Assembly: GCA_938074745.1 (NCBI GenBank)
Contig: CALJEJ010000067.1
Span: forward strand, 1 to 56,535
DNA: 56,535 bases
Direction of reading: 5' to 3'
Source of the DNA: an uncultured Endomicrobiia bacterium
GTDB lineage: Bacteria; Elusimicrobiota; Endomicrobiia; DTEH01
Shown: one piece after another, positions 1-56,535 of the stretch
Position numbering within the stretch: position 1 is the first letter of the stretch
How the letters are laid out: each line of letters starts with the position of its first letter
Notes under the pieces: generated by a model
What the model was told of the DNA's origin: nothing
The model's database searches: none
Seen by the model: only the letters and a program-made list of their open reading frames with translations
Program-made: the position numbers and the translations under genes

Positions 1-1
1 A

Positions 2-169
2 GGGACAATAAAACTTCCGGCAAATGTAGAGATGGTGATGCCCGGAGATAATGTTGAAATAGAAGCAGAACTTATCACACCAATAGCTTTAGAAAAACAG
101 TTACGGTTTGCAATTCGTGAAGGTGGTCGTACAGTAGGTGCCGGCGTAGTAACAGAAATTATTGAATAA
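2..169 (+). CDS. tuf: Elongation factor Tu, C-terminal fragment (5' truncated by window edge)
   Basis: Own translation from position 2: [55 protein letters not shown], the canonical EF-Tu C-terminus. Confidence 0.98.
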
Positions 170-182
170 AAAGGAATATGTT

Positions 183-338
183 ATGGCTGAAAGAATAATA
201 TTTGTTTTACAATGCACCACTTGTAAAAGCAAAAATTATTATTTTAGTTCTAACAAGAAAAAAGACCTTAAAATTGAAATAAAGAAATATTGTAAAAAAT
301 GTAAAAAACATACTTTACATAAAATGAGTAAAGAATGA
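183..338 (+). CDS. rpmG: 50S ribosomal protein L33, Zn-binding (C+) form; not in ORF track
   Basis: Own translation MAERIIFVLQCTTCKSKNYYFSSNKKKDLKIEIKKYCKKCKKHTLHKMSKE (51 aa) with two CxxC motifs; AAGGA upstream; canonical tuf-rpmG-tRNA-Trp-secE order. Confidence 0.93.
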   Translation: MAERIIFVLQCTTCKSKNYYFSSNKKKDLKIEIKKYCKKCKKHTLHKMSKE

Positions 339-363
339 AAAGTAATTATAGATTTTACTGAAT

Positions 364-434
364 GGGAGCATCGGTTAACGGCAAACCACTGGTCTCCAAA
401 ACCAGGACTGGGGGTTCAAATCCTCCTGCTCCCG
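364..434 (+). tRNA. trnW: tRNA-Trp (anticodon CCA); 3' CCA not encoded
   Basis: Acceptor stem GGGAGCA/TGCTCCC, anticodon arm CTGGT-CTCCAAA-ACCAG, T-loop TTCAAAT; usual position before secE. Confidence 0.97.
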
Positions 435-453
435 ATTATATAATCTGAGATTT

Positions 454-666
454 ATGAAAAATATAAAAAATTTTTTTAATTTTGTAATAAAGTTTATTCA
501 AGAATCTTACATAGAATTAAAAAAAGTTTCTTGGCTGTCAAAAAAAGAAGTTATAAGTTCCACAATAGTAGTAATAATATTAATTACAATAGTAGCATTA
601 TACGTGGGTATAATAGATTTTTTGTTATCCAAGATTGTTTCTCTTTTTCTTGGAGGTAGAGTATGA
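454..666 (+). CDS. secE: Preprotein translocase subunit SecE
   Basis: ELKKVSWLSKKEV motif followed by one TM helix; upstream of nusG. Confidence 0.96.
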   Translation: MKNIKNFFNFVIKFIQESYIELKKVSWLSKKEVISSTIVVIILITIVALYVGIIDFLLSKIVSLFLGGRV

Positions 667-1244
667 TAGAAAACGAAAAATCTACGTTACAAGAAACTGA
701 AACTGTTCAAGAAGAACATGATTGGTACATAGTTCGTTGTCAAGTAGGTAAAGAAGTTGCAATTAAGTCCCAAATAGAAGAAAAAATAAAATCTACTGCC
801 GGAATAGAAAAAAAGATTTTTGCTGTGCTTGTTCCAGAAGAAGAAGAGATACGTATAACTAAAGGTGAAAAAGTTGTTGTAAGAAAACCAACATATAAAG
901 GATATATATATGTAAGTATGATACTTGATTCTGAAACCTATTGGTTTATAAAAAATGTTCCTGGAGTTAAAGGTTTTTTAGGTGGCAACCAACCTGAAAA
1001 AATGTCAAAAAAAGAAGTGGAAGCAATAAAATCTTTAGTAGAAAAGTTAAAATCTTCCCAACCTAAAGTTGCAAGAAAGTTTGATGTTGGAGATACTGTA
1101 AGAATTATTGAAGGACCATTTAAACATTTTCATGGAGTTATAGAAGAAATAAATGAAGAACGTGGCAAAATCAAAATGATGATAACAGTTTTTGGTCGGC
1201 CAACTCCTGTTGAACTTGATTTTACCCAAGTGGAAAAAATTTAA
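663..1244 (+). CDS. nusG: Transcription termination/antitermination factor NusG
   Basis: WYIV..GKE N-terminus, KOW domain GDTVRIIEGPF, FGRPTPVELDFTQVEK end. Confidence 0.98.
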   Translation: MIENEKSTLQETETVQEEHDWYIVRCQVGKEVAIKSQIEEKIKSTAGIEKKIFAVLVPEEEEIRITKGEKVVVRKPTYKGYIYVSMILDSETYWFIKNVPGVKGFLGGNQPEKMSKKEVEAIKSLVEKLKSSQPKVARKFDVGDTVRIIEGPFKHFHGVIEEINEERGKIKMMITVFGRPTPVELDFTQVEKI

Positions 1245-1270
1245 GTTATTGTTAAGGAGTGTACAACCGT

Positions 1271-1708
1271 ATGGCAAAAAAAATCAAAGCACAAATTAAA
1301 CTACAGATACCTGCTGGACAAGCTAACCCTGCACCACCTGTAGGTCCCGCATTAGGTCAACACGGAGTAAATATAATGCAGTTTTGTAACGAGTTTAATG
1401 CTAAAACAAAAAATATGGAACAAGGGATGATAATTCCTGTGATTATTACTGTGTATGAAGACCGAAGTTTTACTTTTGTCCTTAAGACACCACCAGTATC
1501 ATCTTTGATAAAAAAAATTGTTGGTATAGCCAAAGCTTCTGGAAAAACTGGTAGTGAAGTTGTTGGTAAAATAACTAAAGGGCAAGTTAGAGAAATTGCA
1601 AAAATGAAATTGCCAGATCTTAATACTACAAATTTAGAAGCAGCAATTAAGATGGTAGAAGGTACTGCAAAAAGTATGGGTGTTGAAATCGTAGAAGATC
1701 AGGAATAG
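1271..1708 (+). CDS. rplK: 50S ribosomal protein L11 (ATG 1271 preferred over GTG 1259)
   Basis: [30 protein letters not shown]; AAGGAG upstream. Confidence 0.98.
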
Positions 1709-1747
1709 TTTGTCAATTTAGGGTTGTTTTACGAGGAGGAACAGGTT

Positions 1748-2440
1748 ATGAGTCGACGCGTAGTTGAAATGAAAAGTAAGATTGATAATTCTAAACTATA
1801 TAAAACGAAAGAAGCCATAGAGTTGTTAAAAGAATTAAAAAAAACCAAATTTGACGAATCTGTGGAAGTTCATATAAATCTTACAATTGATCCTAAACAA
1901 TCTTCACAGACTGTTCGTGGAGCTTGTGTGTTACCTCATGGAACAGGTAAAACACCACGTGTATGTGTTATTACCAAAGGTGAAAAACTCAAAGAAGCAC
2001 AACAGTCCGCTGCGGATTATTGTGGTAGTGAAGAACTTATAGAAAAAATTTCCAAAGGATGGACAGAGTTTGATGTTTTAGTAACCACACCAGATATGAT
2101 GAAAGATATAGCAAAACTTGGGAAACTTCTCGGTCCTAAAGGTTTAATGCCAAACCCTAAAACAGGAACTGTTACTAACGAAATTACTAAAGTTGTTAAC
2201 GAAATAAAAAAAGGAAGAGTAGAATTTAGAAATGATGAATATGGAATTATCCACTGTGCAGTAGGCAAGCTCTCTTTTGATACACAGAAACTGATAGAGA
2301 ATATCTATACTTTGATAGATACAATAATAAAACTAAAACCTGCCCAAACAAAAGGTGAGTATATAAAAAGTATTTACATTTCTACCACCATGGGTCCCGG
2401 GATAAAAATTGACCCAAACGAGTTTTTAAAAAGAAGATAA
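1748..2440 (+). CDS. rplA: 50S ribosomal protein L1 (ATG 1748 preferred over TTG 1724)
   Basis: KFDESVE, LPHGTGK, LGPKGLMPNPKTGTVT, STTMGPG; GAGGAGG upstream. Confidence 0.98.
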   Translation: MSRRVVEMKSKIDNSKLYKTKEAIELLKELKKTKFDESVEVHINLTIDPKQSSQTVRGACVLPHGTGKTPRVCVITKGEKLKEAQQSAADYCGSEELIEKISKGWTEFDVLVTTPDMMKDIAKLGKLLGPKGLMPNPKTGTVTNEITKVVNEIKKGRVEFRNDEYGIIHCAVGKLSFDTQKLIENIYTLIDTIIKLKPAQTKGEYIKSIYISTTMGPGIKIDPNEFLKRR

Positions 2441-2447
2441 TTTTTTT

Positions 2448-3035
2448 ATGTTCACACCTGGTTTGTTTACTAAACTTTTCCAACGAAGAAAATTTATAAT
2501 TAAACCTCAACTACAGCTAAAATATCTTGCTGTTACTGTGATAATTGTAATTCTTACAGCATTTGTTACATACTATTTCATAAACTTGTCAATAAGTACA
2601 ACTCCAATATTAGAAAATCTTTCTACTACAGAGATAATAATGGTAAAAAAACTTATTTTAAAAACTATAATAACTGTTACAATTATCATCGTAATACTAA
2701 TAATTTCAGAAGGAATATTTTTTTTACATCGTTTAACCGGACCAATATATGTAATACAGAAAATGATAAATCTTGTAGCTGAGGGAGATTTAACTATTGA
2801 AGTTAAACTAAGAAAAAGCGATGAATTAAAAGATTTAGCACAAGAGTTTCAAAAAATGGTAAACAAGTTAAACAAATATATTACTGAAGACAAACAAAAA
2901 GTTGATAAGATTAAAATTCAACTTAACGATATCGTTTCTAATATAGAATCGTTGTCTAGCGAAGAAATAAAAATGAAACTAAATCATATTCAACAATCAT
3001 TAACTGAATTATTCATTTCATTTAAGTTAAAATGA
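2448..3035 (+). CDS. Two-TM membrane protein with HAMP domain (truncated MCP-like)
   Basis: Two hydrophobic helices, then HRLTGPI...GDLT...LRKSDELKDLA HAMP signature and coiled-coil tail; no kinase or MCP signalling domain. Confidence 0.75.
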   Translation: MFTPGLFTKLFQRRKFIIKPQLQLKYLAVTVIIVILTAFVTYYFINLSISTTPILENLSTTEIIMVKKLILKTIITVTIIIVILIISEGIFFLHRLTGPIYVIQKMINLVAEGDLTIEVKLRKSDELKDLAQEFQKMVNKLNKYITEDKQKVDKIKIQLNDIVSNIESLSSEEIKMKLNHIQQSLTELFISFKLK

Positions 3036-3826
3036 AAAAGTTAGGAATAATAGGTTGTGGTAATGTTGCTACTGAAATATTAAAATCTAATTTATCTAAT
3101 GTAGGCAAAGTATATGTATATGACATAGACGAAGAGAAGTCTTACCTTTTGGCTGAACATTTTGTTAATCTTCCTATTCATATCTGTAGAACAATTCAAC
3201 AAGTGATTAAAAATTCAGATATAATAATAGAATCTGCGAGTGTTTCTGCTGTATCAGAAATATTACAACAAATAAAAAAATTTCCACAAAAACATCTTTT
3301 AATTCTTTCAGTAGGCGGGTTAATAAAAAATTTCAAATTATATAAAAAACTTATTTCAAATGGATACAAAATACATATTCCTTCAGGCGCAATTGCAGGT
3401 TGTGATGCGTTATTAGCTGCAAAAGTTGATAAAATTCGTCATATACATTTAAAAACTACAAAACCTACTAAAACTTTATTATCAGCACCATATTTTCTAA
3501 CTCATAAAAATATTTATTCTAAAGTATTAAAAAACGACACAGTGACTGTATTTAAAGGCGATGTTTATGATGCTGTAAAATATTTCCCACAAAATATTAA
3601 TGTTGCTGCTACGTTAGCAGTTTTATGTGGAGATTTTAAGAAAGTCAGTGTAGAAATTGTCGCTTCAAAACATATTACAAGAAATGTCCATGAAGTAACA
3701 ATTTATTCCTCAGCAGGAGAAATTTATACTCGGACTGAAAATATACCTTCTCCCAATAATCCTAAAACAAGTTTTTTAGCCGTCTTGTCTACAATTTCTG
3801 TTTTAAACTCAATTCTGAGAGAATAA
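3032..3826 (+). CDS. nadX: L-aspartate dehydrogenase (NAD biosynthesis)
   Basis: GIIGCGNV Rossmann, IPSGAIAGCD, FPQNINVA, RNVHE, NIPSPNNPKTSFLA motifs. Confidence 0.88.
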   Translation: MKKLGIIGCGNVATEILKSNLSNVGKVYVYDIDEEKSYLLAEHFVNLPIHICRTIQQVIKNSDIIIESASVSAVSEILQQIKKFPQKHLLILSVGGLIKNFKLYKKLISNGYKIHIPSGAIAGCDALLAAKVDKIRHIHLKTTKPTKTLLSAPYFLTHKNIYSKVLKNDTVTVFKGDVYDAVKYFPQNINVAATLAVLCGDFKKVSVEIVASKHITRNVHEVTIYSSAGEIYTRTENIPSPNNPKTSFLAVLSTISVLNSILRE

Positions 3827-3835
3827 ATATTTTAA

Positions 3836-5050
3836 ATGTTTAAAAAATATTCATTGAACAAATATTTTAAATTATTGTTGATGTATATGTTGGTTGTACA
3901 ATCTATTCATAGTGAAGTTTTAACAGGGTTAGAGGTGTTACAGAAGAAAAATTTTAGTATTTTAAGAAAGAAAAATGTCGGTTTAATAACTAACCACACA
4001 GGAATAACAAAAAAGGCTGAACATATTGTTGATTTGTTATATAAAGCTCCCAATGTAAAACTTGTAGCAATTTTTACTCCAGAACATGGGTTTTATGGTA
4101 ATGTAGACACTTTTATAGAAGGGGTTTCTACAGAACCTAAAACAGGATTACCTATTTACAGTTTATATGGCAAAATAAAAAAACCAACACCTGAAATGTT
4201 AAAAAATGTTGATGTTTTAGTTTTTGATATTCAAGATATTGGTGCAAGGTTTTATACTTATATAACAACTTTAGGTTTATGTATGGAAGCGGCAAAAGAG
4301 AATAATAAACTGATGGTAGTTTTAGACAGGCCTAACCCAATTACCGGAGTTTATGTAGAAGGTAATGTTACAGATAAAAAATTTATTGGCCAGTTCGCTA
4401 CATATTTTCCTTTAGCTGTTCGTCACGGGATGACTATTGGCGAGTTAGCATTGATGTTTAATAAGGAATATAAAATTAACTGTAAATTAAAAGTTATAAA
4501 AATGCAAGGATGGAAACGTGAAATGTGGTTTGATGAGACAGGTCTTCCTTGGGTAAATACTTCACCTAATATAAGGAGTTTATCTGCGGCAATTTTATAT
4601 CCTGGGGTGGCATATTTTGAAGCAGGAACAAATGTTACTGAAGGTAGAGGAACAGAAAAACCGTTTGAATATGTAGGTGCTCCATGGATAAATGGTAAAC
4701 TTTGGGCTGAAGAACTTAATTCACGAAATATTCCCGGGGTAGTGTTTGAACCAGTTAAGTTTGTCCCTACAGCATATAAATATAAAGGTCAGCAGTGCGA
4801 AGGTGTATATATTAAAGTTGTTGATAGAAATAAATTAAAAGTAGTAGAATTGGGTATTCACATGTTAGATTCCGTAATAAAACTTTACAAAGACGAGTTT
4901 TTCCTTCCTGAAGGGTTTGATATACTTGCTGGAAAGTCGTATATTCGTGAAATGCTTATCAAGAGAGAACCTGTAAATAAAATTGTCTCTCAATGGGAAG
5001 AAGAACTTAAAGCTTTTCTTAAGAAAAGGAAGAAATATTTATTATATTAA
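3836..5050 (+). CDS. namZ: DUF1343 / exo-beta-N-acetylmuramidase NamZ-family protein with signal peptide
   Basis: GLITNHTG, PEHGFYG, FDIQDIGARFYTY, LDRPNP, RHGMTIGELA, SPNI, EGRGT motifs. Confidence 0.88.
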   Translation: MFKKYSLNKYFKLLLMYMLVVQSIHSEVLTGLEVLQKKNFSILRKKNVGLITNHTGITKKAEHIVDLLYKAPNVKLVAIFTPEHGFYGNVDTFIEGVSTEPKTGLPIYSLYGKIKKPTPEMLKNVDVLVFDIQDIGARFYTYITTLGLCMEAAKENNKLMVVLDRPNPITGVYVEGNVTDKKFIGQFATYFPLAVRHGMTIGELALMFNKEYKINCKLKVIKMQGWKREMWFDETGLPWVNTSPNIRSLSAAILYPGVAYFEAGTNVTEGRGTEKPFEYVGAPWINGKLWAEELNSRNIPGVVFEPVKFVPTAYKYKGQQCEGVYIKVVDRNKLKVVELGIHMLDSVIKLYKDEFFLPEGFDILAGKSYIREMLIKREPVNKIVSQWEEELKAFLKKRKKYLLY

Positions 5051-5107
5051 AAACTTTTCAGCTAATACTTCTGTAAACCCAAGATTTAACTTTATTTTCT
5101 TTAGCAA

Positions 5108-5179
5108 CTCCGGGACTACGACTCGAACGTAGACTCCATGGTCCAGAGCCATGTGTCCTACCAATTAGACGATCCCGGA
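5108..5179 (-). tRNA. trnQ: tRNA-Gln (anticodon CTG), U1-A72; CCA not encoded
   Basis: Reverse complement TCCGGGATCGTCTAATTGGTAGGACACATGGCTCTGGACCATGGAGTCTACGTTCGAGTCGTAGTCCCGGAG folds as a cloverleaf with loop CTCTGGA. Confidence 0.96.
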
Positions 5180-5222
5180 AGAATTGCTTTCTTATATTAA
5201 ATTCTTCAGTAGAATTTCAATA

Positions 5223-5501
5223 TTAGTTATGTTGTTTCTTTACTTCATCAGCAAAGTTTAGTTCAAGGTCTGAAATTATAGTAACTATAAATCTTTCTTC
5301 TTCTGGTGTAAGATTACCTTGAGTTTTTTCTTTTAACACACGTAACATTTCAATGGTCACTTGAGCATTTTCTAAATCTTGTTCTATTTTGTTAGTTATC
5401 GGATTTGGCACTTTACCAAGTTGCATCCAACAAGTAGATGCTAACGACGAAATTAATGCTAAAAACAGTTCATTTTTATTTATTTTGTTTTCTTTTTCCA
5501 T
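5223..5501 (-). CDS. DUF1844 domain protein
   Basis: LISSLASTCWMQLG..PNP...DLENAQVTIEMLRVLKEKTQGNLTPEE matches my recollection of the DUF1844 pattern; GGAG upstream. Confidence 0.8.
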   Translation of the reverse strand: MEKENKINKNELFLALISSLASTCWMQLGKVPNPITNKIEQDLENAQVTIEMLRVLKEKTQGNLTPEEERFIVTIISDLELNFADEVKKQHN

Positions 5502-5520
5502 ATAATCTCCTCCAAAATTT

Positions 5521-7026
5521 TTATTTTATGTTCAAAAAAAATTTTTTTATCACTAAATTAATTCTATTGATAACCCTTTCTTTTCCTAAAAAGAAAAGTA
5601 AATCAAAAAGTCCAGGACCTTCACTACGGCCTGATACCGCTGCACGTAAAAGCTGAAACACTTCTGTAGTTTTATACCCTCGATTAGAACAAAAGTTACG
5701 TAGTTGATGTTCTAAAGTAGTTTTATCAAATTGAGTGATAGTTTGTAACATATCACGGACTTCTATTAAAATTTGTTTTTGAGTATCTAAATAGAAATAT
5801 TTTTTTACCACATTCTCTTTATATTCTATTTCAGTATCAGGTTTAAGGAAAAATTCTATCATATAAGGAATGTCTTTTAATAATTTAATTTTTTGTTGTT
5901 CTAATTGTATAAGTTTAACTATGTATTCCTTAATTTCAGAATTATTGATGTCAATTTTTATTCCATAACTAACAAAAAATGGAATTGAATATTCCATAAG
6001 TTTATAAGGATCTGTTTTACGAATATATTCACTGTTCATCCATAAAAGTTTTTGTTTATCAAATATTGCGGGTGATTTGGAACATCTGGATAAAGAAAAT
6101 TTGTCTATTAATTCCTGTTTTGTAAAAATTTGTTGAGAATCTTCTGTTGACCATCCGAGTAACGCAACATAATTTAATAATGCTTCTGGCAAATATCCTT
6201 CTTTTTTGTATTCTTCTACTGCAACATCGCCAGAACGTTTGCTTAATTTACTTCTATCTGGATTAAGTAACAGTGGTAGATGGGCGAACTGTGGTGGTTG
6301 CCAATCTAAATATTTGTAAATTAAGATATGTTTAGGTGTTGAAGATAACCATTCTTCACCACGGATTACATGGGTGATTTCCATCAAATGGTCATCTACA
6401 ACGTTTGCTAAATGGTAAGTAGGGTAACCATCTGATTTTAATAATACTTGGTCGTCAATAAGAGACCCGTCAAATTCTACTTTATCACGGATAATGTCAG
6501 TAAAAACAATTTTTTCATCAGGGACTTTTAATCTTATGGTATAAGGTTCTATGGCAGCTCTACGATTAGATTCTGTTTCAGACAAGTTTCTACACAGTCG
6601 GTCATATTTAGGTGGTTGTTTGTTTAACAATTGTAATTTTCTTACTTCTTCAAGACGTTGTGGAGAACAAAAACATCTGTAAGCGAACCCTTTTTTAAGA
6701 AGTTCCATCGCATATCTTTTATATATTTCAATTCGTTGGGATTGAATATAAGGTCCATAATCACCTTTTTGATAAATTTTACCGTGAGTATCAAGGTAAG
6801 GACCTTCATCATAATCAAGCCCACTCCAATTAAGAATTGATATAAGATTTTCAGTTGCACCTTCAACATAACGTGTTCTATCAGTGTCTTCTATCCTTAA
6901 TATAAACTTACCATTGTTATTACGTGCGAAAAGATAATTAAACAGTGCTGTACGTAATCCGCCAATGTGTAAAAATCCTGTGGGTGAAGGTGCAAAACGT
7001 ACACGAACAACAGTTGGTTTGTTCAT
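5521..7026 (-). CDS. gltX: Glutamate--tRNA ligase
   Basis: RFAPSPTGFLHIGG, RIEDTD, HVIRGEEW, KLSKR, SGRSEGPGLF. Confidence 0.98.
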   Translation of the reverse strand: MNKPTVVRVRFAPSPTGFLHIGGLRTALFNYLFARNNNGKFILRIEDTDRTRYVEGATENLISILNWSGLDYDEGPYLDTHGKIYQKGDYGPYIQSQRIEIYKRYAMELLKKGFAYRCFCSPQRLEEVRKLQLLNKQPPKYDRLCRNLSETESNRRAAIEPYTIRLKVPDEKIVFTDIIRDKVEFDGSLIDDQVLLKSDGYPTYHLANVVDDHLMEITHVIRGEEWLSSTPKHILIYKYLDWQPPQFAHLPLLLNPDRSKLSKRSGDVAVEEYKKEGYLPEALLNYVALLGWSTEDSQQIFTKQELIDKFSLSRCSKSPAIFDKQKLLWMNSEYIRKTDPYKLMEYSIPFFVSYGIKIDINNSEIKEYIVKLIQLEQQKIKLLKDIPYMIEFFLKPDTEIEYKENVVKKYFYLDTQKQILIEVRDMLQTITQFDKTTLEHQLRNFCSNRGYKTTEVFQLLRAAVSGRSEGPGLFDLLFFLGKERVINRINLVIKKFFLNIK

Positions 7027-7027
7027 T

Positions 7028-7900
7028 TTAATATACTACCTTATTCAATGGATATTCTATAATTCCTTGTGCACCGTTCTTTTTCAACAAAGGGATAATT
7101 TTTTTTACTTCTGATTCTTTTAATACAACTTCTATTGCTACCCAGTCAGGATTGGATAGGTTTGATATAGTAGGATTTTTTAACGAAGGTAGAATTTTTT
7201 CTATTTTAGGTAAATTTTTTTTAGCGACGTTCATTTTTAATCCTACCATACCTTCTGCTTCTAAAGCACCTTTTAATAACATAGCAATATTTTGTATTTT
7301 TTCTTTTTTCCACGGGTCTTTTAACGAAACAAAATTTGCAATAAACCGTGTAGTAGAAACAAGAACTTCGTCAATAATTTTTAGTTTGTTTGCTTTGAGT
7401 GAAGTACCAGTTTCTGTAAGTTCTACAATAGCATCTACCATGTCAGGTACTTTAACTTCAGTAGCGCCCCAAGAAAATTCTACTTCTACTGAAATATTTT
7501 TTTGTTTAAAATATTTTTTAACATAGTTTACAAGTTCTGTGGCAATTCTTTTTCCATTAAGTTGACGAATATTTGTTATCTTAGAATCTTCAGGTACTGC
7601 AACAACCCAACGTACAGGTCTAAACCCTGATTTTGAATATACCAGTTCACAGATTTGTTTCACTTTAGATTTTGTTTCTAATATCCAATCATAACCTGTT
7701 ATACCGCAATCCAACCTACCAGTTTGGACATATTTAGGTATTTCTTGTGCACGGAATAGAATTATTTCAAGTTCTTCATCGTCACAATAAGGTTTATACT
7801 GTCTTTCTTCAGAATAGATTTTAAATCCTGCTTTTTTAAATAGTTCAAATGTAGATTGTTGTAATGAACCTTTTGGTAGACCGAGTTTTAATTTTTTCAT
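7028..7900 (-). CDS. hisG: ATP phosphoribosyltransferase, long form
   Basis: LPKGSLQ, RAQEIP, GATE..VP.MVDAIVELTETGTSL, C-terminal ACT-like regulatory domain. Confidence 0.96.
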   Translation of the reverse strand: MKKLKLGLPKGSLQQSTFELFKKAGFKIYSEERQYKPYCDDEELEIILFRAQEIPKYVQTGRLDCGITGYDWILETKSKVKQICELVYSKSGFRPVRWVVAVPEDSKITNIRQLNGKRIATELVNYVKKYFKQKNISVEVEFSWGATEVKVPDMVDAIVELTETGTSLKANKLKIIDEVLVSTTRFIANFVSLKDPWKKEKIQNIAMLLKGALEAEGMVGLKMNVAKKNLPKIEKILPSLKNPTISNLSNPDWVAIEVVLKESEVKKIIPLLKKNGAQGIIEYPLNKVVY

Positions 7901-8011
7901 TGTGGTTTCTCCTTAAGATAATTTTTTAGGATATACAAAAAAAATACAAAAAAATAAATATCAACCAGATAAATTTTTTATAAAACCAATAAACAAAACT
8001 TTGTAAAATTG

Positions 8012-8040
8012 TTGAAATAAAAATTATATTTTTATATAAC
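8012..8040 (+). promoter_or_regulatory. Sigma70-type promoter candidate for gatA operon
   Basis: TTGAAA (8012-8017), 17 nt spacer, TATAAC (8035-8040), 9 nt before gatA ATG; AT-rich background lowers specificity. Confidence 0.5.
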
Positions 8041-8049
8041 CAAAAAACT

Positions 8050-9549
8050 ATGAATTTTTTTAGTTTAACTGTAAAAGAATTACAAAAAATTATCCAAGAA
8101 GGACAAATTTCAAATAGAGAAATTGTATTAAATTTTATTTCTCGTATAAAAGAAGTTGATAAATATTTAAACGCGTTTATCACTGTGTTTGATGAAGAAC
8201 AAATTTTAAGACAAGTTTCAAACCAAGAATCTAAAAAATTATCTTCTGCTGCGATGTTTCTAATACCGATTGCTATTAAAGATAACATATGTATGAAAAA
8301 CATTAGGACAACTTGTGGTTCAAAAATTTTAGAAAATTATTACCCACCGTATAACGCAACTGTTATAGAATTGTTAGAATCTGCTGGAGCAATTTTTGTT
8401 GGTAAAACTAATATGGACGAGTTTGCAATGGGTTCGTCTACGGAAACTTCGTATTTTGGTCCTACAAAAAATCCGTATGACTTAACACGGATTCCGGGCG
8501 GTTCTTCTGGCGGTTCTGCAGTAGCAGTTGCTTCAGGCGAATGTCCTGTTGCGTTAGGTTCGGATACTGGCGGGTCAATACGACAACCTGCAGCGTTATG
8601 CGGTGTAGTAGGTGTTAAACCCACTTATGGTCGGGTGTCACGGTATGGACTTGTGGCGTTTGCTTCTTCTTTAGACCAGATAGGCGTTTTTGCACGAACA
8701 GTATACGACGCTGCAACAGTATTAGAAATTATCTGCAGATATGATCCGAGAGATTCTACTTCAGTAAATATTCCACCTGAAAAATATACAGTTGAGCTTG
8801 ACAAATGTGATGATACTGATGTTAAAGGATTGAAGATAGGTTTACCTAAAGAATATTTTATTTCAGGGATACAAGAAGAAGTTAAAACAGAAATATTAAA
8901 TTCAGTAAAACTTTTAGAAACCTATGGTGCTAAAGTTGAAGAAATATCGTTACCTCATACAGAATATGCTGTAGCAACATATTACATCCTTGCACCAGCG
9001 GAAGCATCTTCTAACCTTGCACGGTATGACGGTGTAAAATATGGGTTTAAGTATAAAGACAAAAATTATGATTCGGAAGATTCTGAATATTCTACTTTAG
9101 TGAATATGTATAGATATACGCGAGAGATAGGGTTTGGTGCTGAAGTTAAACGACGAATTATGCTAGGGACATATTCGTTATCTTCAGGATATTATGAAGC
9201 ATATTATGCGAAAGCACAGAATGTTCGTTATCTTATTACCCAAGATTTTATAAATGCATTTAGTAAAGTTGATCTAATAATTTCACCTACTACACCTACT
9301 ACAGCGTTTAAGTTGGGCGAGAAAATTAACAATCCGTTACAAATGTATCTTTCGGATATTTTTACAATACCGTGTAATCTTGCGGGACTGCCGGGGATCT
9401 CTATACCTTGTGGGTATGACAAAAATGGTTTACCAATAGGATTACAAATTCTTGCACCACATTTTGAAGAAACTAAAATGTTAAAATTAGCACATTTTTT
9501 TGAACAAGTAAGGAAAATTCGTAAAGTGAAAAATCAATTTTTAGTATGA
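8050..9549 (+). CDS. gatA: Asp/Glu-tRNA amidotransferase subunit A
   Basis: IAIKDN, GKTNMDEFAMGSSTE, PGGSSGGSA, GSDTGGSIRQPA, SNLARYDG, EVKRRIMLGT. Confidence 0.97.
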   Translation: MNFFSLTVKELQKIIQEGQISNREIVLNFISRIKEVDKYLNAFITVFDEEQILRQVSNQESKKLSSAAMFLIPIAIKDNICMKNIRTTCGSKILENYYPPYNATVIELLESAGAIFVGKTNMDEFAMGSSTETSYFGPTKNPYDLTRIPGGSSGGSAVAVASGECPVALGSDTGGSIRQPAALCGVVGVKPTYGRVSRYGLVAFASSLDQIGVFARTVYDAATVLEIICRYDPRDSTSVNIPPEKYTVELDKCDDTDVKGLKIGLPKEYFISGIQEEVKTEILNSVKLLETYGAKVEEISLPHTEYAVATYYILAPAEASSNLARYDGVKYGFKYKDKNYDSEDSEYSTLVNMYRYTREIGFGAEVKRRIMLGTYSLSSGYYEAYYAKAQNVRYLITQDFINAFSKVDLIISPTTPTTAFKLGEKINNPLQMYLSDIFTIPCNLAGLPGISIPCGYDKNGLPIGLQILAPHFEETKMLKLAHFFEQVRKIRKVKNQFLV

Positions 9550-10475
9550 AAAAAATGAAACTAAAATTTTCTTTAATTCACAGACGAGTTGTATTATCGT
9601 TTTTTCTTCTTATATTTTTTACTGTGATAGTTTTTTTAGCGTCAAAAATATATTCTTCTTTTGTTGAGAAGAAGGGAAGAAAAGAACAGTTCGGATTAAT
9701 AAAGGAATTGCTTATGAATTACATTTCACACAACAAAGATGAAAAAACTAAAATTGCAGTTTATATCAAAGACCTTGCAACTGAAGAAGTAGTAAAGATT
9801 AACGAAAATATAAAAATACCGGCTGCAAGTTTAGTTAAAATACCGCTTATGGCAGCAGTGTATTATTTAGCAGAAAAAAACGAACTTTCGTTAGACGAAC
9901 TGCTTACATATAAAAAACATCACCATAGTGGGGGTTCCGGGAAAATAAAACATTTACGCTACGGGACAAAGTTTACTTTAAGAGAACTTGTGAAATTAAT
10001 GATAACTTGTTCGGATAATATAGCTACTAATATGATTACAGAACGTATAGGTTTACACCGTATAAATTCAATATTTAAAAACCAGTTAGGTCTGAAATTT
10101 ACAAATATGGACAGGTATGTTATGGATTTAAGACTAAGAGATAAAGGTGTTGAAAATTATACTACTGCAGAAGAAATTGCTTTGTTGTTAGAAAAAATTT
10201 ATCGTGGAGAATTAATTTCTAAAAAAGCAAGTACGGAGATGCTGAACATTTTGATGAACCAGAATATTTCTGATAGAATACCAAAATATTTACCTCAGGA
10301 AACTGTTGTTGCACATAAAACAGGTCTTATGAAAAATATATGTCATGATGCTGGTATAGTGTTTACTAACAAAGGTGATTTTATTGTCGTGGTATTAACA
10401 GAACAAATGGACACAAAGTTGGCAAAAAATTTTATTGCTACAGTAGCGTATAAAACATATTGTGTATATCAATAA
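9546..10475 (+). CDS. Serine hydrolase, class A beta-lactamase-like fold (PBP-like), N-terminal membrane anchor
   Basis: SxxK (ASLVK), SDN, HKTG motifs. Confidence 0.85.
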   Translation: MKKMKLKFSLIHRRVVLSFFLLIFFTVIVFLASKIYSSFVEKKGRKEQFGLIKELLMNYISHNKDEKTKIAVYIKDLATEEVVKINENIKIPAASLVKIPLMAAVYYLAEKNELSLDELLTYKKHHHSGGSGKIKHLRYGTKFTLRELVKLMITCSDNIATNMITERIGLHRINSIFKNQLGLKFTNMDRYVMDLRLRDKGVENYTTAEEIALLLEKIYRGELISKKASTEMLNILMNQNISDRIPKYLPQETVVAHKTGLMKNICHDAGIVFTNKGDFIVVVLTEQMDTKLAKNFIATVAYKTYCVYQ

Positions 10476-10480
10476 TTTCT

Positions 10481-11260
10481 ATGAGTATTTTTGAATCGTC
10501 ATTATTAGGTTTACTACAAGCCTTGACAGAATTTTTGCCAGTGTCAAGTTCTGCACATTTGGTGTTTCTACAGACATTTTTTGGTTTGAAACAACCGATG
10601 TTATTGTTTGACGTATTGTTACATTTTTCAACTTTATGTGCTGTGGTGACAATTTTTTTTAAAGATATAATATTCTACTTGAAAACACCAAAGATAATAT
10701 GGTATATAATTTTAGTTTCAATACCTACCGGAATAATAGGAATTATAATAAAAAAATTTTTTGAGCCTGTGTTTGCTTCAGTGACAGTTTCGTCTATAGG
10801 GTTGATAATAACAGGAATATTGTTGTTAGTGTCAGAAAAAATTTATTTTAGTGTTCAAAAAGAAAAAAATAAAATTATAAACATCAACTGGGTTCAAAGT
10901 TTAATTATAGGTGTATTTCAAGGTATTTCAGTATTACCTGGAATTTCTCGTTCTGGTGCAACTTTAAGTAGCACAATGTTGTTAAATTTTAACAAAGAGG
11001 ATGCTGTAAAATTTGTGTTCATAATTTCAATTCCAGCAATTTTAGCTGCTACAGGGTTAGAATTGAAAGAAGTGATAGCTCTAAATGAAAAGTTTAATAT
11101 AAATTATCTTTACGGTATGGTTACAGCGTTTGTGTTTGGTGTATTTGCATTGAAAACTTTTGTTCGTGTGTTAAGAACTAATAAACTAAAATATTTTTCA
11201 TACTATTGTTTAATTGTGGGTTTTTTTGTATTATTAACAAAATATATAATTGGTAGATAA
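10481..11260 (+). CDS. uppP: Undecaprenyl-diphosphate phosphatase (ATG 10481 preferred)
   Basis: TEFLPVSSSAH, PGISRSGAT, multi-TM. Confidence 0.95.
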   Translation: MSIFESSLLGLLQALTEFLPVSSSAHLVFLQTFFGLKQPMLLFDVLLHFSTLCAVVTIFFKDIIFYLKTPKIIWYIILVSIPTGIIGIIIKKFFEPVFASVTVSSIGLIITGILLLVSEKIYFSVQKEKNKIININWVQSLIIGVFQGISVLPGISRSGATLSSTMLLNFNKEDAVKFVFIISIPAILAATGLELKEVIALNEKFNINYLYGMVTAFVFGVFALKTFVRVLRTNKLKYFSYYCLIVGFFVLLTKYIIGR

Positions 11261-11289
11261 TTTTTCAGATATAAAAACAGGGGGATGTT

Positions 11290-12297
11290 ATGGAAATAAA
11301 AAAATTTAAAAAATTTGTAGTACTTTTATTGATAATTTTAGTTTATTCAGCTAAAATTTTTTTGCAAGAAGTAGAACAACAAAAACCTGTTGACCCGTTC
11401 CAACAAGCAATAGAAAACATTTCTAACCCAGACCCTTATGTAAGACGACAAGCTGCAGAACAGTTAGGTACTTTAAGAGATCTTAGAGCAGTTCCATATT
11501 TAAAAAAATTGTTAAAAGATGACAACCCTTTTGTAAGACAAACAGCAGTTGATTCCTTAGGTCTTTTACGAGCAGAAGATGCACTGCCAGAGTTAAGTTA
11601 TATATTGTTAAACGATAAAGAACCGCAGGTGAGACAGTCAGTTGCTGTTGCTATGGGATATATAGGTAGTAAGCAAGCAGTGAAACCGTTAATTGAAGTT
11701 TTAAGTTCTACTACAACACCACCAGCAGTTCGGTATGCTGCGTGTTCTACGTTGGGTATTTTACGTTCTACTGAAGCTGTTACAGTGATGATATCTTTAC
11801 TATCTGAACCGGACATTAATCTGAAAAAGAGTATAGTTTTTGCTTTAGGTAAAATTCAGGTTCCGGAAGTTTCTGAAATTTTTCGTGATATGTTGGACAC
11901 AGAACAAGATGAAAATCTTATTATAGATATAATCAGAATATTAATAGAAACAACAGATAAAAAGAGCGTAGAGAAGTTAAAAAATTTGTATACCACTACA
12001 AAATCTGAGAAAATCAAGATTTATTCTGCAATAGGGTTAGCACAGATAAACAACGATGTCACTGTATTACCTACAATAAAACAAGGGTTAAAAAGTTCTG
12101 ACGAAACAATAAAAATTTTATCAATAAACGCTATTGGGAACGTGGGTGATGAAGAATCATTAAAAATGTTAAAATCAATGGAAAAAACAGAACAGTCACC
12201 ATATGTTAAAACATTGTTACAACTTGCGATTCAACGGCTTGAATCAAAATTACCTAAACCAACAACAAAAACTACTACACCTGAAAAGAAACCTTAA
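11290..12297 (+). CDS. Secreted/anchored HEAT-repeat (PBS-lyase-like) protein
   Basis: N-terminal hydrophobic segment; repeated DxxxxVRxxAxxxLG units. Confidence 0.85.
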   Translation: MEIKKFKKFVVLLLIILVYSAKIFLQEVEQQKPVDPFQQAIENISNPDPYVRRQAAEQLGTLRDLRAVPYLKKLLKDDNPFVRQTAVDSLGLLRAEDALPELSYILLNDKEPQVRQSVAVAMGYIGSKQAVKPLIEVLSSTTTPPAVRYAACSTLGILRSTEAVTVMISLLSEPDINLKKSIVFALGKIQVPEVSEIFRDMLDTEQDENLIIDIIRILIETTDKKSVEKLKNLYTTTKSEKIKIYSAIGLAQINNDVTVLPTIKQGLKSSDETIKILSINAIGNVGDEESLKMLKSMEKTEQSPYVKTLLQLAIQRLESKLPKPTTKTTTPEKKP

Positions 12298-12302
12298 GAA
12301 TT

Positions 12303-12989
12303 ATGTTTAGAATTATAGTTTTATTATCTTTATTAATATTGAACGTAGCTTGGCTTGGTTCTTCTTTAACAATGGTTGATTGTATTAACGTTCCAACTGC
12401 AGAATCGGTAGATTATGGTGTTGGTATGTTTTTTTCAAGATTGTATTCTCATGGTGGAATAATCTCAAGAATACTGTTTGCTCCGTTTAACAGATTAAAT
12501 TTTGGTGGTAGTATAGATGTTGAAAAATTGGTAGGTAAAGAAGAACCTGTTTTACGAGACCCACAGTTTTATTTCAAATGGCGAGTTTTTGACGGGACGA
12601 AATATTTTCCTGCAGTGGCTTTGGGTTATGATGGTCAAGAGTATAATTTTTCTAATTCTTTTTTTCCTGCGAAAAATATTTTTTTAGTATTTTCTAAAGA
12701 TTTTAAAGGGTTTGTTACAGATTTTGGAATAAATGTACTACGGTATGAAGCTAAAAATAGATTAGTGGGTTTTCTCGGAATAAGATGTATAATAAAAGAT
12801 GTGCTTACTATAATTGCAGAATGGGAAAATATTGGAAACACCAAATTACAACACATAAATTCAGGTTTAAGTTTTCTGTTAGGAGATAAGTTTTCACTAG
12901 ACTTAATTTTTATGGATCTGTATTCACAAGAAGAGAAGTATAACATTGACCGTCAAGTGAGACTCAATTATTGTTTTAAATTCCTTTAA
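12303..12989 (+). CDS. Hypothetical exported protein, possible YjbH-like outer-membrane beta-barrel
   Basis: Signal peptide, PTA motif near N-terminus, PAVALG, alternating aromatic/hydrophobic strands, ends YCFKFL. Confidence 0.5.
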   Translation: MFRIIVLLSLLILNVAWLGSSLTMVDCINVPTAESVDYGVGMFFSRLYSHGGIISRILFAPFNRLNFGGSIDVEKLVGKEEPVLRDPQFYFKWRVFDGTKYFPAVALGYDGQEYNFSNSFFPAKNIFLVFSKDFKGFVTDFGINVLRYEAKNRLVGFLGIRCIIKDVLTIIAEWENIGNTKLQHINSGLSFLLGDKFSLDLIFMDLYSQEEKYNIDRQVRLNYCFKFL

Positions 12990-13017
12990 ATCTGAGTAAA
13001 TCTGAGGCCTGAAGACT

Positions 13018-14001
13018 ATGGACAATACCGAATATTTTTTAGAATTTGAAACACCAATAAAAGAATTAAAACGCCAAATTAGCGAGTTAGAAAAATTGCC
13101 CGTAGTTGACGAAAAAGTTAAGAAACAAATTGTTGAATTGCAAAAAAAGTGTGAGAGTTTGTCCAAAGAAATTTATACAAAACTTACTCCTGCACAAAAA
13201 GTGTTAATTGCACGACATCCACAGCGACCATATTCGTTAGATTATATTACTGGTATATTTCAAAATTTTATAGAACTTCACGGAGATAGAAATTTCCGTG
13301 ATGATAAATCTGTAGTTTGCGGTTTTGCAGAACTTTCTTTAGATGAAAAAGAAAATATTTCTGTAGCAGTGATAGGTCAACAAAAGGGCCGTTCTTTGGA
13401 AGAAAATATTTACCGAAATTTTGGTATGATGCATCCTGAAGGATATAGGAAGGCATTGCGTATAATGAAACTTGCAGAAAAGTTTAATATGCCAATAATA
13501 ACATTTATTGACACACCGGGAGCATATCCTGGAATTGGTGCAGAAGAACGTGGTCAAGCAGAGGCTATAGCAAAAAATTTAGAACAAATGAGTAGTTTGA
13601 AAACACCAATAATATGTATTGTAATTGGTGAAGGAGGGTCAGGTGGCGCATTAGGTATAGGTGTAGGTGATAGGTTGTTAATGTTGGAAAATGCGTACTA
13701 TTCTGTAATTTCTCCTGAAGGGTGTGCATCTATACTTTTTCGTGATTCTACTAAATGGCAACAGGCTGCTGAAGCGTTAAAACTTACTGCACAGGATTTG
13801 TATGAATTAGGTGTGGTAGACGAAATTATTCCGGAACCGTTAGGTGGCGCACATAAGGATGTTCAACTGACAATAAAAAATGTTAAACAAAGTATACAGA
13901 AGAATGTTAAACAGTTGATGTCTATAGATATAGATACGTTAGTTAAAAAAAGATACAAAAAATATAGAAACTTAGGCAAATATAAAATTGTAAAAAAATA
14001 A
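13018..14001 (+). CDS. accA: Acetyl-CoA carboxylase carboxyltransferase alpha subunit
   Basis: ARHPQRPY, ELHGDR, PEGYRKA, DTPGAYPGIGAEERGQ, GEGGSGGAL. Confidence 0.98.
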   Translation: MDNTEYFLEFETPIKELKRQISELEKLPVVDEKVKKQIVELQKKCESLSKEIYTKLTPAQKVLIARHPQRPYSLDYITGIFQNFIELHGDRNFRDDKSVVCGFAELSLDEKENISVAVIGQQKGRSLEENIYRNFGMMHPEGYRKALRIMKLAEKFNMPIITFIDTPGAYPGIGAEERGQAEAIAKNLEQMSSLKTPIICIVIGEGGSGGALGIGVGDRLLMLENAYYSVISPEGCASILFRDSTKWQQAAEALKLTAQDLYELGVVDEIIPEPLGGAHKDVQLTIKNVKQSIQKNVKQLMSIDIDTLVKKRYKKYRNLGKYKIVKK

Positions 14002-14020
14002 TTTTTTGGGGAGGTTAAAA

Positions 14021-16481
<2,461 letters not shown>

Positions 16482-16517
16482 TTGCTCAAAATTTTAATAA
16501 GAAAAGAGGGTTAAACT

Positions 16518-17717
16518 ATGAAAAAAACAGTTAAAGATGTAGATTTAAAAAATAAAAAAATCCTTATGCGAGTGGATTATAATGTTCCAATAAATGAAAA
16601 AGGAGAAATTGAAGACGATACACGAATAAAAGAATCCTTACCTACAATAAAATATCTCTTAGAACAAAACTGTGCTATTATTTTAATGAGCCATTTAGGT
16701 AGGCCTAAAGGTAAACCTGAAGCTAAATATTCTCTTGCACCTGTAGCTAAACGTTTAGAACAACTTTTAAATAAACCTGTATTAATGGCGAAAGGTATTG
16801 TAGACAACGAAACAAAATCTATGGCTGAGAAATTGTCTTCAGGAGAAATAATGTTGTTAGAAAATATACGGTTTGACCCAAGAGAAGAAAAAGATGACCC
16901 TGAATTTGCTAAAGAACTTGTTTCTTTAGTAGGTCCTGATGGCGTGTTTGTGCAAGATGCGTTTGGTTCTGTTCATAGAGCACACACTTCTACTCATGCA
17001 GTTGCTAAACTTTTACCTTCAGTATGTGGGTTCCTTTTAGAGAAAGAAATTAAATATTTTGATAAAATACTCTATTCTCCAGAACGACCGTTTGTAGCGA
17101 TTCTTGGTGGAGCAAAGGTTTCTGACAAAATTGGTGTAATTGAAAACCTGATAAATAAAGTAGATGTAATAATCATTGGTGGTGCAATGGCTTATACTTT
17201 TCTTTCTTCAAAAGGTATTTCAACAGGAAACTCATTGGTAGAAAAAGACAAAATTGACCTCGCTAAAGAACTGTTAAAAAAAGCAGAAATGAAAAATGTA
17301 AGAATATTTCTTCCTATTGACCACATTATAGCAGATAAAATTGCAGATGATGCCCAAGTTAAACATTGTGATACACCGGATATTCCTGAGGGTTATATTG
17401 GTGTAGATGTTGGCCCTAATAGTATTTCAAGAGTAGCCAACATAATAACTTCTGCAAAAACTATAGTATGGAACGGTCCCATGGGAGTGTTTGAAATAGA
17501 AAAATTTCAACAAGGGACAAAAGATATTGCTTTACTTGTTGCTGAAGCAACAAAAAAAGGTGCAACAAGTGTAGTAGGTGGTGGCGATTCTGTGTCTGCA
17601 GTTAAGAAGTTTGCTGTAGAAGATAGTATATCTCATATTTCTACTGGCGGGGGGGCAAGTTTGGAACTTTTAGAAGGAAAGTCGTTGCCCGGAATTGAAG
17701 TTTTGCAAGATAAATAA
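16518..17717 (+). CDS. pgk: Phosphoglycerate kinase
   Basis: MRVDYNVP, SHLGRPKG, LLENIRF, GGAKVSDK, WNGPMGVFE, HISTGGGASLE. Confidence 0.99.
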   Translation: MKKTVKDVDLKNKKILMRVDYNVPINEKGEIEDDTRIKESLPTIKYLLEQNCAIILMSHLGRPKGKPEAKYSLAPVAKRLEQLLNKPVLMAKGIVDNETKSMAEKLSSGEIMLLENIRFDPREEKDDPEFAKELVSLVGPDGVFVQDAFGSVHRAHTSTHAVAKLLPSVCGFLLEKEIKYFDKILYSPERPFVAILGGAKVSDKIGVIENLINKVDVIIIGGAMAYTFLSSKGISTGNSLVEKDKIDLAKELLKKAEMKNVRIFLPIDHIIADKIADDAQVKHCDTPDIPEGYIGVDVGPNSISRVANIITSAKTIVWNGPMGVFEIEKFQQGTKDIALLVAEATKKGATSVVGGGDSVSAVKKFAVEDSISHISTGGGASLELLEGKSLPGIEVLQDK

Positions 17718-17732
17718 AGAGGAACAGTTTAT

Positions 17733-17990
17733 ATGTATACCTTAATTTATATTATTCATGTAATTGTTTGTATATTACTAATTGGAATAATATTATTACA
17801 GTTAGGACAAATGGGCGGTCTTGGTGGAATTTTTGGTGGGGGCGGAATTGACCAAGTGTTTTCTTCTTCTGCAGGTTCTATGTTTTTAAAAAAAGTTACT
17901 TTAATAATTGCAATAATCTTTGTCCTAACAACAATCGCATTGACAATTTTTTCTTCAAGAACTGGGTTAGAATCCATTGTCGTAAGATAA
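17733..17990 (+). CDS. secG: Preprotein translocase subunit SecG
   Basis: Two TM helices with LLQ..G.GGLGGIFGGGG linker; typical location after glycolytic genes. Confidence 0.9.
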   Translation: MYTLIYIIHVIVCILLIGIILLQLGQMGGLGGIFGGGGIDQVFSSSAGSMFLKKVTLIIAIIFVLTTIALTIFSSRTGLESIVVR

Positions 17991-18039
17991 AGACACAACA
18001 CATACAGACTATTCTAAACAAAATGTATTTTTTTAGTGA

Positions 18040-19635
18040 GTGAAAATATTTTATTCAATTTATAACCAACTCCTCTATAAAAATCGTATTTTCTATACTT
18101 TCTTACTTTGGATTGTAATTGTATCTTTATCTTCTGCGAGTAAAAATCAACAAGTAAAGTTATTTTATAAAATAACTGTTATTGTTAATACAGAAAAAAT
18201 AATAGAAGTTCCAATATATAAAATTCATAAACAACAATATATCTTACTACAAGATTTAGCCAAAATATTTTATGCTACATTAACATATTATTCATCCTCA
18301 GGTTATATTAGTTTTAACTATCGCGGAGAAAAGTTATATTTTTACTTAGGTCGTAATTATTTTATTCACAGGAATAAAAGAATATATTTGTCTTCTGAAA
18401 TAATGTTTGTTAAAAACAGAACTTACATTCCTTTATCAATTTTCTTTTTACCAGAGTTTTCTTCCATATTAAATGCAGAAATACAGTTAAAAAAAGAACA
18501 AGATATTTTAATTGTAAATTTTGTAGATAATATATGGTTAGATTATTATGTAACTATAGATTATGCAAAGATACATTTTAGTTTTAAACAGTATGTGCAT
18601 TATGAATATTTTTATGATGACCGTGCAATAAATATTACTTTTTTCGGTGGCAGAATTAGTCCCAAAGAATATAATATTTTATCAGGAATTGTCTCAAAAA
18701 TATCTCTGAAACCTCACAACGGTAATGTAACAGCGAGAATTCATCTAACAGATTTAAATGTTAAAATTTCAAAACAGGAATTTAAAGAAAAATTAGTTTT
18801 AGAAATTGAAAAAACAAAAGAGTTGGTATATGCAAAAAATGAAGGTCTAACTGAAGTTTACACTTCTTCTAGTTACTTGGCAACTTCCAATTATGAAAAT
18901 GTTGTAGTTTCGTCTAATACAAATTTACCACAAGAAAATGTTTTTATAAATAAAAAACAAATTATAGTAATAGATCCTGGTCATGGCGGTGAAGATCCGG
19001 GAGCAATAGGTCCTAATGGAACTAAAGAAAAAGATATCAATTTAGCCATTGCAAAATATCTTAGAGATATGTTAATAAATGATGGATATGAAGTTTATCT
19101 AACTCGCGAAGAAGATATTTTTATTCCGTTAGTAGAACGGACTAAGTTTGCTAATGATAAAAATGCTGATATATTTATCTCAATTCACTGCAATGCTGCT
19201 GAAAAACCTAGGGGTGATGTAAGAGGGTTTGAAATATATTTTTTGTCAGAGACAGCAACAGACCCTGACGCTGTTGCTACAGAGAAATTAGAAAACGAAG
19301 TCGTAAAGTTTGAGAAAAAAACGCCTGAATTAGAAAAGTTACAAAAATTGTTATGGTCAATGGTAGTAAATGAATTTATGAACGAATCATCAAAATTGTG
19401 TAGTTTAATTACGAAAGAGGTCATTGAACGAACTCAATTTGTTAACCGTGGGGTAAAACAAGCAGGATTTTATGTTCTTCGTGGAGCACAAATGCCTGCA
19501 GTACTCGTAGAATGTGGATTTATCTCACATCCTGTAGAAGAAATTAAACTCAATAAAAAAGAAATTCAAATTGCCATTGCTAACGGAATATATGCAGGAA
19601 TTAAAAATTATGTCTCTCAAAAACAAAATAAATAA
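18040..19635 (+). CDS. N-acetylmuramoyl-L-alanine amidase (Amidase_3, AmiC-like with N-terminal accessory domains)
   Basis: VIDPGHGGEDPGA, EKDINL, FISIHCNA, GFEIY, AVLVECGFIS. Confidence 0.93.
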   Translation: MKIFYSIYNQLLYKNRIFYTFLLWIVIVSLSSASKNQQVKLFYKITVIVNTEKIIEVPIYKIHKQQYILLQDLAKIFYATLTYYSSSGYISFNYRGEKLYFYLGRNYFIHRNKRIYLSSEIMFVKNRTYIPLSIFFLPEFSSILNAEIQLKKEQDILIVNFVDNIWLDYYVTIDYAKIHFSFKQYVHYEYFYDDRAINITFFGGRISPKEYNILSGIVSKISLKPHNGNVTARIHLTDLNVKISKQEFKEKLVLEIEKTKELVYAKNEGLTEVYTSSSYLATSNYENVVVSSNTNLPQENVFINKKQIIVIDPGHGGEDPGAIGPNGTKEKDINLAIAKYLRDMLINDGYEVYLTREEDIFIPLVERTKFANDKNADIFISIHCNAAEKPRGDVRGFEIYFLSETATDPDAVATEKLENEVVKFEKKTPELEKLQKLLWSMVVNEFMNESSKLCSLITKEVIERTQFVNRGVKQAGFYVLRGAQMPAVLVECGFISHPVEEIKLNKKEIQIAIANGIYAGIKNYVSQKQNK

Positions 19636-20518
19636 AAATCCTATAGGAATTTTTGATTCAGGAATAGGTGGGGTCAATGTTGTTAAAGAAATCCATCGCA
19701 TTCTACCATATGAGAATATAGTTTATCTTGGTGATACAGCAAGAGTTCCTTATGGTACAAAGTCAAAAGAGACAATTATAAGATATTCTATAGAAAACAC
19801 AAATTTTTTGTTAAAATTTAAAATAAAGCTATTAGTTGTCGCTTGTAATACTTCCTCTTCTTATGCGTTACCAGTATTAAAAAAAATGTTGAACACAATT
19901 CCTGTAGTTGGAGTGATACTACCTGGAGCAATAAAGGCAATACAAGAAACTAAGAATAATAGAATAGGAGTTATAGGTACCCCAGCTACAATAAAAAGTG
20001 GAATATATAAAAAAACAATTATTTCACTAAGTAAAAAAAAGAAATCAGTTATATCTGTTGCTTGTCCTTTATTTGTTCCATTGATTGAAGAAGGATGGAT
20101 TGATAGATTGTACCAAGAAAAAGGGTATCATATCCAACATAAAAAACTGGATTATTATAGAATCATCAACCATGAAAATATACTTAGATACGTTGCAACA
20201 GAGTATTTATCCGTATTAAAACAGAAAAATGTTGATGTATTAGTTTTAGGGTGTACTCATTATCCTGCGATAAAAACAATTTTGAAAGAAGTTATGGGTC
20301 CACAAGTAACACTTGTTGATTCTGCTGAAGAAACTGCAAAGTTTGTTTATGAAACATTAAAAAGATATAATATGCTAAACATCCCTCACAATAAGAATGT
20401 TTTAGGTAAACTTAAATTCTATGTAACAGATGACCCACAAAAATTTAAGTTAATCTCCTCATGGTTAATTGGTAAAAAAATAAATTTTGTTAAAAAAGTT
20501 GTAGTAGAAAATGTATGA
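19610..20518 (+). CDS. murI: Glutamate racemase (ATG 19610 preferred)
   Basis: IGIFDSGIGG, DTARVPYGTKS, VACNTSS, LGCTHYP. Confidence 0.97.
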   Translation: MSLKNKINKNPIGIFDSGIGGVNVVKEIHRILPYENIVYLGDTARVPYGTKSKETIIRYSIENTNFLLKFKIKLLVVACNTSSSYALPVLKKMLNTIPVVGVILPGAIKAIQETKNNRIGVIGTPATIKSGIYKKTIISLSKKKKSVISVACPLFVPLIEEGWIDRLYQEKGYHIQHKKLDYYRIINHENILRYVATEYLSVLKQKNVDVLVLGCTHYPAIKTILKEVMGPQVTLVDSAEETAKFVYETLKRYNMLNIPHNKNVLGKLKFYVTDDPQKFKLISSWLIGKKINFVKKVVVENV

Positions 20519-20895
20519 GTTCTAAAATTTATGAAGTATATGTAGAAACACAATTTTCCTCAGCACACAGGTTAATCTCCTATAATGGCAAATGTGAGAA
20601 TTTGCATGGTCATAACTGGAAAATAGCTGTAATAGCAAAAAGCAAAACAATAAATAAAAATTCTATGGTAATAGATTTCAACAAGTTAAAACTTATTGTT
20701 AACGATGTTGTGTCTGAATTAGACCATAAATATTTAAATGACATAAAATATTTTTCTTCCCACCAACCAACAGCAGAAAATATTGCACGGTATTTACATA
20801 AAAAAATTTTTAATAAAGTAAAGAAATACAAAATAAACAAATTAAAAATTATTGTATGGGAAACACCTACACAATATGCAAGTTATGAAGAATAA
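20515..20895 (+). CDS. queD: 6-carboxy-5,6,7,8-tetrahydropterin synthase
   Basis: FSSAHRL...CENLHGHNW, LDHKYLN, PTAENIA, WETP. Confidence 0.95.
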   Translation: MSSKIYEVYVETQFSSAHRLISYNGKCENLHGHNWKIAVIAKSKTINKNSMVIDFNKLKLIVNDVVSELDHKYLNDIKYFSSHQPTAENIARYLHKKIFNKVKKYKINKLKIIVWETPTQYASYEE

Positions 20896-21562
20896 AAAAT
20901 GTGTTGTACTTCTTTCAGGAGGGTTAGATTCCACTACAACGTTGTTCTACGTGTTGTCCCAAAAATATAACCCAACTTGTTTAATTTTTGACTATGGTCA
21001 GCGACATAAAAAAGAAATTTATTCAGCAAAAAAAATTGCACAATATGCAAAATGTAAATATTATGTAGTAAAAATATCTTTTCCTTGGAAAGGAAGTTCT
21101 TTATTAGATACAAGATTGCCTATTCCTAAACATACAGATTTTAAAAAAAATACTGAACCTTACCTTCCTTCAACATATGTTCCTGCACGGAATATAATTT
21201 TTCTAAGTTATGCAGTCTCTCTTGCAGAAGTTTTATCAGCAGAATATATTTTTTATGGTGCAAACCAAATAGATTTCTCTGGTTATCCAGATTGTCGGTT
21301 AGAGTTTATAAAATCATTCCAAAAAATGGCAAATATAGGTACAGGGTTAAAACTTAAAAATAAAAAAATAAAAATAGTTGCTCCGTTGATAAATTTTTCT
21401 AAAGACCAAATAGTAACTTTAGCAGTAAAACTTAAAGTACCGTTAGAACTTACCTGGAGTTGTTACCAGGGTAAAAGAAAACCTTGTGGTGTATGTGATG
21501 CTTGTAGATTACGTGCTAATGGATTTAAAAAAGCAGGAATAAAAGATCCGTTGACAAAATAG
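20885..21562 (+). CDS. queC: 7-cyano-7-deazaguanine synthase (ATG 20885 preferred)
   Basis: LLSGGLDST, YGQRH, TYVPARN, YPDCR, TWSCY...CGVCDAC. Confidence 0.97.
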   Translation: MKNKKCVVLLSGGLDSTTTLFYVLSQKYNPTCLIFDYGQRHKKEIYSAKKIAQYAKCKYYVVKISFPWKGSSLLDTRLPIPKHTDFKKNTEPYLPSTYVPARNIIFLSYAVSLAEVLSAEYIFYGANQIDFSGYPDCRLEFIKSFQKMANIGTGLKLKNKKIKIVAPLINFSKDQIVTLAVKLKVPLELTWSCYQGKRKPCGVCDACRLRANGFKKAGIKDPLTK

Positions 21563-21565
21563 AAT

Positions 21566-22312
21566 ATGCCAAAGAACAATATATTTTATGTAAATGAAAT
21601 ATTTTTTTCTTATCAAGCTGAGGGTATTTATTTTTCAACACCTACAGTGTTTGTTAGGTTTTCAGGTTGCAATTTGAACTGTTATTATTGTGATACTTTA
21701 TATTCGCAAAAAATTTTTTCTGCTGAAAAAATGTCATTGCCATCTTTAGTAAAAAAAATAAAAGAAATGATAACAAAATATAAACCATTACATTTATCTT
21801 TTACTGGCGGAGAACCATTGTTGCAAGATGGTTTACCTTTATTGTTAAAAAGTTTATATCGGGAAAATTGTTTATCCATAAATGGCCAGAAAATAAAAGT
21901 ATATTTGGAAACGAACAGTTCTTTACCTCAGAAATTAAAAAAAATTATTAAGTATATAGATATTGTAGCTGTAAACCTAAAACTTCCTGAGGAAGATATA
22001 AAAAAAAGAAATATAATACCAGAATGTATAAAAACAATAAAAATATGTCTTCAGCATAAAAAAATTTTTTTTCTTAAATTAGTTGTTTTACCAAAAGTAT
22101 ATTCACAAGAAACTTTGGCTTTATTAAAGAGATTATTAAATAATAAAATAAACTGCATTGTATTACAACCTGAGACAAATTCGTATAAAAACGAGGTTTA
22201 TAAAAAAAGGTTATTTTTCAACACAGCAATGTTATTTCAGTTATTTAAAGAAAAAGTAAACCATATTTATATAATTCCACAAATGCATAAAATTTTGTGG
22301 AACATAAGATGA
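21566..22312 (+). CDS. queE: 7-carboxy-7-deazaguanine synthase (radical SAM)
   Basis: EIFFSYQAEG, VRFSGCNLNCYYCDT, TGGEPLLQ, LETN, PQMHK. Confidence 0.93.
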   Translation: MPKNNIFYVNEIFFSYQAEGIYFSTPTVFVRFSGCNLNCYYCDTLYSQKIFSAEKMSLPSLVKKIKEMITKYKPLHLSFTGGEPLLQDGLPLLLKSLYRENCLSINGQKIKVYLETNSSLPQKLKKIIKYIDIVAVNLKLPEEDIKKRNIIPECIKTIKICLQHKKIFFLKLVVLPKVYSQETLALLKRLLNNKINCIVLQPETNSYKNEVYKKRLFFNTAMLFQLFKEKVNHIYIIPQMHKILWNIR

Positions 22313-22896
22313 GTAATTTCTTTCTTCCGAGAAATTTGTTTATTACAGGTATGCCTAGAGTTGGTAAAACAACTTTGGTAAAAAAAGTAATATCTGAAAC
22401 TTACCCTGATAAATTTGTTGGATTTTATACTGAAGATATTTTAGATAATAATGTTCGGATAGGATTTAAGATAATAAATACGAACAAGCAAGAAGAAATA
22501 TTTGCATTAAAACATAGCTATAAAAACATAGCTGAACTTAAGAATAGTTCCAACCTACAGCATTACAAAAAATATGATGTTTTTATAGACGCACTATTTC
22601 AAAAAGGTATCAAATTAATAAGTGAGTATTTAAATAACGATATTGAAAAAGAAAAAATAATAGTAATTGATGAGATAGGTTCAATGGAATGTTTATCTCT
22701 GGATTTCTGTAAGTTAATAACGGAAATTTTGCAGAAAAGAAATTACCTGTTAGCCACATTGAGATACAATTCTCATCCGTTTATTGACGATGTGAAACGG
22801 TTTAGTGATTCAAAACTTCTTGTACTTAATAAAAAAAATTTTAACGAAGTTTTTTCAGAAGTAAAATCATGGGTAAAAAAAATTTTAAATACATAA
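22309..22896 (+). CDS. THEP1/NTPase_1-family P-loop nucleoside-triphosphatase
   Basis: FITGMPRVGKTT, GFYTE...RIGFKI, VIDEIGSME; ATGA overlap with queE stop. Confidence 0.88.
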   Translation: MSNFFLPRNLFITGMPRVGKTTLVKKVISETYPDKFVGFYTEDILDNNVRIGFKIINTNKQEEIFALKHSYKNIAELKNSSNLQHYKKYDVFIDALFQKGIKLISEYLNNDIEKEKIIVIDEIGSMECLSLDFCKLITEILQKRNYLLATLRYNSHPFIDDVKRFSDSKLLVLNKKNFNEVFSEVKSWVKKILNT

Positions 22897-23696
22897 TTTT
22901 GATGACAGATTTTGGCAATGACAGTTATGTTGGAGTAATGAAAGGAGTAATAAAATCTATAAATCCTAAAGTGGAAATAATCGATTTGACACATAATATA
23001 GAACCACAAAACGTTTTACAATCTGCCTATGTTTTGGCAGGAAGTTATAAATATTTTCCTAAAGGGAGTATTTTTGTTTGTGTAATAGACCCCGGGGTAG
23101 GAAGTGAAAGAAATATTATAATTGTAGAAACTCAAAAGTATAAATTTATTGTTCCCAACAATGGAATAATAAGTAAAGTCATAGAAAAAGAAAAGATACT
23201 AAATGTATACGAAGTCGCTCCATTAAATGATACTAATAAAAAATATTTCCTTTTTCCTATAAGCTATACTTTTCACGGAAGAGATATTTTTGCTCCAATA
23301 TCTGCATATTTATCAAAAGGTAAACAATTAAAAGATATACTTAAAAAAATTGAATTATCGTGTGTCTACAAATTAAATTTACCCAAAGTTAAAATCAAAA
23401 ATAAGTGTTTTATAGGTCAATATATCTTTTATGACCATTTTGGAAATATAGTTACAAATTTAGAAGAAAGTTTGCTTAAAAAAAATATAAAGTATAAAGT
23501 AATCTCTGAATTTGGCAAATGTAAAATTACAATACCTGTGGTGAAATCTTATTCTGAAGTTAATATTAACAACCTTTTAGCAATTCCGAACTCTTATGGA
23601 TATATTGAAATATCTATTCGTAATGGCAGTGCAAAAAAATTTTTTGAAGAAAAAAAATATGATATAAAAAATATGAAATTTATTCTCAGTGAATAA
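22869..23696 (+). CDS. SAM hydrolase / SAM-dependent halogenase superfamily protein (DUF62)
   Basis: [45 protein letters not shown]. Confidence 0.92.
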
Positions 23697-23728
23697 AATT
23701 TAAATCAAAAAATAAAGAGGATATAAAA

Positions 23729-24100
23729 ATGAAGCCTGTATTTGATAAGATTTCGCCTGAATTGTTATCTCGGATAGAATACGAATATCAAGGAAAGGAT
23801 ATAATTATAGAAATTGAAACTAAAGAGTTTACCTGTGTATGTCCGTGGAGTAAATTGCCAGATTTCGCAACATTGAGGATAAAATATATTCCTAAAAAAT
23901 ATTGTGTTGAACTAAAATCTTTAAAATACTATTTACAAAGTTTTAGAAATGTGGGTATTGTTCACGAATCCGTAGTAAACAAAATTTATGAAGACCTGAT
24001 TAAATTGTTGTCTCCAAAACAGTTGTATGTAGAATTAGAATTTAACATTCGTGGTGGGATAAAAACGACAGTAACTCGGGGGAAAATAAACCAATGTTAA
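23729..24100 (+). CDS. queF: NADPH-dependent 7-cyano-7-deazaguanine reductase (short unimodular type)
   Basis: [31 protein letters not shown]. Confidence 0.95.
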
Positions 24101-25482
24101 ACTTTTTTAATAAACCGAATAAAATACATTTTGTAGGTATTGGTGGTAGTGGGATGAGCGGTATTGCTGAAGTGTTGTTAAATTTAGGCAATAGAATTAC
24201 TGGTTCTGATCTAAAAAAAAGCGAGATTACTTTAAGGTTAGAAAATTTAGGTGCTAAAATATATTATGGTCGTCATAGCCAAAAAAATGTTGACGATGAT
24301 GTAGATGTTGTTGTTTATTCTTCAGCAATAAAATCTAATAATCCGGAACTTGTTGTTGCAAGAAAGAAAAAGATACCGGTAATCCCGCGAATTGAAATGT
24401 TGGCTGAAATTGCAAGATTAAAGTATACAATAAGTGTTTGTGGTACACATGGGAAAACTACCACAACTTCAATGATGGGTTTAATGTTAGACAAGTGTGG
24501 TTATGATCCTACGATAGTTGTCGGAGGTAAGTTTATGAATATTGGTACAGGAGCAAAAATTGGCAAAGGCGAGTTTATAGTTGTAGAGTCTGACGAGAGT
24601 GATGGTTCATTTTTAAAACTTTCGCCATATATAGTGATTTGCACAAATATTGATAATGACCATTTAGATTACTATGGTAATATGAATTATTTAAAAAATG
24701 CATTTATAGAACATTTTAATTCTGTTCCATTTTATGGTTTTAATGTCCTTTATGGAGATGATAAAAATATAAGAAGTTTGTTACCATCTATACATAGAAA
24801 ATTTTATACTTATGGTTTAAACCCTAAGAACAATTTTTTTGCAAAAGAAATTGAATTTTATAACGATTATACAGAATTCAATGTGTACTATCAAGATAAG
24901 TTTATAACAAAAATAAAACTTAAGATTCCAGGATTACATAATGTTTTAAACTCTCTATCGGTGATTTCTTGTGGAATAATTTCAGGTTTAGAGATAAAAA
25001 AAATTGCTTCATCATTAGAAGAATTTGAAGGTGTAGGTAGGAGGTTAGAATATAAAGGATGTATAAAAATTAATAATAAAATTATTGATGTATATGACGA
25101 TTATGGCCATCATCCTACAGAAATTTATAACACATTGTCTGCTTTAAGAACAAAAGTTAATAAAGATATAGTTGTAATTTTCCAACCTCATAGATATACA
25201 AGGACAAAACTATTGTATAAACAATTTTATAAAGGGTTTTCAAAAAAAGATAAAATATTTTTATTACCAATTTATCCTGCAAATGAAAAACCTATTAAAG
25301 GTGTTTCAGCAAAGTTGATATATGACGATATGCGAAATAGAAACTATAACATAACCTGGTATTCAGAAAAAAAACTTATCAATTCGTTAACTGGCAATGA
25401 AGTAATTCTAACTTTAGGTGCAGGGAGTGTATATAAAATCGGTGAAGAAATTATCCAAAAGTACGGAGTCAAAAGTTCTTAA
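24094..25482 (+). CDS. murC: UDP-N-acetylmuramate--L-alanine ligase
   Basis: [55 protein letters not shown]. Confidence 0.98.
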
Positions 25483-26383
25483 AGAATTACACCAATTGAA
25501 CATAGATGTTCGTACGAACGAAATGTTGAAACAGCATACTACGCTACATATTGGAGGGCCTGCAAAGTTTTTTGTTAATGTAAGAAATACTAAAGAATTA
25601 ATTTCTGTTTTAGAGATAGTAAGAAAGTATAAATTACCTTTTTTAGTAATAGGTGCTGGATCAAATTTGTTAATTTCAGATGAAGGGTTTGCCGGTGTCA
25701 TAGTCAAATTGCGCGACGAATTTAGAGAGTTAAAGTTGATACAAGAAAAAAAAATTTATGCAGGTGCTGGTGTAATGTTAGCTATGTTGATAAAATTTGC
25801 TGTAGATAATTCGTTATCCGGGTTAGAAGAGTTGTTTGGTATTCCGGGGACTGTTGGCGGTGCTATAATGATGAACGCAGGAACAAAAAATTCTACAATC
25901 TCAGACAATCTTGAGTTTATAGAAGTGTTAAGTATATCTAACCCACAATATGGAGTGATAAAATTGTATAAAGAGGAGATAAATTTTGGCTATCGTAGAA
26001 GCGGGTTGGAAAATTTTGTAATACTTTCAAGTGTATTTAATCTTAGAGAAGGAAATAAAGAAGAACTGCAAAAAAGGATCACCGAAGTTTTGCTTACCAG
26101 AGCAAAAACACAACCTTTAGGAACTTTTAACGCAGGTTGTATTTTTAAAAATCCTGAAAACCACAAATATACTGCTGCTATGTTAATTGATAAATGCAAC
26201 CTTAAGGGATTTCAATGTGGAGATGCGTATGTCTCAACTCAACATGCAAATTTTATAATAAACAAAAATAACGCAACTTCTAAAGATTTTGTCAAAATTA
26301 TAAAACATATAATTTCCGTAGTAAAAAAGAAATATAAAGTAAAACTTGAGCCAGAAATAAAATTGGTCAATATAAAATTATGA
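25418..26383 (+). CDS. murB: UDP-N-acetylenolpyruvoylglucosamine reductase (start uncertain)
   Basis: HTTLHIGGPA, GAGSNLL, GIPGTVGGAIMMNAG, QP...AGCIFKNP, HANF, LEPEI. Confidence 0.96.
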   Translation: MQGVYIKSVKKLSKSTESKVLKELHQLNIDVRTNEMLKQHTTLHIGGPAKFFVNVRNTKELISVLEIVRKYKLPFLVIGAGSNLLISDEGFAGVIVKLRDEFRELKLIQEKKIYAGAGVMLAMLIKFAVDNSLSGLEELFGIPGTVGGAIMMNAGTKNSTISDNLEFIEVLSISNPQYGVIKLYKEEINFGYRRSGLENFVILSSVFNLREGNKEELQKRITEVLLTRAKTQPLGTFNAGCIFKNPENHKYTAAMLIDKCNLKGFQCGDAYVSTQHANFIINKNNATSKDFVKIIKHIISVVKKKYKVKLEPEIKLVNIKL

Positions 26384-27333
26384 GTAGACTTAAAGTAGCT
26401 ATATTATATGGTGGTTTTTCTTCAGAACGAGAAATAAGTTTAAAAACAGGAAAAGCTGTATACCAAGCTTTGTCTCAAGATAGAAATTATATTGTAGAAC
26501 TCATAGATATTCGTAAAAATAATTTTTTACAAGAAATTTTAAAATTAAAAAGAAAACGTGTAGATATAGTTTTTATTGCACTACATGGTAAATTTGGTGA
26601 AGATGGAAAGTTACAATCTTTACTTGATGCTTTAAATATTAAATATACAGGTTCTGATGCTATTTCTAGTAGTATTGCAATGAATAAACATTATGCCAAA
26701 AGTATTTTTGTAAGCAACAATATTCCTACACCAAATTGGATTTGGATAAATAAAAAAGATAATGACAATTTTAGTATAAAAAAAATGTTAAAAGAAAAAA
26801 ACATTTGTTTACCTGTGATTGTGAAACCGTGTAATGAAGGGTCTACTATAGGAGTTACTGTTGTAGAAAACATTACTGCTTTGCCTAAGGCAATAAAATC
26901 AGCGTTTAAATATGATAAAGAAATAATTGTAGAACAATATATCCTCGGTAAAGAAATCACTGCGCCAATATTAGGCAATAAAGTATTACCTTTGATTGAA
27001 ATTCAAGCAAATTTGAATAAATATTATGATTATGCATCAAAATATAAATCTGGTGGTTCAACTCATATAATTCCACCGAGAATTGATAAAAAAATGTATA
27101 AAAAGATAGAAGAATTGGCTTTAAAGGCTGTTAAAGTTGTAGGTTGTGAAGTAGTTTCTCGGGTAGATTTTATTGTAGACGAAAAAAAACGTCAACCTTA
27201 TGTATTGGAAATAAATACTATTCCGGGTATGACTGAAGTCTCTCTTTTACCAGAATCAGCAAAAAGTTGCGGTATTAGTTTCCTTAGTATGCTAAAACAG
27301 ATTATATCTCTCTCGTTAAAAAAATATTTATGA
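26380..27333 (+). CDS. ddl: D-alanine--D-alanine ligase
   Basis: GGFSSEREISL, LHGKFGEDG, VKP..EGSTIG, YDYASKY, LEINTIPGMT. Confidence 0.97.
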   Translation: MSRLKVAILYGGFSSEREISLKTGKAVYQALSQDRNYIVELIDIRKNNFLQEILKLKRKRVDIVFIALHGKFGEDGKLQSLLDALNIKYTGSDAISSSIAMNKHYAKSIFVSNNIPTPNWIWINKKDNDNFSIKKMLKEKNICLPVIVKPCNEGSTIGVTVVENITALPKAIKSAFKYDKEIIVEQYILGKEITAPILGNKVLPLIEIQANLNKYYDYASKYKSGGSTHIIPPRIDKKMYKKIEELALKAVKVVGCEVVSRVDFIVDEKKRQPYVLEINTIPGMTEVSLLPESAKSCGISFLSMLKQIISLSLKKYL

Positions 27334-28103
27334 AGAAATATTATTTTAAGGTAAAGTATTCACGTAAAACCAGAATTAAAAGAATAATGTTCGGTATATG
27401 TTTGTCTGTTTTATTACCATGTAGTTATTTAGTATTGAAGTACGGGTATTTATTCATAATAACTCTACCGTTAAATAAAATTTTATCAATAGATGATATA
27501 AAAATTGAAAAAAATTTTACTACTTTACCTAACGAAATAATAATTGACAAATTACAAAAAAGGCAGGTTACATTGTTAAACGTAACCTCACGGTTGAAAG
27601 AAATTATTTATACTTTTCCAGAGATAAAAAATATAAAAATGAAGTATCAACTACCAAAAAAAATATCTCTTATGATATTTTGCGAAACTCCAATTTTTTA
27701 TTCTGTTTCATCTTTTCCTAAAAAGAATATTTATTATACCATAACTGGGAAACGATTTTGGTTGTATGATGAAAGAAGTTATAAAAATAAAATTATAAAA
27801 TTCACATCTCAAAATAGTGAATATGAAGAACAAATTCACGGTGTAACTAAATTATTTTCTTATCTTTATGAAACAGAAAATATAGGTTATATAAATGAGA
27901 TAATTTTTGATAAAAACAAGTATATTTTGGTAATGAACAACTCTAAAAGAATATTGTTAGATAAAAAAATTGATACAATAGATACTAAAAGGTTAGATAA
28001 AACAATCAGGTTATGTTATGCTAACAATGTTGATATAGATGCGCGGTTGTTGTCTGATGGTAAAATATATTTAATGTCAAATACCCTACAGAAGTTTAAT
28101 TAG
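27330..28103 (+). CDS. ftsQ: Divergent cell division protein FtsQ/DivIB
   Basis: Basic N-terminus, single TM, POTRA-like segment, C-terminal IDARL; located between ddl and ftsA. Confidence 0.65.
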   Translation: MKKYYFKVKYSRKTRIKRIMFGICLSVLLPCSYLVLKYGYLFIITLPLNKILSIDDIKIEKNFTTLPNEIIIDKLQKRQVTLLNVTSRLKEIIYTFPEIKNIKMKYQLPKKISLMIFCETPIFYSVSSFPKKNIYYTITGKRFWLYDERSYKNKIIKFTSQNSEYEEQIHGVTKLFSYLYETENIGYINEIIFDKNKYILVMNNSKRILLDKKIDTIDTKRLDKTIRLCYANNVDIDARLLSDGKIYLMSNTLQKFN

Positions 28104-28205
28104 TTTTTAAGAACACACTTTTTTAGTTGAAAATTTTGATTTTATTGAAAATTTAAATGAATAAATTATATATAAAAAACAATCTATTGTTAAAAAGGAT
28201 ACTTT

Positions 28206-29492
28206 ATGCCAAAGGAAGAAATTTATTGTGGTTTAGATATAGGTTCGGGTCGTGTAACTGGTGTGGTAGGACGATGCGATTTTGAAACTGAGAAAATAGA
28301 AATATTAGATGGCAAACAAGTAATAGATAAAGAGGCGTTTACTTCGGGTGTGATTAAAGATGTAGAGAAAGCGAGTGAGGTTATTTCGGAATTAGTTGGA
28401 GAGTTAGAAACTTCTGCTAAAACTAATAGAGTAAAAATTATTGTAGGTGTTCGTGGACGATTTGTGAATACTTACAACACCCACGCTCAAATACCGATAA
28501 CTTCTTCCGACAGAACCATTACTGTAGAAGACCAAGAAAAAGTTATTGAACATGCAATAAAAAGTTTAAGATTATCTGCTGAACGTGAGATTATAGATGT
28601 GATACCCCAGAACTATATAATAGATGGTCAACCTGGGATTAAAAATCCGGTTGGTATGGAAGGAGGAATGTTAGAAGTTGATGCACATGCAGTAATAGCA
28701 TATTCTTCGTTTCTTAGAAATATAGAAAGAGTATTACATAATGCTAATTATACTTTAGAAAGGGTTGTTTATGGCCTTATTTCTGTGGGTGAACTTGTAA
28801 CCGAACTTGAAGAACGTAAACTTGGAAGTTTATTGATAGATTTTAATGGACAAACAATAGGTACTATAATTTATAGTGATGGTAACATAAAACATACTCA
28901 AGAGTTTTTTAGCAATGATATAGACATAGGTAGTGACCTTATAACTCGTGAAATATGTGCGTATTACAAAACTACATGGAACGTAGCGGAAAATTTTAAA
29001 AAACAATATTGTGCAGCAAAACCATCAAGTATAAAAAAAGATGAACAAATACAAATTCCATCTCGCGATGGTAAAAGTATGAAAATCACTACTAAAAAAG
29101 AACTTTCCAAGATTGCTGCTGAAGTGTTAGAAGCTTTATTTTTAGATAGAGTAATCCCTGAATTAAAAAATACAAAGTTATTAGAACCAGTGTTACAGTC
29201 GGGCGATATTGTTATTGTAGGCGGTGGTGCTAACCTTCATGGAATTACAGAAACAATAGCAGAATTGTTTAACCACGAATGTGGAACTGATACAGAAGCA
29301 CGTGTCGGAACTATCGGAATAGAAAACAACATTGAAGGTAGTGAAGAAATTATTTCGGATTTTTCGTATACTACAGCTATAAGTTTGATAAAATATCAAC
29401 TTACTCATTTAAGAAGAAAAACATATTTTACAGGTCGTCCTAAGAAAGGAATGTTTAACTTTATAAAAAAAATATGGAATTTTTTTGAATAA
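28206..29492 (+). CDS. ftsA: Cell division protein FtsA
   Basis: GLDIGS, IKNPVGMEG..LEV, GGGANLHGI; directly before ftsZ. Confidence 0.94.
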   Translation: MPKEEIYCGLDIGSGRVTGVVGRCDFETEKIEILDGKQVIDKEAFTSGVIKDVEKASEVISELVGELETSAKTNRVKIIVGVRGRFVNTYNTHAQIPITSSDRTITVEDQEKVIEHAIKSLRLSAEREIIDVIPQNYIIDGQPGIKNPVGMEGGMLEVDAHAVIAYSSFLRNIERVLHNANYTLERVVYGLISVGELVTELEERKLGSLLIDFNGQTIGTIIYSDGNIKHTQEFFSNDIDIGSDLITREICAYYKTTWNVAENFKKQYCAAKPSSIKKDEQIQIPSRDGKSMKITTKKELSKIAAEVLEALFLDRVIPELKNTKLLEPVLQSGDIVIVGGGANLHGITETIAELFNHECGTDTEARVGTIGIENNIEGSEEIISDFSYTTAISLIKYQLTHLRRKTYFTGRPKKGMFNFIKKIWNFFE

Positions 29493-29497
29493 ATTGT

Positions 29498-30580
29498 ATG
29501 GAAAAAGGGAAAATTTTTTATAACACAAAAACTCCTGTTAGAATAAAAATTTTTGGCATAGGTGGTGCTGGTGGTAATGCTGTCAACAGAATTATAGAGG
29601 CTGGTATGATAGACCTTAATCAGGTAGAAATTATTAGTATGAACACTGATGTTCAAGCGTTGAGTCAGTCAAAAGCAATACCTATACAATTAGGCATTAA
29701 AACTACAAAAGGGCAAGGTTCTGGAGGTAGACCTGAAATAGGTAGACAAGCAGCAGAAGAATCTATAGATACAATAAAAGAATTGCTGGCTAATACTGAT
29801 ATGTTATTTTTAACCTGTGGTATGGGTAAAGGTACAGGTACTGGTGCTACTCCTGTAATCGCTAAAATTGCCAAAGAAATGAACATATTGACAGTAGGAA
29901 TTGTGACTACTCCGTTTAAATGGGAGGGACAAGAACGAGCAAAAAATGCACAACAAGGTATCTTAGAACTTAAGAAATATGTAGACGCATTATTAGCTAT
30001 CCCAAACGATAAGTTTATAGACCTTTATCCTAATTTTGATATGGAAGAAGTTTTTTACAAAATTGCTGATGATGTATTAAACAAAGCAGTATTAAGTATA
30101 TGGAAGGTTATTACAGAACCCGGTTTTATGAATGTAGATTTTGCTGATGCCAAAAATGTCTTAAAAGATGCTGGTGAGATTATTATGACTGTTGGAGCAA
30201 GTAATGAAGAATCAGGAAATGTTCTTAAACAAGCAATAAAAAATGCACTTAACAACCCACTTTTAGATAATTTATCTATTCAAGGAGCAAAACGAATTTT
30301 GGTAAACATTTGTGGTAAAGGTTTAGTAGCCAACGATGTAAACATTGCTGGAGAATATATACAAAAACTTATAGCGCCTGACGCTGCAGTATTTGTTGGG
30401 TTTGTTACTGATGCACGGTTTCATAATAAAGTTGAAGTTATAATTATTGCAAGTGGGTTATCCTTAAAACCAAAACCCCAAGTAAAACGTGAAATTTTTG
30501 CTAGAAATAGCAGTATTCCTAATATTGAAGATAAAGAAAACAAATTTTTTGTTCGTCGTGGTTTACGCGTGTTAAAATAA
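29498..30580 (+). CDS. ftsZ: Cell division protein FtsZ with variant signature motif
   Basis: GIGGAGGNAVN, NTDVQAL, G(K)GTGTG, PFKWEG, NVDFAD. Confidence 0.96.
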   Translation: MEKGKIFYNTKTPVRIKIFGIGGAGGNAVNRIIEAGMIDLNQVEIISMNTDVQALSQSKAIPIQLGIKTTKGQGSGGRPEIGRQAAEESIDTIKELLANTDMLFLTCGMGKGTGTGATPVIAKIAKEMNILTVGIVTTPFKWEGQERAKNAQQGILELKKYVDALLAIPNDKFIDLYPNFDMEEVFYKIADDVLNKAVLSIWKVITEPGFMNVDFADAKNVLKDAGEIIMTVGASNEESGNVLKQAIKNALNNPLLDNLSIQGAKRILVNICGKGLVANDVNIAGEYIQKLIAPDAAVFVGFVTDARFHNKVEVIIIASGLSLKPKPQVKREIFARNSSIPNIEDKENKFFVRRGLRVLK

Positions 30581-30607
30581 TTAAAATTTTAATATTTGAG
30601 AATTTTT

Positions 30608-31750
30608 ATGAACATTGATATGGAAAGTTTATCAAACAAATTAAATGAAGTATTGAGGTTATTTATAGAGAAAGGTGGTAGTGACTTGCATATAAGGTCT
30701 GATAGTGTAGCATATATAAGAATTAATGGTGAACTTTTCCCGTTAAGTAATGAAAAATTTTCTAAAGAACAAGTTAGAGGGTTTGCATATTTAATGATGT
30801 CTCCAATTCAACAAAAAAAGTTTGAAGAAGTTAAAGAATGTGATTTAGGATATGAATTTGGTGATATAGCAAGGTTAAGAGTTAACGTTTTTTATCAACA
30901 AGGAGTTATTAATTTAGCAATAAGGTATATTCCTAAAGAAATACCTACTAAAGAACAGTTAAACCTTCCTGATGTAGTTTACAAACTTGCTGAGAGTGTT
31001 CGTGGGTTAGTTCTTGTGACAGGTCCTGCAGGGTCAGGTAAATCTACTACTTTAGCAAGTATGATAAATCATATAAATAATACTCGTAGTGCACATATTA
31101 TTACTATTGAAGACCCTATTGAGTTTATATACAAAGACAATAAATCAATTATTGCTCAAAGAGAAGTTGGATACGACACTTTATCTTTTTCAGATGCTTT
31201 ACGCCATATAGTTCGTCAGAACCCAGATGTTATTTTAATAGGCGAAATCAGAGATCTAGAAACTATGCAATCAGCACTTACTGCAGCACAGTTAGGACAC
31301 TTAGTATTGTCTACATTGCATACTGTGAATGCGATACAGACCATAAATAGGATTATAGATTTATTTCCTCCACATCAACAAAACCAAGTACGGTTACAGC
31401 TCGCTGATACTTTGGTAGGTATAATTTCTCAAAGGTTGGTTAAAAGGAAAGATTCTAAAGGGTTGATTCCTGCAGTTGAAGTGTTAGTAATAACACCTGC
31501 AGTTAAAAAGTGTATTGAAGAAAAAAATTTTGGTGATATTCTTAACATAATGCAGCAAGGACACTACTATGGTATGCAAACATTTAATCAATCTTTGTTA
31601 GACCTTTATAAAAAAAATTTGATTTCTTTAAACGATGCGTTACAAGCTGCAAGTAGTCCTGAAGATCTTATGCTGGCTATTAAAGGTATTGAGAGTTCTT
31701 CAGGGATATCTTCAAGTCAGTTGTTTGAACGGTTCGAGAAAAAAATTTAA
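30608..31750 (+). CDS. pilT: Type IV pilus retraction ATPase PilT/PilU family
   Basis: GSDLHI, GPAGSGKST, TIEDPIE, QREVG.DT, RQNPDVILIGEIRD, HLVLSTLH, GMQTF. Confidence 0.93.
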   Translation: MNIDMESLSNKLNEVLRLFIEKGGSDLHIRSDSVAYIRINGELFPLSNEKFSKEQVRGFAYLMMSPIQQKKFEEVKECDLGYEFGDIARLRVNVFYQQGVINLAIRYIPKEIPTKEQLNLPDVVYKLAESVRGLVLVTGPAGSGKSTTLASMINHINNTRSAHIITIEDPIEFIYKDNKSIIAQREVGYDTLSFSDALRHIVRQNPDVILIGEIRDLETMQSALTAAQLGHLVLSTLHTVNAIQTINRIIDLFPPHQQNQVRLQLADTLVGIISQRLVKRKDSKGLIPAVEVLVITPAVKKCIEEKNFGDILNIMQQGHYYGMQTFNQSLLDLYKKNLISLNDALQAASSPEDLMLAIKGIESSSGISSSQLFERFEKKI

Positions 31751-31782
31751 AGTTGTGAATATGAGAGATAAAATCATTTATT

Positions 31783-32481
31783 GTGGATGTGATTATGTGG
31801 ATATTAGAGGAAAAATTTTTGTGCTATAGAACACAAAAATTTTTTTTACTCACCACTACAAGAAAAATATTTTGTTATAAGACTAATCTAAGAGAAGTTT
31901 TGGAAATTATTAAAATACCAAAAAACCTTGCCGTAGTCACCTGCGAGCAAGTTCATGGAAATAAAATTGTATTTTTAAAACAACAAAAAATTTGTAGGTC
32001 AGAATTTATTAATCTTGCTAACTCTGACGGATGTATAACTGATTCTGATAAAGTAGCGATTTGTATTTTTACTGCAGATTGTGTTCCATTATTTTTATAT
32101 AACGAAAAAGAAAACATCTATGGTTTGGTTCATATAGGACGTAAAGGAGTACTTAACGGTATTGTAGAAAATGTTGTTAAATTATTAACTCAACATTGGT
32201 GTTACAAAAATTTCAAGTTCGTTTTAGGCCCACATATTTGTGAGAAATGTTATATTGTTAAAGCTAAAGATGTAAAAGGAAGTTATTGTGGTTATGATAC
32301 AACTACAGGACAATTTTCGTTAAAAAAAGAAATTATCTATAGGTTACGACAATACGGAATTGCTAAAACACAGATTATTACTTCGTCATACTGTACGTAT
32401 CATAACAATGAAGTATTCTTTTCATATCGTAAAGGTGACGGAAGTAATCGTTTGGTATCAATTATATATTACAATAAATAA
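31783..32481 (+). CDS. pgeF: YfiH/PgeF peptidoglycan editing factor (purine nucleoside phosphorylase-like)
   Basis: QVHG, DG.IT, TADCVP, HIG.KG, GPHIC..CY, FFSYR. Confidence 0.85.
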   Translation: MDVIMWILEEKFLCYRTQKFFLLTTTRKIFCYKTNLREVLEIIKIPKNLAVVTCEQVHGNKIVFLKQQKICRSEFINLANSDGCITDSDKVAICIFTADCVPLFLYNEKENIYGLVHIGRKGVLNGIVENVVKLLTQHWCYKNFKFVLGPHICEKCYIVKAKDVKGSYCGYDTTTGQFSLKKEIIYRLRQYGIAKTQIITSSYCTYHNNEVFFSYRKGDGSNRLVSIIYYNK

Positions 32482-32588
32482 ACGATTGTAAAATCTACTA
32501 ATTTTTTTGTATAAAAAATCAATATGGACTAATTTTTAAATAACGAAGATGTTTGTTTTGAAGTTTATTATAACAGAGGGATAAAATT

Positions 32589-33656
32589 ATGAATAAATTG
32601 GAACAACTGAGAAATAAAATTAGAAATATAGATGAAAAAATATTAAAGTTATTAAACCAAAGAGCACTTATAGCAAAAAAAATAGGTAAAGTAAAACTAA
32701 AATATGGAAGAGATATATATTCCCCAGGACAGGAAAAAAAAGTAATAAACGAAATCATATCCAAAAATACCGGACCTTTAAAAGAAAATGATATAAAAGA
32801 AATTTTTTGGACAATTATACAATCATGTAGGGCACAACAAAAAATTTTGTCAATAGCATATCTTGGCCCAGAAGCAACTTTTACTCATCTTGCTGCAATA
32901 AAAATATTTGGTTCAGCGAACTGTTTCATTCCTAAAGAAACAATTTCTGATATATTTTATGAAGTAGAGAAAGATGAGGTAGAGTTTGGTGTTGTTCCCG
33001 TAGAAAATACTACTGAAGGAATTGTTACTCATACTTTAGACATGTTTCTTGAATGTGATTTATATATATGTGGCGAGATTGATATGCAGATAAACCATTG
33101 TTTAGTGTCTAAAGAAAAAGATATAAAGAAAATAAAAATTTTATATTCACACCCACAAGCAATTGCTCAATGTAAAAATTTTATTCAGACGAAATTAAAT
33201 AATGTAAAAATTGTAGAAATATCTTCTACTGCACAAGCAGCGAAAATTGTCTCTAAGAAACGTTTTGCAGCAGCAATTGCTTCCGAAGTTGCGTCAAAAA
33301 TCTATAATTTAAATCTACTTGCAAAAAATATTGAAGATGTGGAAGAAAATTATACACGGTTTATTGTCATAGGGAAACATCAAACAGAAAGGTCAGGTTG
33401 TGATAAAACTTCAATTGTATTTTCAGTAAAAGATCGGGTCGGTATATTACATGATGTTCTTGCTTCGTTTAAAAAATACGGGATAAATTTAACAAAAATA
33501 GAGTCGAGACCGTCTAAAAAACGTCCTTGGGAATATGTATTTTTTGTAGATTTTGTAGGCCATATTGGCGACAGGAATGTAAAATTAGCAATTCGTGAGT
33601 TAGAAGAAAAATGTGTGTTTTACAAATTCTTAGGTTCATATCCAGCTGCAAAATAA
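32589..33656 (+). CDS. pheA: Bifunctional chorismate mutase / prephenate dehydratase
   Basis: N-terminal AroQ (LRNKIRNID), YLGPEATFT, PVENTTEG, SHPQA, NYTRF, ACT domain ESRP. Confidence 0.97.
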   Translation: MNKLEQLRNKIRNIDEKILKLLNQRALIAKKIGKVKLKYGRDIYSPGQEKKVINEIISKNTGPLKENDIKEIFWTIIQSCRAQQKILSIAYLGPEATFTHLAAIKIFGSANCFIPKETISDIFYEVEKDEVEFGVVPVENTTEGIVTHTLDMFLECDLYICGEIDMQINHCLVSKEKDIKKIKILYSHPQAIAQCKNFIQTKLNNVKIVEISSTAQAAKIVSKKRFAAAIASEVASKIYNLNLLAKNIEDVEENYTRFIVIGKHQTERSGCDKTSIVFSVKDRVGILHDVLASFKKYGINLTKIESRPSKKRPWEYVFFVDFVGHIGDRNVKLAIRELEEKCVFYKFLGSYPAAK

Positions 33657-33660
33657 TAAT

Positions 33661-34785
33661 ATGAAAATGTTACCTCCAATACCAAGAAAAGAAATTAAAA
33701 ATTTTGAACCTTACTTACCTGGCAGGTCTGTTGAAGAAATTAAACAAAAGTTTAATTTAAAAACAGTATACAAACTTGCTTCAAATGAAAATCCGCTGGG
33801 TAGTTCAAAAAAATTGTCTAAAACAATATCCAAACTGATAAAAGATTTGTATAGATATCCTGAAGGGTCAAGTAAAATATTAAGAGAAAAAATTGCTCAA
33901 GTCTACCATATTCCTTATGAAGAAGTTATCGTTGGCAGTGGGACAGACGAACTTATAGAACTTGTTGGTAAAACGTATCTGTCACAAGATGAAAACATAG
34001 TTGTTTCAGAACATGCGTTTATTCGGTATCGTATGATAGGTGAACTTATGGGTTGTGAAGTGGTCAGTTGTCCTATGAAAAATTATACACACGACCTTGT
34101 TGGCATGGCTAAGAAAGTTAATAAAAAAACAAAGATTGTTTTCATTGCTAACCCTAACAATCCTACTGGAACATATAATACATCTAAAGAATTAAAAGAG
34201 TTTCTAACTACATTGATTAAAAAATCAGTTTCACCAATAGTAGTTATTGATGAAGCATATTATGAATACGCATGTCAACAAAAAGATTATCCTCAAAGTT
34301 TAAAATTAAGAAAATTATATCCCAACATGTTAATCTTAAGGACATTTTCAAAAGTGTATGGACTTGCAGGGTTAAGAGTAGGTTATGGTATAAGCAGAAA
34401 AGAAATAATCTCTGATTTAGATAGAGTGAGACCACCGTTTAATGTTTCTACAGTGGCACAATACGCTGCTGTAGCTGCACTTAGCGATTTTCAACATGTT
34501 AAAAAATCTGTTTCACTTGTAATAAAAGAAAAAAAATTTTTATATCGCCAACTGGAAATTATGGGATTAAAATACATTCCTTCTGCTGCTAATTTTGTTT
34601 TAATAGAAGTCTCGCCGTTTAAAGGACAGGAAGTGTTTAACGAACTATTAAAGTTTGGTGTAATAGTTCGTGCGATGGACGAGTATAATTTGCCATACCA
34701 TATCAGAGTAACTGTTGGAACACATAAAGAAAATGTTGTGTTCATAAATATGTTAAAAAAAGTATTAAAAAAATTAACAGTTTGA
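33661..34785 (+). CDS. hisC: Histidinol-phosphate / aromatic aminotransferase
   Basis: KLASNENP, YRYP, ANPNNPTG, DEAY, RTFSKVYGLAGLRVGY. Confidence 0.95.
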   Translation: MKMLPPIPRKEIKNFEPYLPGRSVEEIKQKFNLKTVYKLASNENPLGSSKKLSKTISKLIKDLYRYPEGSSKILREKIAQVYHIPYEEVIVGSGTDELIELVGKTYLSQDENIVVSEHAFIRYRMIGELMGCEVVSCPMKNYTHDLVGMAKKVNKKTKIVFIANPNNPTGTYNTSKELKEFLTTLIKKSVSPIVVIDEAYYEYACQQKDYPQSLKLRKLYPNMLILRTFSKVYGLAGLRVGYGISRKEIISDLDRVRPPFNVSTVAQYAAVAALSDFQHVKKSVSLVIKEKKFLYRQLEIMGLKYIPSAANFVLIEVSPFKGQEVFNELLKFGVIVRAMDEYNLPYHIRVTVGTHKENVVFINMLKKVLKKLTV

Positions 34786-34797
34786 AAGGAGAAAGTC

Positions 34798-36216
34798 ATG
34801 AAATATAATAAAGTTGACAATGAAATATTAGAGAGATTAAGAATTATCTGTGGGACGGAAAATGTTATAACAGACAAAGAAAAGTTGATAGATTATTCCC
34901 ATGACGAATATCCACGGCAAGAAATTAAATCTTATCCTGAAGTTGTTGTGAAACCGCGCAATGAACAAGAAGTTGCTGAGGTACTAAAATTAGCAAATGA
35001 AAATTTAATTCCTGTAACACCACGAGGTGCAGCAACAGGTCTTGCAGGTGGTTGTGTTCCTGTATACGGAGGAATAGTATTGTCGTTGGAAAATATGAAC
35101 AGGATTATAGAAATTGATAAACAAAACTTTGTTGTTGTAACAGAATCAGGTGTACCTTTAATGAAATTTTTTAAAGAAATTGAACAACAAGGACTTTTTT
35201 TCCCGCCACATCCCGGAGACGAATCTGCAATGATCGGTGGTGTTATTGCTACAAACGCAGGTGGTTCACGTGCAGTAAAGTATGGTGTGATACGAAATTT
35301 TGTTCGTGGGATAGAAGTAGTTCTTCCAAACGGAAATATAATTCAATGTGGTGGTAAATTAATAAAAAATTCTGCGGGGTATAGTTTGTTGAATTTGTTC
35401 ATAGGTTCTGAAGGTACACTCGGAGTTATTACTAAAGCAACGATTGCTGTTGTACCACCGTTGGCAAGTGTGGTTACTCTTGTGGTACCGTTTGAGAATA
35501 TAGATTCTGCAATAAACGCAGTACCAGAAATTTTAAGAAGTAATGTTTTACCGATGGCAATTGAATTTGTAGAACTTGAACCAATAATATTAACTGAAAA
35601 ATTGTTAAACAAGAGCTGGCCTACAAAACAAGGTTCTGCACATTTGATGATAATAATTGATGCACAAGACAAAGATACAGCGTTAAGTTTTGCAGAAAAA
35701 GTTGCTGAAGTGTGCGAAAAATATAATGCTATGGAAGTGTTTATCGCAGATACGACAGATAAACAACAAACTATTCTTGAAATCAGAAGCCATCTTTATG
35801 AATCAATAAAAAATTTTACAGTTGAGATATTAGATATCGCAGTACCAATTGCAAAAATTGCAGAGTTTGTAAATAATATTCATGAAATAGAAAAAAAATA
35901 TGGAATTTGGTTACCTACATATGGCCATGCTGGAGATGGTAATGTACATATTCATTATATGAAAGGCAAATTTGTCAACGGCGAAATTATACAATTAAAA
36001 GAATCTGAATGGCAACCTAAATTGGAAGAAGTTATAGATAAAATTATTGATTTAGGGTTACAACTTGGAGGTAGTATAACTGGTGAACATGGTGTTGGTT
36101 TAGTGAAAAAAAAGTATATGGGGAAAATGTACTCGGCAGAATATTTGTCATTGTTAAAAAGTATAAAAAATGTTTTTGACCCGAAAAATATTTTAAACCC
36201 GGGAAAAATTATATGA
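34798..36216 (+). CDS. FAD-linked 2-hydroxyacid oxidoreductase (GlcD/LctD family)
   Basis: PRGAATGLAGG, ATNAGG..AVKYG, GSEGTLG, GHAGDGNVH, GEHGVG, LNPGK. Confidence 0.92.
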   Translation: MKYNKVDNEILERLRIICGTENVITDKEKLIDYSHDEYPRQEIKSYPEVVVKPRNEQEVAEVLKLANENLIPVTPRGAATGLAGGCVPVYGGIVLSLENMNRIIEIDKQNFVVVTESGVPLMKFFKEIEQQGLFFPPHPGDESAMIGGVIATNAGGSRAVKYGVIRNFVRGIEVVLPNGNIIQCGGKLIKNSAGYSLLNLFIGSEGTLGVITKATIAVVPPLASVVTLVVPFENIDSAINAVPEILRSNVLPMAIEFVELEPIILTEKLLNKSWPTKQGSAHLMIIIDAQDKDTALSFAEKVAEVCEKYNAMEVFIADTTDKQQTILEIRSHLYESIKNFTVEILDIAVPIAKIAEFVNNIHEIEKKYGIWLPTYGHAGDGNVHIHYMKGKFVNGEIIQLKESEWQPKLEEVIDKIIDLGLQLGGSITGEHGVGLVKKKYMGKMYSAEYLSLLKSIKNVFDPKNILNPGKII

Positions 36217-37033
36217 AATTGTCACAAGAACCTGAAATAAAAGTAGGTGTTATAGAAAACGAAAAAAGTGTAAGATTATATACACCTTCAGAAATAATTG
36301 TCAAAGATATCACGGGTTTTCTAAAATTTCGTCCGTTGCTTTAGAAGCAGTGGGACAAACCCAAGGCGAAGTTTTAATATATAACAATAAAATTTGTAAC
36401 ACAGTGTTTTATAAATGTTGTGGCGGGATTACGGAATATTATTCAACAGCGTGGGAAGATAAAAGTTATGGTTATCTTGTTCCTGTTTGGGATGGGGAAC
36501 AAAATAAACCTCTTCCTGATTTTACTAAAGAAAATGTTGTAAAAGAATTTATTGATTCTAAACCTAAAGATATATTTTGTAATACAACTATTGACGAAAT
36601 ACAAGAATATCTAACAGATTTTGATAAACAGACAACGGATTTCTTTCGTTGGAAAGTTAAATATAACAAAAAATTTTTACAAGAACTTATTGAGAAAAAA
36701 ACTAACAAAATTATAGGGGAACTTGTTAATTTAGTTCCGTTGAAACGTGGTGCTTCAGGTAGAATTTGCTCTTTGGAAATACAAGGGACAAAAAATAATA
36801 TCGTTGTAAGTAAAGAACTTGAAATAAGAAAAGTTTTATCTGAGACACATTTATACAGTTCTTGTTTTTACGTTTTAATTGATGGTGAAAATATAATTTT
36901 AAACGGTGCAGGTTGGGGTCACGGAGTAGGGTTGTGCCAAATAGGTGCTGCAGTAATGGCAAAAAAAGGATATAACTATAAACAAATTTTATCTCATTAT
37001 TACCCTGGTTCAAGACTTGCTAAGATTTATTAA
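36213..37033 (+). pseudogene. SpoIID/LytB-domain gene broken by internal deletion and frameshift (or assembly artefact)
   Basis: ATG 36213 gives MKLSQEPEIKVGVIENEKSVRLYTPSEIIVKDI... stopping at 36344; another frame from 36299 gives CQRYHG...KCCGGITE...GAGWGHGVGLCQIGA; the conserved central region is absent. Confidence 0.7.
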
Positions 37034-37054
37034 TTTGATTTAGGTGAATTAACT

Positions 37055-37939
37055 ATGAATCTAATAAGTATAAAAGATCTGACTAAACAACAAATGAAGG
37101 AAATTTATAATTTAGTACCTAAATATACTACCAGAGAGCTACTACCAGAATTAAAAAATAAATATATAGGTTTAATTTTTGAAAAACCATCTACAAGAAC
37201 TCGGATTTCTTTTGAAGTGGGTATTTTACAGTTAGGCGGTTTCCCTATTGAACTTAGTGGTAACCAACTTCAAGTATCTCGTGGAGAGTCTATAAAAGAT
37301 ACTGCGAATATGTTGAACTGTTATTTAGACGGGTTAATTCTTAGAGTAAATAAACATGAGACAATTTTAGAATTTGCGAAATATTCTAAAATTCCCGTGA
37401 TAAATGCGTTAAGTGATAAAGAACATCCCTGCCAGGTTTTGTCTGATATTTATACAATAATGCAGTTTAAAAAAGTATCGTTGGAAGAGATTAACAAAAT
37501 AAAATTTGTCTATATCGGTGACGCAAATAATGTATGTATGTCGTGGATATATATCTGTGAAATTTTAGATATGACATCTTATTTTATAATTCCTAAAAAA
37601 TATCAGCCTAACGAAAAATTTAAAAACAATATTGTGATTACTGACGATATAACAATGCTAAAAGATGCTGATGTGGTATATACTGATGTATGGATTTCTA
37701 TGGGTCAAGAAAAAGAACGTGCTAAACGAATAAAAAGGTTTAAACCTTATCAAGTAAATTCTAAACTTCTTTCGTTAGCAAAACCTAATTGTATAGTTAT
37801 GCATTGTCTACCAGCGAACCGCGGTGTGGAGATTACTGACGATGTGTTGGATGGGAAAAATTCGGTAGTAATCCAGCAAGCAGAAAACAGGTTATATGTG
37901 CAAAAAGCATTGTTAGTATATATATTTTCCAAATATTAA
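37055..37939 (+). CDS. argF: Ornithine carbamoyltransferase
   Basis: STRTR, HPCQ, TDVWISMG, HCLP, QAENR. Confidence 0.96.
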   Translation: MNLISIKDLTKQQMKEIYNLVPKYTTRELLPELKNKYIGLIFEKPSTRTRISFEVGILQLGGFPIELSGNQLQVSRGESIKDTANMLNCYLDGLILRVNKHETILEFAKYSKIPVINALSDKEHPCQVLSDIYTIMQFKKVSLEEINKIKFVYIGDANNVCMSWIYICEILDMTSYFIIPKKYQPNEKFKNNIVITDDITMLKDADVVYTDVWISMGQEKERAKRIKRFKPYQVNSKLLSLAKPNCIVMHCLPANRGVEITDDVLDGKNSVVIQQAENRLYVQKALLVYIFSKY

Positions 37940-38006
37940 ATAACTAGTTTTGTTAACAAAACTAAATAGTTGTTGTAATAAAAAATTTTTAAAAAAGGGG
38001 TTGGTT

Positions 38007-38297
38007 ATGGAACAACAAAAAGAACAACAAATACAAATAGAAATTGACGAACTAACAGCACAAGGTGTTTATTCTAACCTTGCTATAATAAGCCATTTAG
38101 AAAATGAGTTTATATTAGATTTTGTATTTATCCAACCACAAGTACCAAAAGCAAAAGTTCGTGCAAGAATAATAACTTCACCACAACATGCAAAACGGTT
38201 ATTGTTAGCATTACAGGAAAATATTAAAAAATACGAAGAAAAATTTGGTGAAATAAAAGTTGAAAAAATGTGGCATAGAATAGGGTTCGTACATTAG
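38007..38297 (+). CDS. DUF3467 family protein (ATG 38007 preferred)
   Basis: QIQIEIDE..AQGVYSNLAII.H...EF.LDF...RII.SPQHAKRLL.AL.ENI..YE..FG.I. Confidence 0.85.
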   Translation: MEQQKEQQIQIEIDELTAQGVYSNLAIISHLENEFILDFVFIQPQVPKAKVRARIITSPQHAKRLLLALQENIKKYEEKFGEIKVEKMWHRIGFVH

Positions 38298-38310
38298 GAA
38301 ACTTAAAAAT

Positions 38311-39576
38311 ATGATAAAAATAACTTTTATTTCAGTTGGTACTGAACTTTTTTTTGACAGGATTAATACCAACCTTTTTTATATCTCAAAAAAAATATCT
38401 TCGTTAGGGTTAAAAATTTCAACTGCAATAACTGTCCCTGATGATAAAGAAAAAATTGTAGAAACACTAAAATCTGTAGTTCCCTCGTCTGATATAATAA
38501 TAATCACTGGCGGGTTAGGACCTACTAAAGATGACCTTACTGTAAAAAGTGTTTCTGAGTTTGTCAACAAAAAAATTGTTTTAAATAAAGAAGTATACCA
38601 ATCTATAGTGAGATATTTTATAGATAAAGGTATAGAAATGCCAAAACTTGCTCATCAACAAGCCTATGTTATTGATGGTGCTGAAGTATATATAAACAAA
38701 AACGGGCTTGCCCCGGGACAAAAAATAGTATATAACAAAAAAATCATATATCTTTTACCCGGACCACCAAGAGAATGTCATCCTATGTTTGACGAAAATA
38801 TCTTCCCAGAATTGAAAAAATTTCAAACAGGAATTACTAAAGAAACTGTTATACATTTATGTAATGTTCCCGAATCACGAGTTGAAGAAATTATTTCTGC
38901 TGTAGTAAATTCTGAAAAAAAATATTCTTCAGATATAGATTTTGCTTTTTTACCACATTTAAATATTGTAGATATAAAAATTATTGTTAGTGGAAAAAAT
39001 GAATTGTTAGTTGATGAAGAACTGCGATTAGTAAAAAAAGAAATTTATGACTGTTTCAAAGATAAACCTGAACAAAAAGCAATCTATGGAGAAGATAATG
39101 TTTTGTTAGAAACAGTAGTAGCTGAGTTATTGTGTAAACACAAAAAAACTCTTGCAGTAGCAGAATCTTGTACTGGTGGAATGATAGCAAACAGGATTAC
39201 TCACGTCCCAGGTAGTTCATTATATTTCGTTGGTGGTATAGTTGCATATTCAAACATGTTAAAAATGAATTTATTAAATGTAAAAAAAGAAACTTTAGAA
39301 ACTTATGGTGCTGTTTCAGAACAAGTAGTAAAAGAGATGGTTTCAGGATTAAAGATGTTAACTAAAGCGGACTATTGTGCTGCTGTTTCAGGTATAGCAG
39401 GACCTACCGGCGGAACTAAAGAAAAACCTGTTGGTACTGTATGGTTTTGTGTTTCTGATGGAACAAAATTTTTTACTGAATGTGTAAGGTTTAAAGGTTC
39501 ACGAGTTGAAATAAAAGAACAAGCAACAAATTTCTGTTTAGACCTTATTAGAAGAATAATAATGTTTCCACAATAA
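38311..39576 (+). CDS. cinA: Competence/damage-inducible protein CinA (MoCF domain + PncC NMN deamidase domain)
   Basis: GTEL, TGGLGPTKDDLT, LPGPPRE, AESCTGG, SGIAGPTGG...PVGTV. Confidence 0.95.
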   Translation: MIKITFISVGTELFFDRINTNLFYISKKISSLGLKISTAITVPDDKEKIVETLKSVVPSSDIIIITGGLGPTKDDLTVKSVSEFVNKKIVLNKEVYQSIVRYFIDKGIEMPKLAHQQAYVIDGAEVYINKNGLAPGQKIVYNKKIIYLLPGPPRECHPMFDENIFPELKKFQTGITKETVIHLCNVPESRVEEIISAVVNSEKKYSSDIDFAFLPHLNIVDIKIIVSGKNELLVDEELRLVKKEIYDCFKDKPEQKAIYGEDNVLLETVVAELLCKHKKTLAVAESCTGGMIANRITHVPGSSLYFVGGIVAYSNMLKMNLLNVKKETLETYGAVSEQVVKEMVSGLKMLTKADYCAAVSGIAGPTGGTKEKPVGTVWFCVSDGTKFFTECVRFKGSRVEIKEQATNFCLDLIRRIIMFPQ

Positions 39577-39583
39577 TTTAAAT

Positions 39584-40150
39584 ATGAGAACGTTTATTGC
39601 AGCAGAAATAAACAATGAAATGAAAGAGAAAATTGATAGTTTTATATTTAAAACATACAAAGAACTTGGGAATAATAATATAAAATGGGTTAAAAAAGAT
39701 AATCTACATATAACAGTTAAATTTCTTGGTGAAACAGAACCTGAGTTAATAAAACCAATTGAAGAAAAAATATACAAAGCAATATCTAACATAGAAAGTT
39801 TTAATATTGAACTAAGAACTATTGGTGTTTTCCCTGATACCAAATTTCCTAAAGTTTTATGGATAGGAATTACAACTGGCGAACCTGAACTAACCAAAAT
39901 TTTTAATTTAATAGAAAAATCTTTAGTGGAACTAAACATAAAACCAGAAACTAAAAAATTTCAACCACATTTAACCATTGCAAGAATAAAGAAAATAACT
40001 AACGTGCAAAAAATAAAATCTTATCTTCAGAAATATCAAAATGTTGATTTTGGCAGGTGCCAAATAAAATACATAACGTTTTTTGAAAGTATCTTACATC
40101 ACGAAGGGCCAGAATATAAATTGTTGTCTAAATTTAGTTTGTATGAATAA
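39584..40150 (+). CDS. thpR: RNA 2',3'-cyclic phosphodiesterase (2H family)
   Basis: MRTFIA, HITVKFLG, PHLTIAR two HxT motifs; follows cinA. Confidence 0.93.
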   Translation: MRTFIAAEINNEMKEKIDSFIFKTYKELGNNNIKWVKKDNLHITVKFLGETEPELIKPIEEKIYKAISNIESFNIELRTIGVFPDTKFPKVLWIGITTGEPELTKIFNLIEKSLVELNIKPETKKFQPHLTIARIKKITNVQKIKSYLQKYQNVDFGRCQIKYITFFESILHHEGPEYKLLSKFSLYE

Positions 40151-40159
40151 ATCTAAATT

Positions 40160-40876
40160 ATGAAATTACACTTAGTAATACGACGATATCAAATAATTTT
40201 TTTTGTTATATTTGTCTCATTATCAATAAATTATAGAACTATTTCTGAATCCACTGTAGTATATAATCCACAAAAATATAAAAAGTTGGTAGCATTAACT
40301 TTTGACGATGGACCACATGAATATTTTACAGAATCAATTGTTAATATACTAAATAAATATAAAATTAAAGCAACATTCTTTTTTGTAGGTAAACAGATAG
40401 AAAAATATCCTGAAATTGTAAAATTTGTGTTAGAAAAAAGTCAATGTAAAATTGCTAACCATACTTATTCGCATAAAGATTTAACAAAACTTACTGCACA
40501 AGAAATTTATAATGAGTTATATTCAACAGATAGAATACTTAAAAGTTTATCTAAAGATAACCCTACGAATGTGCTACCATATTTTCGTCCTCCGGGAGGA
40601 AATTATAGTTCTTTGGTTATTCAAATTGCTCAAAAATTAGGTTTAAAAATGGTTCTTTGGAGTGTTTTTACTAACGACCATGAAAATATTTCTATAGAAG
40701 AATTAGTGGATAAAATTGACCGTTTATGTGTAAATGATAAAGAGATAATTTTACTGCATTCTGGTAAAGAAACTACTTTGAAATCTTTAGATAAAATTAT
40801 TATGTTGCTTTACACAAAAGGATACAAATTTGTTACTATTGACGAAATTTTAGAAAATGAAAATCTTAGCAGTTGA
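40160..40876 (+). CDS. Polysaccharide/peptidoglycan deacetylase (CE4)
   Basis: TFDDGP, NHTYSH, FRPPGG, LLH motifs. Confidence 0.92.
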   Translation: MKLHLVIRRYQIIFFVIFVSLSINYRTISESTVVYNPQKYKKLVALTFDDGPHEYFTESIVNILNKYKIKATFFFVGKQIEKYPEIVKFVLEKSQCKIANHTYSHKDLTKLTAQEIYNELYSTDRILKSLSKDNPTNVLPYFRPPGGNYSSLVIQIAQKLGLKMVLWSVFTNDHENISIEELVDKIDRLCVNDKEIILLHSGKETTLKSLDKIIMLLYTKGYKFVTIDEILENENLSS

Positions 40877-41273
40877 TTATGGTAAACGTCGGATAGGGCT
40901 TGCAATATCAGATGAGTTAGGTATAACAACTAAACCATTACCTGTAATTGAAAACAATGAAAATGTAATAAAAAAAATTGCTGATATTGTAAATAAAGAA
41001 AAAGTTGGTTTGATAATCATAGGTTTTCCTGTGTGGGATAAAATTTCTCCTATTGTGGAGGAAATAAAAGATTTTGTAAAAAAAATAAGACGAGATATTA
41101 AATTAAATATTGAATTAGTTAATGAATTTTACTCTACTAAAGAAGCAATAGAAAAGTTGCATTCTATAGGTAAAAAGTACAAACAAGTTAAACATAAAAT
41201 TGATTCATATTCTGCTTGTATTTTATTAGAGAGGTATTTAGAAAAACATTATGTTGAGAAGAAAACTGGTTAA
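40857..41273 (+). CDS. ruvX: YqgF/RuvX pre-16S rRNA maturation nuclease
   Basis: LAVDYGKRRIGLAISD, IDSYSACILL; upstream of mltG. Confidence 0.92.
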   Translation: MKILAVDYGKRRIGLAISDELGITTKPLPVIENNENVIKKIADIVNKEKVGLIIIGFPVWDKISPIVEEIKDFVKKIRRDIKLNIELVNEFYSTKEAIEKLHSIGKKYKQVKHKIDSYSACILLERYLEKHYVEKKTG

Positions 41274-42180
41274 AATTTTAATTATAATAATTTGCTGTAT
41301 TGGCCTGTTAATACTTGTAGAATTTTTCCCTAAAAAGACTAAGTTAGTGAATATACCACCAAATATTCCGTCAGAAAAAATTGCGTCTATATTGAAAGAA
41401 CATAGATTAATATTACACCCACAAATATTTCTTACTTTTACATATTTAACCTCTTCTGATACAAAACTTAGAAGTGGAAGTTATAGATTGAGTTTTTCAA
41501 TTACAGGGTTACCGATAATATATAAATTAAGAAAAAGAGTTGGAGCAATAAAAATTACTATTCCGGAAGGTTTCACAACAGAACAAATCGCAAACCGTTT
41601 AACAGCCAATGGTGTTATTTCTGACCCAATAAAATTCATAACTTATGTAAAATCAAAAAATTTAGATGGATATTTGTTCCCAGAAACTTATTATTTTGTC
41701 CCACAACAAGAAATAGAACAGATATGTAACCAAATGTTAAAAGAGTTTAAAAAGAAAGTTGAGCCTTTATTATCCCGTGCAACCGAGGTAAAACTTACGC
41801 CAGCAGAGGTTGTTATTCTTGCATCTATTGTGGAGAAAGAAGCAAAAAGTGTCCAAGAAAAAAAACTTGTTGCGGGCGTGTTTTTAAACAGGTTAAGGAA
41901 AGGATGGCCCTTGGAATCTTGTGCTACAGTACGCTACGCGTTGAAAAAATATAAAGAACCATTAACATATAAAGATGTACAAGTAGATTCTGTTTACAAC
42001 ACCTACAAATATTATGGATTACCTCCAACACCTATATGTAACCCGGGGATTGATTCTATAAAAGCGGTGTTAGAACCAGAAAAAACCGATGCAATGTTTT
42101 TCTTTACCGATAACAATTCTACACATAAATTTTCTAAATTTTATAAAGAACATTTAAAATTACAGAAAAAAATAAAGTAA
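41251..42180 (+). CDS. mltG: Endolytic transglycosylase MltG (YceG)
   Basis: TIPEGF, GYLFPETY, LASIVEKE, YNTYKYYGLPPTPICNPG. Confidence 0.95.
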   Translation: MLRRKLVKILIIIICCIGLLILVEFFPKKTKLVNIPPNIPSEKIASILKEHRLILHPQIFLTFTYLTSSDTKLRSGSYRLSFSITGLPIIYKLRKRVGAIKITIPEGFTTEQIANRLTANGVISDPIKFITYVKSKNLDGYLFPETYYFVPQQEIEQICNQMLKEFKKKVEPLLSRATEVKLTPAEVVILASIVEKEAKSVQEKKLVAGVFLNRLRKGWPLESCATVRYALKKYKEPLTYKDVQVDSVYNTYKYYGLPPTPICNPGIDSIKAVLEPEKTDAMFFFTDNNSTHKFSKFYKEHLKLQKKIK

Positions 42181-42190
42181 TAACTGTAGT

Positions 42191-42571
42191 ATGAAAAAAA
42201 TTAAAATTGTTTTTGAAAAAAATTTTCTTGTTTGTGCAGAACTTAATGATACAAAAATTGCTGAAGAAATATATAATAATTTACCTATAGAATCTAGCAC
42301 GAACCTCTGGGGTGAAGAAATATATTTTAAAATACCTGTCAAAGCAAAAAATGAGTTACCAACTTTAGATGTAAACATTGGTGATATAGGTTACTGGCCT
42401 GACGGTACTTCGTTTTGTATTTTTTTTGGTAAAACACCGCTGTCTAAATCTGAAAATAAACCTGTCCCTTACAGCGAAATAACAGTTATTGGTAAGATAA
42501 TTTTTGACGATGAAATTATTAAAAAACTTAAAAATATAAAACCTGGTAGTAAAGTTATATTACAAAAATGA
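42191..42571 (+). CDS. Cyclophilin-like fold protein (DUF369/TM1367-like)
   Basis: LPIES..NLWGEEIYF, GDIGYWPDG..FCIFFG.TP. Confidence 0.85.
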   Translation: MKKIKIVFEKNFLVCAELNDTKIAEEIYNNLPIESSTNLWGEEIYFKIPVKAKNELPTLDVNIGDIGYWPDGTSFCIFFGKTPLSKSENKPVPYSEITVIGKIIFDDEIIKKLKNIKPGSKVILQK

Positions 42572-43377
42572 AAAAAATTTTAATTGTTTATAACCCACAG
42601 AAAAATAAAGTAAAACAGGTCTTGTCTAGTCTATCTAAAAAACTAAATCTTGAATATGGAGTAAAAACCTGTAGTAGTGAAAAGATAAATTTAAAAAATT
42701 ATGTTGCAGATTTAGTATTAACCTTAGGTGGAGATGGAACAATCCTGCGTGTAGGGGATTATGTAATAAAAAATCGTATTCCTGTGATGGGTATAAACCT
42801 TGGTAGTTTGGGTTATCTTGCAGAATTTCAACCACGAGAAGTTTATCCAATAATAAAAAAAATTTTTTTAAATAAAATATCATTTCAAAAACGAGTAGTG
42901 TTGGAAGTTAAATATAAATCGGAAAAATATTTTGTCATAAACGACTGTGTCATAAAACCTACTTCTGCAAAAGTAATAAATGTAGAATTGTACATAGATG
43001 GCAAACTAATAACCAATATTATAGGTGATGGAATAATAATTGCTACACCAACAGGTTCTACTGCATATTCTTTAGCCAGTGGTGGAAGTATTGTAGAACC
43101 AGAGGCAAAGGTTATTTTAATAACTCCCATATGTCCACATTCGTTATCCAACAGACCCATTATAGTTTCTGAAGAAAGAGTTATAACTATAAAAATACCG
43201 CAATATAAATCAAACCATAACATACTTATGTCAATTGATGGACAAAAAAATTTTTATGTTAATCCTGAAGAATCTTTTATAATAAAATTGTCTAACGAGA
43301 AACTTTTTTTTATTCCTAACCCTAAAAAAAGTTTTTATACTATTCTAAAACAAAAACTTAACTGGGCTAAAAGGTAA
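42568..43377 (+). CDS. nadK: NAD+ kinase
   Basis: GGDGT, GINLGSLGYL, ND, GDG...ATPTGSTAYSLASGG. Confidence 0.96.
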   Translation: MKKILIVYNPQKNKVKQVLSSLSKKLNLEYGVKTCSSEKINLKNYVADLVLTLGGDGTILRVGDYVIKNRIPVMGINLGSLGYLAEFQPREVYPIIKKIFLNKISFQKRVVLEVKYKSEKYFVINDCVIKPTSAKVINVELYIDGKLITNIIGDGIIIATPTGSTAYSLASGGSIVEPEAKVILITPICPHSLSNRPIIVSEERVITIKIPQYKSNHNILMSIDGQKNFYVNPEESFIIKLSNEKLFFIPNPKKSFYTILKQKLNWAKR

Positions 43378-43387
43378 AAGATAAGTT

Positions 43388-45088
43388 ATGTTAGTATATT
43401 TAGAACTTAAAAATTACATTTTTATCAAAGAAATGAAATTAGAGTTTACTAATGGATTGAACGTTTTCACTGGTGAAACAGGTGCTGGAAAGTCTATTAT
43501 TGTAGATGCAATAAATTTAGTTTGTGGGGAACGAATTAATACTTCAATATTGGGTGAATTTGGAGATAAAACTGAAATTGTAGCAATGTTTGATTTTACA
43601 ACAAAAAAAACAAATGTTATAGATGAAATTAATGAGATATTAACAGTTTCAGGTGTTGAATTTGATACTAACGAACCACAACTTATTTTTAGGCGTGAGA
43701 TTGATTCACAAAATAAGTCAAAATATTATATAAACGACAAACTTGTAAGTTTATCTATACTAAAAAAAATTTCCGATATAATTCTTGATGTTCACGGACA
43801 GAATGAACATCAGAAATTGTTAAACCCAGCATATCATCTAAATGTGTTAGATGAATTTCTTGGTTTAAACGATATAATAACAAGTTATAGACAAAAATTT
43901 TATCTGTGGAAACAAAAAATAAAAGAATTAAATGAAATAAAAACTAATCTTGAGATACAAAAACAAAAACTTGATTTACTTAAATTTCAACTTCAAGAAA
44001 TAGAAAATGCTAAATTAACTATTGAAGATGAAAACTTAGAAGAAAAACTTAACAAAGCAAAAAATGCACAAAAAGTTCTTAACCTTTGTGCTGAAATAAA
44101 GTATAATCTTATAGGCGAAAATGGAATAAAATCAAAACTGAAGTCTATAGAAAAACAACTAAACAACCTCTCAACACTGTTGGATGTTAAAGAACCTATA
44201 TTTGACTTAAATAAGATATATGCTGAGATAGAAAATGTTGAGACAAAGATTGAAGAATATAAAAAAAATTTTTTTGAGTTTACTCCTGAAATTATAGATA
44301 ATTTAGTAGACCGCGTAGATTTAATAAAAAGGTTAAAACGTAAATATGGGACAAGTATAGAGGAAATAAAAAAGTATTATGAAAAAATAAAAAATGAACT
44401 TGCACATATTGACCTGGAAGAAGAAAAAGTTACCCAGTTAAATTCTGAAATTAATTTGTTAGAGACTGAACTTATAACATTGGCAAAGAGGTTGTCAAAT
44501 TTGCGTTTAGAAGGGAAAAAATCGCTTGAGGAAAAAATAAATCAAGAACTAAAAATTTTAGGTTTGCCCAAAGCATATTTTGAAGTAAAGATTACTTCTT
44601 CTGATAAAAAAATAGAAAACATTACAGAATCAGGATTTGATAAAATAGAATTTTTGATTTCTACAAACCCTGAGAAATCTCCTATGCCGTTGAAAGAAAT
44701 AGTTTCAGGTGGGGAACTCTCACGAATAATGTTGGCAATAAAAACTGTTCTTGGAGAGAAAGAAAACACACCTATAATGATATTTGATGAAATAGACAGT
44801 GGTGTAGGTGGTCCTATGGGATATGTAATAGGTAAAAAATTAAAACAACTTGCGAAGTCTAATAAACAAATATTTTGTGTTACACATTTACCACAAATTG
44901 CAGTGTTTTCAGATAGACATTTTTTTGTAACTAAAAATTTTATAAAGAACAAAACAGAAATTAAAGTAGAACTTTTAACTAAACAGCAGCGAATAAAAGA
45001 AATTGCACGTATGATAAGCACAGGCGAAGTTGACCAAACAGCACTCAATCATGCAAAAAAAATGTTACAAGAAACTGAAACAATGTAA
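43388..45088 (+). CDS. recN: DNA repair protein RecN
   Basis: TGETGAGKS, DVHGQNEHQ, SGGELSR, IFDEIDSG, THLPQIA. Confidence 0.97.
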   Translation: MLVYLELKNYIFIKEMKLEFTNGLNVFTGETGAGKSIIVDAINLVCGERINTSILGEFGDKTEIVAMFDFTTKKTNVIDEINEILTVSGVEFDTNEPQLIFRREIDSQNKSKYYINDKLVSLSILKKISDIILDVHGQNEHQKLLNPAYHLNVLDEFLGLNDIITSYRQKFYLWKQKIKELNEIKTNLEIQKQKLDLLKFQLQEIENAKLTIEDENLEEKLNKAKNAQKVLNLCAEIKYNLIGENGIKSKLKSIEKQLNNLSTLLDVKEPIFDLNKIYAEIENVETKIEEYKKNFFEFTPEIIDNLVDRVDLIKRLKRKYGTSIEEIKKYYEKIKNELAHIDLEEEKVTQLNSEINLLETELITLAKRLSNLRLEGKKSLEEKINQELKILGLPKAYFEVKITSSDKKIENITESGFDKIEFLISTNPEKSPMPLKEIVSGGELSRIMLAIKTVLGEKENTPIMIFDEIDSGVGGPMGYVIGKKLKQLAKSNKQIFCVTHLPQIAVFSDRHFFVTKNFIKNKTEIKVELLTKQQRIKEIARMISTGEVDQTALNHAKKMLQETETM

Positions 45089-45097
45089 TCTTATAAT

Positions 45098-45322
45098 ATG
45101 GTAGAGAAAAAAAGGTTCATAGTAAAAATAGATTATCAACATTGTAAAGGTTGTGAATTATGTGTTCAGTTTTGTCCACAAAAAATTTTAAAATTGACTG
45201 ATAAAGTTAATAATTTGGGGTATAAATTTTGTACAGTTGTAGATGAAGAAAAATGTAACGGTTGTGGAGTGTGTTATATAATGTGTCCCGAGTATATAAT
45301 AGAAATCTATAAAAACAAATGA
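45098..45322 (+). CDS. 2x[4Fe-4S] ferredoxin, delta subunit of 2-oxoacid:ferredoxin oxidoreductase
   Basis: CKGCELCVQFCP and CNGCGVCYIMCPE. Confidence 0.92.
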   Translation: MVEKKRFIVKIDYQHCKGCELCVQFCPQKILKLTDKVNNLGYKFCTVVDEEKCNGCGVCYIMCPEYIIEIYKNK

Positions 45323-46380
45323 AAAAACTTTTGCAAGGAAATATAGCATTTTGTGAAGGAGCAATTGATGGCGGTCTTGACGCATATTATGCTTACCCGA
45401 TAACTCCACAAAACGAAATTTCTGCTTATTTTGCAAAAGTTCTTCCACAAAAAAACAAAGTGTTCCTTCAAGCCGAATCTGAACTTGCTGCTATAAATAT
45501 GGTCTTTGGTACAGCACTTACCGGCAAAAGAGCTGTCACTTCGTCGTCATCTCCTGGAATTTCGTTAATGCAGGAAGGGATATCGTATCTATGTGGTTGT
45601 GAATTACCTTGTGTGATAGTAAATGTTATGCGAGGTGGGCCTGGATTGGGTAATATAAGCGGGTCACAACAAGATTATTTTCAATCAACTCGTGGTGGTG
45701 GTCATGGAGATTATTATACAATAGTTTTAGCACCATTCAGTGTTAAAGAAATCTACGAGTTTGCTAAAGAATCGTTTCTACTTGCAGAAAAATATAGAAA
45801 TCCTGTAATGATTATCTATGATGGTTACTTGGGTCAAATGATGGAAGTTGTTGATACAGAAACAGACGACGGTAAACTTAATGTCATAATTGATAAACCG
45901 ATTGATAAGAACTGGGTTTTAGACGGAGCAAAAGATAGACAACCAAGAAAAATACGCTCATTATTTATGGCTGAAGGCGAACTTGAACAACATAACTGGA
46001 AGTTGAAAAATAAATATGACAAAATAAAAGAAAAAGAAGTCCGAGTTAAATTTTATGAAACTCACGATGCAGAAATTATAATAGTAGCGTTTGGTATGTC
46101 AGCACGAGTTTCGTTAGAAGCAGTATATAAACTTCGACGAGAAGGTATTAAAATTGGGCTGATAAGACCGATAACTTTATGGCCATTTCCTTATTCTGAA
46201 ATATATGAAATTGCGAAGAAAGTAAAAAAATTTGTCGTAGTAGAAATGAATTTAGGTCAAATGATTGAAGATGTAAAACTTGCGGTAAATGGCATTGCAG
46301 AAGTATATTTTTATGGTAGGCCTGGAGGTGGTTTAGTAGAATCTGAAGAACTTATACAAAAAATAAAAAGTATAAAATAA
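45319..46380 (+). CDS. 2-oxoacid:ferredoxin oxidoreductase alpha-type subunit (Vor type)
   Basis: YPITPQ, QAESELAA, SSSSPGISL, RGGPGLGNI, VEMNLGQM. Confidence 0.92.
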   Translation: MKKLLQGNIAFCEGAIDGGLDAYYAYPITPQNEISAYFAKVLPQKNKVFLQAESELAAINMVFGTALTGKRAVTSSSSPGISLMQEGISYLCGCELPCVIVNVMRGGPGLGNISGSQQDYFQSTRGGGHGDYYTIVLAPFSVKEIYEFAKESFLLAEKYRNPVMIIYDGYLGQMMEVVDTETDDGKLNVIIDKPIDKNWVLDGAKDRQPRKIRSLFMAEGELEQHNWKLKNKYDKIKEKEVRVKFYETHDAEIIIVAFGMSARVSLEAVYKLRREGIKIGLIRPITLWPFPYSEIYEIAKKVKKFVVVEMNLGQMIEDVKLAVNGIAEVYFYGRPGGGLVESEELIQKIKSIK

Positions 46381-46382
46381 AT

Positions 46383-47120
46383 ATGCAACCAACAAAATTT
46401 GTAAAACCAAAAAGTTTGCAAGATAATTACCACAGTTATTGTCCAGGTTGTGGTCATGGTATTGTTCACAGGTTGATTGCTGAAGTTGTAGATGAATTAA
46501 ACATCCGAGAAAAAACAATAGGTGTTGCACCGGTAGGTTGTGCAGTGTTTGCATACGATTACTGGAACTTTGATGTTACCGAAGCTGCTCATGGTAGACC
46601 GCCAGCAGTTGCTACTGGTATAAAACGAGTTTTACCTGACAGAATAGTGTTTACCTACCAAGGCGATGGTGACCTTGCAGCAATTGGTACTGCGGAAATT
46701 GTTCATGCGGCTAACCGTGGGGAAAATATTTCCGTATTTTTTATAAACAATACTGTCTATGGGATGACTTCGGGACAAATGGCACCTACAACAATCGTCG
46801 GACAAAAAACTTTAACTACGCCATACGGTCGTGAGATTTCCCGTGACGGTTACCCGTTAAAAGTTTGTGAATTATTGTCTGTTCTTGACGGAGTACGGTT
46901 TGTTGCACGGGCTGCTTTAACTTCACCTAAAAATGTTTTGTTAGCAAAATTGTATATAAGAAAGTCGTTTTTAACACAAATTGAAAATAAAGGATTTTCT
47001 ATAGTAGAGATACTTTCAATGTGTCCTACAGGTGTAAATATGACACCTATTGAAACTTTAAAATGGGTAGATACAGAGTTAGTAAAATATTTCCCTTTAG
47101 GGATACTAAAAGATGTATAA
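46383..47120 (+). CDS. 2-oxoacid:ferredoxin oxidoreductase beta-type (TPP-binding) subunit
   Basis: YCPGCGHG, VGCA, HGR, QGDGD...NN.VYGMTSGQ, CP. Confidence 0.93.
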   Translation: MQPTKFVKPKSLQDNYHSYCPGCGHGIVHRLIAEVVDELNIREKTIGVAPVGCAVFAYDYWNFDVTEAAHGRPPAVATGIKRVLPDRIVFTYQGDGDLAAIGTAEIVHAANRGENISVFFINNTVYGMTSGQMAPTTIVGQKTLTTPYGREISRDGYPLKVCELLSVLDGVRFVARAALTSPKNVLLAKLYIRKSFLTQIENKGFSIVEILSMCPTGVNMTPIETLKWVDTELVKYFPLGILKDV

Positions 47121-47664
47121 CGAAATTTTTATAGCGGGCAGTGGTGGTCAAGGTGTACTATCGTTAGGTAGGATACTTGTAATGTCTGCAGTAGAAGAAA
47201 ATAAATATGTCACATATTATCCTTCCTACGGTGCAGAGGTTCGTGGTGGAACAGCAAATTGTATGGTAAAAATTTCTGATGAACCAATTTATTCTCCTGT
47301 TATAGAACATCCAACGGAGATGGTTATAATGAATACACCGTCATATTTGAAATTTATAAAAAAATTTCTACCACAAAAAATACTTTTTTTAAATACATCT
47401 CTTGTAGAAGAAAATGAAGAAATAACTCGGTTAATATTAACCCAAATACCACAACTGGAAATAATAAGAGTTAATGCAACAGAAATTGCAAACAAAATAG
47501 GAAACATTTTGAGTTCCAACATGGTAATGTTAGGTAGTATAGTTCAGAAACTTAAAATAATTTCTGTTGAAACTGTAAAAACAGTATTAGGGAAAATTTT
47601 TGATGAAAAAATTCTCGAACTTAACCTTCAAGCATTTATTAAAGGGATGGAGAGTTTGAAATGA
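47113..47664 (+). CDS. 2-oxoacid:ferredoxin oxidoreductase gamma subunit
   Basis: AGSGGQG, PSYGAEVRGGTA, NMVMLG. Confidence 0.93.
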   Translation: MYNEIFIAGSGGQGVLSLGRILVMSAVEENKYVTYYPSYGAEVRGGTANCMVKISDEPIYSPVIEHPTEMVIMNTPSYLKFIKKFLPQKILFLNTSLVEENEEITRLILTQIPQLEIIRVNATEIANKIGNILSSNMVMLGSIVQKLKIISVETVKTVLGKIFDEKILELNLQAFIKGMESLK

Positions 47665-48155
47665 TTAAAAAAAGTATAAAGATAGAACGTGCCAAAGTAA
47701 TAGATGTGCCCGAGATATATAAACTTATAAACAAGTTTGCAAAAAAAAATCTCATGTTACCCCGAGTAATGAACGATATATATGAACGTATATTTGAATT
47801 TTTTGTATTAAAAGAAAGAATAGGGGAAACACAAAAAGTAATTGGTTGTGTGACATTACATTTCACTTGGACTGGGAAAGACAACATAGTTCTTGCTGAG
47901 ATACGTTCTCTTGCTGTAGATGAAGAGTATCAAGGTAAAGGTTATGGTAAACTTCTTGTCCAAAAATGTCATAAAGAGGCTAAAAAGATAGGTGTGAAAA
48001 AAATTTTTGCATTAACTTTTGTACCTGACTTTTTTGTAAAACTTGGGTATAAAATTGTCCCAAGAGAAACTTTACCACATAAAGTGTGGACTGAATGTAT
48101 CAATTGTCCATTTTTTATGAGTTGTAAGGAAACTCCAGTAATAAAAGATTTGTAG
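47661..48155 (+). CDS. GNAT N-acetyltransferase, short ArgA-like amino-acid acetyltransferase
   Basis: MLPR...IYE.I.EF, AEIRSLAV....GKGYG, FALT..PDFF, LP.KVW.EC. Confidence 0.8.
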   Translation: MIKKSIKIERAKVIDVPEIYKLINKFAKKNLMLPRVMNDIYERIFEFFVLKERIGETQKVIGCVTLHFTWTGKDNIVLAEIRSLAVDEEYQGKGYGKLLVQKCHKEAKKIGVKKIFALTFVPDFFVKLGYKIVPRETLPHKVWTECINCPFFMSCKETPVIKDL

Positions 48156-48165
48156 TAAAAACAAA

Positions 48166-50211
48166 GTGAAATTGCACAACCTACAAAAATGTTTAAACAC
48201 TATCTCACAAATATTTAGTACTTATCTACAAAATTTCCTACCTTATTATGAACCTAGGTTTCAACAACTTTCAATGGCTCAAGAAATTTTTTCTTCTATG
48301 GTAGGACAAAGAAAGATTATAGCAGAAGCTCCTACAGGAGTAGGAAAAAGTTTAGGATATCTTATTGCTGCTATAGTATATCAACAAGAAGTTAATGTTG
48401 ATACAAGAATAGTAGTTTCTACATACACTAAAACATTACAACAACAGTTGATACATAAAGATCTTCCTGTGGTAGATAAAATTGTTCAACAATTGTATAA
48501 AAGAGAACTCAACTATGGCTGTTTTTATGGCAGTGAAAATTATATTTGTTTAAACAAGTTTAATGAATACATAACTGCTACATTATCTCCGATAGAAAAA
48601 ACAGTTATTGCCCAAATTGAAAAATGGTTACAGCAAACACAAACCGGATGTATAGAAGAAATAGACATAAATTTAGACATTTGGCAGGAAATAAATCGTG
48701 AACCTGATTTATGTAGAGGTAAACATTGCAAATTTTATTCTGAATGTTTGTATTATAAATGTTTAAATAATATAAAGACTTTAGATATAATAGTAGTAAA
48801 TCATCATTTATTTTTTGCACATATAGTTTCTTTAGGCAAACTTATACCGTTAAAAAATAAGTATTGTGACGAAATTATAATTTTTGACGAAGCACATAAT
48901 ATAGAAGATGTAGCCTTACAATGGTTAGGTAATAGTGTATCAAATACACAAATAAAATATTTATTAAAACGAATTTTTAACCCTAAGAAACATCACGGGT
49001 TAGTATATAAACTTAATTCTGTATCAGAAAATTGGAAAGAAAATGTAATTTCCTGTGTAAACAATTTATATGCATGTTGTGGCCAATTTTTTTCAGAGTT
49101 AGCTTCTAAATTTCCTGACAAAAAAGAAGTTCGTGTAGTTCAACCAAATATTGTAGAAGATGTGTTAACTCCTGCATTAAGCCAACTTTACAGCGTGTTA
49201 AAATCGGGGATTAACATGGCTAAAACTGAAGAAGAAATGAGTAAGATAAAAACATATGCGAACCGTGTAGTAAATTTCATTGGTATTATAAATGCTTGGT
49301 TGAAATGTGAAGGGAATGATTATATCTATTGGATAGAAAAAGAAAAATTGAAAAATACTTACCGTATCACATTAAAAATTACACCGTTAGATATTGCTCA
49401 GGAGATGCAAGAAAAAGTTTATTCTGTTTATGATAAAATAGTATTTACTTCTGCTACTCTTGCTATAAAAGATAATTTTGAATTTTTTAAAAAATCTGTT
49501 GGTTTGATTCCTAAAATTATAGACCATTCTTCTATAGAAGAAATTATTTTACCAACACCATTTGATTATGAATCTAATGTAATTATATATCTTCCAGAAT
49601 CAGTCCCAGACCCAAAAAACGAAGAACAACAATATAAAATTGTTTGTAGTGAGATTATAAAAGAAATGATAGAATTAACTTATGGCAATACTTTTGTATT
49701 GTTTACCAGTTTTGATTTAATGAATTGGGTATATGAAAAAATCAATTCTAATGGTGCTGTAAAATATAAAATTTTCATTCAGGACGAAAGTAAAACCAAG
49801 TTGTTAAAAAAATTTCATTCTACAGAAAACTCAGTACTATTTGGCGTAGACACTTTTTGGCAAGGGGTAGATATTCCAGGAGAGAAACTTGTTTCTATTA
49901 TTATTCCAAGGTTGCCATTTGATGTTCCTGAACATCCTGTTGTAGAAGCAAAGGTTGAGAAAATAAGAAGTGAAGGTGGGGATCCGTTTCGTGAATATCT
50001 TTTACCTAATGCTATAATGAAACTTAAACAAGGGTTTGGCAGGTTAATAAGGAAAAACACTGATTGGGGTATTGTTACCATAATTGACCCGAGGATAAAA
50101 ATTCGTTGGTATGGCAGGTATTTCATTAACTCGTTACCAAAATGTCAGATAACAACAGATTTTGATGTTGTAAAAAAATTTTTTATGAAGAAAAAAGGTA
50201 AGATATTGTAA
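48166..50211 (+). CDS. dinG: DinG/YoaA-family Fe-S DNA helicase
   Basis: EAPTGVGKS, four Fe-S Cys (YICL..CRGKHC..C), VVNHHL, DEAH, TSATL, FWQGVDIPG, KQGFGRLIR. Confidence 0.93.
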   Translation: MKLHNLQKCLNTISQIFSTYLQNFLPYYEPRFQQLSMAQEIFSSMVGQRKIIAEAPTGVGKSLGYLIAAIVYQQEVNVDTRIVVSTYTKTLQQQLIHKDLPVVDKIVQQLYKRELNYGCFYGSENYICLNKFNEYITATLSPIEKTVIAQIEKWLQQTQTGCIEEIDINLDIWQEINREPDLCRGKHCKFYSECLYYKCLNNIKTLDIIVVNHHLFFAHIVSLGKLIPLKNKYCDEIIIFDEAHNIEDVALQWLGNSVSNTQIKYLLKRIFNPKKHHGLVYKLNSVSENWKENVISCVNNLYACCGQFFSELASKFPDKKEVRVVQPNIVEDVLTPALSQLYSVLKSGINMAKTEEEMSKIKTYANRVVNFIGIINAWLKCEGNDYIYWIEKEKLKNTYRITLKITPLDIAQEMQEKVYSVYDKIVFTSATLAIKDNFEFFKKSVGLIPKIIDHSSIEEIILPTPFDYESNVIIYLPESVPDPKNEEQQYKIVCSEIIKEMIELTYGNTFVLFTSFDLMNWVYEKINSNGAVKYKIFIQDESKTKLLKKFHSTENSVLFGVDTFWQGVDIPGEKLVSIIIPRLPFDVPEHPVVEAKVEKIRSEGGDPFREYLLPNAIMKLKQGFGRLIRKNTDWGIVTIIDPRIKIRWYGRYFINSLPKCQITTDFDVVKKFFMKKKGKIL

Positions 50212-51084
50212 ATGAAATTAGGTGTACATTGTTCTATAAGACACGGATATAAAAATGCATTATATGAAGCAAAACAGTTACATTGTGATACATTTCAGAT
50301 GTTTACTCATTCACCTCGTGTATGGAAATTTAAATTACCTTCAGAACAGGAAATTTTAGAATTTGTATATGAAAGAGAAAAACTGGGTATAAAACCGTTG
50401 ATAATCCATGTTGCTTATTTACCCAACCCTGCAAGTTCGGATAAGAAAGTTTATGAACAGTCTAAAACTTTGTTACTTACAGAATTTTTTCTTGCAGAAA
50501 AATGTAACGCTGATTATATAATAATTCATCCTGGGAGTTACTCTTCTGGCGCAACACTTCAAGAAGGTATTTCGTTGGTTGTTAAAAGTATAGATTATTG
50601 TTTTGAACAATTGTTTAATTTTAACCCTAACACCAAATTAATGTTATTATTAGAAAATGTTTGTAGTAAGACAAGGAAAATAGGGAAAAATTTCTTTGAA
50701 TTAGCAAGAATTATTGAATTAAGTAAGTTCAGCGAAAATATCGGGGTGTGTATAGATACTGCACATATTCATTCTTCAGGTTATGATTTATCTAGGGAAT
50801 ATGGGTTAGAAAGAATGTTAATGGATTTAAAATATTACATTGGGATAGAAAAGTTGAAAGTTGTTCATTTGAACGATACGAAAACAGTTTCTGGTAGTTG
50901 TATTGACCGTCACGAACATATTGGTAAAGGATATATTGGTATAGAAGGTTTTAGAAGAATAGTTAACCATCCAGTGATCTCAAAGTTGCCAGGAATATTA
51001 GAAACACCGAAAGAAACTTCATTTGGCAAGATTTCACAAAAGGATAAACAGAATCTTTCAATCATAAAAAATTTATTGAAATAA
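50212..51084 (+). CDS. nfo: Endonuclease IV (AP endonuclease 2)
   Basis: GVHCSI, HPG, LEN, CIDTAH, HLND.K, DRHEHIG.G.IG, ILETP. Confidence 0.95.
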   Translation: MKLGVHCSIRHGYKNALYEAKQLHCDTFQMFTHSPRVWKFKLPSEQEILEFVYEREKLGIKPLIIHVAYLPNPASSDKKVYEQSKTLLLTEFFLAEKCNADYIIIHPGSYSSGATLQEGISLVVKSIDYCFEQLFNFNPNTKLMLLLENVCSKTRKIGKNFFELARIIELSKFSENIGVCIDTAHIHSSGYDLSREYGLERMLMDLKYYIGIEKLKVVHLNDTKTVSGSCIDRHEHIGKGYIGIEGFRRIVNHPVISKLPGILETPKETSFGKISQKDKQNLSIIKNLLK

Positions 51085-51089
51085 TTGTT

Positions 51090-51117
51090 TTTAAAATTTA
51101 AAATTTTGTATTATAAT
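51090..51117 (+). promoter_or_regulatory. Possible sigma70 promoter ahead of HD-GYP gene
   Basis: Perfect TATAAT at 51112-51117 with TTTAAA 16 nt upstream; only 4 nt before the ATG. Confidence 0.3.
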
Positions 51118-51121
51118 TTTT

Positions 51122-52216
51122 ATGAGATTAGCGGATATTTTTAAAAAAATTCAACAGGAAAGTTTAGAAAAATCGCATGAAGAAAAAGTTATAGAAGATA
51201 AAACTCAACAAACAAAAACACCCACACCTTCTATAGTAGAAATAGAACGGAAAAAAGAACAAGAAGTTTTACTTATAGAAAAAATTTATGCTGACGCAAT
51301 TTCATACACAAGAACCCTATTTTCTTCATTAGCCCACAAAAAAAACAATATTTCTTTAGAAAACATTTTTGAGGTAATTAAAGGGATAACAACTACAATC
51401 CAACAGTATCCTGATAAGTTATTACTTTATTGTACTTATTCTACACCTGATTCATATATTTATGCTCATAGTGTGAACGTTGCAATATTAACTTCATTAA
51501 TAGGACAAATAAAAAAATTCCCGCAAGAGGAATTGTTTCAACTTACTTTATGTGGTCTGTTACACGATATAGGTATGCTTCGTGTGTTAGATATTGTGAA
51601 CAAACCACAAAAACTTTCTTATGAAGAATACGAGAAGATAAAGAAACATCCGCTATGGACAAAAGAAGAACTTGTTTATTTATCTCTTCCTACAGAATTA
51701 AGAAATCTTTTGAGTGAAATTATTCCCCAGGCCCATGAACGGTTAGACGGTTCAGGTTATCCCTCAGGATTAACTTCACAAGAGATCCATCCTTGGGCAA
51801 AGATAATAAGTATTGCTGATATTTACGAAGCGATGTCTCACCCACGACCATACAGAGATAGGTTCTTAGCACATACTGCAGTAGTAGAACTTATTCGTAT
51901 GGCACAAGGGTTGGTTGATAGTGAAATAACTAAATTATTCGTAGATAGAATATCATTATTCCCTGTTGGCAGTTATGTTAAACTTAGCAGCGGAGATATT
52001 GCAAAAGTTATACAAACGAATATAGGGTTTCCGGTCAGACCTAAGGTTAAGGTTATATTAACTGCAGAAAAAACTGTCCCTGTAACTAATACAGAAATAA
52101 ATCTTGCTAAGGAAAGTAAGATTTATGTCTTAGAACCTCTGGACGAAACTAAACTTGTTGTCCCAGATAAGAGATTGTTACTTCAACTTAAGGCACAACG
52201 TTGGTGGGTAAAGTAA
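51122..52216 (+). CDS. HD-GYP domain protein (putative cyclic di-nucleotide phosphodiesterase)
   Basis: HSVNV, LHDIG, IKKHP, HERLDGSGYP, IADIYEAM..PRPYR, FPVGSYVKL. Confidence 0.92.
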   Translation: MRLADIFKKIQQESLEKSHEEKVIEDKTQQTKTPTPSIVEIERKKEQEVLLIEKIYADAISYTRTLFSSLAHKKNNISLENIFEVIKGITTTIQQYPDKLLLYCTYSTPDSYIYAHSVNVAILTSLIGQIKKFPQEELFQLTLCGLLHDIGMLRVLDIVNKPQKLSYEEYEKIKKHPLWTKEELVYLSLPTELRNLLSEIIPQAHERLDGSGYPSGLTSQEIHPWAKIISIADIYEAMSHPRPYRDRFLAHTAVVELIRMAQGLVDSEITKLFVDRISLFPVGSYVKLSSGDIAKVIQTNIGFPVRPKVKVILTAEKTVPVTNTEINLAKESKIYVLEPLDETKLVVPDKRLLLQLKAQRWWVK

Positions 52217-53070
52217 AAAAGTTGGCTAATATATATTTTTGTTGTATCCCGTCGGAAGTTTATATCAATATATACCCTCCATCACAAAAAATTTCTTTTT
52301 ACATCACGAAAAATTTTAATATATTTTGTATGAATGGGTCTAAAACAATCTCGGCTAAAATAGTTGTCAATCTAAAATTGTATGAAAAAAGTTGCAAGGA
52401 TAAATATCTTTTTGAAAACGGGCAAAAAAGTAAAGAATATACAGAATTTATTAGAGAAGATATTTATTTTAAATACAATTTTGTAAAAAATTTTGCTGAA
52501 GCCAAAATAAACAAAAATGTTTATTCAATTGATTCGGTGTTAAGAATACTATATAGTATTCTGTTGGCAAAAAATTCAGGAATATTATTTCACGCTGCAG
52601 GTATAACAATTGACAACTATGGTTATTTATTTGTTGGTCCTACAGGTTCAGGAAAGTCTACTACTATAAAATGGTTTAGAAAAAATTTTAAAAATTATAA
52701 AAGTTATATTGAACTAAGTGACGAACTTGTTCCTGTGAAGGTTAAAGGTGGGAAAATTTATACTTGGCAAAGTCTGTTTTGGGGTGAACTAAAGAATAAA
52801 ACCGTTTTTCAACAAGGGGATATTTCGATGTTCACATTAAAAAAAATATATTTTTTGTCAGGATTTAATGAAAAAACACAATTAGTTACACCAGTTGGTA
52901 TAAAAGAAACAGTTGAACTGTTATTAAAAAACTTATTTTGGGTGGTAAACTCGCAAATGTTTGCTAACGATATACTTAAAACAGTTACAAATATTGCAAT
53001 GACTGTTCCCGCGTTTAAATTATATCCACCACTTCACAATGATTATAATTTTGTCGAAATATTAAAATGA
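52201..53070 (+). CDS. HPr-kinase-like P-loop protein (RiPP-associated kinase type); start uncertain
   Basis: ILFHAAGI....GYLFVGPTGSGKSTT ... LSDE ... FWGE, the motif order of HprK-related kinases beside PqqD genes. Confidence 0.75.
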   Translation: MVGKVKKLANIYFCCIPSEVYINIYPPSQKISFYITKNFNIFCMNGSKTISAKIVVNLKLYEKSCKDKYLFENGQKSKEYTEFIREDIYFKYNFVKNFAEAKINKNVYSIDSVLRILYSILLAKNSGILFHAAGITIDNYGYLFVGPTGSGKSTTIKWFRKNFKNYKSYIELSDELVPVKVKGGKIYTWQSLFWGELKNKTVFQQGDISMFTLKKIYFLSGFNEKTQLVTPVGIKETVELLLKNLFWVVNSQMFANDILKTVTNIAMTVPAFKLYPPLHNDYNFVEILK

Positions 53071-53330
53071 AATATAAAATTAAACCTAACCTTGCATTTA
53101 GAAAAATTTCTGACGAATATTATATTGTAGATAGCCGAAATTCTATGTTACACAAACTTAACTCTGTAGGAAGTTTAATTTGGGAAGTTTTAAAAAAAGG
53201 TGCTACAGTAAAAGAAATTGTTGAGTTGGTGTATAAAGAATATGAAGTAGAGATAGAAACTTTGACTAAAGATGTAGAAGAGTTTATCACAGAACTAAAA
53301 AATAAATCTTTAATTGAAGAGTATGAATGA
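53067..53330 (+). CDS. PqqD-family RiPP recognition element (stand-alone RRE)
   Basis: 87 aa; LNSVGSLIWEVL...T..EIV.....EYEV......DV.EFI.EL....LI pattern. Confidence 0.92.
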   Translation: MKYKIKPNLAFRKISDEYYIVDSRNSMLHKLNSVGSLIWEVLKKGATVKEIVELVYKEYEVEIETLTKDVEEFITELKNKSLIEEYE

Positions 53331-54354
53331 AGGTTTTAAAAATTTATCAGACGAACTTTTCTGGCAAAGTTATAACAACAGAGTTCCGTTATATTCGTTG
53401 TTAGAAGTTACTTCAAGATGTAATTTTGATTGTATTCATTGTTATATTCCTCAAGAAGTCCGTAGAAAAAACGATGAACTTTCAACAAAAGAAATTATGT
53501 CCTGTTTAGAAGAAATTAAAACTTTAGGCGGGTTGTATACAGTTTTTACAGGTGGTGAACCGTTGTTAAGAGAAGATATTTTTACTCTTCTTGAGTTTGC
53601 TAAAAAATTAAATTTTGTAGTTATACTTTTTACTAACGGAAGTTTGATAAATAAAGAAACAGTTTCTAAAATAATTTCTTGTGGTGTAGATAAAGTTGAA
53701 ATAAGTTTATATGGTAATAAACATTTTCATGAAAAATTTGTCAGAAGGAAAGATGTGTTTTCACAAATTGTTTCTGGGATAAAAATGTTGAAACATAACA
53801 ATATAGATGTTTGTATAAAATCCGTGTTAACAAAATACAACTGGAACCAAAAAAAGTTTTTAGAAAATTTTGCTTATAGTTTAGGTGTGAGATACAAGTT
53901 TGACATAATCTGTACACCTAGAAATAACGGTGATATAATACCAACAACTTTTATCGTTGAAGAAAAAAAGTTGGTCAAACTACTAAAACAATACAATTTA
54001 ACACAGGTGGATATAAAAAAAGATTTTACCACACACATTTTGTGTTCTGCTGGGAGGAACATTGTCGCAGTTTCATCCCGTGGTGAAGTGTATCCTTGTA
54101 TTCAATTTCCATATTTTTTAGGGTCAATAAAGAAAGAAAAATTTGTAAAAATATGGCGAAGAAGTTTTTCTATAGTAGAAAAATTAGAGGAAACAAAACA
54201 ATATCAACAATGTTTAAATTGTGATATTCTTCAATACTGTCGTCGTTGTCCGGGAATAAGTTTTATACAAACACGGACATTATACGGTTGTGATACAGTT
54301 GCAAAACTGTTGGCTTGCGTAACAAGAAAAACTGTTGAAAAAACAGCCGTGTGA
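53323..54354 (+). CDS. Radical SAM/SPASM peptide maturase (ATG 53323 preferred over TTG 53314)
   Basis: CNFDCIHC, TGGEPLL, TNG; SPASM CSAG..VSSRGEVYPC and CLNCDILQYCRRCPG...YGC. Confidence 0.93.
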   Translation: MNEGFKNLSDELFWQSYNNRVPLYSLLEVTSRCNFDCIHCYIPQEVRRKNDELSTKEIMSCLEEIKTLGGLYTVFTGGEPLLREDIFTLLEFAKKLNFVVILFTNGSLINKETVSKIISCGVDKVEISLYGNKHFHEKFVRRKDVFSQIVSGIKMLKHNNIDVCIKSVLTKYNWNQKKFLENFAYSLGVRYKFDIICTPRNNGDIIPTTFIVEEKKLVKLLKQYNLTQVDIKKDFTTHILCSAGRNIVAVSSRGEVYPCIQFPYFLGSIKKEKFVKIWRRSFSIVEKLEETKQYQQCLNCDILQYCRRCPGISFIQTRTLYGCDTVAKLLACVTRKTVEKTAV

Positions 54355-54369
54355 TAAATATCACATTTG

Positions 54370-54399
54370 TTGACTGGTTAAGTCCAAATTTTGTATTTA
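54370..54399 (+). promoter_or_regulatory. Weak promoter candidate upstream of precursor peptide gene
   Basis: TTGACT (54370-54375), 18 nt, TATTTA (54394-54399), 7 nt before ATG 54407. Confidence 0.25.
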
Positions 54400-54406
54400 T
54401 TTTACT

Positions 54407-54562
54407 ATGAAAAAAGAAGATAAAAAAAAGAAAAAGAAGTACCAGAAACCTACAGTTGTTTCAGAAAAAATTTTTGAACAAGCAGCGCTTGCCTGCGGGA
54501 AATGTATTTCTGGCAATCCTGTGTTTAAAGGCGGCTGTGTATATGTCCCCAGGTTGTCATAA
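54407..54562 (+). CDS. Putative RiPP precursor peptide, 51 aa; not in ORF track
   Basis: Own translation MKKEDKKKKKKYQKPTVVSEKIFEQAALACGKCISGNPVFKGGCVYVPRLS*; fills the gap between rSAM and peptidase; YxxP leader motif; Cys-rich C-terminal part. Confidence 0.88.
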   Translation: MKKEDKKKKKKYQKPTVVSEKIFEQAALACGKCISGNPVFKGGCVYVPRLS

Positions 54563-54617
54563 TAACAGTTCTATTTTTTTATAGATTAAGTTTCTGGGGA
54601 TAGGTCATTTAGAGTTT

Positions 54618-54959
54618 ATGAAAATCGTGGTGGTAAAACTTGCCGGTGGTTGTATGCGACCATTGTTAAGAAATGGTCAAACAGTGTTAATTATTCCTCC
54701 ACGCAAAAAGTTGTATCTCGGCGATTTGGTTTTATACAAAATTGCTGAACAGTTGTTCCTTCACAGAGTGGTTAAACTTTCCTCACAAAGTGTAGTTGTT
54801 AATGACGACTGTGGTATTACTTCCTATATTACAGTTCCATTAAAAGATGTGATAGGTATATGTCCAACTATTTTATCCGGTTTTTTAGGATACATATATC
54901 ACATTTTTATAAGAACAATCTATACAACTTTCAGATGGATAAAAAAATTGTTGCTATAG
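54618..54959 (+). CDS. S24/S26-fold peptidase-like protein with Cys at the nucleophile position
   Basis: GGCMRPLL..GQTV, LGDLVLY, LHRVV, VIG matches the GxSMxP / GD / HR pattern with S->C. Confidence 0.78.
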   Translation: MKIVVVKLAGGCMRPLLRNGQTVLIIPPRKKLYLGDLVLYKIAEQLFLHRVVKLSSQSVVVNDDCGITSYITVPLKDVIGICPTILSGFLGYIYHIFIRTIYTTFRWIKKLLL

Positions 54960-54984
54960 TTAATTTGCAAAAAGTATAGTTTTT

Positions 54985-55821
54985 ATGGAACAAAAATTGT
55001 CGTATCTATCCTATTGGGGACTTAAAGAATTACCGTTTTCTACAACACCTGATGTAAGATATTTTTATTTTTCAAAAGAACATGAAGAAGCGTTCGTCAG
55101 ACTTAAATTTGTGATAGAACACAAAAAACCTTTGTGTATGATAACAGGCGAGTATGGCAGTGGCAAGACACTTCTTTGCAATTTCCTTATCTCCAAACTT
55201 TCTTTGAACAATTACCAGTTTGTATATTTAGGCAACCCGTTTGTCCCTCAGGAAGAACTAGTACACAATTTAGTTTTGTTTTTAACCCGAGTAGGTGGGG
55301 GGGGTATAGAGAAACTTCCAACTAAATATACAGAGTTGGTGCAGTTGTTTGTTGAAATAGTAAATCGTAACTTCCAAATTGGTAAACATACAGTGATATT
55401 TTTTGACGAAGCACACCTTGTTGAAGATATAAAAGTTTTTGAACAACTCCGAGTTTTGTTAAACAGTGCAGGTCAAAATACGTCTTCTTTAAGTATAATT
55501 TTGTTAGGACAAACAGAGTTAAGAGAAAAGATTGCTTCTTTAGGACAGTTTAAGTCAAGAATTACATATCATTACCATATAAAAAATCTTGATAAAGAAG
55601 AGGTGGCAGAATATATAAAACACAGGTTACTTGTAGCAGGCCATCCTACGGGCGAGTTGTTTTGCAAGTTCGCAGTGGAAGAAATTTATAATCTAACTTT
55701 GGGTTTGCCAAGGACAATAAATAATATATGTGATGTAAGTTTAATGCTTGGTATGGCTAAAGGTGTGGAGAAAATTCATAAAGAAATAGTGGTGGAAGCG
55801 AAAGAAGAAGTGATGTTGTGA
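54985..55821 (+). CDS. ExeA/GspA/MshM-family AAA ATPase
   Basis: Y..YWGLKELPFSTTPD..Y.Y....H.EA, ITGEYGSGKTLL, FDEAH, LLGQTEL, T.GLPRTIN.ICD. Confidence 0.9.
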   Translation: MEQKLSYLSYWGLKELPFSTTPDVRYFYFSKEHEEAFVRLKFVIEHKKPLCMITGEYGSGKTLLCNFLISKLSLNNYQFVYLGNPFVPQEELVHNLVLFLTRVGGGGIEKLPTKYTELVQLFVEIVNRNFQIGKHTVIFFDEAHLVEDIKVFEQLRVLLNSAGQNTSSLSIILLGQTELREKIASLGQFKSRITYHYHIKNLDKEEVAEYIKHRLLVAGHPTGELFCKFAVEEIYNLTLGLPRTINNICDVSLMLGMAKGVEKIHKEIVVEAKEEVML

Positions 55822-55825
55822 AAAT

Positions 55826-55906
55826 ATAGTTTCAAAAGTTTCAGAAGTTTCAATAGTTTCAAAAGTTTCAGGAGTTTCAATAGTTTCAGAAGTTACAAAA
55901 GTTTCA
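55826..55906 (+). repeat. Tandem array of nine 9-bp units, consensus (A/G)(A/T/G)AGTTTCA, with loose 27-bp superperiod
   Basis: atagtttca aaagtttca gaagtttca atagtttca aaagtttca ggagtttca atagtttca gaagttaca aaagtttca, read directly. Confidence 0.97.
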
Positions 55907-55920
55907 AGGGGGAAAGGAAG

Positions 55921-56451
55921 GTGAAGATTGAGAAGTTTGAGGATATAATTGCTTGGCAAAAAACGAGAGAACTTGTTAAAGAAATTTATAGGATAACGAA
56001 GAATGAAGAATTTTCAAAAGATTATTCTTTAAAAGACCAGATACAACGTGCAAGTGTTTCTATTATGTCAAACATAGCAGAGGGGTATGAACGTGGGACG
56101 AAAGAAGAGTTGATACAATTTTTATACATTGCTCGTGGCTCGTGTGGTGAAGTAAGAAGCCAGTTATATATTGCTTATGACCTAAATTATATAAGTTTGC
56201 AAGAGTTTCAAAAGTTGCAAAAGTTAGCGATAGAGGTTTCAAGGTTAATTTATCATTTTATTGAATACTTAAAAGGAGCAAGGATTAGAGGACAGAAGTT
56301 TAGAAAACCTAAAGTGAAAAGTTTCAGAGAGGAAATAGAAGAATTATTAAAAACTTATACAACTTCTGAAACTCCTGAAACTATTGAAACTTCTGAAACT
56401 CCTGAAACTAATCAAATTAACGAGAACAATGACGGAACTAAGCAACTTTGA
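55921..56451 (+). CDS. Four-helix-bundle protein (Avd / 23S-IVS-protein-like) with repeat-derived C-terminal tail
   Basis: FEDIIAWQK, F.KDYSLKDQIQRASVSIMSNIAEGYER, F..IARGSCGEVRSQL; purine-rich SD AGGGGGAAAGGAAG before GTG. Confidence 0.93.
   Translation: MKIEKFEDIIAWQKTRELVKEIYRITKNEEFSKDYSLKDQIQRASVSIMSNIAEGYERGTKEELIQFLYIARGSCGEVRSQLYIAYDLNYISLQEFQKLQKLAIEVSRLIYHFIEYLKGARIRGQKFRKPKVKSFREEIEELLKTYTTSETPETIETSETPETNQINENNDGTKQL
56361..56411 (-). repeat. Inverted copy of the 9-bp array (five full units plus a partial) inside the four-helix-bundle ORF
   Basis: aacttc tgaaactcc tgaaactat tgaaacttc tgaaactcc tgaaactaa is the reverse complement of the NNAGTTTCA units; encodes TSETPETIETSETPET. 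Confidence 0.95.
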
Positions 56452-56455
56452 ATTG

Positions 56456-56524
56456 AAAGTTACAAAAGTTACAAAAGTTTCAAAAGTTTCAATAGTTACA
56501 ATAGTTTCAATAGTTTCAAAAGTT
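56456..56524 (+). repeat. Downstream direct array of seven 9-bp units plus a partial
   Basis: aaagttaca aaagttaca aaagtttca aaagtttca atagttaca atagtttca atagtttca aaagtt. Confidence 0.97.
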
Positions 56525-56535
56525 AGGGCACTGTT

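Follow-up and report, generated by a model that had tools for sequence, protein, structure and literature searches.

In the genome of an uncultured marine Endomicrobiia bacterium, a genuine, conserved and uncharacterised pathway is encoded by five genes at positions 52201-54959 of the analysed window (the whole stretch of 56,535 nucleotides). The five plus-strand open reading frames are co-oriented, overlap or nearly abut one another and encode, from 5' to 3', an HprK/PEPCK-fold P-loop protein, a discrete PqqD-family RiPP recognition element (RRE), a radical SAM/SPASM enzyme (rSAM), a 51-aa peptide with three cysteines and a Sec11/SipW-type S26 peptidase, so that the five packed genes reported in the initial annotation are all present, each in the family then named. 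It is fairly probable that they form a RiPP maturation cassette from the lineage of the kinase-tailored lasso peptides and of the linear polyphosphorylated peptide (LPP) pathway of Bacillota, to which a radical SAM/SPASM enzyme has been added. From the genes, their families and co-occurrence, and the conserved residues, we infer the type of cross-link, the phosphorylation and the cut site discussed below.

The peptide ORF (54407..54562, +; 51 aa, MKKEDKKKKKKYQKPTVVSEKIFEQAALACGKCISGNPVFKGGCVYVPRLS) is a real gene, single-copy, and a search with the peptide alone collected 62 species-level loci, nearly all of Elusimicrobiota, in which the amino-acid sequence is kept via synonymous codon changes at a GC content of 0.28-0.57. 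The retention of a 51-aa ORF in 62 loci of other species, the synonymous changes and the co-occurrence of the five genes place the locus far beyond chance, and the precursor supposed at first is thus conserved across the homologous loci. No other product of the cassette is as well conserved as the peptide, which is 71-88% identical to Endomicrobiia relatives; the corresponding values are 40-51% for the rSAM and 25-37% for the kinase-like protein. Its family comprises 573 representative clusters among 1.84 billion proteins and matched no NCBIfam or Pfam family in the profile searches. The predicted leader (residues 1-25; 54407..54481, +) contains Y12-x-x-P15-x-V17 and F23-E24-Q25, within the conserved motifs YxxPx[ILVM] and FE[TQ], where position 25 is T or Q, and the predicted core (residues 26-51; 54482..54559, +; AALACGKCISGNPVFKGGCVYVPRLS) contains Cys30, Cys33, Cys44 and the C-terminal Ser51. 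Among 44 diverse members P15, E20, F23, E24, A26, L28, C30, C44 and S51 are invariant. The C-terminal serine is found in 144 of the 150 best representatives and in all 65 distinct peptides, and it is invariant, together with C30, C33 and C44, in every Elusimicrobiota copy.

The complete five-gene set is present in 47-48 of the 62 peptide loci, and most of the others are cut by contig ends. Two gene orders were found among them, namely ScmC-PqqD-rSAM-pep-S24 in Endomicrobiia and ScmC-PqqD-pep-S24-rSAM in Elusimicrobiales, and a third, pep-S24-ScmC-PqqD-rSAM, in two loci of another lineage (L067 and L068), which bears out the supposed co-occurrence of the genes across genomes. The cassette reading is weakened by two Elusimicrobiota loci (L024 and L030) that lack the rSAM and by L031, from which rSAM, PqqD and kinase are all missing.

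Among characterised systems, the LPP pathway (LppA/K/B/S/D/N; Popov et al., Nat Commun 2026, PMC13381572), described as restricted to Bacillota, comes closest. In both systems an HprK-like kinase and a signal-peptidase-like leader peptidase of the SipW/Sec11 type with the Ser/His/Asp layout accompany a discrete RRE of the lasso type; each precursor carries a YxxPx[VIL]...FE[T] leader (YxxPxVLxHQxIxFET in LPP, where the YxxPx[ILV]-type motif is bound by LppB), and both adjoin cell-surface loci, i.e., capsule genes in LPP and a giant surface protein in the cassette. However, the radical SAM/SPASM enzyme is absent from LPP, while the window contains neither an NTP transferase nor an MsbA-like exporter; the core of the cassette peptide is short, with three cysteines and a C-terminal serine, and has Leu at +3 from the cut site, the position of the serine phosphorylated by LppK; the spacing from P to FET is two residues shorter; Cys replaces the Ser nucleophile of the peptidase, and the host belongs to Elusimicrobiota. 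The earlier statement that no characterised product of such architecture was known therefore stands for the rSAM-bearing set but not for the peptidase-RRE-kinase trio, characterised in 2026 as LPP (PMC13381572).

The discrete RRE (53067..53330, +; 87 aa; PF05402, E 3e-17) is encoded by a gene overlapping the P-loop gene by 4 nt (ATGA). Its best NCBIfam match is lasso_PqqD_Bac, at 45 bits versus the cut-off of 80, and the closest solved structures are TbiB1 (E 2.7e-10), LppB (9X8Z, E 1.7e-8), PbaB1 and TfuB1. Discrete lasso RREs bind YxxPx[ILV], and the protein would recognise the leader of the 51-aa peptide by its Y12-x-x-P15-x-V motif and hand the precursor to the three enzymes. The kinase-tailored lasso systems (paeninodin PadeK, ThcoK, SyanK and pseudomycoidin PsmK) share with the cassette the discrete B1-type PqqD RRE, the YxxPxL-type leader, the HprK-like kinase and the conserved serine at the end of the precursor, the phosphorylation of which by the kinase is known in lasso peptides and predicted here. 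In contrast to them, the cassette has a leader peptidase of the S26 type and a radical SAM/SPASM enzyme, and neither a lasso cyclase nor a B2 cysteine protease was found in the 9 kb upstream of the cassette or in the window's remaining 1.6 kb downstream of it. The view that lasso accessory parts were repurposed around a radical SAM enzyme thus holds, given the RRE nearest to lasso B1 proteins and LppB, the leader motif, the terminal serine and the lack of cyclase and B2 protease over this range.

The P-loop protein (52201..53070, +; 289 aa, TTG start), whose gene overlaps with its 5' end the stop of the preceding HD-GYP gene by 16 nt, is ScmC-like, with a weak match to ScmC in a single-sequence search (TIGR04249, E 4e-4). 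Its call, like that of the peptidase, was firmed up by profiles and structure models. Thus, 32 members of the HprK-fold family matched HprK-related kinase A (28/32), ScmC (24/32) and HprK-related kinase B (20/32), all below the cut-off, and the best folds for the AF2 model (pLDDT 88.8) were PEP carboxykinases (E 1e-8). R115, H131, G146, G151, K152, T154, D174 and E175 are invariant in the family. The HprK-like kinases of lasso clusters phosphorylate the C-terminal serine of the precursor and have a common H-K-D-D motif; because the invariant H131, K152, D174 and E175 parallel this motif and the terminal serine of the peptide is invariant too, the P-loop protein is predicted to be a kinase acting on Ser51, which it may phosphorylate more than once. 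Against this target, two Planctomycetota loci keep the C-terminal serine with no ScmC-like or S24-like gene within 7-10 kb, so the residue may serve another step, and the cassette peptide has Leu where LppK phosphorylates its substrate.

The radical SAM/SPASM peptide maturase (53323..54354, +; PF04055, E 3e-23, and PF13186, E 1e-8) has 346 aa when read from the TTG at 53314, where the ORF opens, or 343 aa from the ATG at 53323, the length of a 99%-identical database protein, which makes this ATG the likelier start. In 57 homologues neither the CX3CX2C motif nor any of six SPASM cysteines varies. The enzyme scores below the cut-off for every named NCBIfam family, and SkfB (the best, E 2.5e-11) and PqqE are the closest solved structures. 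It would cross-link the core at C30, C33 and C44, most likely by thioether bridges. There is a small chance that the product is instead an LPP-like linear phosphopeptide in which the rSAM catalyses a non-thioether step, e.g., C-C cross-linking, epimerisation or cysteine oxidation: the peptidase-RRE-kinase trio and the leader motif agree with LPP, one of the seven canonical SPASM cysteines is not conserved, and the best full-length NCBIfam matches are MftC (111 bits) and PqqE (96 bits), which form C-C bonds, rather than sacti- or ranthipeptide synthases. However, invariant core cysteines are the usual signature of Cys-based cross-links, and they number three in each Elusimicrobiota core, two of them invariant across the entire superfamily; moreover, the nearest solved enzyme, SkfB, is a thioether synthase.

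The sactipeptide and ranthipeptide systems (SkfB, CteB, PapB, SCIFF) resemble the cassette in combining a Cys-bearing core with an RRE and an rSAM/SPASM enzyme; however, the RRE here is discrete and unfused to the maturase, the precursor family, the kinase and the peptidase are unrelated, and no family cut-off is reached. The SynChlorMet (SCM) cassettes (ScmC, ScmD, ScmE, ScmF; TIGRFAMs/NCBIfam) share the ScmC-type P-loop protein, the PqqD homologue and the rSAM/SPASM enzyme but have two rSAMs versus one here; the cassette further contains an S26 peptidase, and its precursor has been identified. The weak SCM family matches all scored far below the cut-offs (TIGR04249, 19.8/125; TIGR04248, 21.2/100; TIGR04250/51, 86/400), and a precomputed Pfam match to ScmC (PF27840) exists on relatives.

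The last gene of the cassette encodes the predicted leader peptidase (54618..54959, +; 113 aa), soluble and of the Sec11/SipW type (S26B), with Cys12 at the nucleophile position, His49, Asp63/Asp64 and a C-terminal helix at residues 88-112. The single-sequence matches were weak (archaeal signal peptidase I TIGR02228, E 8e-6; Peptidase_S24, E 0.02); the family profile matched human SEC11A/C (E 2e-6) in an alignment that pairs the nucleophile and the His, and the AF2 model (pLDDT 95) has the LexA/signal-peptidase fold (rmsd 2.5 A over 83 columns). The nucleophile motif is G-G-C-M-R-P in this clade versus G-S-S-M-x-P in the sister clade. The enzyme lacks both an N-terminal signal and a membrane anchor, and the catalytic domain is therefore probably cytoplasmic. 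With the Cys12-His49-Asp site the enzyme would strip the leader. LppS, a SipW-type enzyme (S29/H68/D93), was shown to be an RRE-dependent leader peptidase cutting after F-3 E-2 T-1 (PMC13381572), and since this site matches F23-E24-Q25 of the cassette peptide, the cut is probably after Q25; the loss of residues 1-29 predicted at first, i.e., the alternative cut after A27-L28-A29 (position 54493), is doubtful.

Upstream, the HD-GYP-type (HD_5) phosphodiesterase gene (51122..52216, +; PF13487, E 2e-22; HERLDGSGYP) is a conserved neighbour of the Endomicrobiia-type loci outside the five-gene core, with homologues immediately 5' of the cassette in L001-L010, L012 and L013; the L031 protein is a GAF-HD_5-PilZ fusion. 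Downstream, an AAA_22 ATPase (54985..55821, +; PF13401, E 5e-17), ExeA-like and a relative of the XrtA/PEP-CTERM-associated ATPase (TIGR03015, 157 bits, cut-off 324), is frequent in the Endomicrobiia loci (L001-L003, L006-L010, L012). Of the 39 loci with 5 kb or more downstream, 32 have an ORF of 1000 aa or more that lies on the same strand and starts within 4 kb. Among Elusimicrobiota, 37 loci have sufficient flank, and 33 of these, from both classes, have a giant downstream gene, a count that takes in L063, whose ORF is cut by the contig end at 941 aa; here the window ends before any giant gene, which is an expectation from relatives. The giant proteins, with full called lengths of 8832-9440 aa in three loci, have Sec signal peptides and Ig/FN3 repeats, and one type of N-terminal domain is shared by downstream proteins of both classes. 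The cassette had been called apparently self-contained, which is only partly right: it holds no exporter gene, and the gene for the giant secreted protein almost always follows it in Elusimicrobiota. Because the cassette sits just upstream of this gene in Elusimicrobiota and, in Endomicrobiia, also beside those of the HD-GYP protein and the ExeA-like ATPase, its product probably has a role at the cell surface or in adhesion; a strain-specific antibiotic is unlikely.

It is rather unlikely that the modified peptide, instead of acting as a free product, is a dedicated partner of the giant protein (ligand, small subunit, anchor, secretion or regulatory signal), with the peptidase possibly serving the giant protein too, as SipW serves TasA. 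The giant ORF recurs in both classes though other flanking genes vary, in L031 the genes of peptide, peptidase and giant protein are kept while those of rSAM, PqqD and kinase are missing, in L069 the peptide adjoins a 1128-aa Big_5/dockerin protein without enzymes nearby, and the conservation of the peptide is unusually high for a RiPP core. However, L067 and L068 carry the five genes with no giant gene, the probably cytoplasmic peptidase contrasts with the ordinary Sec signal peptide of the giant protein, the N-terminal domains of the giant proteins are of three unrelated types, and interaction does not follow from synteny alone.

A precursor of a small redox cofactor or metal-binding molecule like PqqA/MftA, conserved through the dependence of the cell's enzymes, is very improbable, since the single-copy peptide gene highly conserved phylum-wide, the resemblance of the rSAM and discrete PqqD to the PqqE/PqqD and MftC/MftB pairs and the core CxxC motif with a third cysteine are opposed by the lack of a conserved dependent dehydrogenase or further cofactor-tailoring genes nearby, a C-terminal Ser instead of Tyr, NCBIfam scores far under the PQQ and mycofactocin cut-offs, and a kinase and SipW-type peptidase that speak for the LPP/lasso lineage.

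A gene of the four-helix-bundle 23S rRNA IVP family (55921..56451, +; PF05635, E 1e-38) is inserted between the cassette and the giant gene expected downstream; L002, L003 and L010 have it at the same position. A 9-bp tandem array lies on either side of it (55826-55907 and 56456-56525), and an inverted array is found at 56361-56409. Inside the ATPase gene there is a G8 tract (55293-55300), and six other loci have a poly-G tract at the corresponding codon.

The five-gene set is a functional module, since it stays linked across homologous loci despite a changing gene order. At 52201-54959 of the window it comprises five co-oriented + strand ORFs: an HprK/PEPCK-fold P-loop protein (52201-53070, 289 aa, TTG start), whose gene shares 16 nt, including the stop, with the gene before it; a PqqD protein (53067-53330, 87 aa), joined to the preceding gene by an ATGA overlap; a radical SAM (rSAM)/SPASM enzyme (53314-54354); a precursor peptide (54407-54562, 51 aa); and an S26-type peptidase (54618-54959, 113 aa). 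The rSAM ORF encodes 346 aa from its TTG and 343 aa from the ATG at 53323, and a database protein of 99% identity is likewise 343 aa long. A scan for promoters and terminators gave no terminator-like sites between 50900 and the window end, and promoter-like sites in the window were only as frequent as in shuffled sequence. The genes upstream of the cassette are of housekeeping type (RecN-like, 2-oxoacid:ferredoxin oxidoreductase subunits, GNAT, a DinG-like helicase and an AP-endonuclease-fold protein), followed by the gene for an HD-GYP protein, and the cassette itself holds no exporter. Database homologues are labelled Endomicrobiia, Elusimicrobiota or Omnitrophica. The window sequence is also present in a marine metagenome, whose contigs were only fragments at 4-5x and gave no extension past 56535.

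The initial annotation had read these genes as a single RiPP cluster, and both a conserved precursor and the co-occurrence of its partners were recovered in homologous loci. Four loci reached through the rSAM share the order HD_5, ScmC-like (the kinase-like P-loop protein), PqqD, rSAM, small ORF, S24-like (the peptidase), AAA_22 and, at times, an IVP gene, with the peptide lying in an annotation gap where the small gene had not been called. A scan with the peptide alone, taking one genome per species, found 62 loci, nearly all from Elusimicrobiota, together with two from Planctomycetota and one from a MAG labelled Ignavibacteria. When the window proteins were mapped on six-frame ORFs, all five genes were present in 47 of them, or 48 with a profile match in L026 counted, and most of the incomplete loci were truncated by contig ends. 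The order is ScmC-PqqD-rSAM-peptide-S24 in Endomicrobiia versus ScmC-PqqD-peptide-S24-rSAM in Elusimicrobiales, while two loci of a high-GC lineage outside Elusimicrobiota (L067 and L068), beside rpoC, have peptide-S24-ScmC-PqqD-rSAM.

Several loci depart from the full set. The rSAM is absent from two elusimicrobiotal loci, L024 and L030, and in L031 the kinase-like, PqqD and rSAM genes are all absent from the 10 kb upstream; the order at 6342-20075 of L031 is a GAF-HD_5-PilZ protein, an M28 peptidase with a T9SS sorting domain, the peptide, the S26-like peptidase and a giant ORF. In L039, a GHMP-family kinase gene (8347-9210) stands at the usual ScmC-like position, with no giant ORF downstream, and may be either a non-homologous replacement of the ScmC-like gene or a plain housekeeping kinase. 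The two Planctomycetota loci (L042, 7027-11201; L043, 9245-12124) carry precursor genes in tandem, 4-6 of them, that keep the leader and the terminal Ser but have long, variable, two-Cys cores; these genes are followed by rSAM and PqqD and, in L042, by a DVU0150-like protein and a TauE exporter. The terminal Ser is retained there with no ScmC-like or S26-like gene in 7-10 kb, and a Hanks kinase fused to an FGE-sulfatase-like domain adjoins L042 on the opposite strand.

The precursor, MKKEDKKKKKKYQKPTVVSEKIFEQAALACGKCISGNPVFKGGCVYVPRLS, is the most conserved part of those compared, its identity to Endomicrobiia relatives being 71-88%, as against 40-51% for the rSAM and 25-37% for the kinase-like protein, and its conserved block is maintained through synonymous changes across a GC content of 0.28-0.57. 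Residues P15, E20, F23, E24, A26, L28, C30, C44 and S51 are invariant over 44 diverse members, and C33 is invariant in the Elusimicrobiota copies. The leader bears the motifs YxxPx[ILVM] and FE[TQ], which in the window copy are Y12-x-x-P15-x-V and F23-E24-Q25. The 65 distinct peptides of the loci all have the terminal Ser, as do 144 of the best 150 among the 573 clusters that a profile search recovered from 1.84 billion representative proteins. These 573 representative clusters make up a defined precursor superfamily that comes with the cassette, annotated throughout as hypothetical ('hypothetical protein' in every source name seen). None of the Pfam and NCBIfam models match the precursor peptides, and the peptide profile has no match in the PDB.

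The rSAM matches PF04055 (E 3e-23) with the CX3CX2C cluster motif, in which C33, C37 and C40 (numbered from the ATG at 53323) are invariant or almost so in 57 homologues. Its SPASM domain (PF13186, E 1e-8) has invariant C241, C259, C297, C300, C306 and C309 in the same homologues, the seventh canonical SPASM Cys being not conserved, and the nearest solved structures are SkfB and PqqE. The PqqD assignment is clear, as are those of the rSAM and SPASM domains; the best NCBIfam match of the PqqD protein is lasso_PqqD_Bac, at 45 bits under a cut-off of 80, and its solved relatives are TbiB1 (E 2.7e-10, the best PDB match), LppB 9X8Z (E 1.7e-8), PbaB1 and TfuB1. As a single sequence the P-loop protein matches ScmC weakly (E 4e-4); among 32 family members, HprK-related kinase A is matched by 28/32, ScmC by 24/32 and HprK-related kinase B by 20/32. 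R115, H131, G146, G151, K152, T154, D174 and E175 are invariant in the family, and the model (pLDDT 88.8) has a fold that matches PEP carboxykinases and is common to HprK.

The 113-aa protein belongs to the Sec11/SipW-type S26 peptidases, with a match to TIGR02228 (E 8e-6), a family profile matching human SEC11A/C (E 2e-6) with nucleophile Ser and His aligned, and a model (pLDDT 95) that superposes on LexA and signal peptidases. In all Endomicrobiia-type copies its motif is G-G-C-M-R-P, as against the canonical G-S-S-M-x-P in Elusimicrobiales, so that Cys12 (codon 54651-54653 in the window) replaces the nucleophile Ser; this change on the Sec11/SipW fold is clade-wide and natural. His49-Arg50 and Asp63-Asp64 are retained in the same clade. 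The cassette offers a naturally occurring form of a predicted leader protease with signal-peptidase fold in which Cys stands in for Ser. The predicted structure lacks the N-terminal membrane anchor of type I signal peptidases (S26), its beta strands starting from residue 4 and its sole long helix being C-terminal (88-112), which argues for a cytoplasmic substrate, i.e., the precursor. An N-terminal hydrophobic segment is likewise missing from the 190-aa relatives at two loci outside Elusimicrobiota, L067 and L071.

The known system nearest to the cassette, the pathway of the linear polyphosphorylated peptides (LPP) of Bacillota described by Popov et al. (2026, PMC13381572), shares with it a SipW/archaeal-type signal peptidase I homologue, a discrete RRE and an HprK-like kinase gene. 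The LPP precursors bear YxxPxVLxHQxIxFETxxS, the peptidase LppS requires the RRE protein LppB and cleaves after T-1 in dependence on F-3, E-2 and T-1, and Ser+3 is polyphosphorylated by the kinase LppK (PMC13381572). The cassette precursor has YxxPx[ILVM] and FE[TQ] motifs, but with a spacing two residues shorter and with an invariant Leu at +3, where LPP has the phospho-Ser. The LPP core NTP transferase and MsbA-like exporter are found neither in 43388-56535 of the window nor among the called genes of four homologous loci, L001-L004; the LPP paper makes no mention of a radical SAM enzyme and states that LPP are restricted to Bacillota (PMC13381572). The cassette would add a radical-SAM branch to the recently described SipW-peptidase/RRE/HprK-kinase RiPP family and extend this family, which had been taken as limited to Bacillota, to Elusimicrobiota and other uncultured phyla. 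Literature on the gene combination and on Elusimicrobia RiPPs, together with two giant-gene papers, yielded no description of the cassette.

A lasso peptide cluster was also considered. The discrete lasso RREs are reviewed as binding a YxxPxL leader motif, compared with YxxPxV here, and the discrete PqqD of the cassette is nearest to TbiB1; HprK-like lasso kinases, also according to a review, phosphorylate a conserved precursor C-terminal Ser through an H-K-D-D motif. Such a Ser is common to the PadeK-type systems and the cassette, and H131, K152 and D174 of the motif are invariant, with the fourth position being an invariant Glu, E175. The lasso reading was rejected nevertheless, as the asparagine-synthetase-like cyclase and the B2 cysteine protease are both missing from 43388 to the window end and from the homologous loci, in agreement with the earlier remark that the cluster has no lasso cyclase. 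The rSAM lies under the cut-off of all named NCBIfam families (bits/cut-off: AhbD 139/500, MftC 111/265, PqqE 96/381, GeoRSP 94/400, ScmE 86.1/400, ScmF 69.6/400). SynChlorMet membership was rejected by the ScmE and ScmF scores together with ScmC 19.8/125 and ScmD 21.2/100, and that system has two rSAM/SPASM enzymes, whereas the cassette has one rSAM gene. PQQ/mycofactocin membership was rejected by the PqqE and MftC scores; the precursors of these systems have Glu/Tyr or a C-terminal Val-Tyr, in contrast to the C-terminal Ser here. GeoRSP membership was rejected as far under cut-off, and a role of the peptide as Sec signal or lipoprotein signal was dismissed because the leader is Lys-rich and lacks a hydrophobic core.

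For the radical-SAM branch proposed here, the pathway would start with the RRE binding Y12-x-x-P15-x-V of the leader, after which the rSAM/SPASM enzyme would cross-link the core at C30, C33 and C44, most likely producing thioethers. The kinase would then phosphorylate Ser51, and the Cys12-His49 peptidase would take off the leader. By the homology with LppS, the cut most likely falls after F23-E24-Q25, leaving a predicted 26-residue core. The loss of residues 1-29 proposed in the initial annotation, i.e., a cut after A27-L28-A29, fits the signal-peptidase -3/-1 rule and is possible, but is the less likely of the two.

In Elusimicrobiota, the cassette is linked phylum-wide to genes for giant, little-understood surface proteins. 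In three of the four loci found by the rSAM the next gene is of 8832-9440 aa, and in L001 the matching ORF reaches the contig end. Where the contig continues for 5 kb or more downstream (39 loci), an ORF of at least 1000 aa begins on the same strand no more than 4 kb away in 32; for Elusimicrobiota only, the count is 33/37, including L063, where the ORF is cut by the contig end at 941 aa. Sec signal peptides and Ig/FN3 repeats characterise the giant proteins, whose N-terminal domains are of three types, one of them shared by both classes. L067 and L068 have the cassette without the giant gene. It is a tentative and rather improbable proposal that the cassette makes a cross-linked phosphopeptide acting as an obligate partner of these adhesin-like proteins (whether as a ligand, an anchor, a small subunit or a signal for export or regulation). 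If true, the pairing would be ancient in Elusimicrobiota, and the RiPP, in contrast to a diffusible antibiotic, would have a structural or regulatory role tied to a single giant protein; a functional link would also make the cassette a small, expressible handle on the handling or regulation of giant proteins.

The wider neighbourhood differs by class. The Endomicrobiia loci additionally have an ExeA-like ATPase and the HD-GYP gene, whose product in L031 is a GAF-HD_5-PilZ protein, and in Elusimicrobiales the cassette has type IV pilin-like genes on one side and an Rrf2 regulator on the other. Extended synteny around the cassette is shared by the Elusimicrobiales locus L055 (2068-12115) and 24-35 others, in the order GT2, an unknown protein of 264 aa, 917-aa and 164-aa proteins, both with type IV pilin N-methylation motifs, an unknown protein of 418 aa, the cassette, the Rrf2 regulator and the giant ORF. 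Outside Elusimicrobiota, secreted PQQ_2-type beta-propeller proteins adjoin the peptide gene or cassette in L069 (5336-10951) and L071 (2111-3202), with a 1128-aa Big_5/dockerin protein also adjoining the peptide gene in L069, while the neighbour in L067 (6124-8004) is a 626-aa protein with a signal peptide and no Pfam match.

Downstream of the window cassette, the AAA_22 ATPase gene (54985-55821) contains a poly-G tract, G8, at 55293-55300. Tracts of G5-G9 lie at the same ATPase codon position (~97-104) in L001, L002, L003, L007, L009 and L010, from genomes of ~30% GC; the gene is broken into two frames at the tract in L003, L007 and L010, and a related-strain contig in run X2 is one base short at 55297. 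The pattern resembles slipped-strand phase variation in the gene that directly precedes the giant gene, although homopolymer assembly errors may also account for it. The 9-bp tandem arrays (AGTTTCAAA and variants) at 55826-55907 and 56456-56525 bracket a gene for a four-helix bundle of the 23S rRNA IVP family, the TSETPETIETSETPET tail of which is encoded by an inverted 9-bp array at 56361-56409. Like repeats in L002 (6219-6330 and 8077-8190) code for a peptidase N-terminal extension, IETIDTIDTFGTFDTF, and for residues 1-30 of the giant ORF, SIKSIKSIKSVKS. Past the IVP gene the window continues for 84 nt, breaking off within a 9-bp array, and a 3'-open ORF crosses this terminal array, just as the opening codons of the giant ORF do in L002.

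Follow-up and report, generated by a model that had tools for sequence, protein, structure and literature searches.

The window, by which we mean the whole 56,535-nucleotide stretch of DNA that was analysed, contains a 51-codon gene that is genuine and under purifying selection, far beyond chance. Its peptide is probably a RiPP precursor and the substrate of a five-gene cassette, matured along the pathway proposed below. The cassette is widespread yet undescribed, and it is a radical SAM-containing relative of the "linear polyphosphorylated peptide" (LPP) systems. The features of this region, all on the forward strand, are as follows.

51122–52216, forward: HD-GYP-type (HD_5) protein (PF13487 at 2.4e-22); its end overlaps the start of the ScmC-like gene.
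52201–53070, forward: ScmC-like, HprK-related P-loop protein, a predicted peptide kinase (from PF27840 in relatives and from fold).
53067–53330, forward: stand-alone PqqD-family RRE of 87 aa (PF05402 at 3e-17).
53323–54354, forward: radical SAM/SPASM maturase (PF04055 at 3e-23, PF13186 at 1.3e-8), with an alternative TTG start at 53314.
54350–54399, forward: CRP-type palindrome TGTGATAAATATCACA (54350–54365) followed by TTGACT (54370–54375), of putative function.
54407–54562, forward: gene of the precursor peptide, with 51 aa and a stop codon (from the sequence, homologues and a pN/pS of 0.25).
54440–54451, forward: Y12-Q-K-P15, a YxxP leader motif of the RRE-binding type.
54473–54481, forward: F23-E24-Q25, counterpart of F(-3)E(-2)T(-1) in LPP, with a candidate cleavage site between Q25 and A26 suggested by homology.
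54485–54496, forward: A27-L28-A29-C30, an A-x-A candidate site (between A29 and C30) and an invariant Cys, from family conservation.
54536–54559, forward: C44-x6-S51, in which the last Cys stands at a conserved spacing from the C-terminal Ser, a predicted site of phosphorylation.
54618–54959, forward: S26 (Sec11/SipW-type) peptidase of 113 aa (from profile, structure model and fold matches).

Translation of positions 54407–54562 gave MKKEDKKKKKKYQKPTVVSEKIFEQAALACGKCISGNPVFKGGCVYVPRLS followed by a stop codon, identical to the reading in the first-pass annotation. The key codons were located at 54440–54442 (Y12), 54449–54451 (P15), 54494–54496 (C30), 54503–54505 (C33), 54536–54538 (C44), 54557–54559 (S51) and 54560–54562 (stop). 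Homologues formed 10 protein clusters with 63–98% identity, and relatives were found at 15 loci in species-representative genomes, mostly of Elusimicrobiota. A profile search retrieved 207 representative clusters at E ≤ 1e-3, and one precursor subclass alone accounted for at least 563 confirmed metagenome loci. Among 11 orthologues, pN/pS was 0.25 in the reading frame and rose to 1.25 and 1.90 out of frame, and third codon positions were variable in 36 of 40 cases compared to 11 of 40 for second positions. The relatives that the first-pass annotation had proposed to seek near PqqD/SPASM genes do exist, and the ORF is conserved in them. That annotation had also called the ORF hidden, but gene predictions from NCBI, JGI and ENA all list it, unnamed. 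The precursor matched no model in Pfam or NCBIfam, and no second copy was found within the window. Among sequencing runs, a search for the locus hit the source marine metagenome alone and no RNA run.

The leader is highly conserved in the precursor family, whereas the core is variable, greatly so between subclasses. Among the 157 family members sharing the standard register, the leader Tyr was kept in 155 and the Pro in all 157, with a hydrophobic residue two positions past the Pro of YxKP. The FE-x motif showed F in 82% or Y in 11% of the family, E in 98%, and T or Q in 73% at the third position (T 50%, Q 23%, also R, V, K, A, S and H). The A-L-A-C block was conserved at 87% for A, 97% for L, 89% for A/S/G and 100% for C, and its Cys stood exactly 18 residues past the Tyr in 157/160 members. 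The three-Cys core described in the first-pass annotation does not hold for the family as a whole, in which only C30 and C44 are general and C33 is present in half of the members. The C-terminal residue was Ser in 153/163 and 82/82 precursor members (94–100%), and the last Cys lay 7 residues from the end (C-x6-Ser-COOH) in 111/163 and 80/82. These two features, the strongest signatures of the core, had been missed before, and together they point to the neighbouring HprK-like kinase.

Four partner genes recurred with the precursor in differing orders. They encode an S26 peptidase, an HprK-related P-loop protein (ScmC), a PqqD protein and a radical SAM/SPASM enzyme (rSAM). The order was ScmC-PqqD-rSAM-precursor-S26 in the Endomicrobia clade, ScmC-PqqD-precursor-S26-rSAM in loci L018 and L019, and precursor-S26-ScmC-PqqD-rSAM in the soil subclass. 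The S26 peptidase was present in 15/15 genome loci, and all four partners were present in 17/21 soil-subclass loci with at least 4.5 kb on each side. At locus L017 the start of the contig falls within the cassette and cuts ScmC off, and at L020 the peptidase was seen only through ORF reading. The precursor stop codon overlapped the peptidase start codon in L003 and L005. Precursors with no kinase, PqqD or rSAM gene nearby were found at L001/L002 and at four soil loci. The hosts included Elusimicrobiota, Acidobacteriota-like soil bacteria and one methanogen MAG. This partner association and the conserved leader support the RiPP-precursor reading of the first-pass annotation.

The five genes span about 2.8 kb, and the cassette is abundant in soil and sediment metagenomes. 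The HD-GYP-type gene lies directly upstream in Endomicrobia-clade loci and is absent from L016–L022. No exporter gene was found in or beside the cassette in the window and the related loci examined; a missing exporter is unusual for a secreted natural product. Comparison of related loci revealed no second peptidase, oxidoreductase or cofactor-dependent partner conserved beside the cassette. Literature text searches on ScmC/SynChlorMet, ALACGK, and RiPPs combining HprK and SPASM returned no description of it.

Upstream of the precursor, the window holds its single TGTGA-N6-TCACA. Downstream of TTGACT, a 17–18 nt spacer is followed by GTATTT/TATTTA and by 7 nt to the precursor ATG. The same promoter-like layout was observed in L003, L008 and L013. 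For the precursor gene, a leaderless mRNA that starts near 54406–54407 is predicted. A simple consensus promoter scan did not list the element because of its weak -10, and a terminator was not found. Judged by this layout, the element at 54350–54399 is a putative promoter-like element that appears to be private to the precursor gene.

The adjacent S26-like protein has the Sec11/SipW signal-peptidase fold, as had been proposed. Its profile matched SEC11A (7p2p) best among PDB entries (E=1.4e-7) with GxSMxP, HR and D aligned, and its structure model (pLDDT 93) gave fold matches to LexA and signal peptidases. The active-site residues are Cys12 at the nucleophile position (54651–54653), His49 (54762–54764) and Asp64 (54807–54809), and a C-terminal helix is present. 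His49 and Asp64 are invariant across the aligned family. At the nucleophile column, 10 sequences of the Endomicrobia clade had Cys, whereas 5 more distant ones in the same set and all 62 soil-subclass peptidases had Ser. The change from Ser to Cys in the Endomicrobia clade could impair the enzyme.

The ScmC-like protein is HprK-like by its modelled fold, and kinase activity is predicted for it. Relatives carry PF27840 (ScmC), and 13/14 members matched TIGR04352 (HprK-related kinase A), below its cut-off. The model (pLDDT 80) gave fold matches to PEPCK and to HprK/P (1knx, 3tqf, 1kkl). A sequence-only PDB search with the family profile returned P-loop matches alone, with HprK at E=0.26, and was insufficient, so the HprK link comes from the fold search and the member-wise family scans. 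His, the P-loop Lys and Asp are invariant in the family, and the residue after the Asp is Asp or Glu.

For the PqqD protein, the best NCBIfam match was the lasso PqqD chaperone, below cut-off, and the family profile scored LppB-type RREs at 42–58 bits compared to 33–38 bits for lasso B1 proteins. The first-pass annotation had paired a YxxP leader with a PqqD-like RRE; the motif is kept in the family, and best scores against lasso and LPP RREs suggest that the pairing is apt. The translation of the rSAM gene contains CNFDCIHC (CxxxCxxC) and the SPASM Cys set. Its best full-length alignments were to MftC and PqqE, and the closest PDB sequences were SkfB and PqqE, the SkfB match (E=2.6e-11) covering the radical SAM core only. 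The enzyme scored below every curated NCBIfam cut-off, and therefore its chemistry cannot be read from homology.

The closest known system to the window cassette is the LPP cluster of Bacillota, lppA-K-B-S-D-N, described in Paenibacillus alginolyticus (Popov et al., Nat Commun 2026, PMC13381572) and stated to be restricted to Bacillota. In that system, the YxxP...FET leader is handed by an RRE to a SipW-like peptidase, whose dependence on the RRE for cleavage was shown experimentally; an HprK-like kinase polyphosphorylates a core Ser (PMC13381572). YxxP has been shown to bind discrete RREs in both lasso and LPP systems, and the LPP leader consensus is YxxPxVLxHQxIxFETxxS, in which the phosphorylated Ser is core position 3 (PMC13381572). 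The window cassette has in common with LPP a stand-alone PqqD-type RRE, which is of the LppB kind by its scores above, and, by fold and motifs but with Cys12 at the place of the Ser nucleophile, a homologue of the SipW/Sec11-type peptidase, which in LPP is the RRE-dependent leader peptidase. It also has a predicted counterpart of the HprK-like kinase by fold and family matches, and the leader motif K-K-x-Y-x-x-P-x-[VI] with a downstream F-E-T motif. The family leader profile aligned consistently with 11 LPP precursors, with a 2-residue gap, but the alignments were non-significant (E 0.07–5). Leader homology to LPP is therefore not claimed statistically, and the likeness lies in the motifs and the homologous partner proteins.

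Several differences separate the two systems. The radical SAM/SPASM enzyme is integral and conserved in the window cassette, whereas no such enzyme is mentioned for LPP in PMC13381572 or found in the supplementary text covered by the search. The NTP-transferase and MsbA-like exporter of the LPP core set are absent from the window cassette, its neighbours and the related loci examined. In the window family the core is short, with 2–3 conserved Cys and an invariant terminal Ser, whereas the LPP core is long and variable with phospho-Ser at +3. FE-x lies 2 residues nearer to YxxP, and position +3 past FE-x is Leu in the window precursor rather than Ser. The N-terminal docking helix is missing from the window peptidase, and within the Endomicrobia clade Cys replaces the Ser nucleophile. 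Its family profile scored LppS-type proteins at 35–38 bits, and it is closer (49–62 bits) to the uncharacterised SSN cluster 3 of PMC13381572. The host range described above also lies outside Bacillota.

Discrete PqqD-type B1 proteins with YxxP/WxxP leaders are likewise shared with paeninodin-type lasso systems (PadeK, ThcoK and SyanK kinases), and the window family follows, in sequence, the lasso leader pattern YxxPx[L/V/I]. Lasso kinases are HprK-like, carry a His-Lys-Asp-Asp motif and phosphorylate a conserved C-terminal Ser on the linear precursor (PMC9266682). Phosphorylated lasso peptides thus share with the window family both the C-terminal Ser and the kinase-like His, Lys and Asp-(Asp/Glu), and this matching pattern supports the peptide-kinase reading. 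A lasso peptide was ruled out. Neither a B2 (transglutaminase-type) protease nor an Asn-synthetase-like cyclase was found among the cassette or flanking ORFs, and the radical SAM/SPASM enzyme and S26 peptidase stand where these would be. The lasso acceptor is Asp or Glu at core position 7–9, and the window core has neither, so that the exclusion of a macrolactam in the first-pass annotation stands.

With sactipeptides and ranthipeptides (subtilosin, SKF, freyrasin), the window cassette shares a SPASM radical SAM enzyme that adjoins a short Cys-containing precursor, and SkfB, the closest solved sequence to the window rSAM, is thioether-forming. In those systems, however, the RRE is an N-terminal enzyme domain rather than a separate protein, and neither a kinase nor an S26 peptidase belongs to them. 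The window rSAM also scored below the cut-off of every one of their NCBIfam models (bits against cut-off: StsB 85/625, PapB 64/340, AlbA 63/850). The SynChlorMet (Scm) cassette and the HPr-rel-A system, both computationally defined (NCBIfam/TIGRFAMs), combine an HprK-related ScmC-like protein with a PqqD homologue and radical SAM/SPASM, as the window does. The window proteins scored far below the cut-offs of the Scm models (ScmC 19.8/125, ScmD 21.2/100, ScmE 86/400, ScmF 69.6/400), and the window cassette has one radical SAM enzyme compared to two in Scm. Moreover, a precursor and an S26 peptidase were identified in the window cassette.

For the precursor, we infer RRE binding, leader cleavage, cross-linking and phosphorylation of Ser51, and the five-gene cassette would carry out all steps of maturation of the 51-aa ribosomal precursor in the cytoplasm. 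PqqD would bind the leader via Y12-x-x-P15 and the following beta-strand residues and present the peptide to the other enzymes. The radical SAM/SPASM enzyme would then modify Cys30 and Cys44, plus Cys33 in the subfamily of the window, most likely forming thioether cross-links of the sactionine or ranthionine type. The HprK-related protein would phosphorylate the C-terminal Ser51, possibly several times. Finally, the Sec11/SipW-type peptidase, with Cys12-His49-Asp64 instead of Ser-His-Asp, would remove the leader in a PqqD-dependent manner, cutting either after A27-L28-A29 or after F23-E24-Q25. Given the fixed C-x6-Ser-COOH spacing, a single C-terminal ring could join the last Cys to the (phospho)Ser end. 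The missing exporter, taken with the CRP-type site and the neighbouring HD-GYP gene, could point away from an antibiotic function and towards signalling inside the cell or linked to the envelope.

Both cuts have evidence on their side. We give somewhat less than even weight to cleavage after A27-L28-A29, the site named in the first-pass annotation, which would release CGKCISGNPVFKGGCVYVPRLS, a 22-aa core that begins with Cys. The family fits the -3/-1 rule there, with A at -3 in 87% (otherwise S, T, V or L) and A/S/G at -1 in 89%, although in about 7% of the family the -1 residue is Q, K, I, R, W, N or F. The small-x-small triplet stays just before the Cys despite indels between FE-x and Cys (P0095, P0127, P0051), and family conservation falls soon past C-G-K. 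On the other hand, LppS, the sole characterised homologous peptidase, cuts right after FET with the P3 Phe in a hydrophobic cleft (PMC13381572), which predicts a cut between Q25 and A26, and FE[T/Q] is conserved four residues upstream of the A29-C30 bond. This LPP-type cut, which we regard as a tentative possibility, would give the 26-aa core AALACGKCISGNPVFKGGCVYVPRLS, and the A-L-A-C-G-K block would then be the recognition or modification site of the rSAM enzyme. The F/Y and E of the motif vary less than A(-3) or A(-1) do, and homology links the peptidase to LppS and the RRE to LppB. Cleavage of LppA needs F-3, E-2 and T-1 and not core positions 1–5 (PMC13381572). However, P1 is variable in the window family (T in half, Q in 23%, also R/V/K/A/S/H), and the distance from Tyr to the scissile bond is 14 residues compared to 16 in LPP. 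The peptidase also has no counterpart of the N-terminal helix by which LppS docks on LppB, and the geometry may therefore be different. A third cut was considered by analogy with UmuD, which is cleaved at a Cys-Gly site. Cleavage between C30 and G31 was ranked low, as the enzyme groups with S26B (Sec11) peptidases and not with those of the LexA type.

Two other explanations of the peptide were weighed against the RiPP-precursor reading. Like PqqA and MftA, the peptide might serve as the scaffold on which a small cofactor-like molecule is built from the conserved C-x6-S region, to be excised and kept intracellular. The full-length alignments of the rSAM enzyme to MftC and PqqE, its pairing with a stand-alone PqqD, the MftA-like invariant C-terminal residue and the lack of an exporter agree with this. 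We nevertheless consider it unlikely, since MftC/PqqE-type family scores are far below cut-off, the conserved second peptidase, oxidoreductase or cofactor-dependent partner is missing, and the great variation of the core between subclasses is typical of peptide products. It is far less credible still that the peptide is an unmodified small protein with Cys residues, binding metal or acting as a regulator, and only happens to be encoded beside the enzymes. Its three Cys and basic N-terminus would suit such a protein, as would the orphan copies. Against this stand the fixed-register YxxP leader, the contrast of conserved leader and variable core, and the linkage to PqqD, rSAM, kinase and peptidase in three gene orders across phyla.

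The cassette may represent a new RiPP class present in several phyla, a view to which we give a little under an even chance. A short peptide would be the product, cross-linked at two or three Cys by a radical SAM/SPASM enzyme, phosphorylated at its invariant C-terminal Ser, and released by a signal-peptidase-fold enzyme that is naturally switched to Cys-His in Endomicrobia. The substrate peptide is now identified, together with the conserved positions that matter: the leader Tyr and Pro, FE-x, A-L-A-Cys, the last Cys and the terminal Ser. The five-gene cassette would reveal how a radical SAM/SPASM enzyme acts when coupled to an HprK-type peptide kinase. It would also tell whether leader peptidases of the signal-peptidase fold obey an A-x-A or an F-E-T rule, and would show if the fold has activity in its natural Cys-His form.

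The ORF at 54407-54562 (+ strand, ATG to TAA) translates as MKKEDKKKKKKYQKPTVVSEKIFEQAALACGKCISGNPVFKGGCVYVPRLS, identical to the peptide read in the first-pass annotation, and it is a single copy within the window. The gene for a radical SAM enzyme lies 52 bases upstream and that for a small peptidase 55 bases downstream, all on one strand. Among 11 orthologues, pN/pS was 0.25 in the annotated frame, whereas the other two frames gave 1.25 and 1.90; variation was found at 36/40 third and 11/40 second codon positions.

Conservation in relatives, proposed in that annotation as a test of the ORF, was confirmed by several searches. A protein search returned homologues in 10 clusters (47-58 aa, 63-98% identity), all of them unnamed and originating from NCBI, JGI, ENA and Logan assemblies. 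Scanning of species-representative genomes yielded 15 loci, hosted by 13 Elusimicrobiota/Endomicrobia MAGs, one Methanobacteriaceae MAG and one Acidobacteriota MAG. When 1.8 billion representative proteins were searched with a profile, 207 clusters passed E ≤ 1e-3, and a metagenome scan confirmed at least 563 loci for one distant subclass alone. The only sequencing run found to contain the precursor locus was a marine metagenome, probably the sample of origin; no RNA run with the locus was found. The family has no Pfam or NCBIfam model, and no description of it or of its cassette was found in the literature searched.

The cassette consists of the precursor and four partner genes, located in the window as follows.

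52201-53070, ScmC-like, HprK-related protein
53067-53330, PqqD, a plain PF05402 protein
53323-54354, + strand, radical SAM enzyme with a CxxxCxxC motif and a full SPASM domain
54407-54562, + strand, precursor
54618-54959, + strand, S26-type peptidase

These partners were shared by the precursor loci in three different orders. The window and its Endomicrobia relatives have ScmC-PqqD-radical SAM-precursor-S26, two loci (L018 and L019) have ScmC-PqqD-precursor-S26-radical SAM, and the distant soil subclass has precursor-S26-ScmC-PqqD-radical SAM. Of 21 soil-subclass loci flanked on each side by 4.5 kb or more, 17 held all four partners. The peptidase was present in 15/15 genome loci, with L020 and L022 read by eye; in L020 it was missed by tblastn and found on ORF reading. 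The contig of L017 begins within the cassette, which cuts off ScmC. The precursor stop overlaps the peptidase start (ATGA) in L003 and L005. No exporter was found in the cassette.

Several loci departed from this arrangement. L001 and L002 carry the precursor and peptidase alone, with no kinase, PqqD or radical SAM gene within 7 kb; the lone precursor lies beside a Ser-type peptidase (L001 7001-7637, L002 517-1153), and the pair is flanked by a GGDEF response regulator and by BacA, GlgE, glycosyltransferase and NTP-transferase genes. Orphan precursors occurred in four soil loci (L069, L070, L081 and L089), with two in L070. In the Acidobacteriota locus L022 (6256-7662), a second, larger ORF of 468 aa with CxxxCxxC lies between precursor and peptidase, and the precursor core, longer and different, ends in PRS.

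Table. Residue frequencies in 157 standard-register precursor members, anchored on the first Cys (C30 in the window).
Position -18: Tyr 155/157
Position -15: Pro 157/157
Position -13: I/V/F
Positions -11 / -10: S/T, then Glu
Positions -7 / -6 / -5: F 82% (Y 11%), E 98%, T 50% or Q 23%
Positions -3 / -2 / -1: A 87%, L 97%, A/S/G 89%
Position 0: Cys 100%
Positions +1 / +2: G 75%, K 82%

The Tyr and Pro of the YxKP leader motif in the first-pass annotation hold as a sequence pattern across the family, and in 157 of 160 members Tyr and the first Cys are spaced by exactly 18 residues. Past C-G-K the family splits into subclasses, in which the last Cys, its distance to the end and the C-terminal Ser persist. 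This distance was 7 residues in 111/163 members (80/82 in the soil subclass), and the Ser was present in 153/163 (82/82 in the soil subclass). The proposed three-Cys core stood in part: C30 and C44 are invariant, whereas the second Cys (C33, in the window form C-x-K-C) occurs in half of the family and is absent from the other half. Across the aligned sequences, the core is truly invariant at C30, C44 and S51. The leader was conserved across phyla and the core was variable, therefore the pattern is that expected of a RiPP precursor.

The identification of the adjacent gene product as S26-like was upheld. Its family profile matched human SEC11A best (7p2p, E=1.4e-7), with the GxSMxP, HR and Asp motifs aligned, and the predicted structure (pLDDT 93) has a LexA/signal-peptidase fold with one C-terminal helix and without an N-terminal membrane anchor. 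His49 and Asp64 do not vary. At the nucleophile position, Cys (G-G-C12-M-R-P; window codon TGT, 54651-54653) stands in 10/10 Endomicrobia-clade sequences, and Ser in five more distant sequences of the peptidase alignment and in 62/62 soil-subclass peptidases. This change need not inactivate the enzyme, because E. coli leader peptidase carrying S90C is reportedly active (Tschantz et al. 1993).

The radical SAM enzyme reached no cut-off against curated families; its best full-length alignments were to MftC and PqqE, and among solved structures SkfB and PqqE were nearest in sequence, with similarity confined to the radical SAM core. PqqD matched lasso-peptide chaperones best among curated families, below cut-off. 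Relatives of the ScmC-like protein carry Pfam PF27840, and its members matched the NCBIfam models for HprK-related kinase A (13/14) and ScmC (10/14), all below cut-off. Its predicted structure (pLDDT 80) matches PEP carboxykinase and HprK/P. A His, the P-loop Lys and an Asp are invariant and the following residue is Asp/Glu, which mirrors the His-Lys-Asp-Asp motif of lasso-peptide kinases (PMC9266682).

Among known systems, the linear polyphosphorylated peptide (LPP) system of Bacillota, described by Popov et al. 2026 (PMC13381572), came closest to the cassette. LPP clusters encode LppS, which resembles the signal peptidase SipW (Ser29/His68/Asp93), together with the discrete RRE LppB, the HprK-like kinase LppK, an NTP-transferase and an MsbA-type pump. 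Their leaders follow the consensus YxxPxVLxHQxIxFETxxS; LppS cleaves after F(-3)E(-2)T(-1) and strictly requires LppB to do so, and core Ser3 receives up to four phosphates from LppK. According to that paper, signal-peptidase homologues in RiPP pathways were previously undescribed and LPPs are restricted to Bacillota. Neither a radical SAM enzyme nor Elusimicrobia are mentioned in its text, and neither term was found in the supplementary text searched.

Cassette profiles were scored against sequences from its supplementary table. The peptidase profile gave 49-62 bits with SSN cluster 3, 35-38 bits with LppS-type and 32 bits with true SipW sequences, and the PqqD profile gave 42-58 bits with LppB-type RREs and 33-38 bits with lasso B1. 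SSN cluster 3 (PMC13381572, Supplementary Data 1) comprises signal-peptidase homologues that are linked to RREs but uncharacterised, from Acidobacteriota, Schekmanbacteria, Desantisbacteria, Chloroflexota, Myxococcota and others; its peptidases may be members of the cassette described here. The precursor leader profile aligned to the KKxYxxP and FET motifs of LPP leaders, leaving a gap of two residues; the scores alone were non-significant.

An LPP sensu stricto was rejected, since the cassette is without an NTP-transferase, a pump and a Ser at +3; relative to LPP, the radical SAM enzyme is extra. A lasso peptide was likewise rejected: the core has no acidic acceptor, as the first-pass annotation had argued, and neither a cyclase nor a B2 protease is encoded by the cassette or its flanking ORFs. 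Membership in curated sacti/ranthi or Scm families was rejected, with all scores below cut-off.

For leader removal, the cut at A29|C30, which the first-pass annotation placed after A27-L28-A29, is our tentative first choice. It agrees with the classical -3/-1 rule, small residues are kept there across the family, and the small-x-small triplet stays attached to Cys where indels separate FE-x and Cys; however, about 7% of members have a residue at P1 that is not small. The LPP precedent would instead place the cut at Q25|A26, releasing a 26-aa core (AALACGKC...). This site is possible but somewhat doubtful: the preceding F-E-x motif is more conserved than the two Ala, but P1 is variable (T/Q/R/V/K). 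The N-terminal helix that LppS uses to dock on LppB is missing from the window peptidase, therefore the geometry may differ. Cleavage at a site other than these or C30|G31 is unlikely, and C30|G31 itself is quite improbable.

By analogy with LPP and lasso systems, PqqD would bind Y12-x-x-P15 and the following strand of the precursor. The radical SAM/SPASM enzyme would then act on Cys residues at a fixed distance from the YxxP motif. Thioether formation is the most common chemistry of SPASM enzymes beside Cys-bearing cores, and it is the putative reaction here. The HprK-related protein would phosphorylate Ser51, similarly to lasso clusters with a kinase of this type, in which a C-terminal Ser is "extremely conserved" and a site of mono- to polyphosphorylation (PMC9266682). 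Finally, the S26-type peptidase would cleave off the leader. By these analogies, the cassette would work like a hybrid, combining LPP/paeninodin-type recognition, phosphorylation and trimming with SPASM-type core modification.

Downstream of the peptidase, an AAA_22 ATPase (54985-55821) resembles the XrtA/PEP-CTERM-associated ATPase (157 bits, cut-off 324). It also follows the peptidase in L003, L005, L009 and L011-L013 (95% identity in L011), and L003 and L005 have a second copy upstream, beside PIG-L, WecA-like glycosyltransferase and DegT genes. Short tandem repeats at 55741-56535, around and within a four-helix-bundle (23S rRNA IVS protein) gene, give ETSETPETIETSETPET when translated from one strand and LKLLKLLKLLK from the other.

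In the stretch before the precursor, 54350-54399, the radical SAM stop codon is overlapped by a perfect CRP-type palindrome, TGTGATAAATATCACA; no other TGTGA-N6-TCACA occurs in the 56.5-kb window. After the palindrome come TTGACT, a spacer of 17-18 nt, a weak -10 (GTATTT/TATTTA) and, only 7 nt further on, the precursor ATG, a layout also seen in L003, L008 and L013. This suggests that the precursor has its own regulated, nearly leaderless transcript. An HD-GYP-type (HD_5) gene (51122-52216), whose end overlaps the ScmC-like start, is conserved immediately before the cassette within the Endomicrobia clade and is absent from more distant cassettes; this neighbour may link the cassette to c-di-GMP signalling. 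The HD-GYP neighbour and the CRP-type site leave scope for a role that is not antibiotic but in signalling or related to the envelope.

What the first reader, a model, noticed from the sequence alone, without database searches (positions are those of the whole stretch)
55826..56524. Four-helix-bundle gene wrapped in direct and inverted 9-bp tandem arrays: candidate mobile or RNA-switch cassette
Seen: layout is forward x9, SD, four-helix-bundle ORF containing one forward unit (56318-56326) and an inverted x5-6 array, stop, forward x7+. The inverted array matches the upstream array at about 45 of 50 nt by my count and also complements the downstream array about 45 nt away. Known: this family includes DGR Avd proteins (RNA-binding pentamers) and proteins encoded in 23S rRNA intervening sequences, where a terminal duplex is excised by RNase III. 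Inference: the transcript can form two mutually exclusive long duplexes, either a long-range one looping out the SD and ORF or a local 3' hairpin, in several 9-nt slip registers. The outer direct arrays could also allow recombinational excision or insertion. This resembles an mRNA-level intervening-sequence element or a selfish cassette with its own RNA-binding protein, which no standard feature type names.
Basis: partly seen in the sequence, partly recalled or inferred. Interest (0 to 1): 0.8.

Follow-up and report, generated by a model that had tools for sequence, protein, structure and literature searches.

The report
Helix-bundle gene cassette with repeat arms
A small, well-conserved gene of the "23S rRNA intervening-sequence protein" family sits between two operon genes of a marine Endomicrobiia bacterium, bracketed by mirror-image runs of a 9-base repeat; the same gene-plus-repeat-arms design surrounds most of its relatives, and I found no published description of it outside ribosomal RNA genes.

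Summary
A forward 9-bp array (AGTTTCARN x9, 55826-55907) is followed by a Shine-Dalgarno site and a PF05635/TIGR02436 four-helix-bundle (4HB) ORF (55921-56451). The ORF's disordered tail is encoded by the inverted array (56351-56419). A second forward array (56456-56525) lies in the 5' end of the next gene.

Five independently assembled orthologous loci share the slot (ExeA-like ATPase, 4HB, giant Ig-domain protein) and the upstream array. Three relatives lack the 4HB gene; two of them are clean empty sites. A ~97%-identical strain in the same metagenome study carries an IS200/RAYT-like gene there instead. The 4HB gene co-diverged with its neighbour and is under purifying selection, so this is an old resident with repeated losses.

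Among 66 related 4HB genes, 71% have an upstream array and 61% have complementary arms, against 1 of 237 control ORFs. The arms abut the flanking co-directional genes, and the repeat unit tracks the protein phylogeny.

Best reading: an intervening-sequence-like cassette whose arms pair in the operon transcript (-70 kcal/mol). RNA processing, protein-repeat binding and mobility are untested. Two orthologues lack the hairpin but keep the arrays, and arm mismatches show no wobble bias.

The parts
54985..55821 (+). Upstream neighbour: ExeA-like AAA_22 ATPase (XrtA/PEP-CTERM-associated ATPase type). Its stop codon lies 5 nt before the 5' arm. It contains a G8 tract at 55297-55304.
   Evidence: Pfam PF13401 5e-17; TIGR03015 157 bits, below cut-off; poly-G comparison.
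55826..55907 (+). 5' arm: forward array of 9 units AGTTTCARN with a 27-nt super-period. It is non-coding: the V-S-K frame has no start codon.
   Evidence: Present in all six 4HB-bearing orthologous loci.
55908..55920 (+). Shine-Dalgarno region (GGGGGAAAGGAAG) of the 4HB gene, immediately 3' of the arm.
   Evidence: Sequence. Purine-rich SD also in L002-L005.
55921..56451 (+). Four-helix-bundle protein gene (176 aa, GTG start). The bundle is aa 10-119, the basic linker aa 120-134, a fifth helix aa 135-148, and the disordered tail aa 150-176.
   Evidence: PF05635 132 bits and TIGR02436 126 bits. AlphaFold model pLDDT 82, tail <50. Foldseek 2GSC TM 0.9 and Avd 4DWL TM 0.87. dN/dS 0.09-0.35.
56197..56225 (+). 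Internal unit-like stretch TTGCAAGAGTTTCAAAAGTTGCAAAAGTT, encoding the conserved motif LQEFQKLQKL. It matches a two-unit array consensus at 17 of 18 nt.
56351..56419 (+). 3' arm: inverted array (about 5-6 units, TCTGAAACT type) inside the ORF, translated as the TSETPETIETSETPET tail. It can pair with either forward array.
   Evidence: A Logan contig carries 36 extra nt (4 units) here.
56429..56535 (+). Probable 5' end of the downstream giant surface-protein gene (ATG 56429, open to the contig end). It overlaps the 4HB stop by 23 nt.
   Evidence: ORF list. Orthologous loci continue into genes of 5629-9377 aa with Ig-like domains.
56456..56525 (+). Third array: forward, about 7.8 units (AGTTACAAA/AGTTTCAAT), read as KVTKVSKVSIVTIVSIV in the downstream ORF.
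   Evidence: Equivalent arrays in L001, L003, L004 and, as a signal peptide, in L006.

Best explanation
This is a long-resident copy of a compact cassette type. The cassette is a PF05635 four-helix-bundle gene with its own ribosome-binding site, enclosed by two inverted arrays of a short tandem unit, here the 9-mer AGTNNCARN. It is wedged, co-directionally and flush, between two operon genes: the ExeA-like ATPase gene and a giant Ig-domain surface-protein gene of an Endomicrobiia bacterium. It is the operon-borne counterpart of the ORF-bearing intervening sequences of 23S rRNA.

Shown:
- the architecture;
- its recurrence around related 4HB genes;
- arms that start a median of 6 nt after the upstream stop and end a median of 9 nt before the downstream start;
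- purifying selection on the protein;
- co-divergence with the neighbouring gene, plus three independent absences;
- a repeat unit that tracks the protein phylogeny.

Inferred:
- In the polycistronic transcript the 5' arm pairs with the 3' arm (about 60 bp, -70 kcal/mol).
- This loops out the 4HB cistron and brings the ATPase stop and the giant gene's start to within about 20 nt of each other, so the insert does little harm to the operon.
- The duplex is a plausible RNase III substrate, as in rRNA intervening sequences.
- Because the 3' arm lies inside the ORF, ribosomes translating 4HB would melt it. The arm can instead pair with the third array (-46 kcal/mol) around the giant gene's start.
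- The arms are probably kept alike by DNA-level slippage and inverted-repeat-templated correction rather than by selection on single RNA base pairs.

In this lineage the 9-nt (in-frame) unit has let the arms spread into coding sequence: the 4HB tail, and the leader or signal peptide of the next gene.
For: - Architecture and chance.
- Fold: MFE -160.7 kcal/mol, z -3.5; MFE and centroid both pair the 5' and 3' arms. Duplex energies are -69.8 and -46.4 against shuffles of -21.6+-5.3 and -14.7+-3.4.
- Orthologous loci with the same slot and arrays.
- Family level: of 66 unique related 4HB genes, 47 have an upstream array, 51 a 3' array, and 40 complementary arms (score >=15). Among 43+194 control ORFs, one has complementary arms, and it is a RAYT gene.
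- Typical layout is forward-ORF-reverse in 30 of 51.
- Neighbours are co-directional in 50 of 53 (upstream) and 54 of 59 (downstream) cases.
- Arms abut the neighbours; pairing would shorten the junction from a median of about 490 nt to about 21 nt.
- No promoter or terminator is predicted between the genes.
- Protein: dN/dS 0.09-0.35 with dS about 1. The fold matches the pentameric 2GSC and Avd.
- Unit-protein co-variation: Mantel rho 0.50, 0 of 2000 permutations reach it. Different units occur on 4HB genes of one contig (L046, L065, L104).
- Precedent: the Coxiella IVS has an S23p ORF in a 28-bp stem, tandem heptamers upstream of the ORF with strain-variable copy number, and RNase III cleavage at the first repeat (PMC4990558).
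Against: - No RNA data: no RNA run holds the sequence.
- Two of six orthologues (L004, L005) have lost arm complementarity (-24 and -20 kcal/mol, background) but keep or even enlarge the forward arrays. The hairpin therefore cannot be the only thing that maintains the arrays.
- Arm mismatches show no G-U wobble bias for the sense strand: 38 sense-compatible, 42 antisense-compatible, 81 transversions.
- Within the orthologue set, arms fit their own partner only slightly better than partners from other loci (-52 versus -45 kcal/mol).
- Cleavage within the stem here would remove the 4HB stop codon.
- My family sample is the 80 best matches among the first 600 pattern hits for this protein. An earlier AI note of this scan puts armed genes at only 2.6-7.9% of the whole family.
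Confidence: 0.5

Rival explanations
1. The arrays are primarily a binding platform. The pentameric, Avd-like 4HB protein recognises the tandem units of its own cassette on RNA or DNA, in the manner of a ring protein binding spaced repeats (as TRAP does). This would autoregulate its own translation and perhaps that of the downstream giant gene. Arm complementarity would be secondary.
For: - The upstream array is the one feature present in all six 4HB-bearing orthologues, including the two without a hairpin.
- Arrays end directly at the SD or start codon.
- Unit sequence tracks protein phylogeny (rho 0.50, 0 of 2000 permutations), and differs between cassettes on one contig.
- The fold matches the homopentamers 2GSC and 2RLD and nucleic-acid-binding Avd.
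- A conserved basic linker RGQKF(K/R)KP follows the bundle.
Against: - No binding data.
- Unit-protein co-variation is equally expected if gene and arms are simply inherited or moved together.
- It does not by itself explain why the 3' array is inverted in 30 of 51 cassettes, or why the arms abut neighbouring genes.
Confidence: 0.2
2. This is a DNA-level element. The inverted arrays act like terminal inverted repeats or cruciforms of a selfish cassette that is inserted and removed by recombination. The outer direct arrays here would allow deletion. RNA pairing would be a side effect.
For: - Presence or absence at the identical junction: clean empty sites in L007 and L029, and replacement by an IS200/RAYT-like gene in L006 and in a ~97%-identical strain of the same study.
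- L006 keeps one unit after the ATPase stop and an array in the next gene.
- No wobble bias in arm mismatches.
- Gene and arms travel together.
- Copy-number difference of 4 units between assemblies.
Against: - No recombinase or transposase in the cassette. I did not look for target-site duplications, and an earlier AI note of this scan reports none.
- This copy co-diverged with its neighbour in both deep clades, so only losses, not gains, are needed here.
- Strong co-orientation with host operons points to dependence on transcription.
Confidence: 0.15
3. There is no function. The arrays are slippage-prone simple repeats that persist by turnover in a repeat-rich contingency region, and their complementarity to the tail is incidental coding low complexity.
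For: - The region also holds a variable poly-G tract.
- 9-nt units are frame-neutral and are tolerated in a disordered tail and in a signal peptide.
- The same unit pattern occurs in 107 viral contigs without any 4HB gene, about half inside ORFs encoding xET or KFQ repeats.
Against: - Arrays are retained at the same place across lineages with dS about 1.
- The upstream array is gone from all three 4HB-free relatives with an intact ATPase gene, and no array is left in the two clean empty sites; L006 keeps only one upstream unit and a signal-peptide array.
- The family-wide enrichment is far beyond controls (Fisher p = 3e-12 for complementary arms against the 43 same-locus controls).
- Arm positions are tied to gene boundaries.
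Confidence: 0.1

Closest known systems
ORF-bearing intervening sequences (IVS) of 23S rRNA (Coxiella burnetii, Leptospira, Brucella, Xanthomonas; S23p ORF). Warrier et al. 2016, PMC4990558.
   Same: - Same protein family in the loop of a long terminal stem.
- Short tandem repeats directly upstream of the ORF, with strain-variable copy number.
- Dependence on host transcription.
- A stem long enough for RNase III.
   Different: - It lies between protein-coding genes of an operon, not in helix 25 or 45 of 23S rRNA.
- Both arms are built entirely of tandem 9-mers.
- The 3' arm lies inside the ORF, and a third, direct array extends into the next gene.
- The protein is under purifying selection, whereas Coxiella's S23p is decaying.
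- RNase III cleavage is untested.
Dispersed short-unit tandem arrays: Xanthomonas GGGAATC heptamers with 70-75 convergent pairs (PMC4692102), Beggiatoaceae TAACTGA repeats upstream of start codons (PMC4679880), cyanobacterial STRR heptamers (from memory).
   Same: - Arrays of 7-9-nt units in intergenic spacers just upstream of start codons.
- They often occur as inverted pairs.
   Different: Those papers do not link the arrays to four-helix-bundle genes. Here each array pair encloses such a gene, and the unit tracks the protein lineage.
DGR accessory protein Avd (Bordetella phage BPP-1; PDB 4DWL, 8UB7).
   Same: Same four-helix-bundle fold (TM 0.87); a pentameric, nucleic-acid-binding partner of a repeat-based system.
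   Different: The Avd model scores 21.5 bits against a cut-off of 80. There is no reverse transcriptase and no template/variable repeat pair in the neighbourhood.
REP/RAYT (REPIN) systems.
   Same: A small gene flanked by inverted repetitive sequences, with gene-less repeat copies elsewhere. Such an element occupies this very slot in the closest relative, L006.
   Different: RAYT is a Y1 transposase and REPs are imperfect palindromes. Here the protein has no known catalytic fold and the arms are tandem arrays.

Membership tests
PF05635 / TIGR02436 four-helix-bundle (23S rRNA IVS protein) family | Profile score above the curated cut-off | tested here: met
   PF05635 132 bits (cut-off 33.8); TIGR02436 126.4 bits (cut-off 24).
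PF05635 / TIGR02436 four-helix-bundle (23S rRNA IVS protein) family | Four-helix-bundle fold like XCC0516 (2GSC) | tested here: met
   Model pLDDT >90 over aa 10-119. Foldseek 2GSC TM 0.88-0.91, rmsd 1.5 A. phmmer 2GSC 1e-14.
PF05635 / TIGR02436 four-helix-bundle (23S rRNA IVS protein) family | Conserved motif GxxRxxxSxxxNxxE (Zhang & Ye 2013, PMC3936711) | tested here: met
   R43, S47, N51 and E54 are invariant or nearly invariant in alignment A2.
PF05635 / TIGR02436 four-helix-bundle (23S rRNA IVS protein) family | Homopentameric ring | not testable with these tools
   Only a monomer was modelled. 2GSC and 2RLD have five chains per entry.
ORF-bearing 23S rRNA intervening sequence | Inserted in a 23S rRNA helix | tested here: not met
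   The flanks are an ATPase gene and a giant protein gene. No rRNA match in 55500-56535.
ORF-bearing 23S rRNA intervening sequence | Terminal complementary sequences forming a stem that encloses an S23p-family ORF | tested here: met
   About 60-bp duplex at -69.8 kcal/mol; present in the MFE and centroid folds.
ORF-bearing 23S rRNA intervening sequence | Excision by RNase III | not testable with these tools
   No RNA runs hold the sequence.
DGR Avd | Avd equivalog score, plus an adjacent reverse transcriptase and TR/VR pair | tested here: not met
   NF033474 21.5 bits against a cut-off of 80. The seven upstream neighbours scanned have no RT domain. Downstream is the giant gene.
Four-helix-bundle gene + inverted tandem-array cassette (not described in the papers I could search; noted repeatedly by this scan) | Short-unit (6-9 nt) arrays in inverted orientation on both sides of the ORF | tested here: met
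   for the window. 40 of 66 relatives against 1 of 237 controls.
Four-helix-bundle gene + inverted tandem-array cassette (not described in the papers I could search; noted repeatedly by this scan) | Flush, co-directional insertion between operon genes | tested here: met
   Window: the arm starts 5 nt after the ATPase stop, and the 3' arm ends 10 nt before ATG 56429. Sample.
Transposon or MITE with terminal inverted repeats | Transposase or recombinase, and target-site duplication | tested here: inconclusive
   No such gene lies in or beside the cassette. Target duplications were not examined systematically. Empty sites exist.
Phase-variable simple-sequence contingency repeat | Copy-number change that switches a reading frame or promoter | tested here: not met
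   The 9-nt unit is frame-neutral. A +36-nt variant keeps the frame. No promoter is predicted. The poly-G tract in the neighbouring ATPase gene does fit this class.

The most novel reading that the evidence does not exclude
PF05635 four-helix-bundle pentamers and their tandem-array arms would form one two-part genetic system. The protein would specifically recognise the repeat unit of its own cassette, since units track protein phylogeny and differ between cassettes of one genome. Through that interaction it would maintain, copy or move the cassette without any canonical transposase, colonising transcribed junctions: rRNA helices and operon cistron boundaries alike. The ORF-bearing rRNA intervening sequences, many 'orphan' heptamer/octamer/nonamer arrays (STRR-like repeats) and the multicopy four-helix-bundle genes would then be one phenomenon.
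Probability: 0.25. Interest if true: 0.85.

Novelty: new variant of a known kind. Interest (0 to 1): 0.65.

Why it matters
Four-helix-bundle (S23p/IVS-protein) genes are among the commonest uncharacterised small genes in bacterial genomes. They turn up inside unrelated operons, including cas operons (PMC3936711), and their function is unknown. Short tandem heptamer-to-nonamer arrays are a separate, long-standing puzzle.

This locus helps in several ways:
- It ties the two together and gives an evolutionary time series at one junction: retained, decayed, lost and replaced states.
- It shows that the repeat unit follows the protein lineage.
- It shows that the arms sit exactly at the neighbouring genes' boundaries.

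That makes concrete, ordinary experiments possible: RNase III mapping, gel shifts with cognate against foreign repeats, and operon reporter constructs. It may also explain how an insert can sit inside an operon without breaking it.

For annotation, it warns that the acidic TxE tail of the 4HB protein and the odd N-terminus of the neighbouring giant protein are translated repeat arms.

Tried and rejected
I could not look for paralogues or gene-less arrays in the window's own genome.
- Exact-protein look-ups for the window's 4HB and ATPase found nothing.
- Codon-phase or 9-nt register lock of the outer arrays holds in the window (630 = 70 x 9) but not in L001, L003 or L004, so it is chance.
- The idea that arrays are templated from a unit-like stretch inside the ORF: the 17 of 18 match exists only in this orthologue group, and own-ORF similarity elsewhere is marginal (0.71 versus 0.68).
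- G-U wobble asymmetry as a test for sense-RNA selection: none.
- Locus-specific co-variation of arms among orthologues: weak.
- Rfam: only sub-threshold chance hits. Promoter and terminator scan: nothing above shuffles.
- The unit pattern in viral contigs: 107 loci, none with a 4HB gene, so the unit itself is not diagnostic.
- RNA runs: none.
- Literature searches found no paper describing array-bracketed 4HB genes outside rRNA.
- Assembly artefact rejected.
- DGR rejected.
Full report
**1. Observation**

The sequence shows exactly the described layout.
- After the stop codon of an ExeA-like ATPase gene (55819-55821) come 5 nt, then nine tandem 9-mers AGTTTCARN (55826-55907).
- A purine-rich Shine-Dalgarno site follows, then a GTG-started ORF of 176 aa (55921-56451).
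- The last third of that ORF contains 5-6 inverted units (56351-56419).
- A further forward array of about 7.8 units lies at 56456-56525. The contig ends 10 nt later.

Tandem Repeats Finder and the repeat finder confirm periods, copy numbers and 84-86% complementarity over 49-60 nt. A two-unit pattern occurs 18 times here against 0.05 expected. No similar array lies elsewhere in the window. The ORF is a clear member of PF05635/TIGR02436.

**2. Orthologous loci**

The closest homologues come from Endomicrobiia/Elusimicrobiota assemblies. Five independently assembled loci carry the 4HB gene in the same slot (L001-L005). That slot follows a RiPP-like cluster (ScmC, PqqD, radical SAM/SPASM, small peptide, S24/S26-like protein) and reads ExeA-like ATPase, 4HB, giant protein of 5629-9377 aa with Ig-like domains.
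- All five have the upstream array of AGTNNCARN units, 6-13 copies.
- The inverted arm in the tail is strong in L001-L003, degenerate in L005 and almost gone in L004.
- The downstream forward array is present in L001, L003 and L004 (about 22 units), weak in L002 and absent in L005.
- That third array is coding in some loci (the signal-peptide region of the giant gene in L001 and L002). In L003 it is a separate 33-codon ORF. So its conservation is at the nucleotide level.

**3. Empty and replaced sites**

A scan of species-representative genomes with the giant protein's N-terminal domain gave 32 loci. tblastn finds the 4HB gene only in the loci above.
- L007 and L029 have an intact ATPase gene followed directly by the giant gene (97-nt and about 50-nt junctions), with no 4HB and no array.
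- L006 is the closest relative (ATPase 95% identical). It has an IS200/RAYT-like gene with REP-like hairpins in the slot (Y1_Tnp 8e-11). It keeps one AGTTTCAAA unit right after the ATPase stop and a 9-bp array that encodes the giant protein's signal peptide.
- Logan contigs of one marine metagenome study show both alleles. X1 has the 4HB allele at >99% identity, with 36 extra nt (4 units) in the tail array. X3 has a ~97%-identical ATPase gene joined at 55822|56468 through 813 other bases, and an X4 contig runs on from 55822 into the same L006-type sequence.

The ATPase tree has two deep clades. Both contain 4HB-bearing members, and each 4HB-free locus sits beside 4HB-bearing ones. 4HB identities parallel ATPase identities. 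The 4HB core has dN/dS of 0.09-0.35 at dS of about 1. The simplest history is an old, vertically inherited, selected gene with three independent losses or replacements, not a recent insertion.

**4. Is this a property of the gene family?**

A metagenome scan with the window's protein returned 80 loci with 4HB genes at 44-67% identity, in unrelated contexts.

| Feature | 66 unique 4HB genes | 237 control ORFs (>=150 aa) |
|---|---|---|
| 5-12-nt-unit array within 120 nt upstream | 47 | 10 |
| Array at the 3' end | 51 | 15 |
| Both | 39 | 1 |
| Upstream/3' complementarity score >=15 | 40 | 1 (a RAYT gene) |

The numbers come; Fisher p = 3e-12 for complementarity against the 43 same-locus controls.
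- Units differ from locus to locus (AAGTTATA, AAGTCCC, CAGTCGG, AAAGTCTAT, AGTTCGA and others).
- The usual layout is forward array - ORF - reverse array (30 of 51). A direct array downstream is almost confined to the Endomicrobiia orthologues.
- Neighbours are co-directional in 50 of 53 and 54 of 59 cases.
- The 5' arm starts a median of 6 nt after the upstream stop, and the 3' arm ends a median of 9 nt before the downstream start. Pairing of the arms would shorten the junction from about 490 nt to about 21 nt.
- In the window the figures are 5 nt and 10 nt.
- Unit similarity rises with 4HB protein similarity (Mantel rho 0.50; 0 of 2000 permutations), also for pairs in different contexts. Two 4HB genes on one contig carry different units (L046, L065, L104). 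So the unit belongs to the cassette, not to the host or the site.

Caveat: this sample is the neighbourhood of this protein, not the whole family. An earlier AI note of this scan estimates that only 2.6-7.9% of the family is 'armed' by stricter criteria.

**5. Structure and energetics**

As RNA, 55815-56535 folds to -160.7 kcal/mol (z -3.5). Both the MFE and centroid structures pair the upstream array with the in-ORF array, with the 4HB cistron in the loop.

| Locus | 5' arm : 3' arm (kcal/mol) | 3' arm : third array (kcal/mol) |
|---|---|---|
| window | -69.8 (shuffles -21.6 +- 5.3) | -46.4 (shuffles -14.7 +- 3.4) |
| L001 | -65 | -51 |
| L002 | -82 | -21 |
| L003 | -53 | -55 |
| L004 | -24 | -21 |
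| L005 | -20 | -17.5 |

L004 and L005 are at background for both duplexes, and L002 for the second. No promoter, terminator or Rfam family is detected.

The protein model is a confident four-helix bundle (aa 10-119), a basic linker, a fifth helix (135-148) and a disordered tail (150-176, pLDDT <50). That tail is the translated arm. Its best structural matches are the pentameric XCC0516 (2GSC) and BT_0352 (2RLD), then Avd.

**6. Mechanism**

The best-supported reading is an intervening-sequence-type cassette in an mRNA context. The arms pair in the operon transcript and extrude the 4HB cistron as a hairpin whose base rejoins the two host cistrons. The roughly 60-bp duplex is a plausible RNase III substrate, as shown for the Coxiella IVS. 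That IVS also has tandem heptamers upstream of its S23p ORF, with strain-variable copy number and cleavage at the first repeat (PMC4990558).

Two results limit this reading.
- Arrays persist, even expanded, where the complementary arm has decayed (L004, L005).
- Arm mismatches show no sense-strand G-U bias (38 against 42, with 81 transversions).

Both suggest that the arms are homogenised at the DNA level (slippage, inverted-repeat-templated correction), and that the forward array has a role of its own. The most attractive such role is as a binding platform for the pentameric protein, which the unit-protein co-variation would also fit. A DNA-level selfish cassette and neutral repeat turnover remain possible. 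The latter fits poorly with retention across saturated synonymous divergence and with the family-wide statistics.

**7. Comparison with the known, and novelty**

The locus meets the defining features of the protein family. It shares the stem-plus-ORF and tandem-repeat features of ORF-bearing rRNA IVSs, but it is not in rRNA. It fails the tests for a DGR Avd.

Published work describes four separate things:
- the IVS (PMC4990558);
- orphan heptamer arrays and their inverted pairs (PMC4692102, PMC4679880);
- 4HB genes inside operons (PMC3936711);
- the 4HB genes' similarity to DGR Avd (PMC10053308).

In the library I could search, I found none that connects them. Earlier notes of this scan report the same architecture in other genomes. 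These are unchecked AI notes and I treated them as leads only.

What this locus adds:
- a second lineage with filled, empty and replaced sites;
- evidence for long vertical residence under purifying selection;
- the arms-abut-neighbours geometry;
- unit-protein co-variation;
- arms that have spread into coding sequence, giving a translated tail and an array-derived signal peptide.

I rate it a new variant of a known kind (an IVS-like cassette outside rRNA), with moderate-to-high interest.

Noticed in passing
window 55297-55304 (and the same site in L001-L007): A poly-G tract (G8 here; G6-G9 in 8 of 9 orthologues, absent in L029) lies inside the ExeA-like ATPase gene of an AT-rich genome. In L001, L003, L004, L005 and L007 the gene is split into two frames at this point. 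This looks like a conserved phase-variable homopolymer switch upstream of the giant surface-protein gene.
   Followed up: partly
L006 5150-5900; L008 5150-5860: In the closest relative the 4HB slot holds an IS200/RAYT-like (Y1_Tnp) gene flanked by REP-like hairpins (TAGCCGAC...GTCGGCTA). Its ORF is itself split by internal short tandem repeats (GGTAATATC x4.4, AGAGGG x3). In L008 a similar element interrupts the ATPase gene.
   Followed up: partly
L006 5937-6010; L001 3619-3745; L002 4255-4325: The hydrophobic core of the giant protein's signal peptide is built from 9-bp array units (for example MVKKVAIVSIVTIILVVTEVFSA in L006). Repeat DNA has apparently been co-opted as a signal sequence.
   Followed up: no
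window 56197-56225: The codons for the conserved helix-4 motif EFQKLQKL read as about 2.5 array units (17 of 18 match). In L003 the motif is QKCQK (AGTGTCAAA), which matches that locus's predominant array unit. Origin of the unit from the ORF, or gene conversion, is possible but unproven.
   Followed up: partly
L004 6000-6002: An in-frame TAA interrupts the giant protein gene. The reading frame continues unchanged afterwards. This could be a pseudogene, a sequencing error or recoding.
   Followed up: no
L014 3103-3741 (Candidatus Firestonebacteria): Purine-rich 9-bp arrays (GAAGCAAAA x8.4, AAAGAAAGC x7.2, AAAGCAAAG x5.8) flank the small RiPP precursor gene of the homologous cluster. No 4HB gene is present.
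   Followed up: no
L023 5096-5304 (Ignavibacteria): Gene-less, roughly inverted heptamer arrays (AGAGGTT x6.9, then CTCTGTC x9.7) lie directly after the radical SAM/SPASM gene.
   Followed up: no
window 52201-54959: A compact RiPP-like cluster lies upstream: an HprK-like/ScmC-type P-loop protein, PqqD, a radical SAM/SPASM enzyme, a 51-aa Cys-containing peptide and an S24/S26-like protein. It is syntenic in all relatives examined (the SynChlorMet-type label is from memory). Other first-reader notes cover it.
   Followed up: no
Logan contigs of runs X1-X3 (loose ends at 55845/55885 and 56379/56409): Arrays of the same 9-nt unit occur on other contigs of the same metagenomes, followed by GATTGGACAAC...ACAACAAATACT. 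Their depth is similar to that of the L006-type strain, so further loci with this unit probably exist in these genomes.
   Followed up: no
L118-L224 (IMG/VR contigs): 107 viral contigs carry three or more AGTTTCARN units but no 4HB gene. About half lie inside long ORFs encoding xET or KFQ tripeptide repeats.
   Followed up: partly
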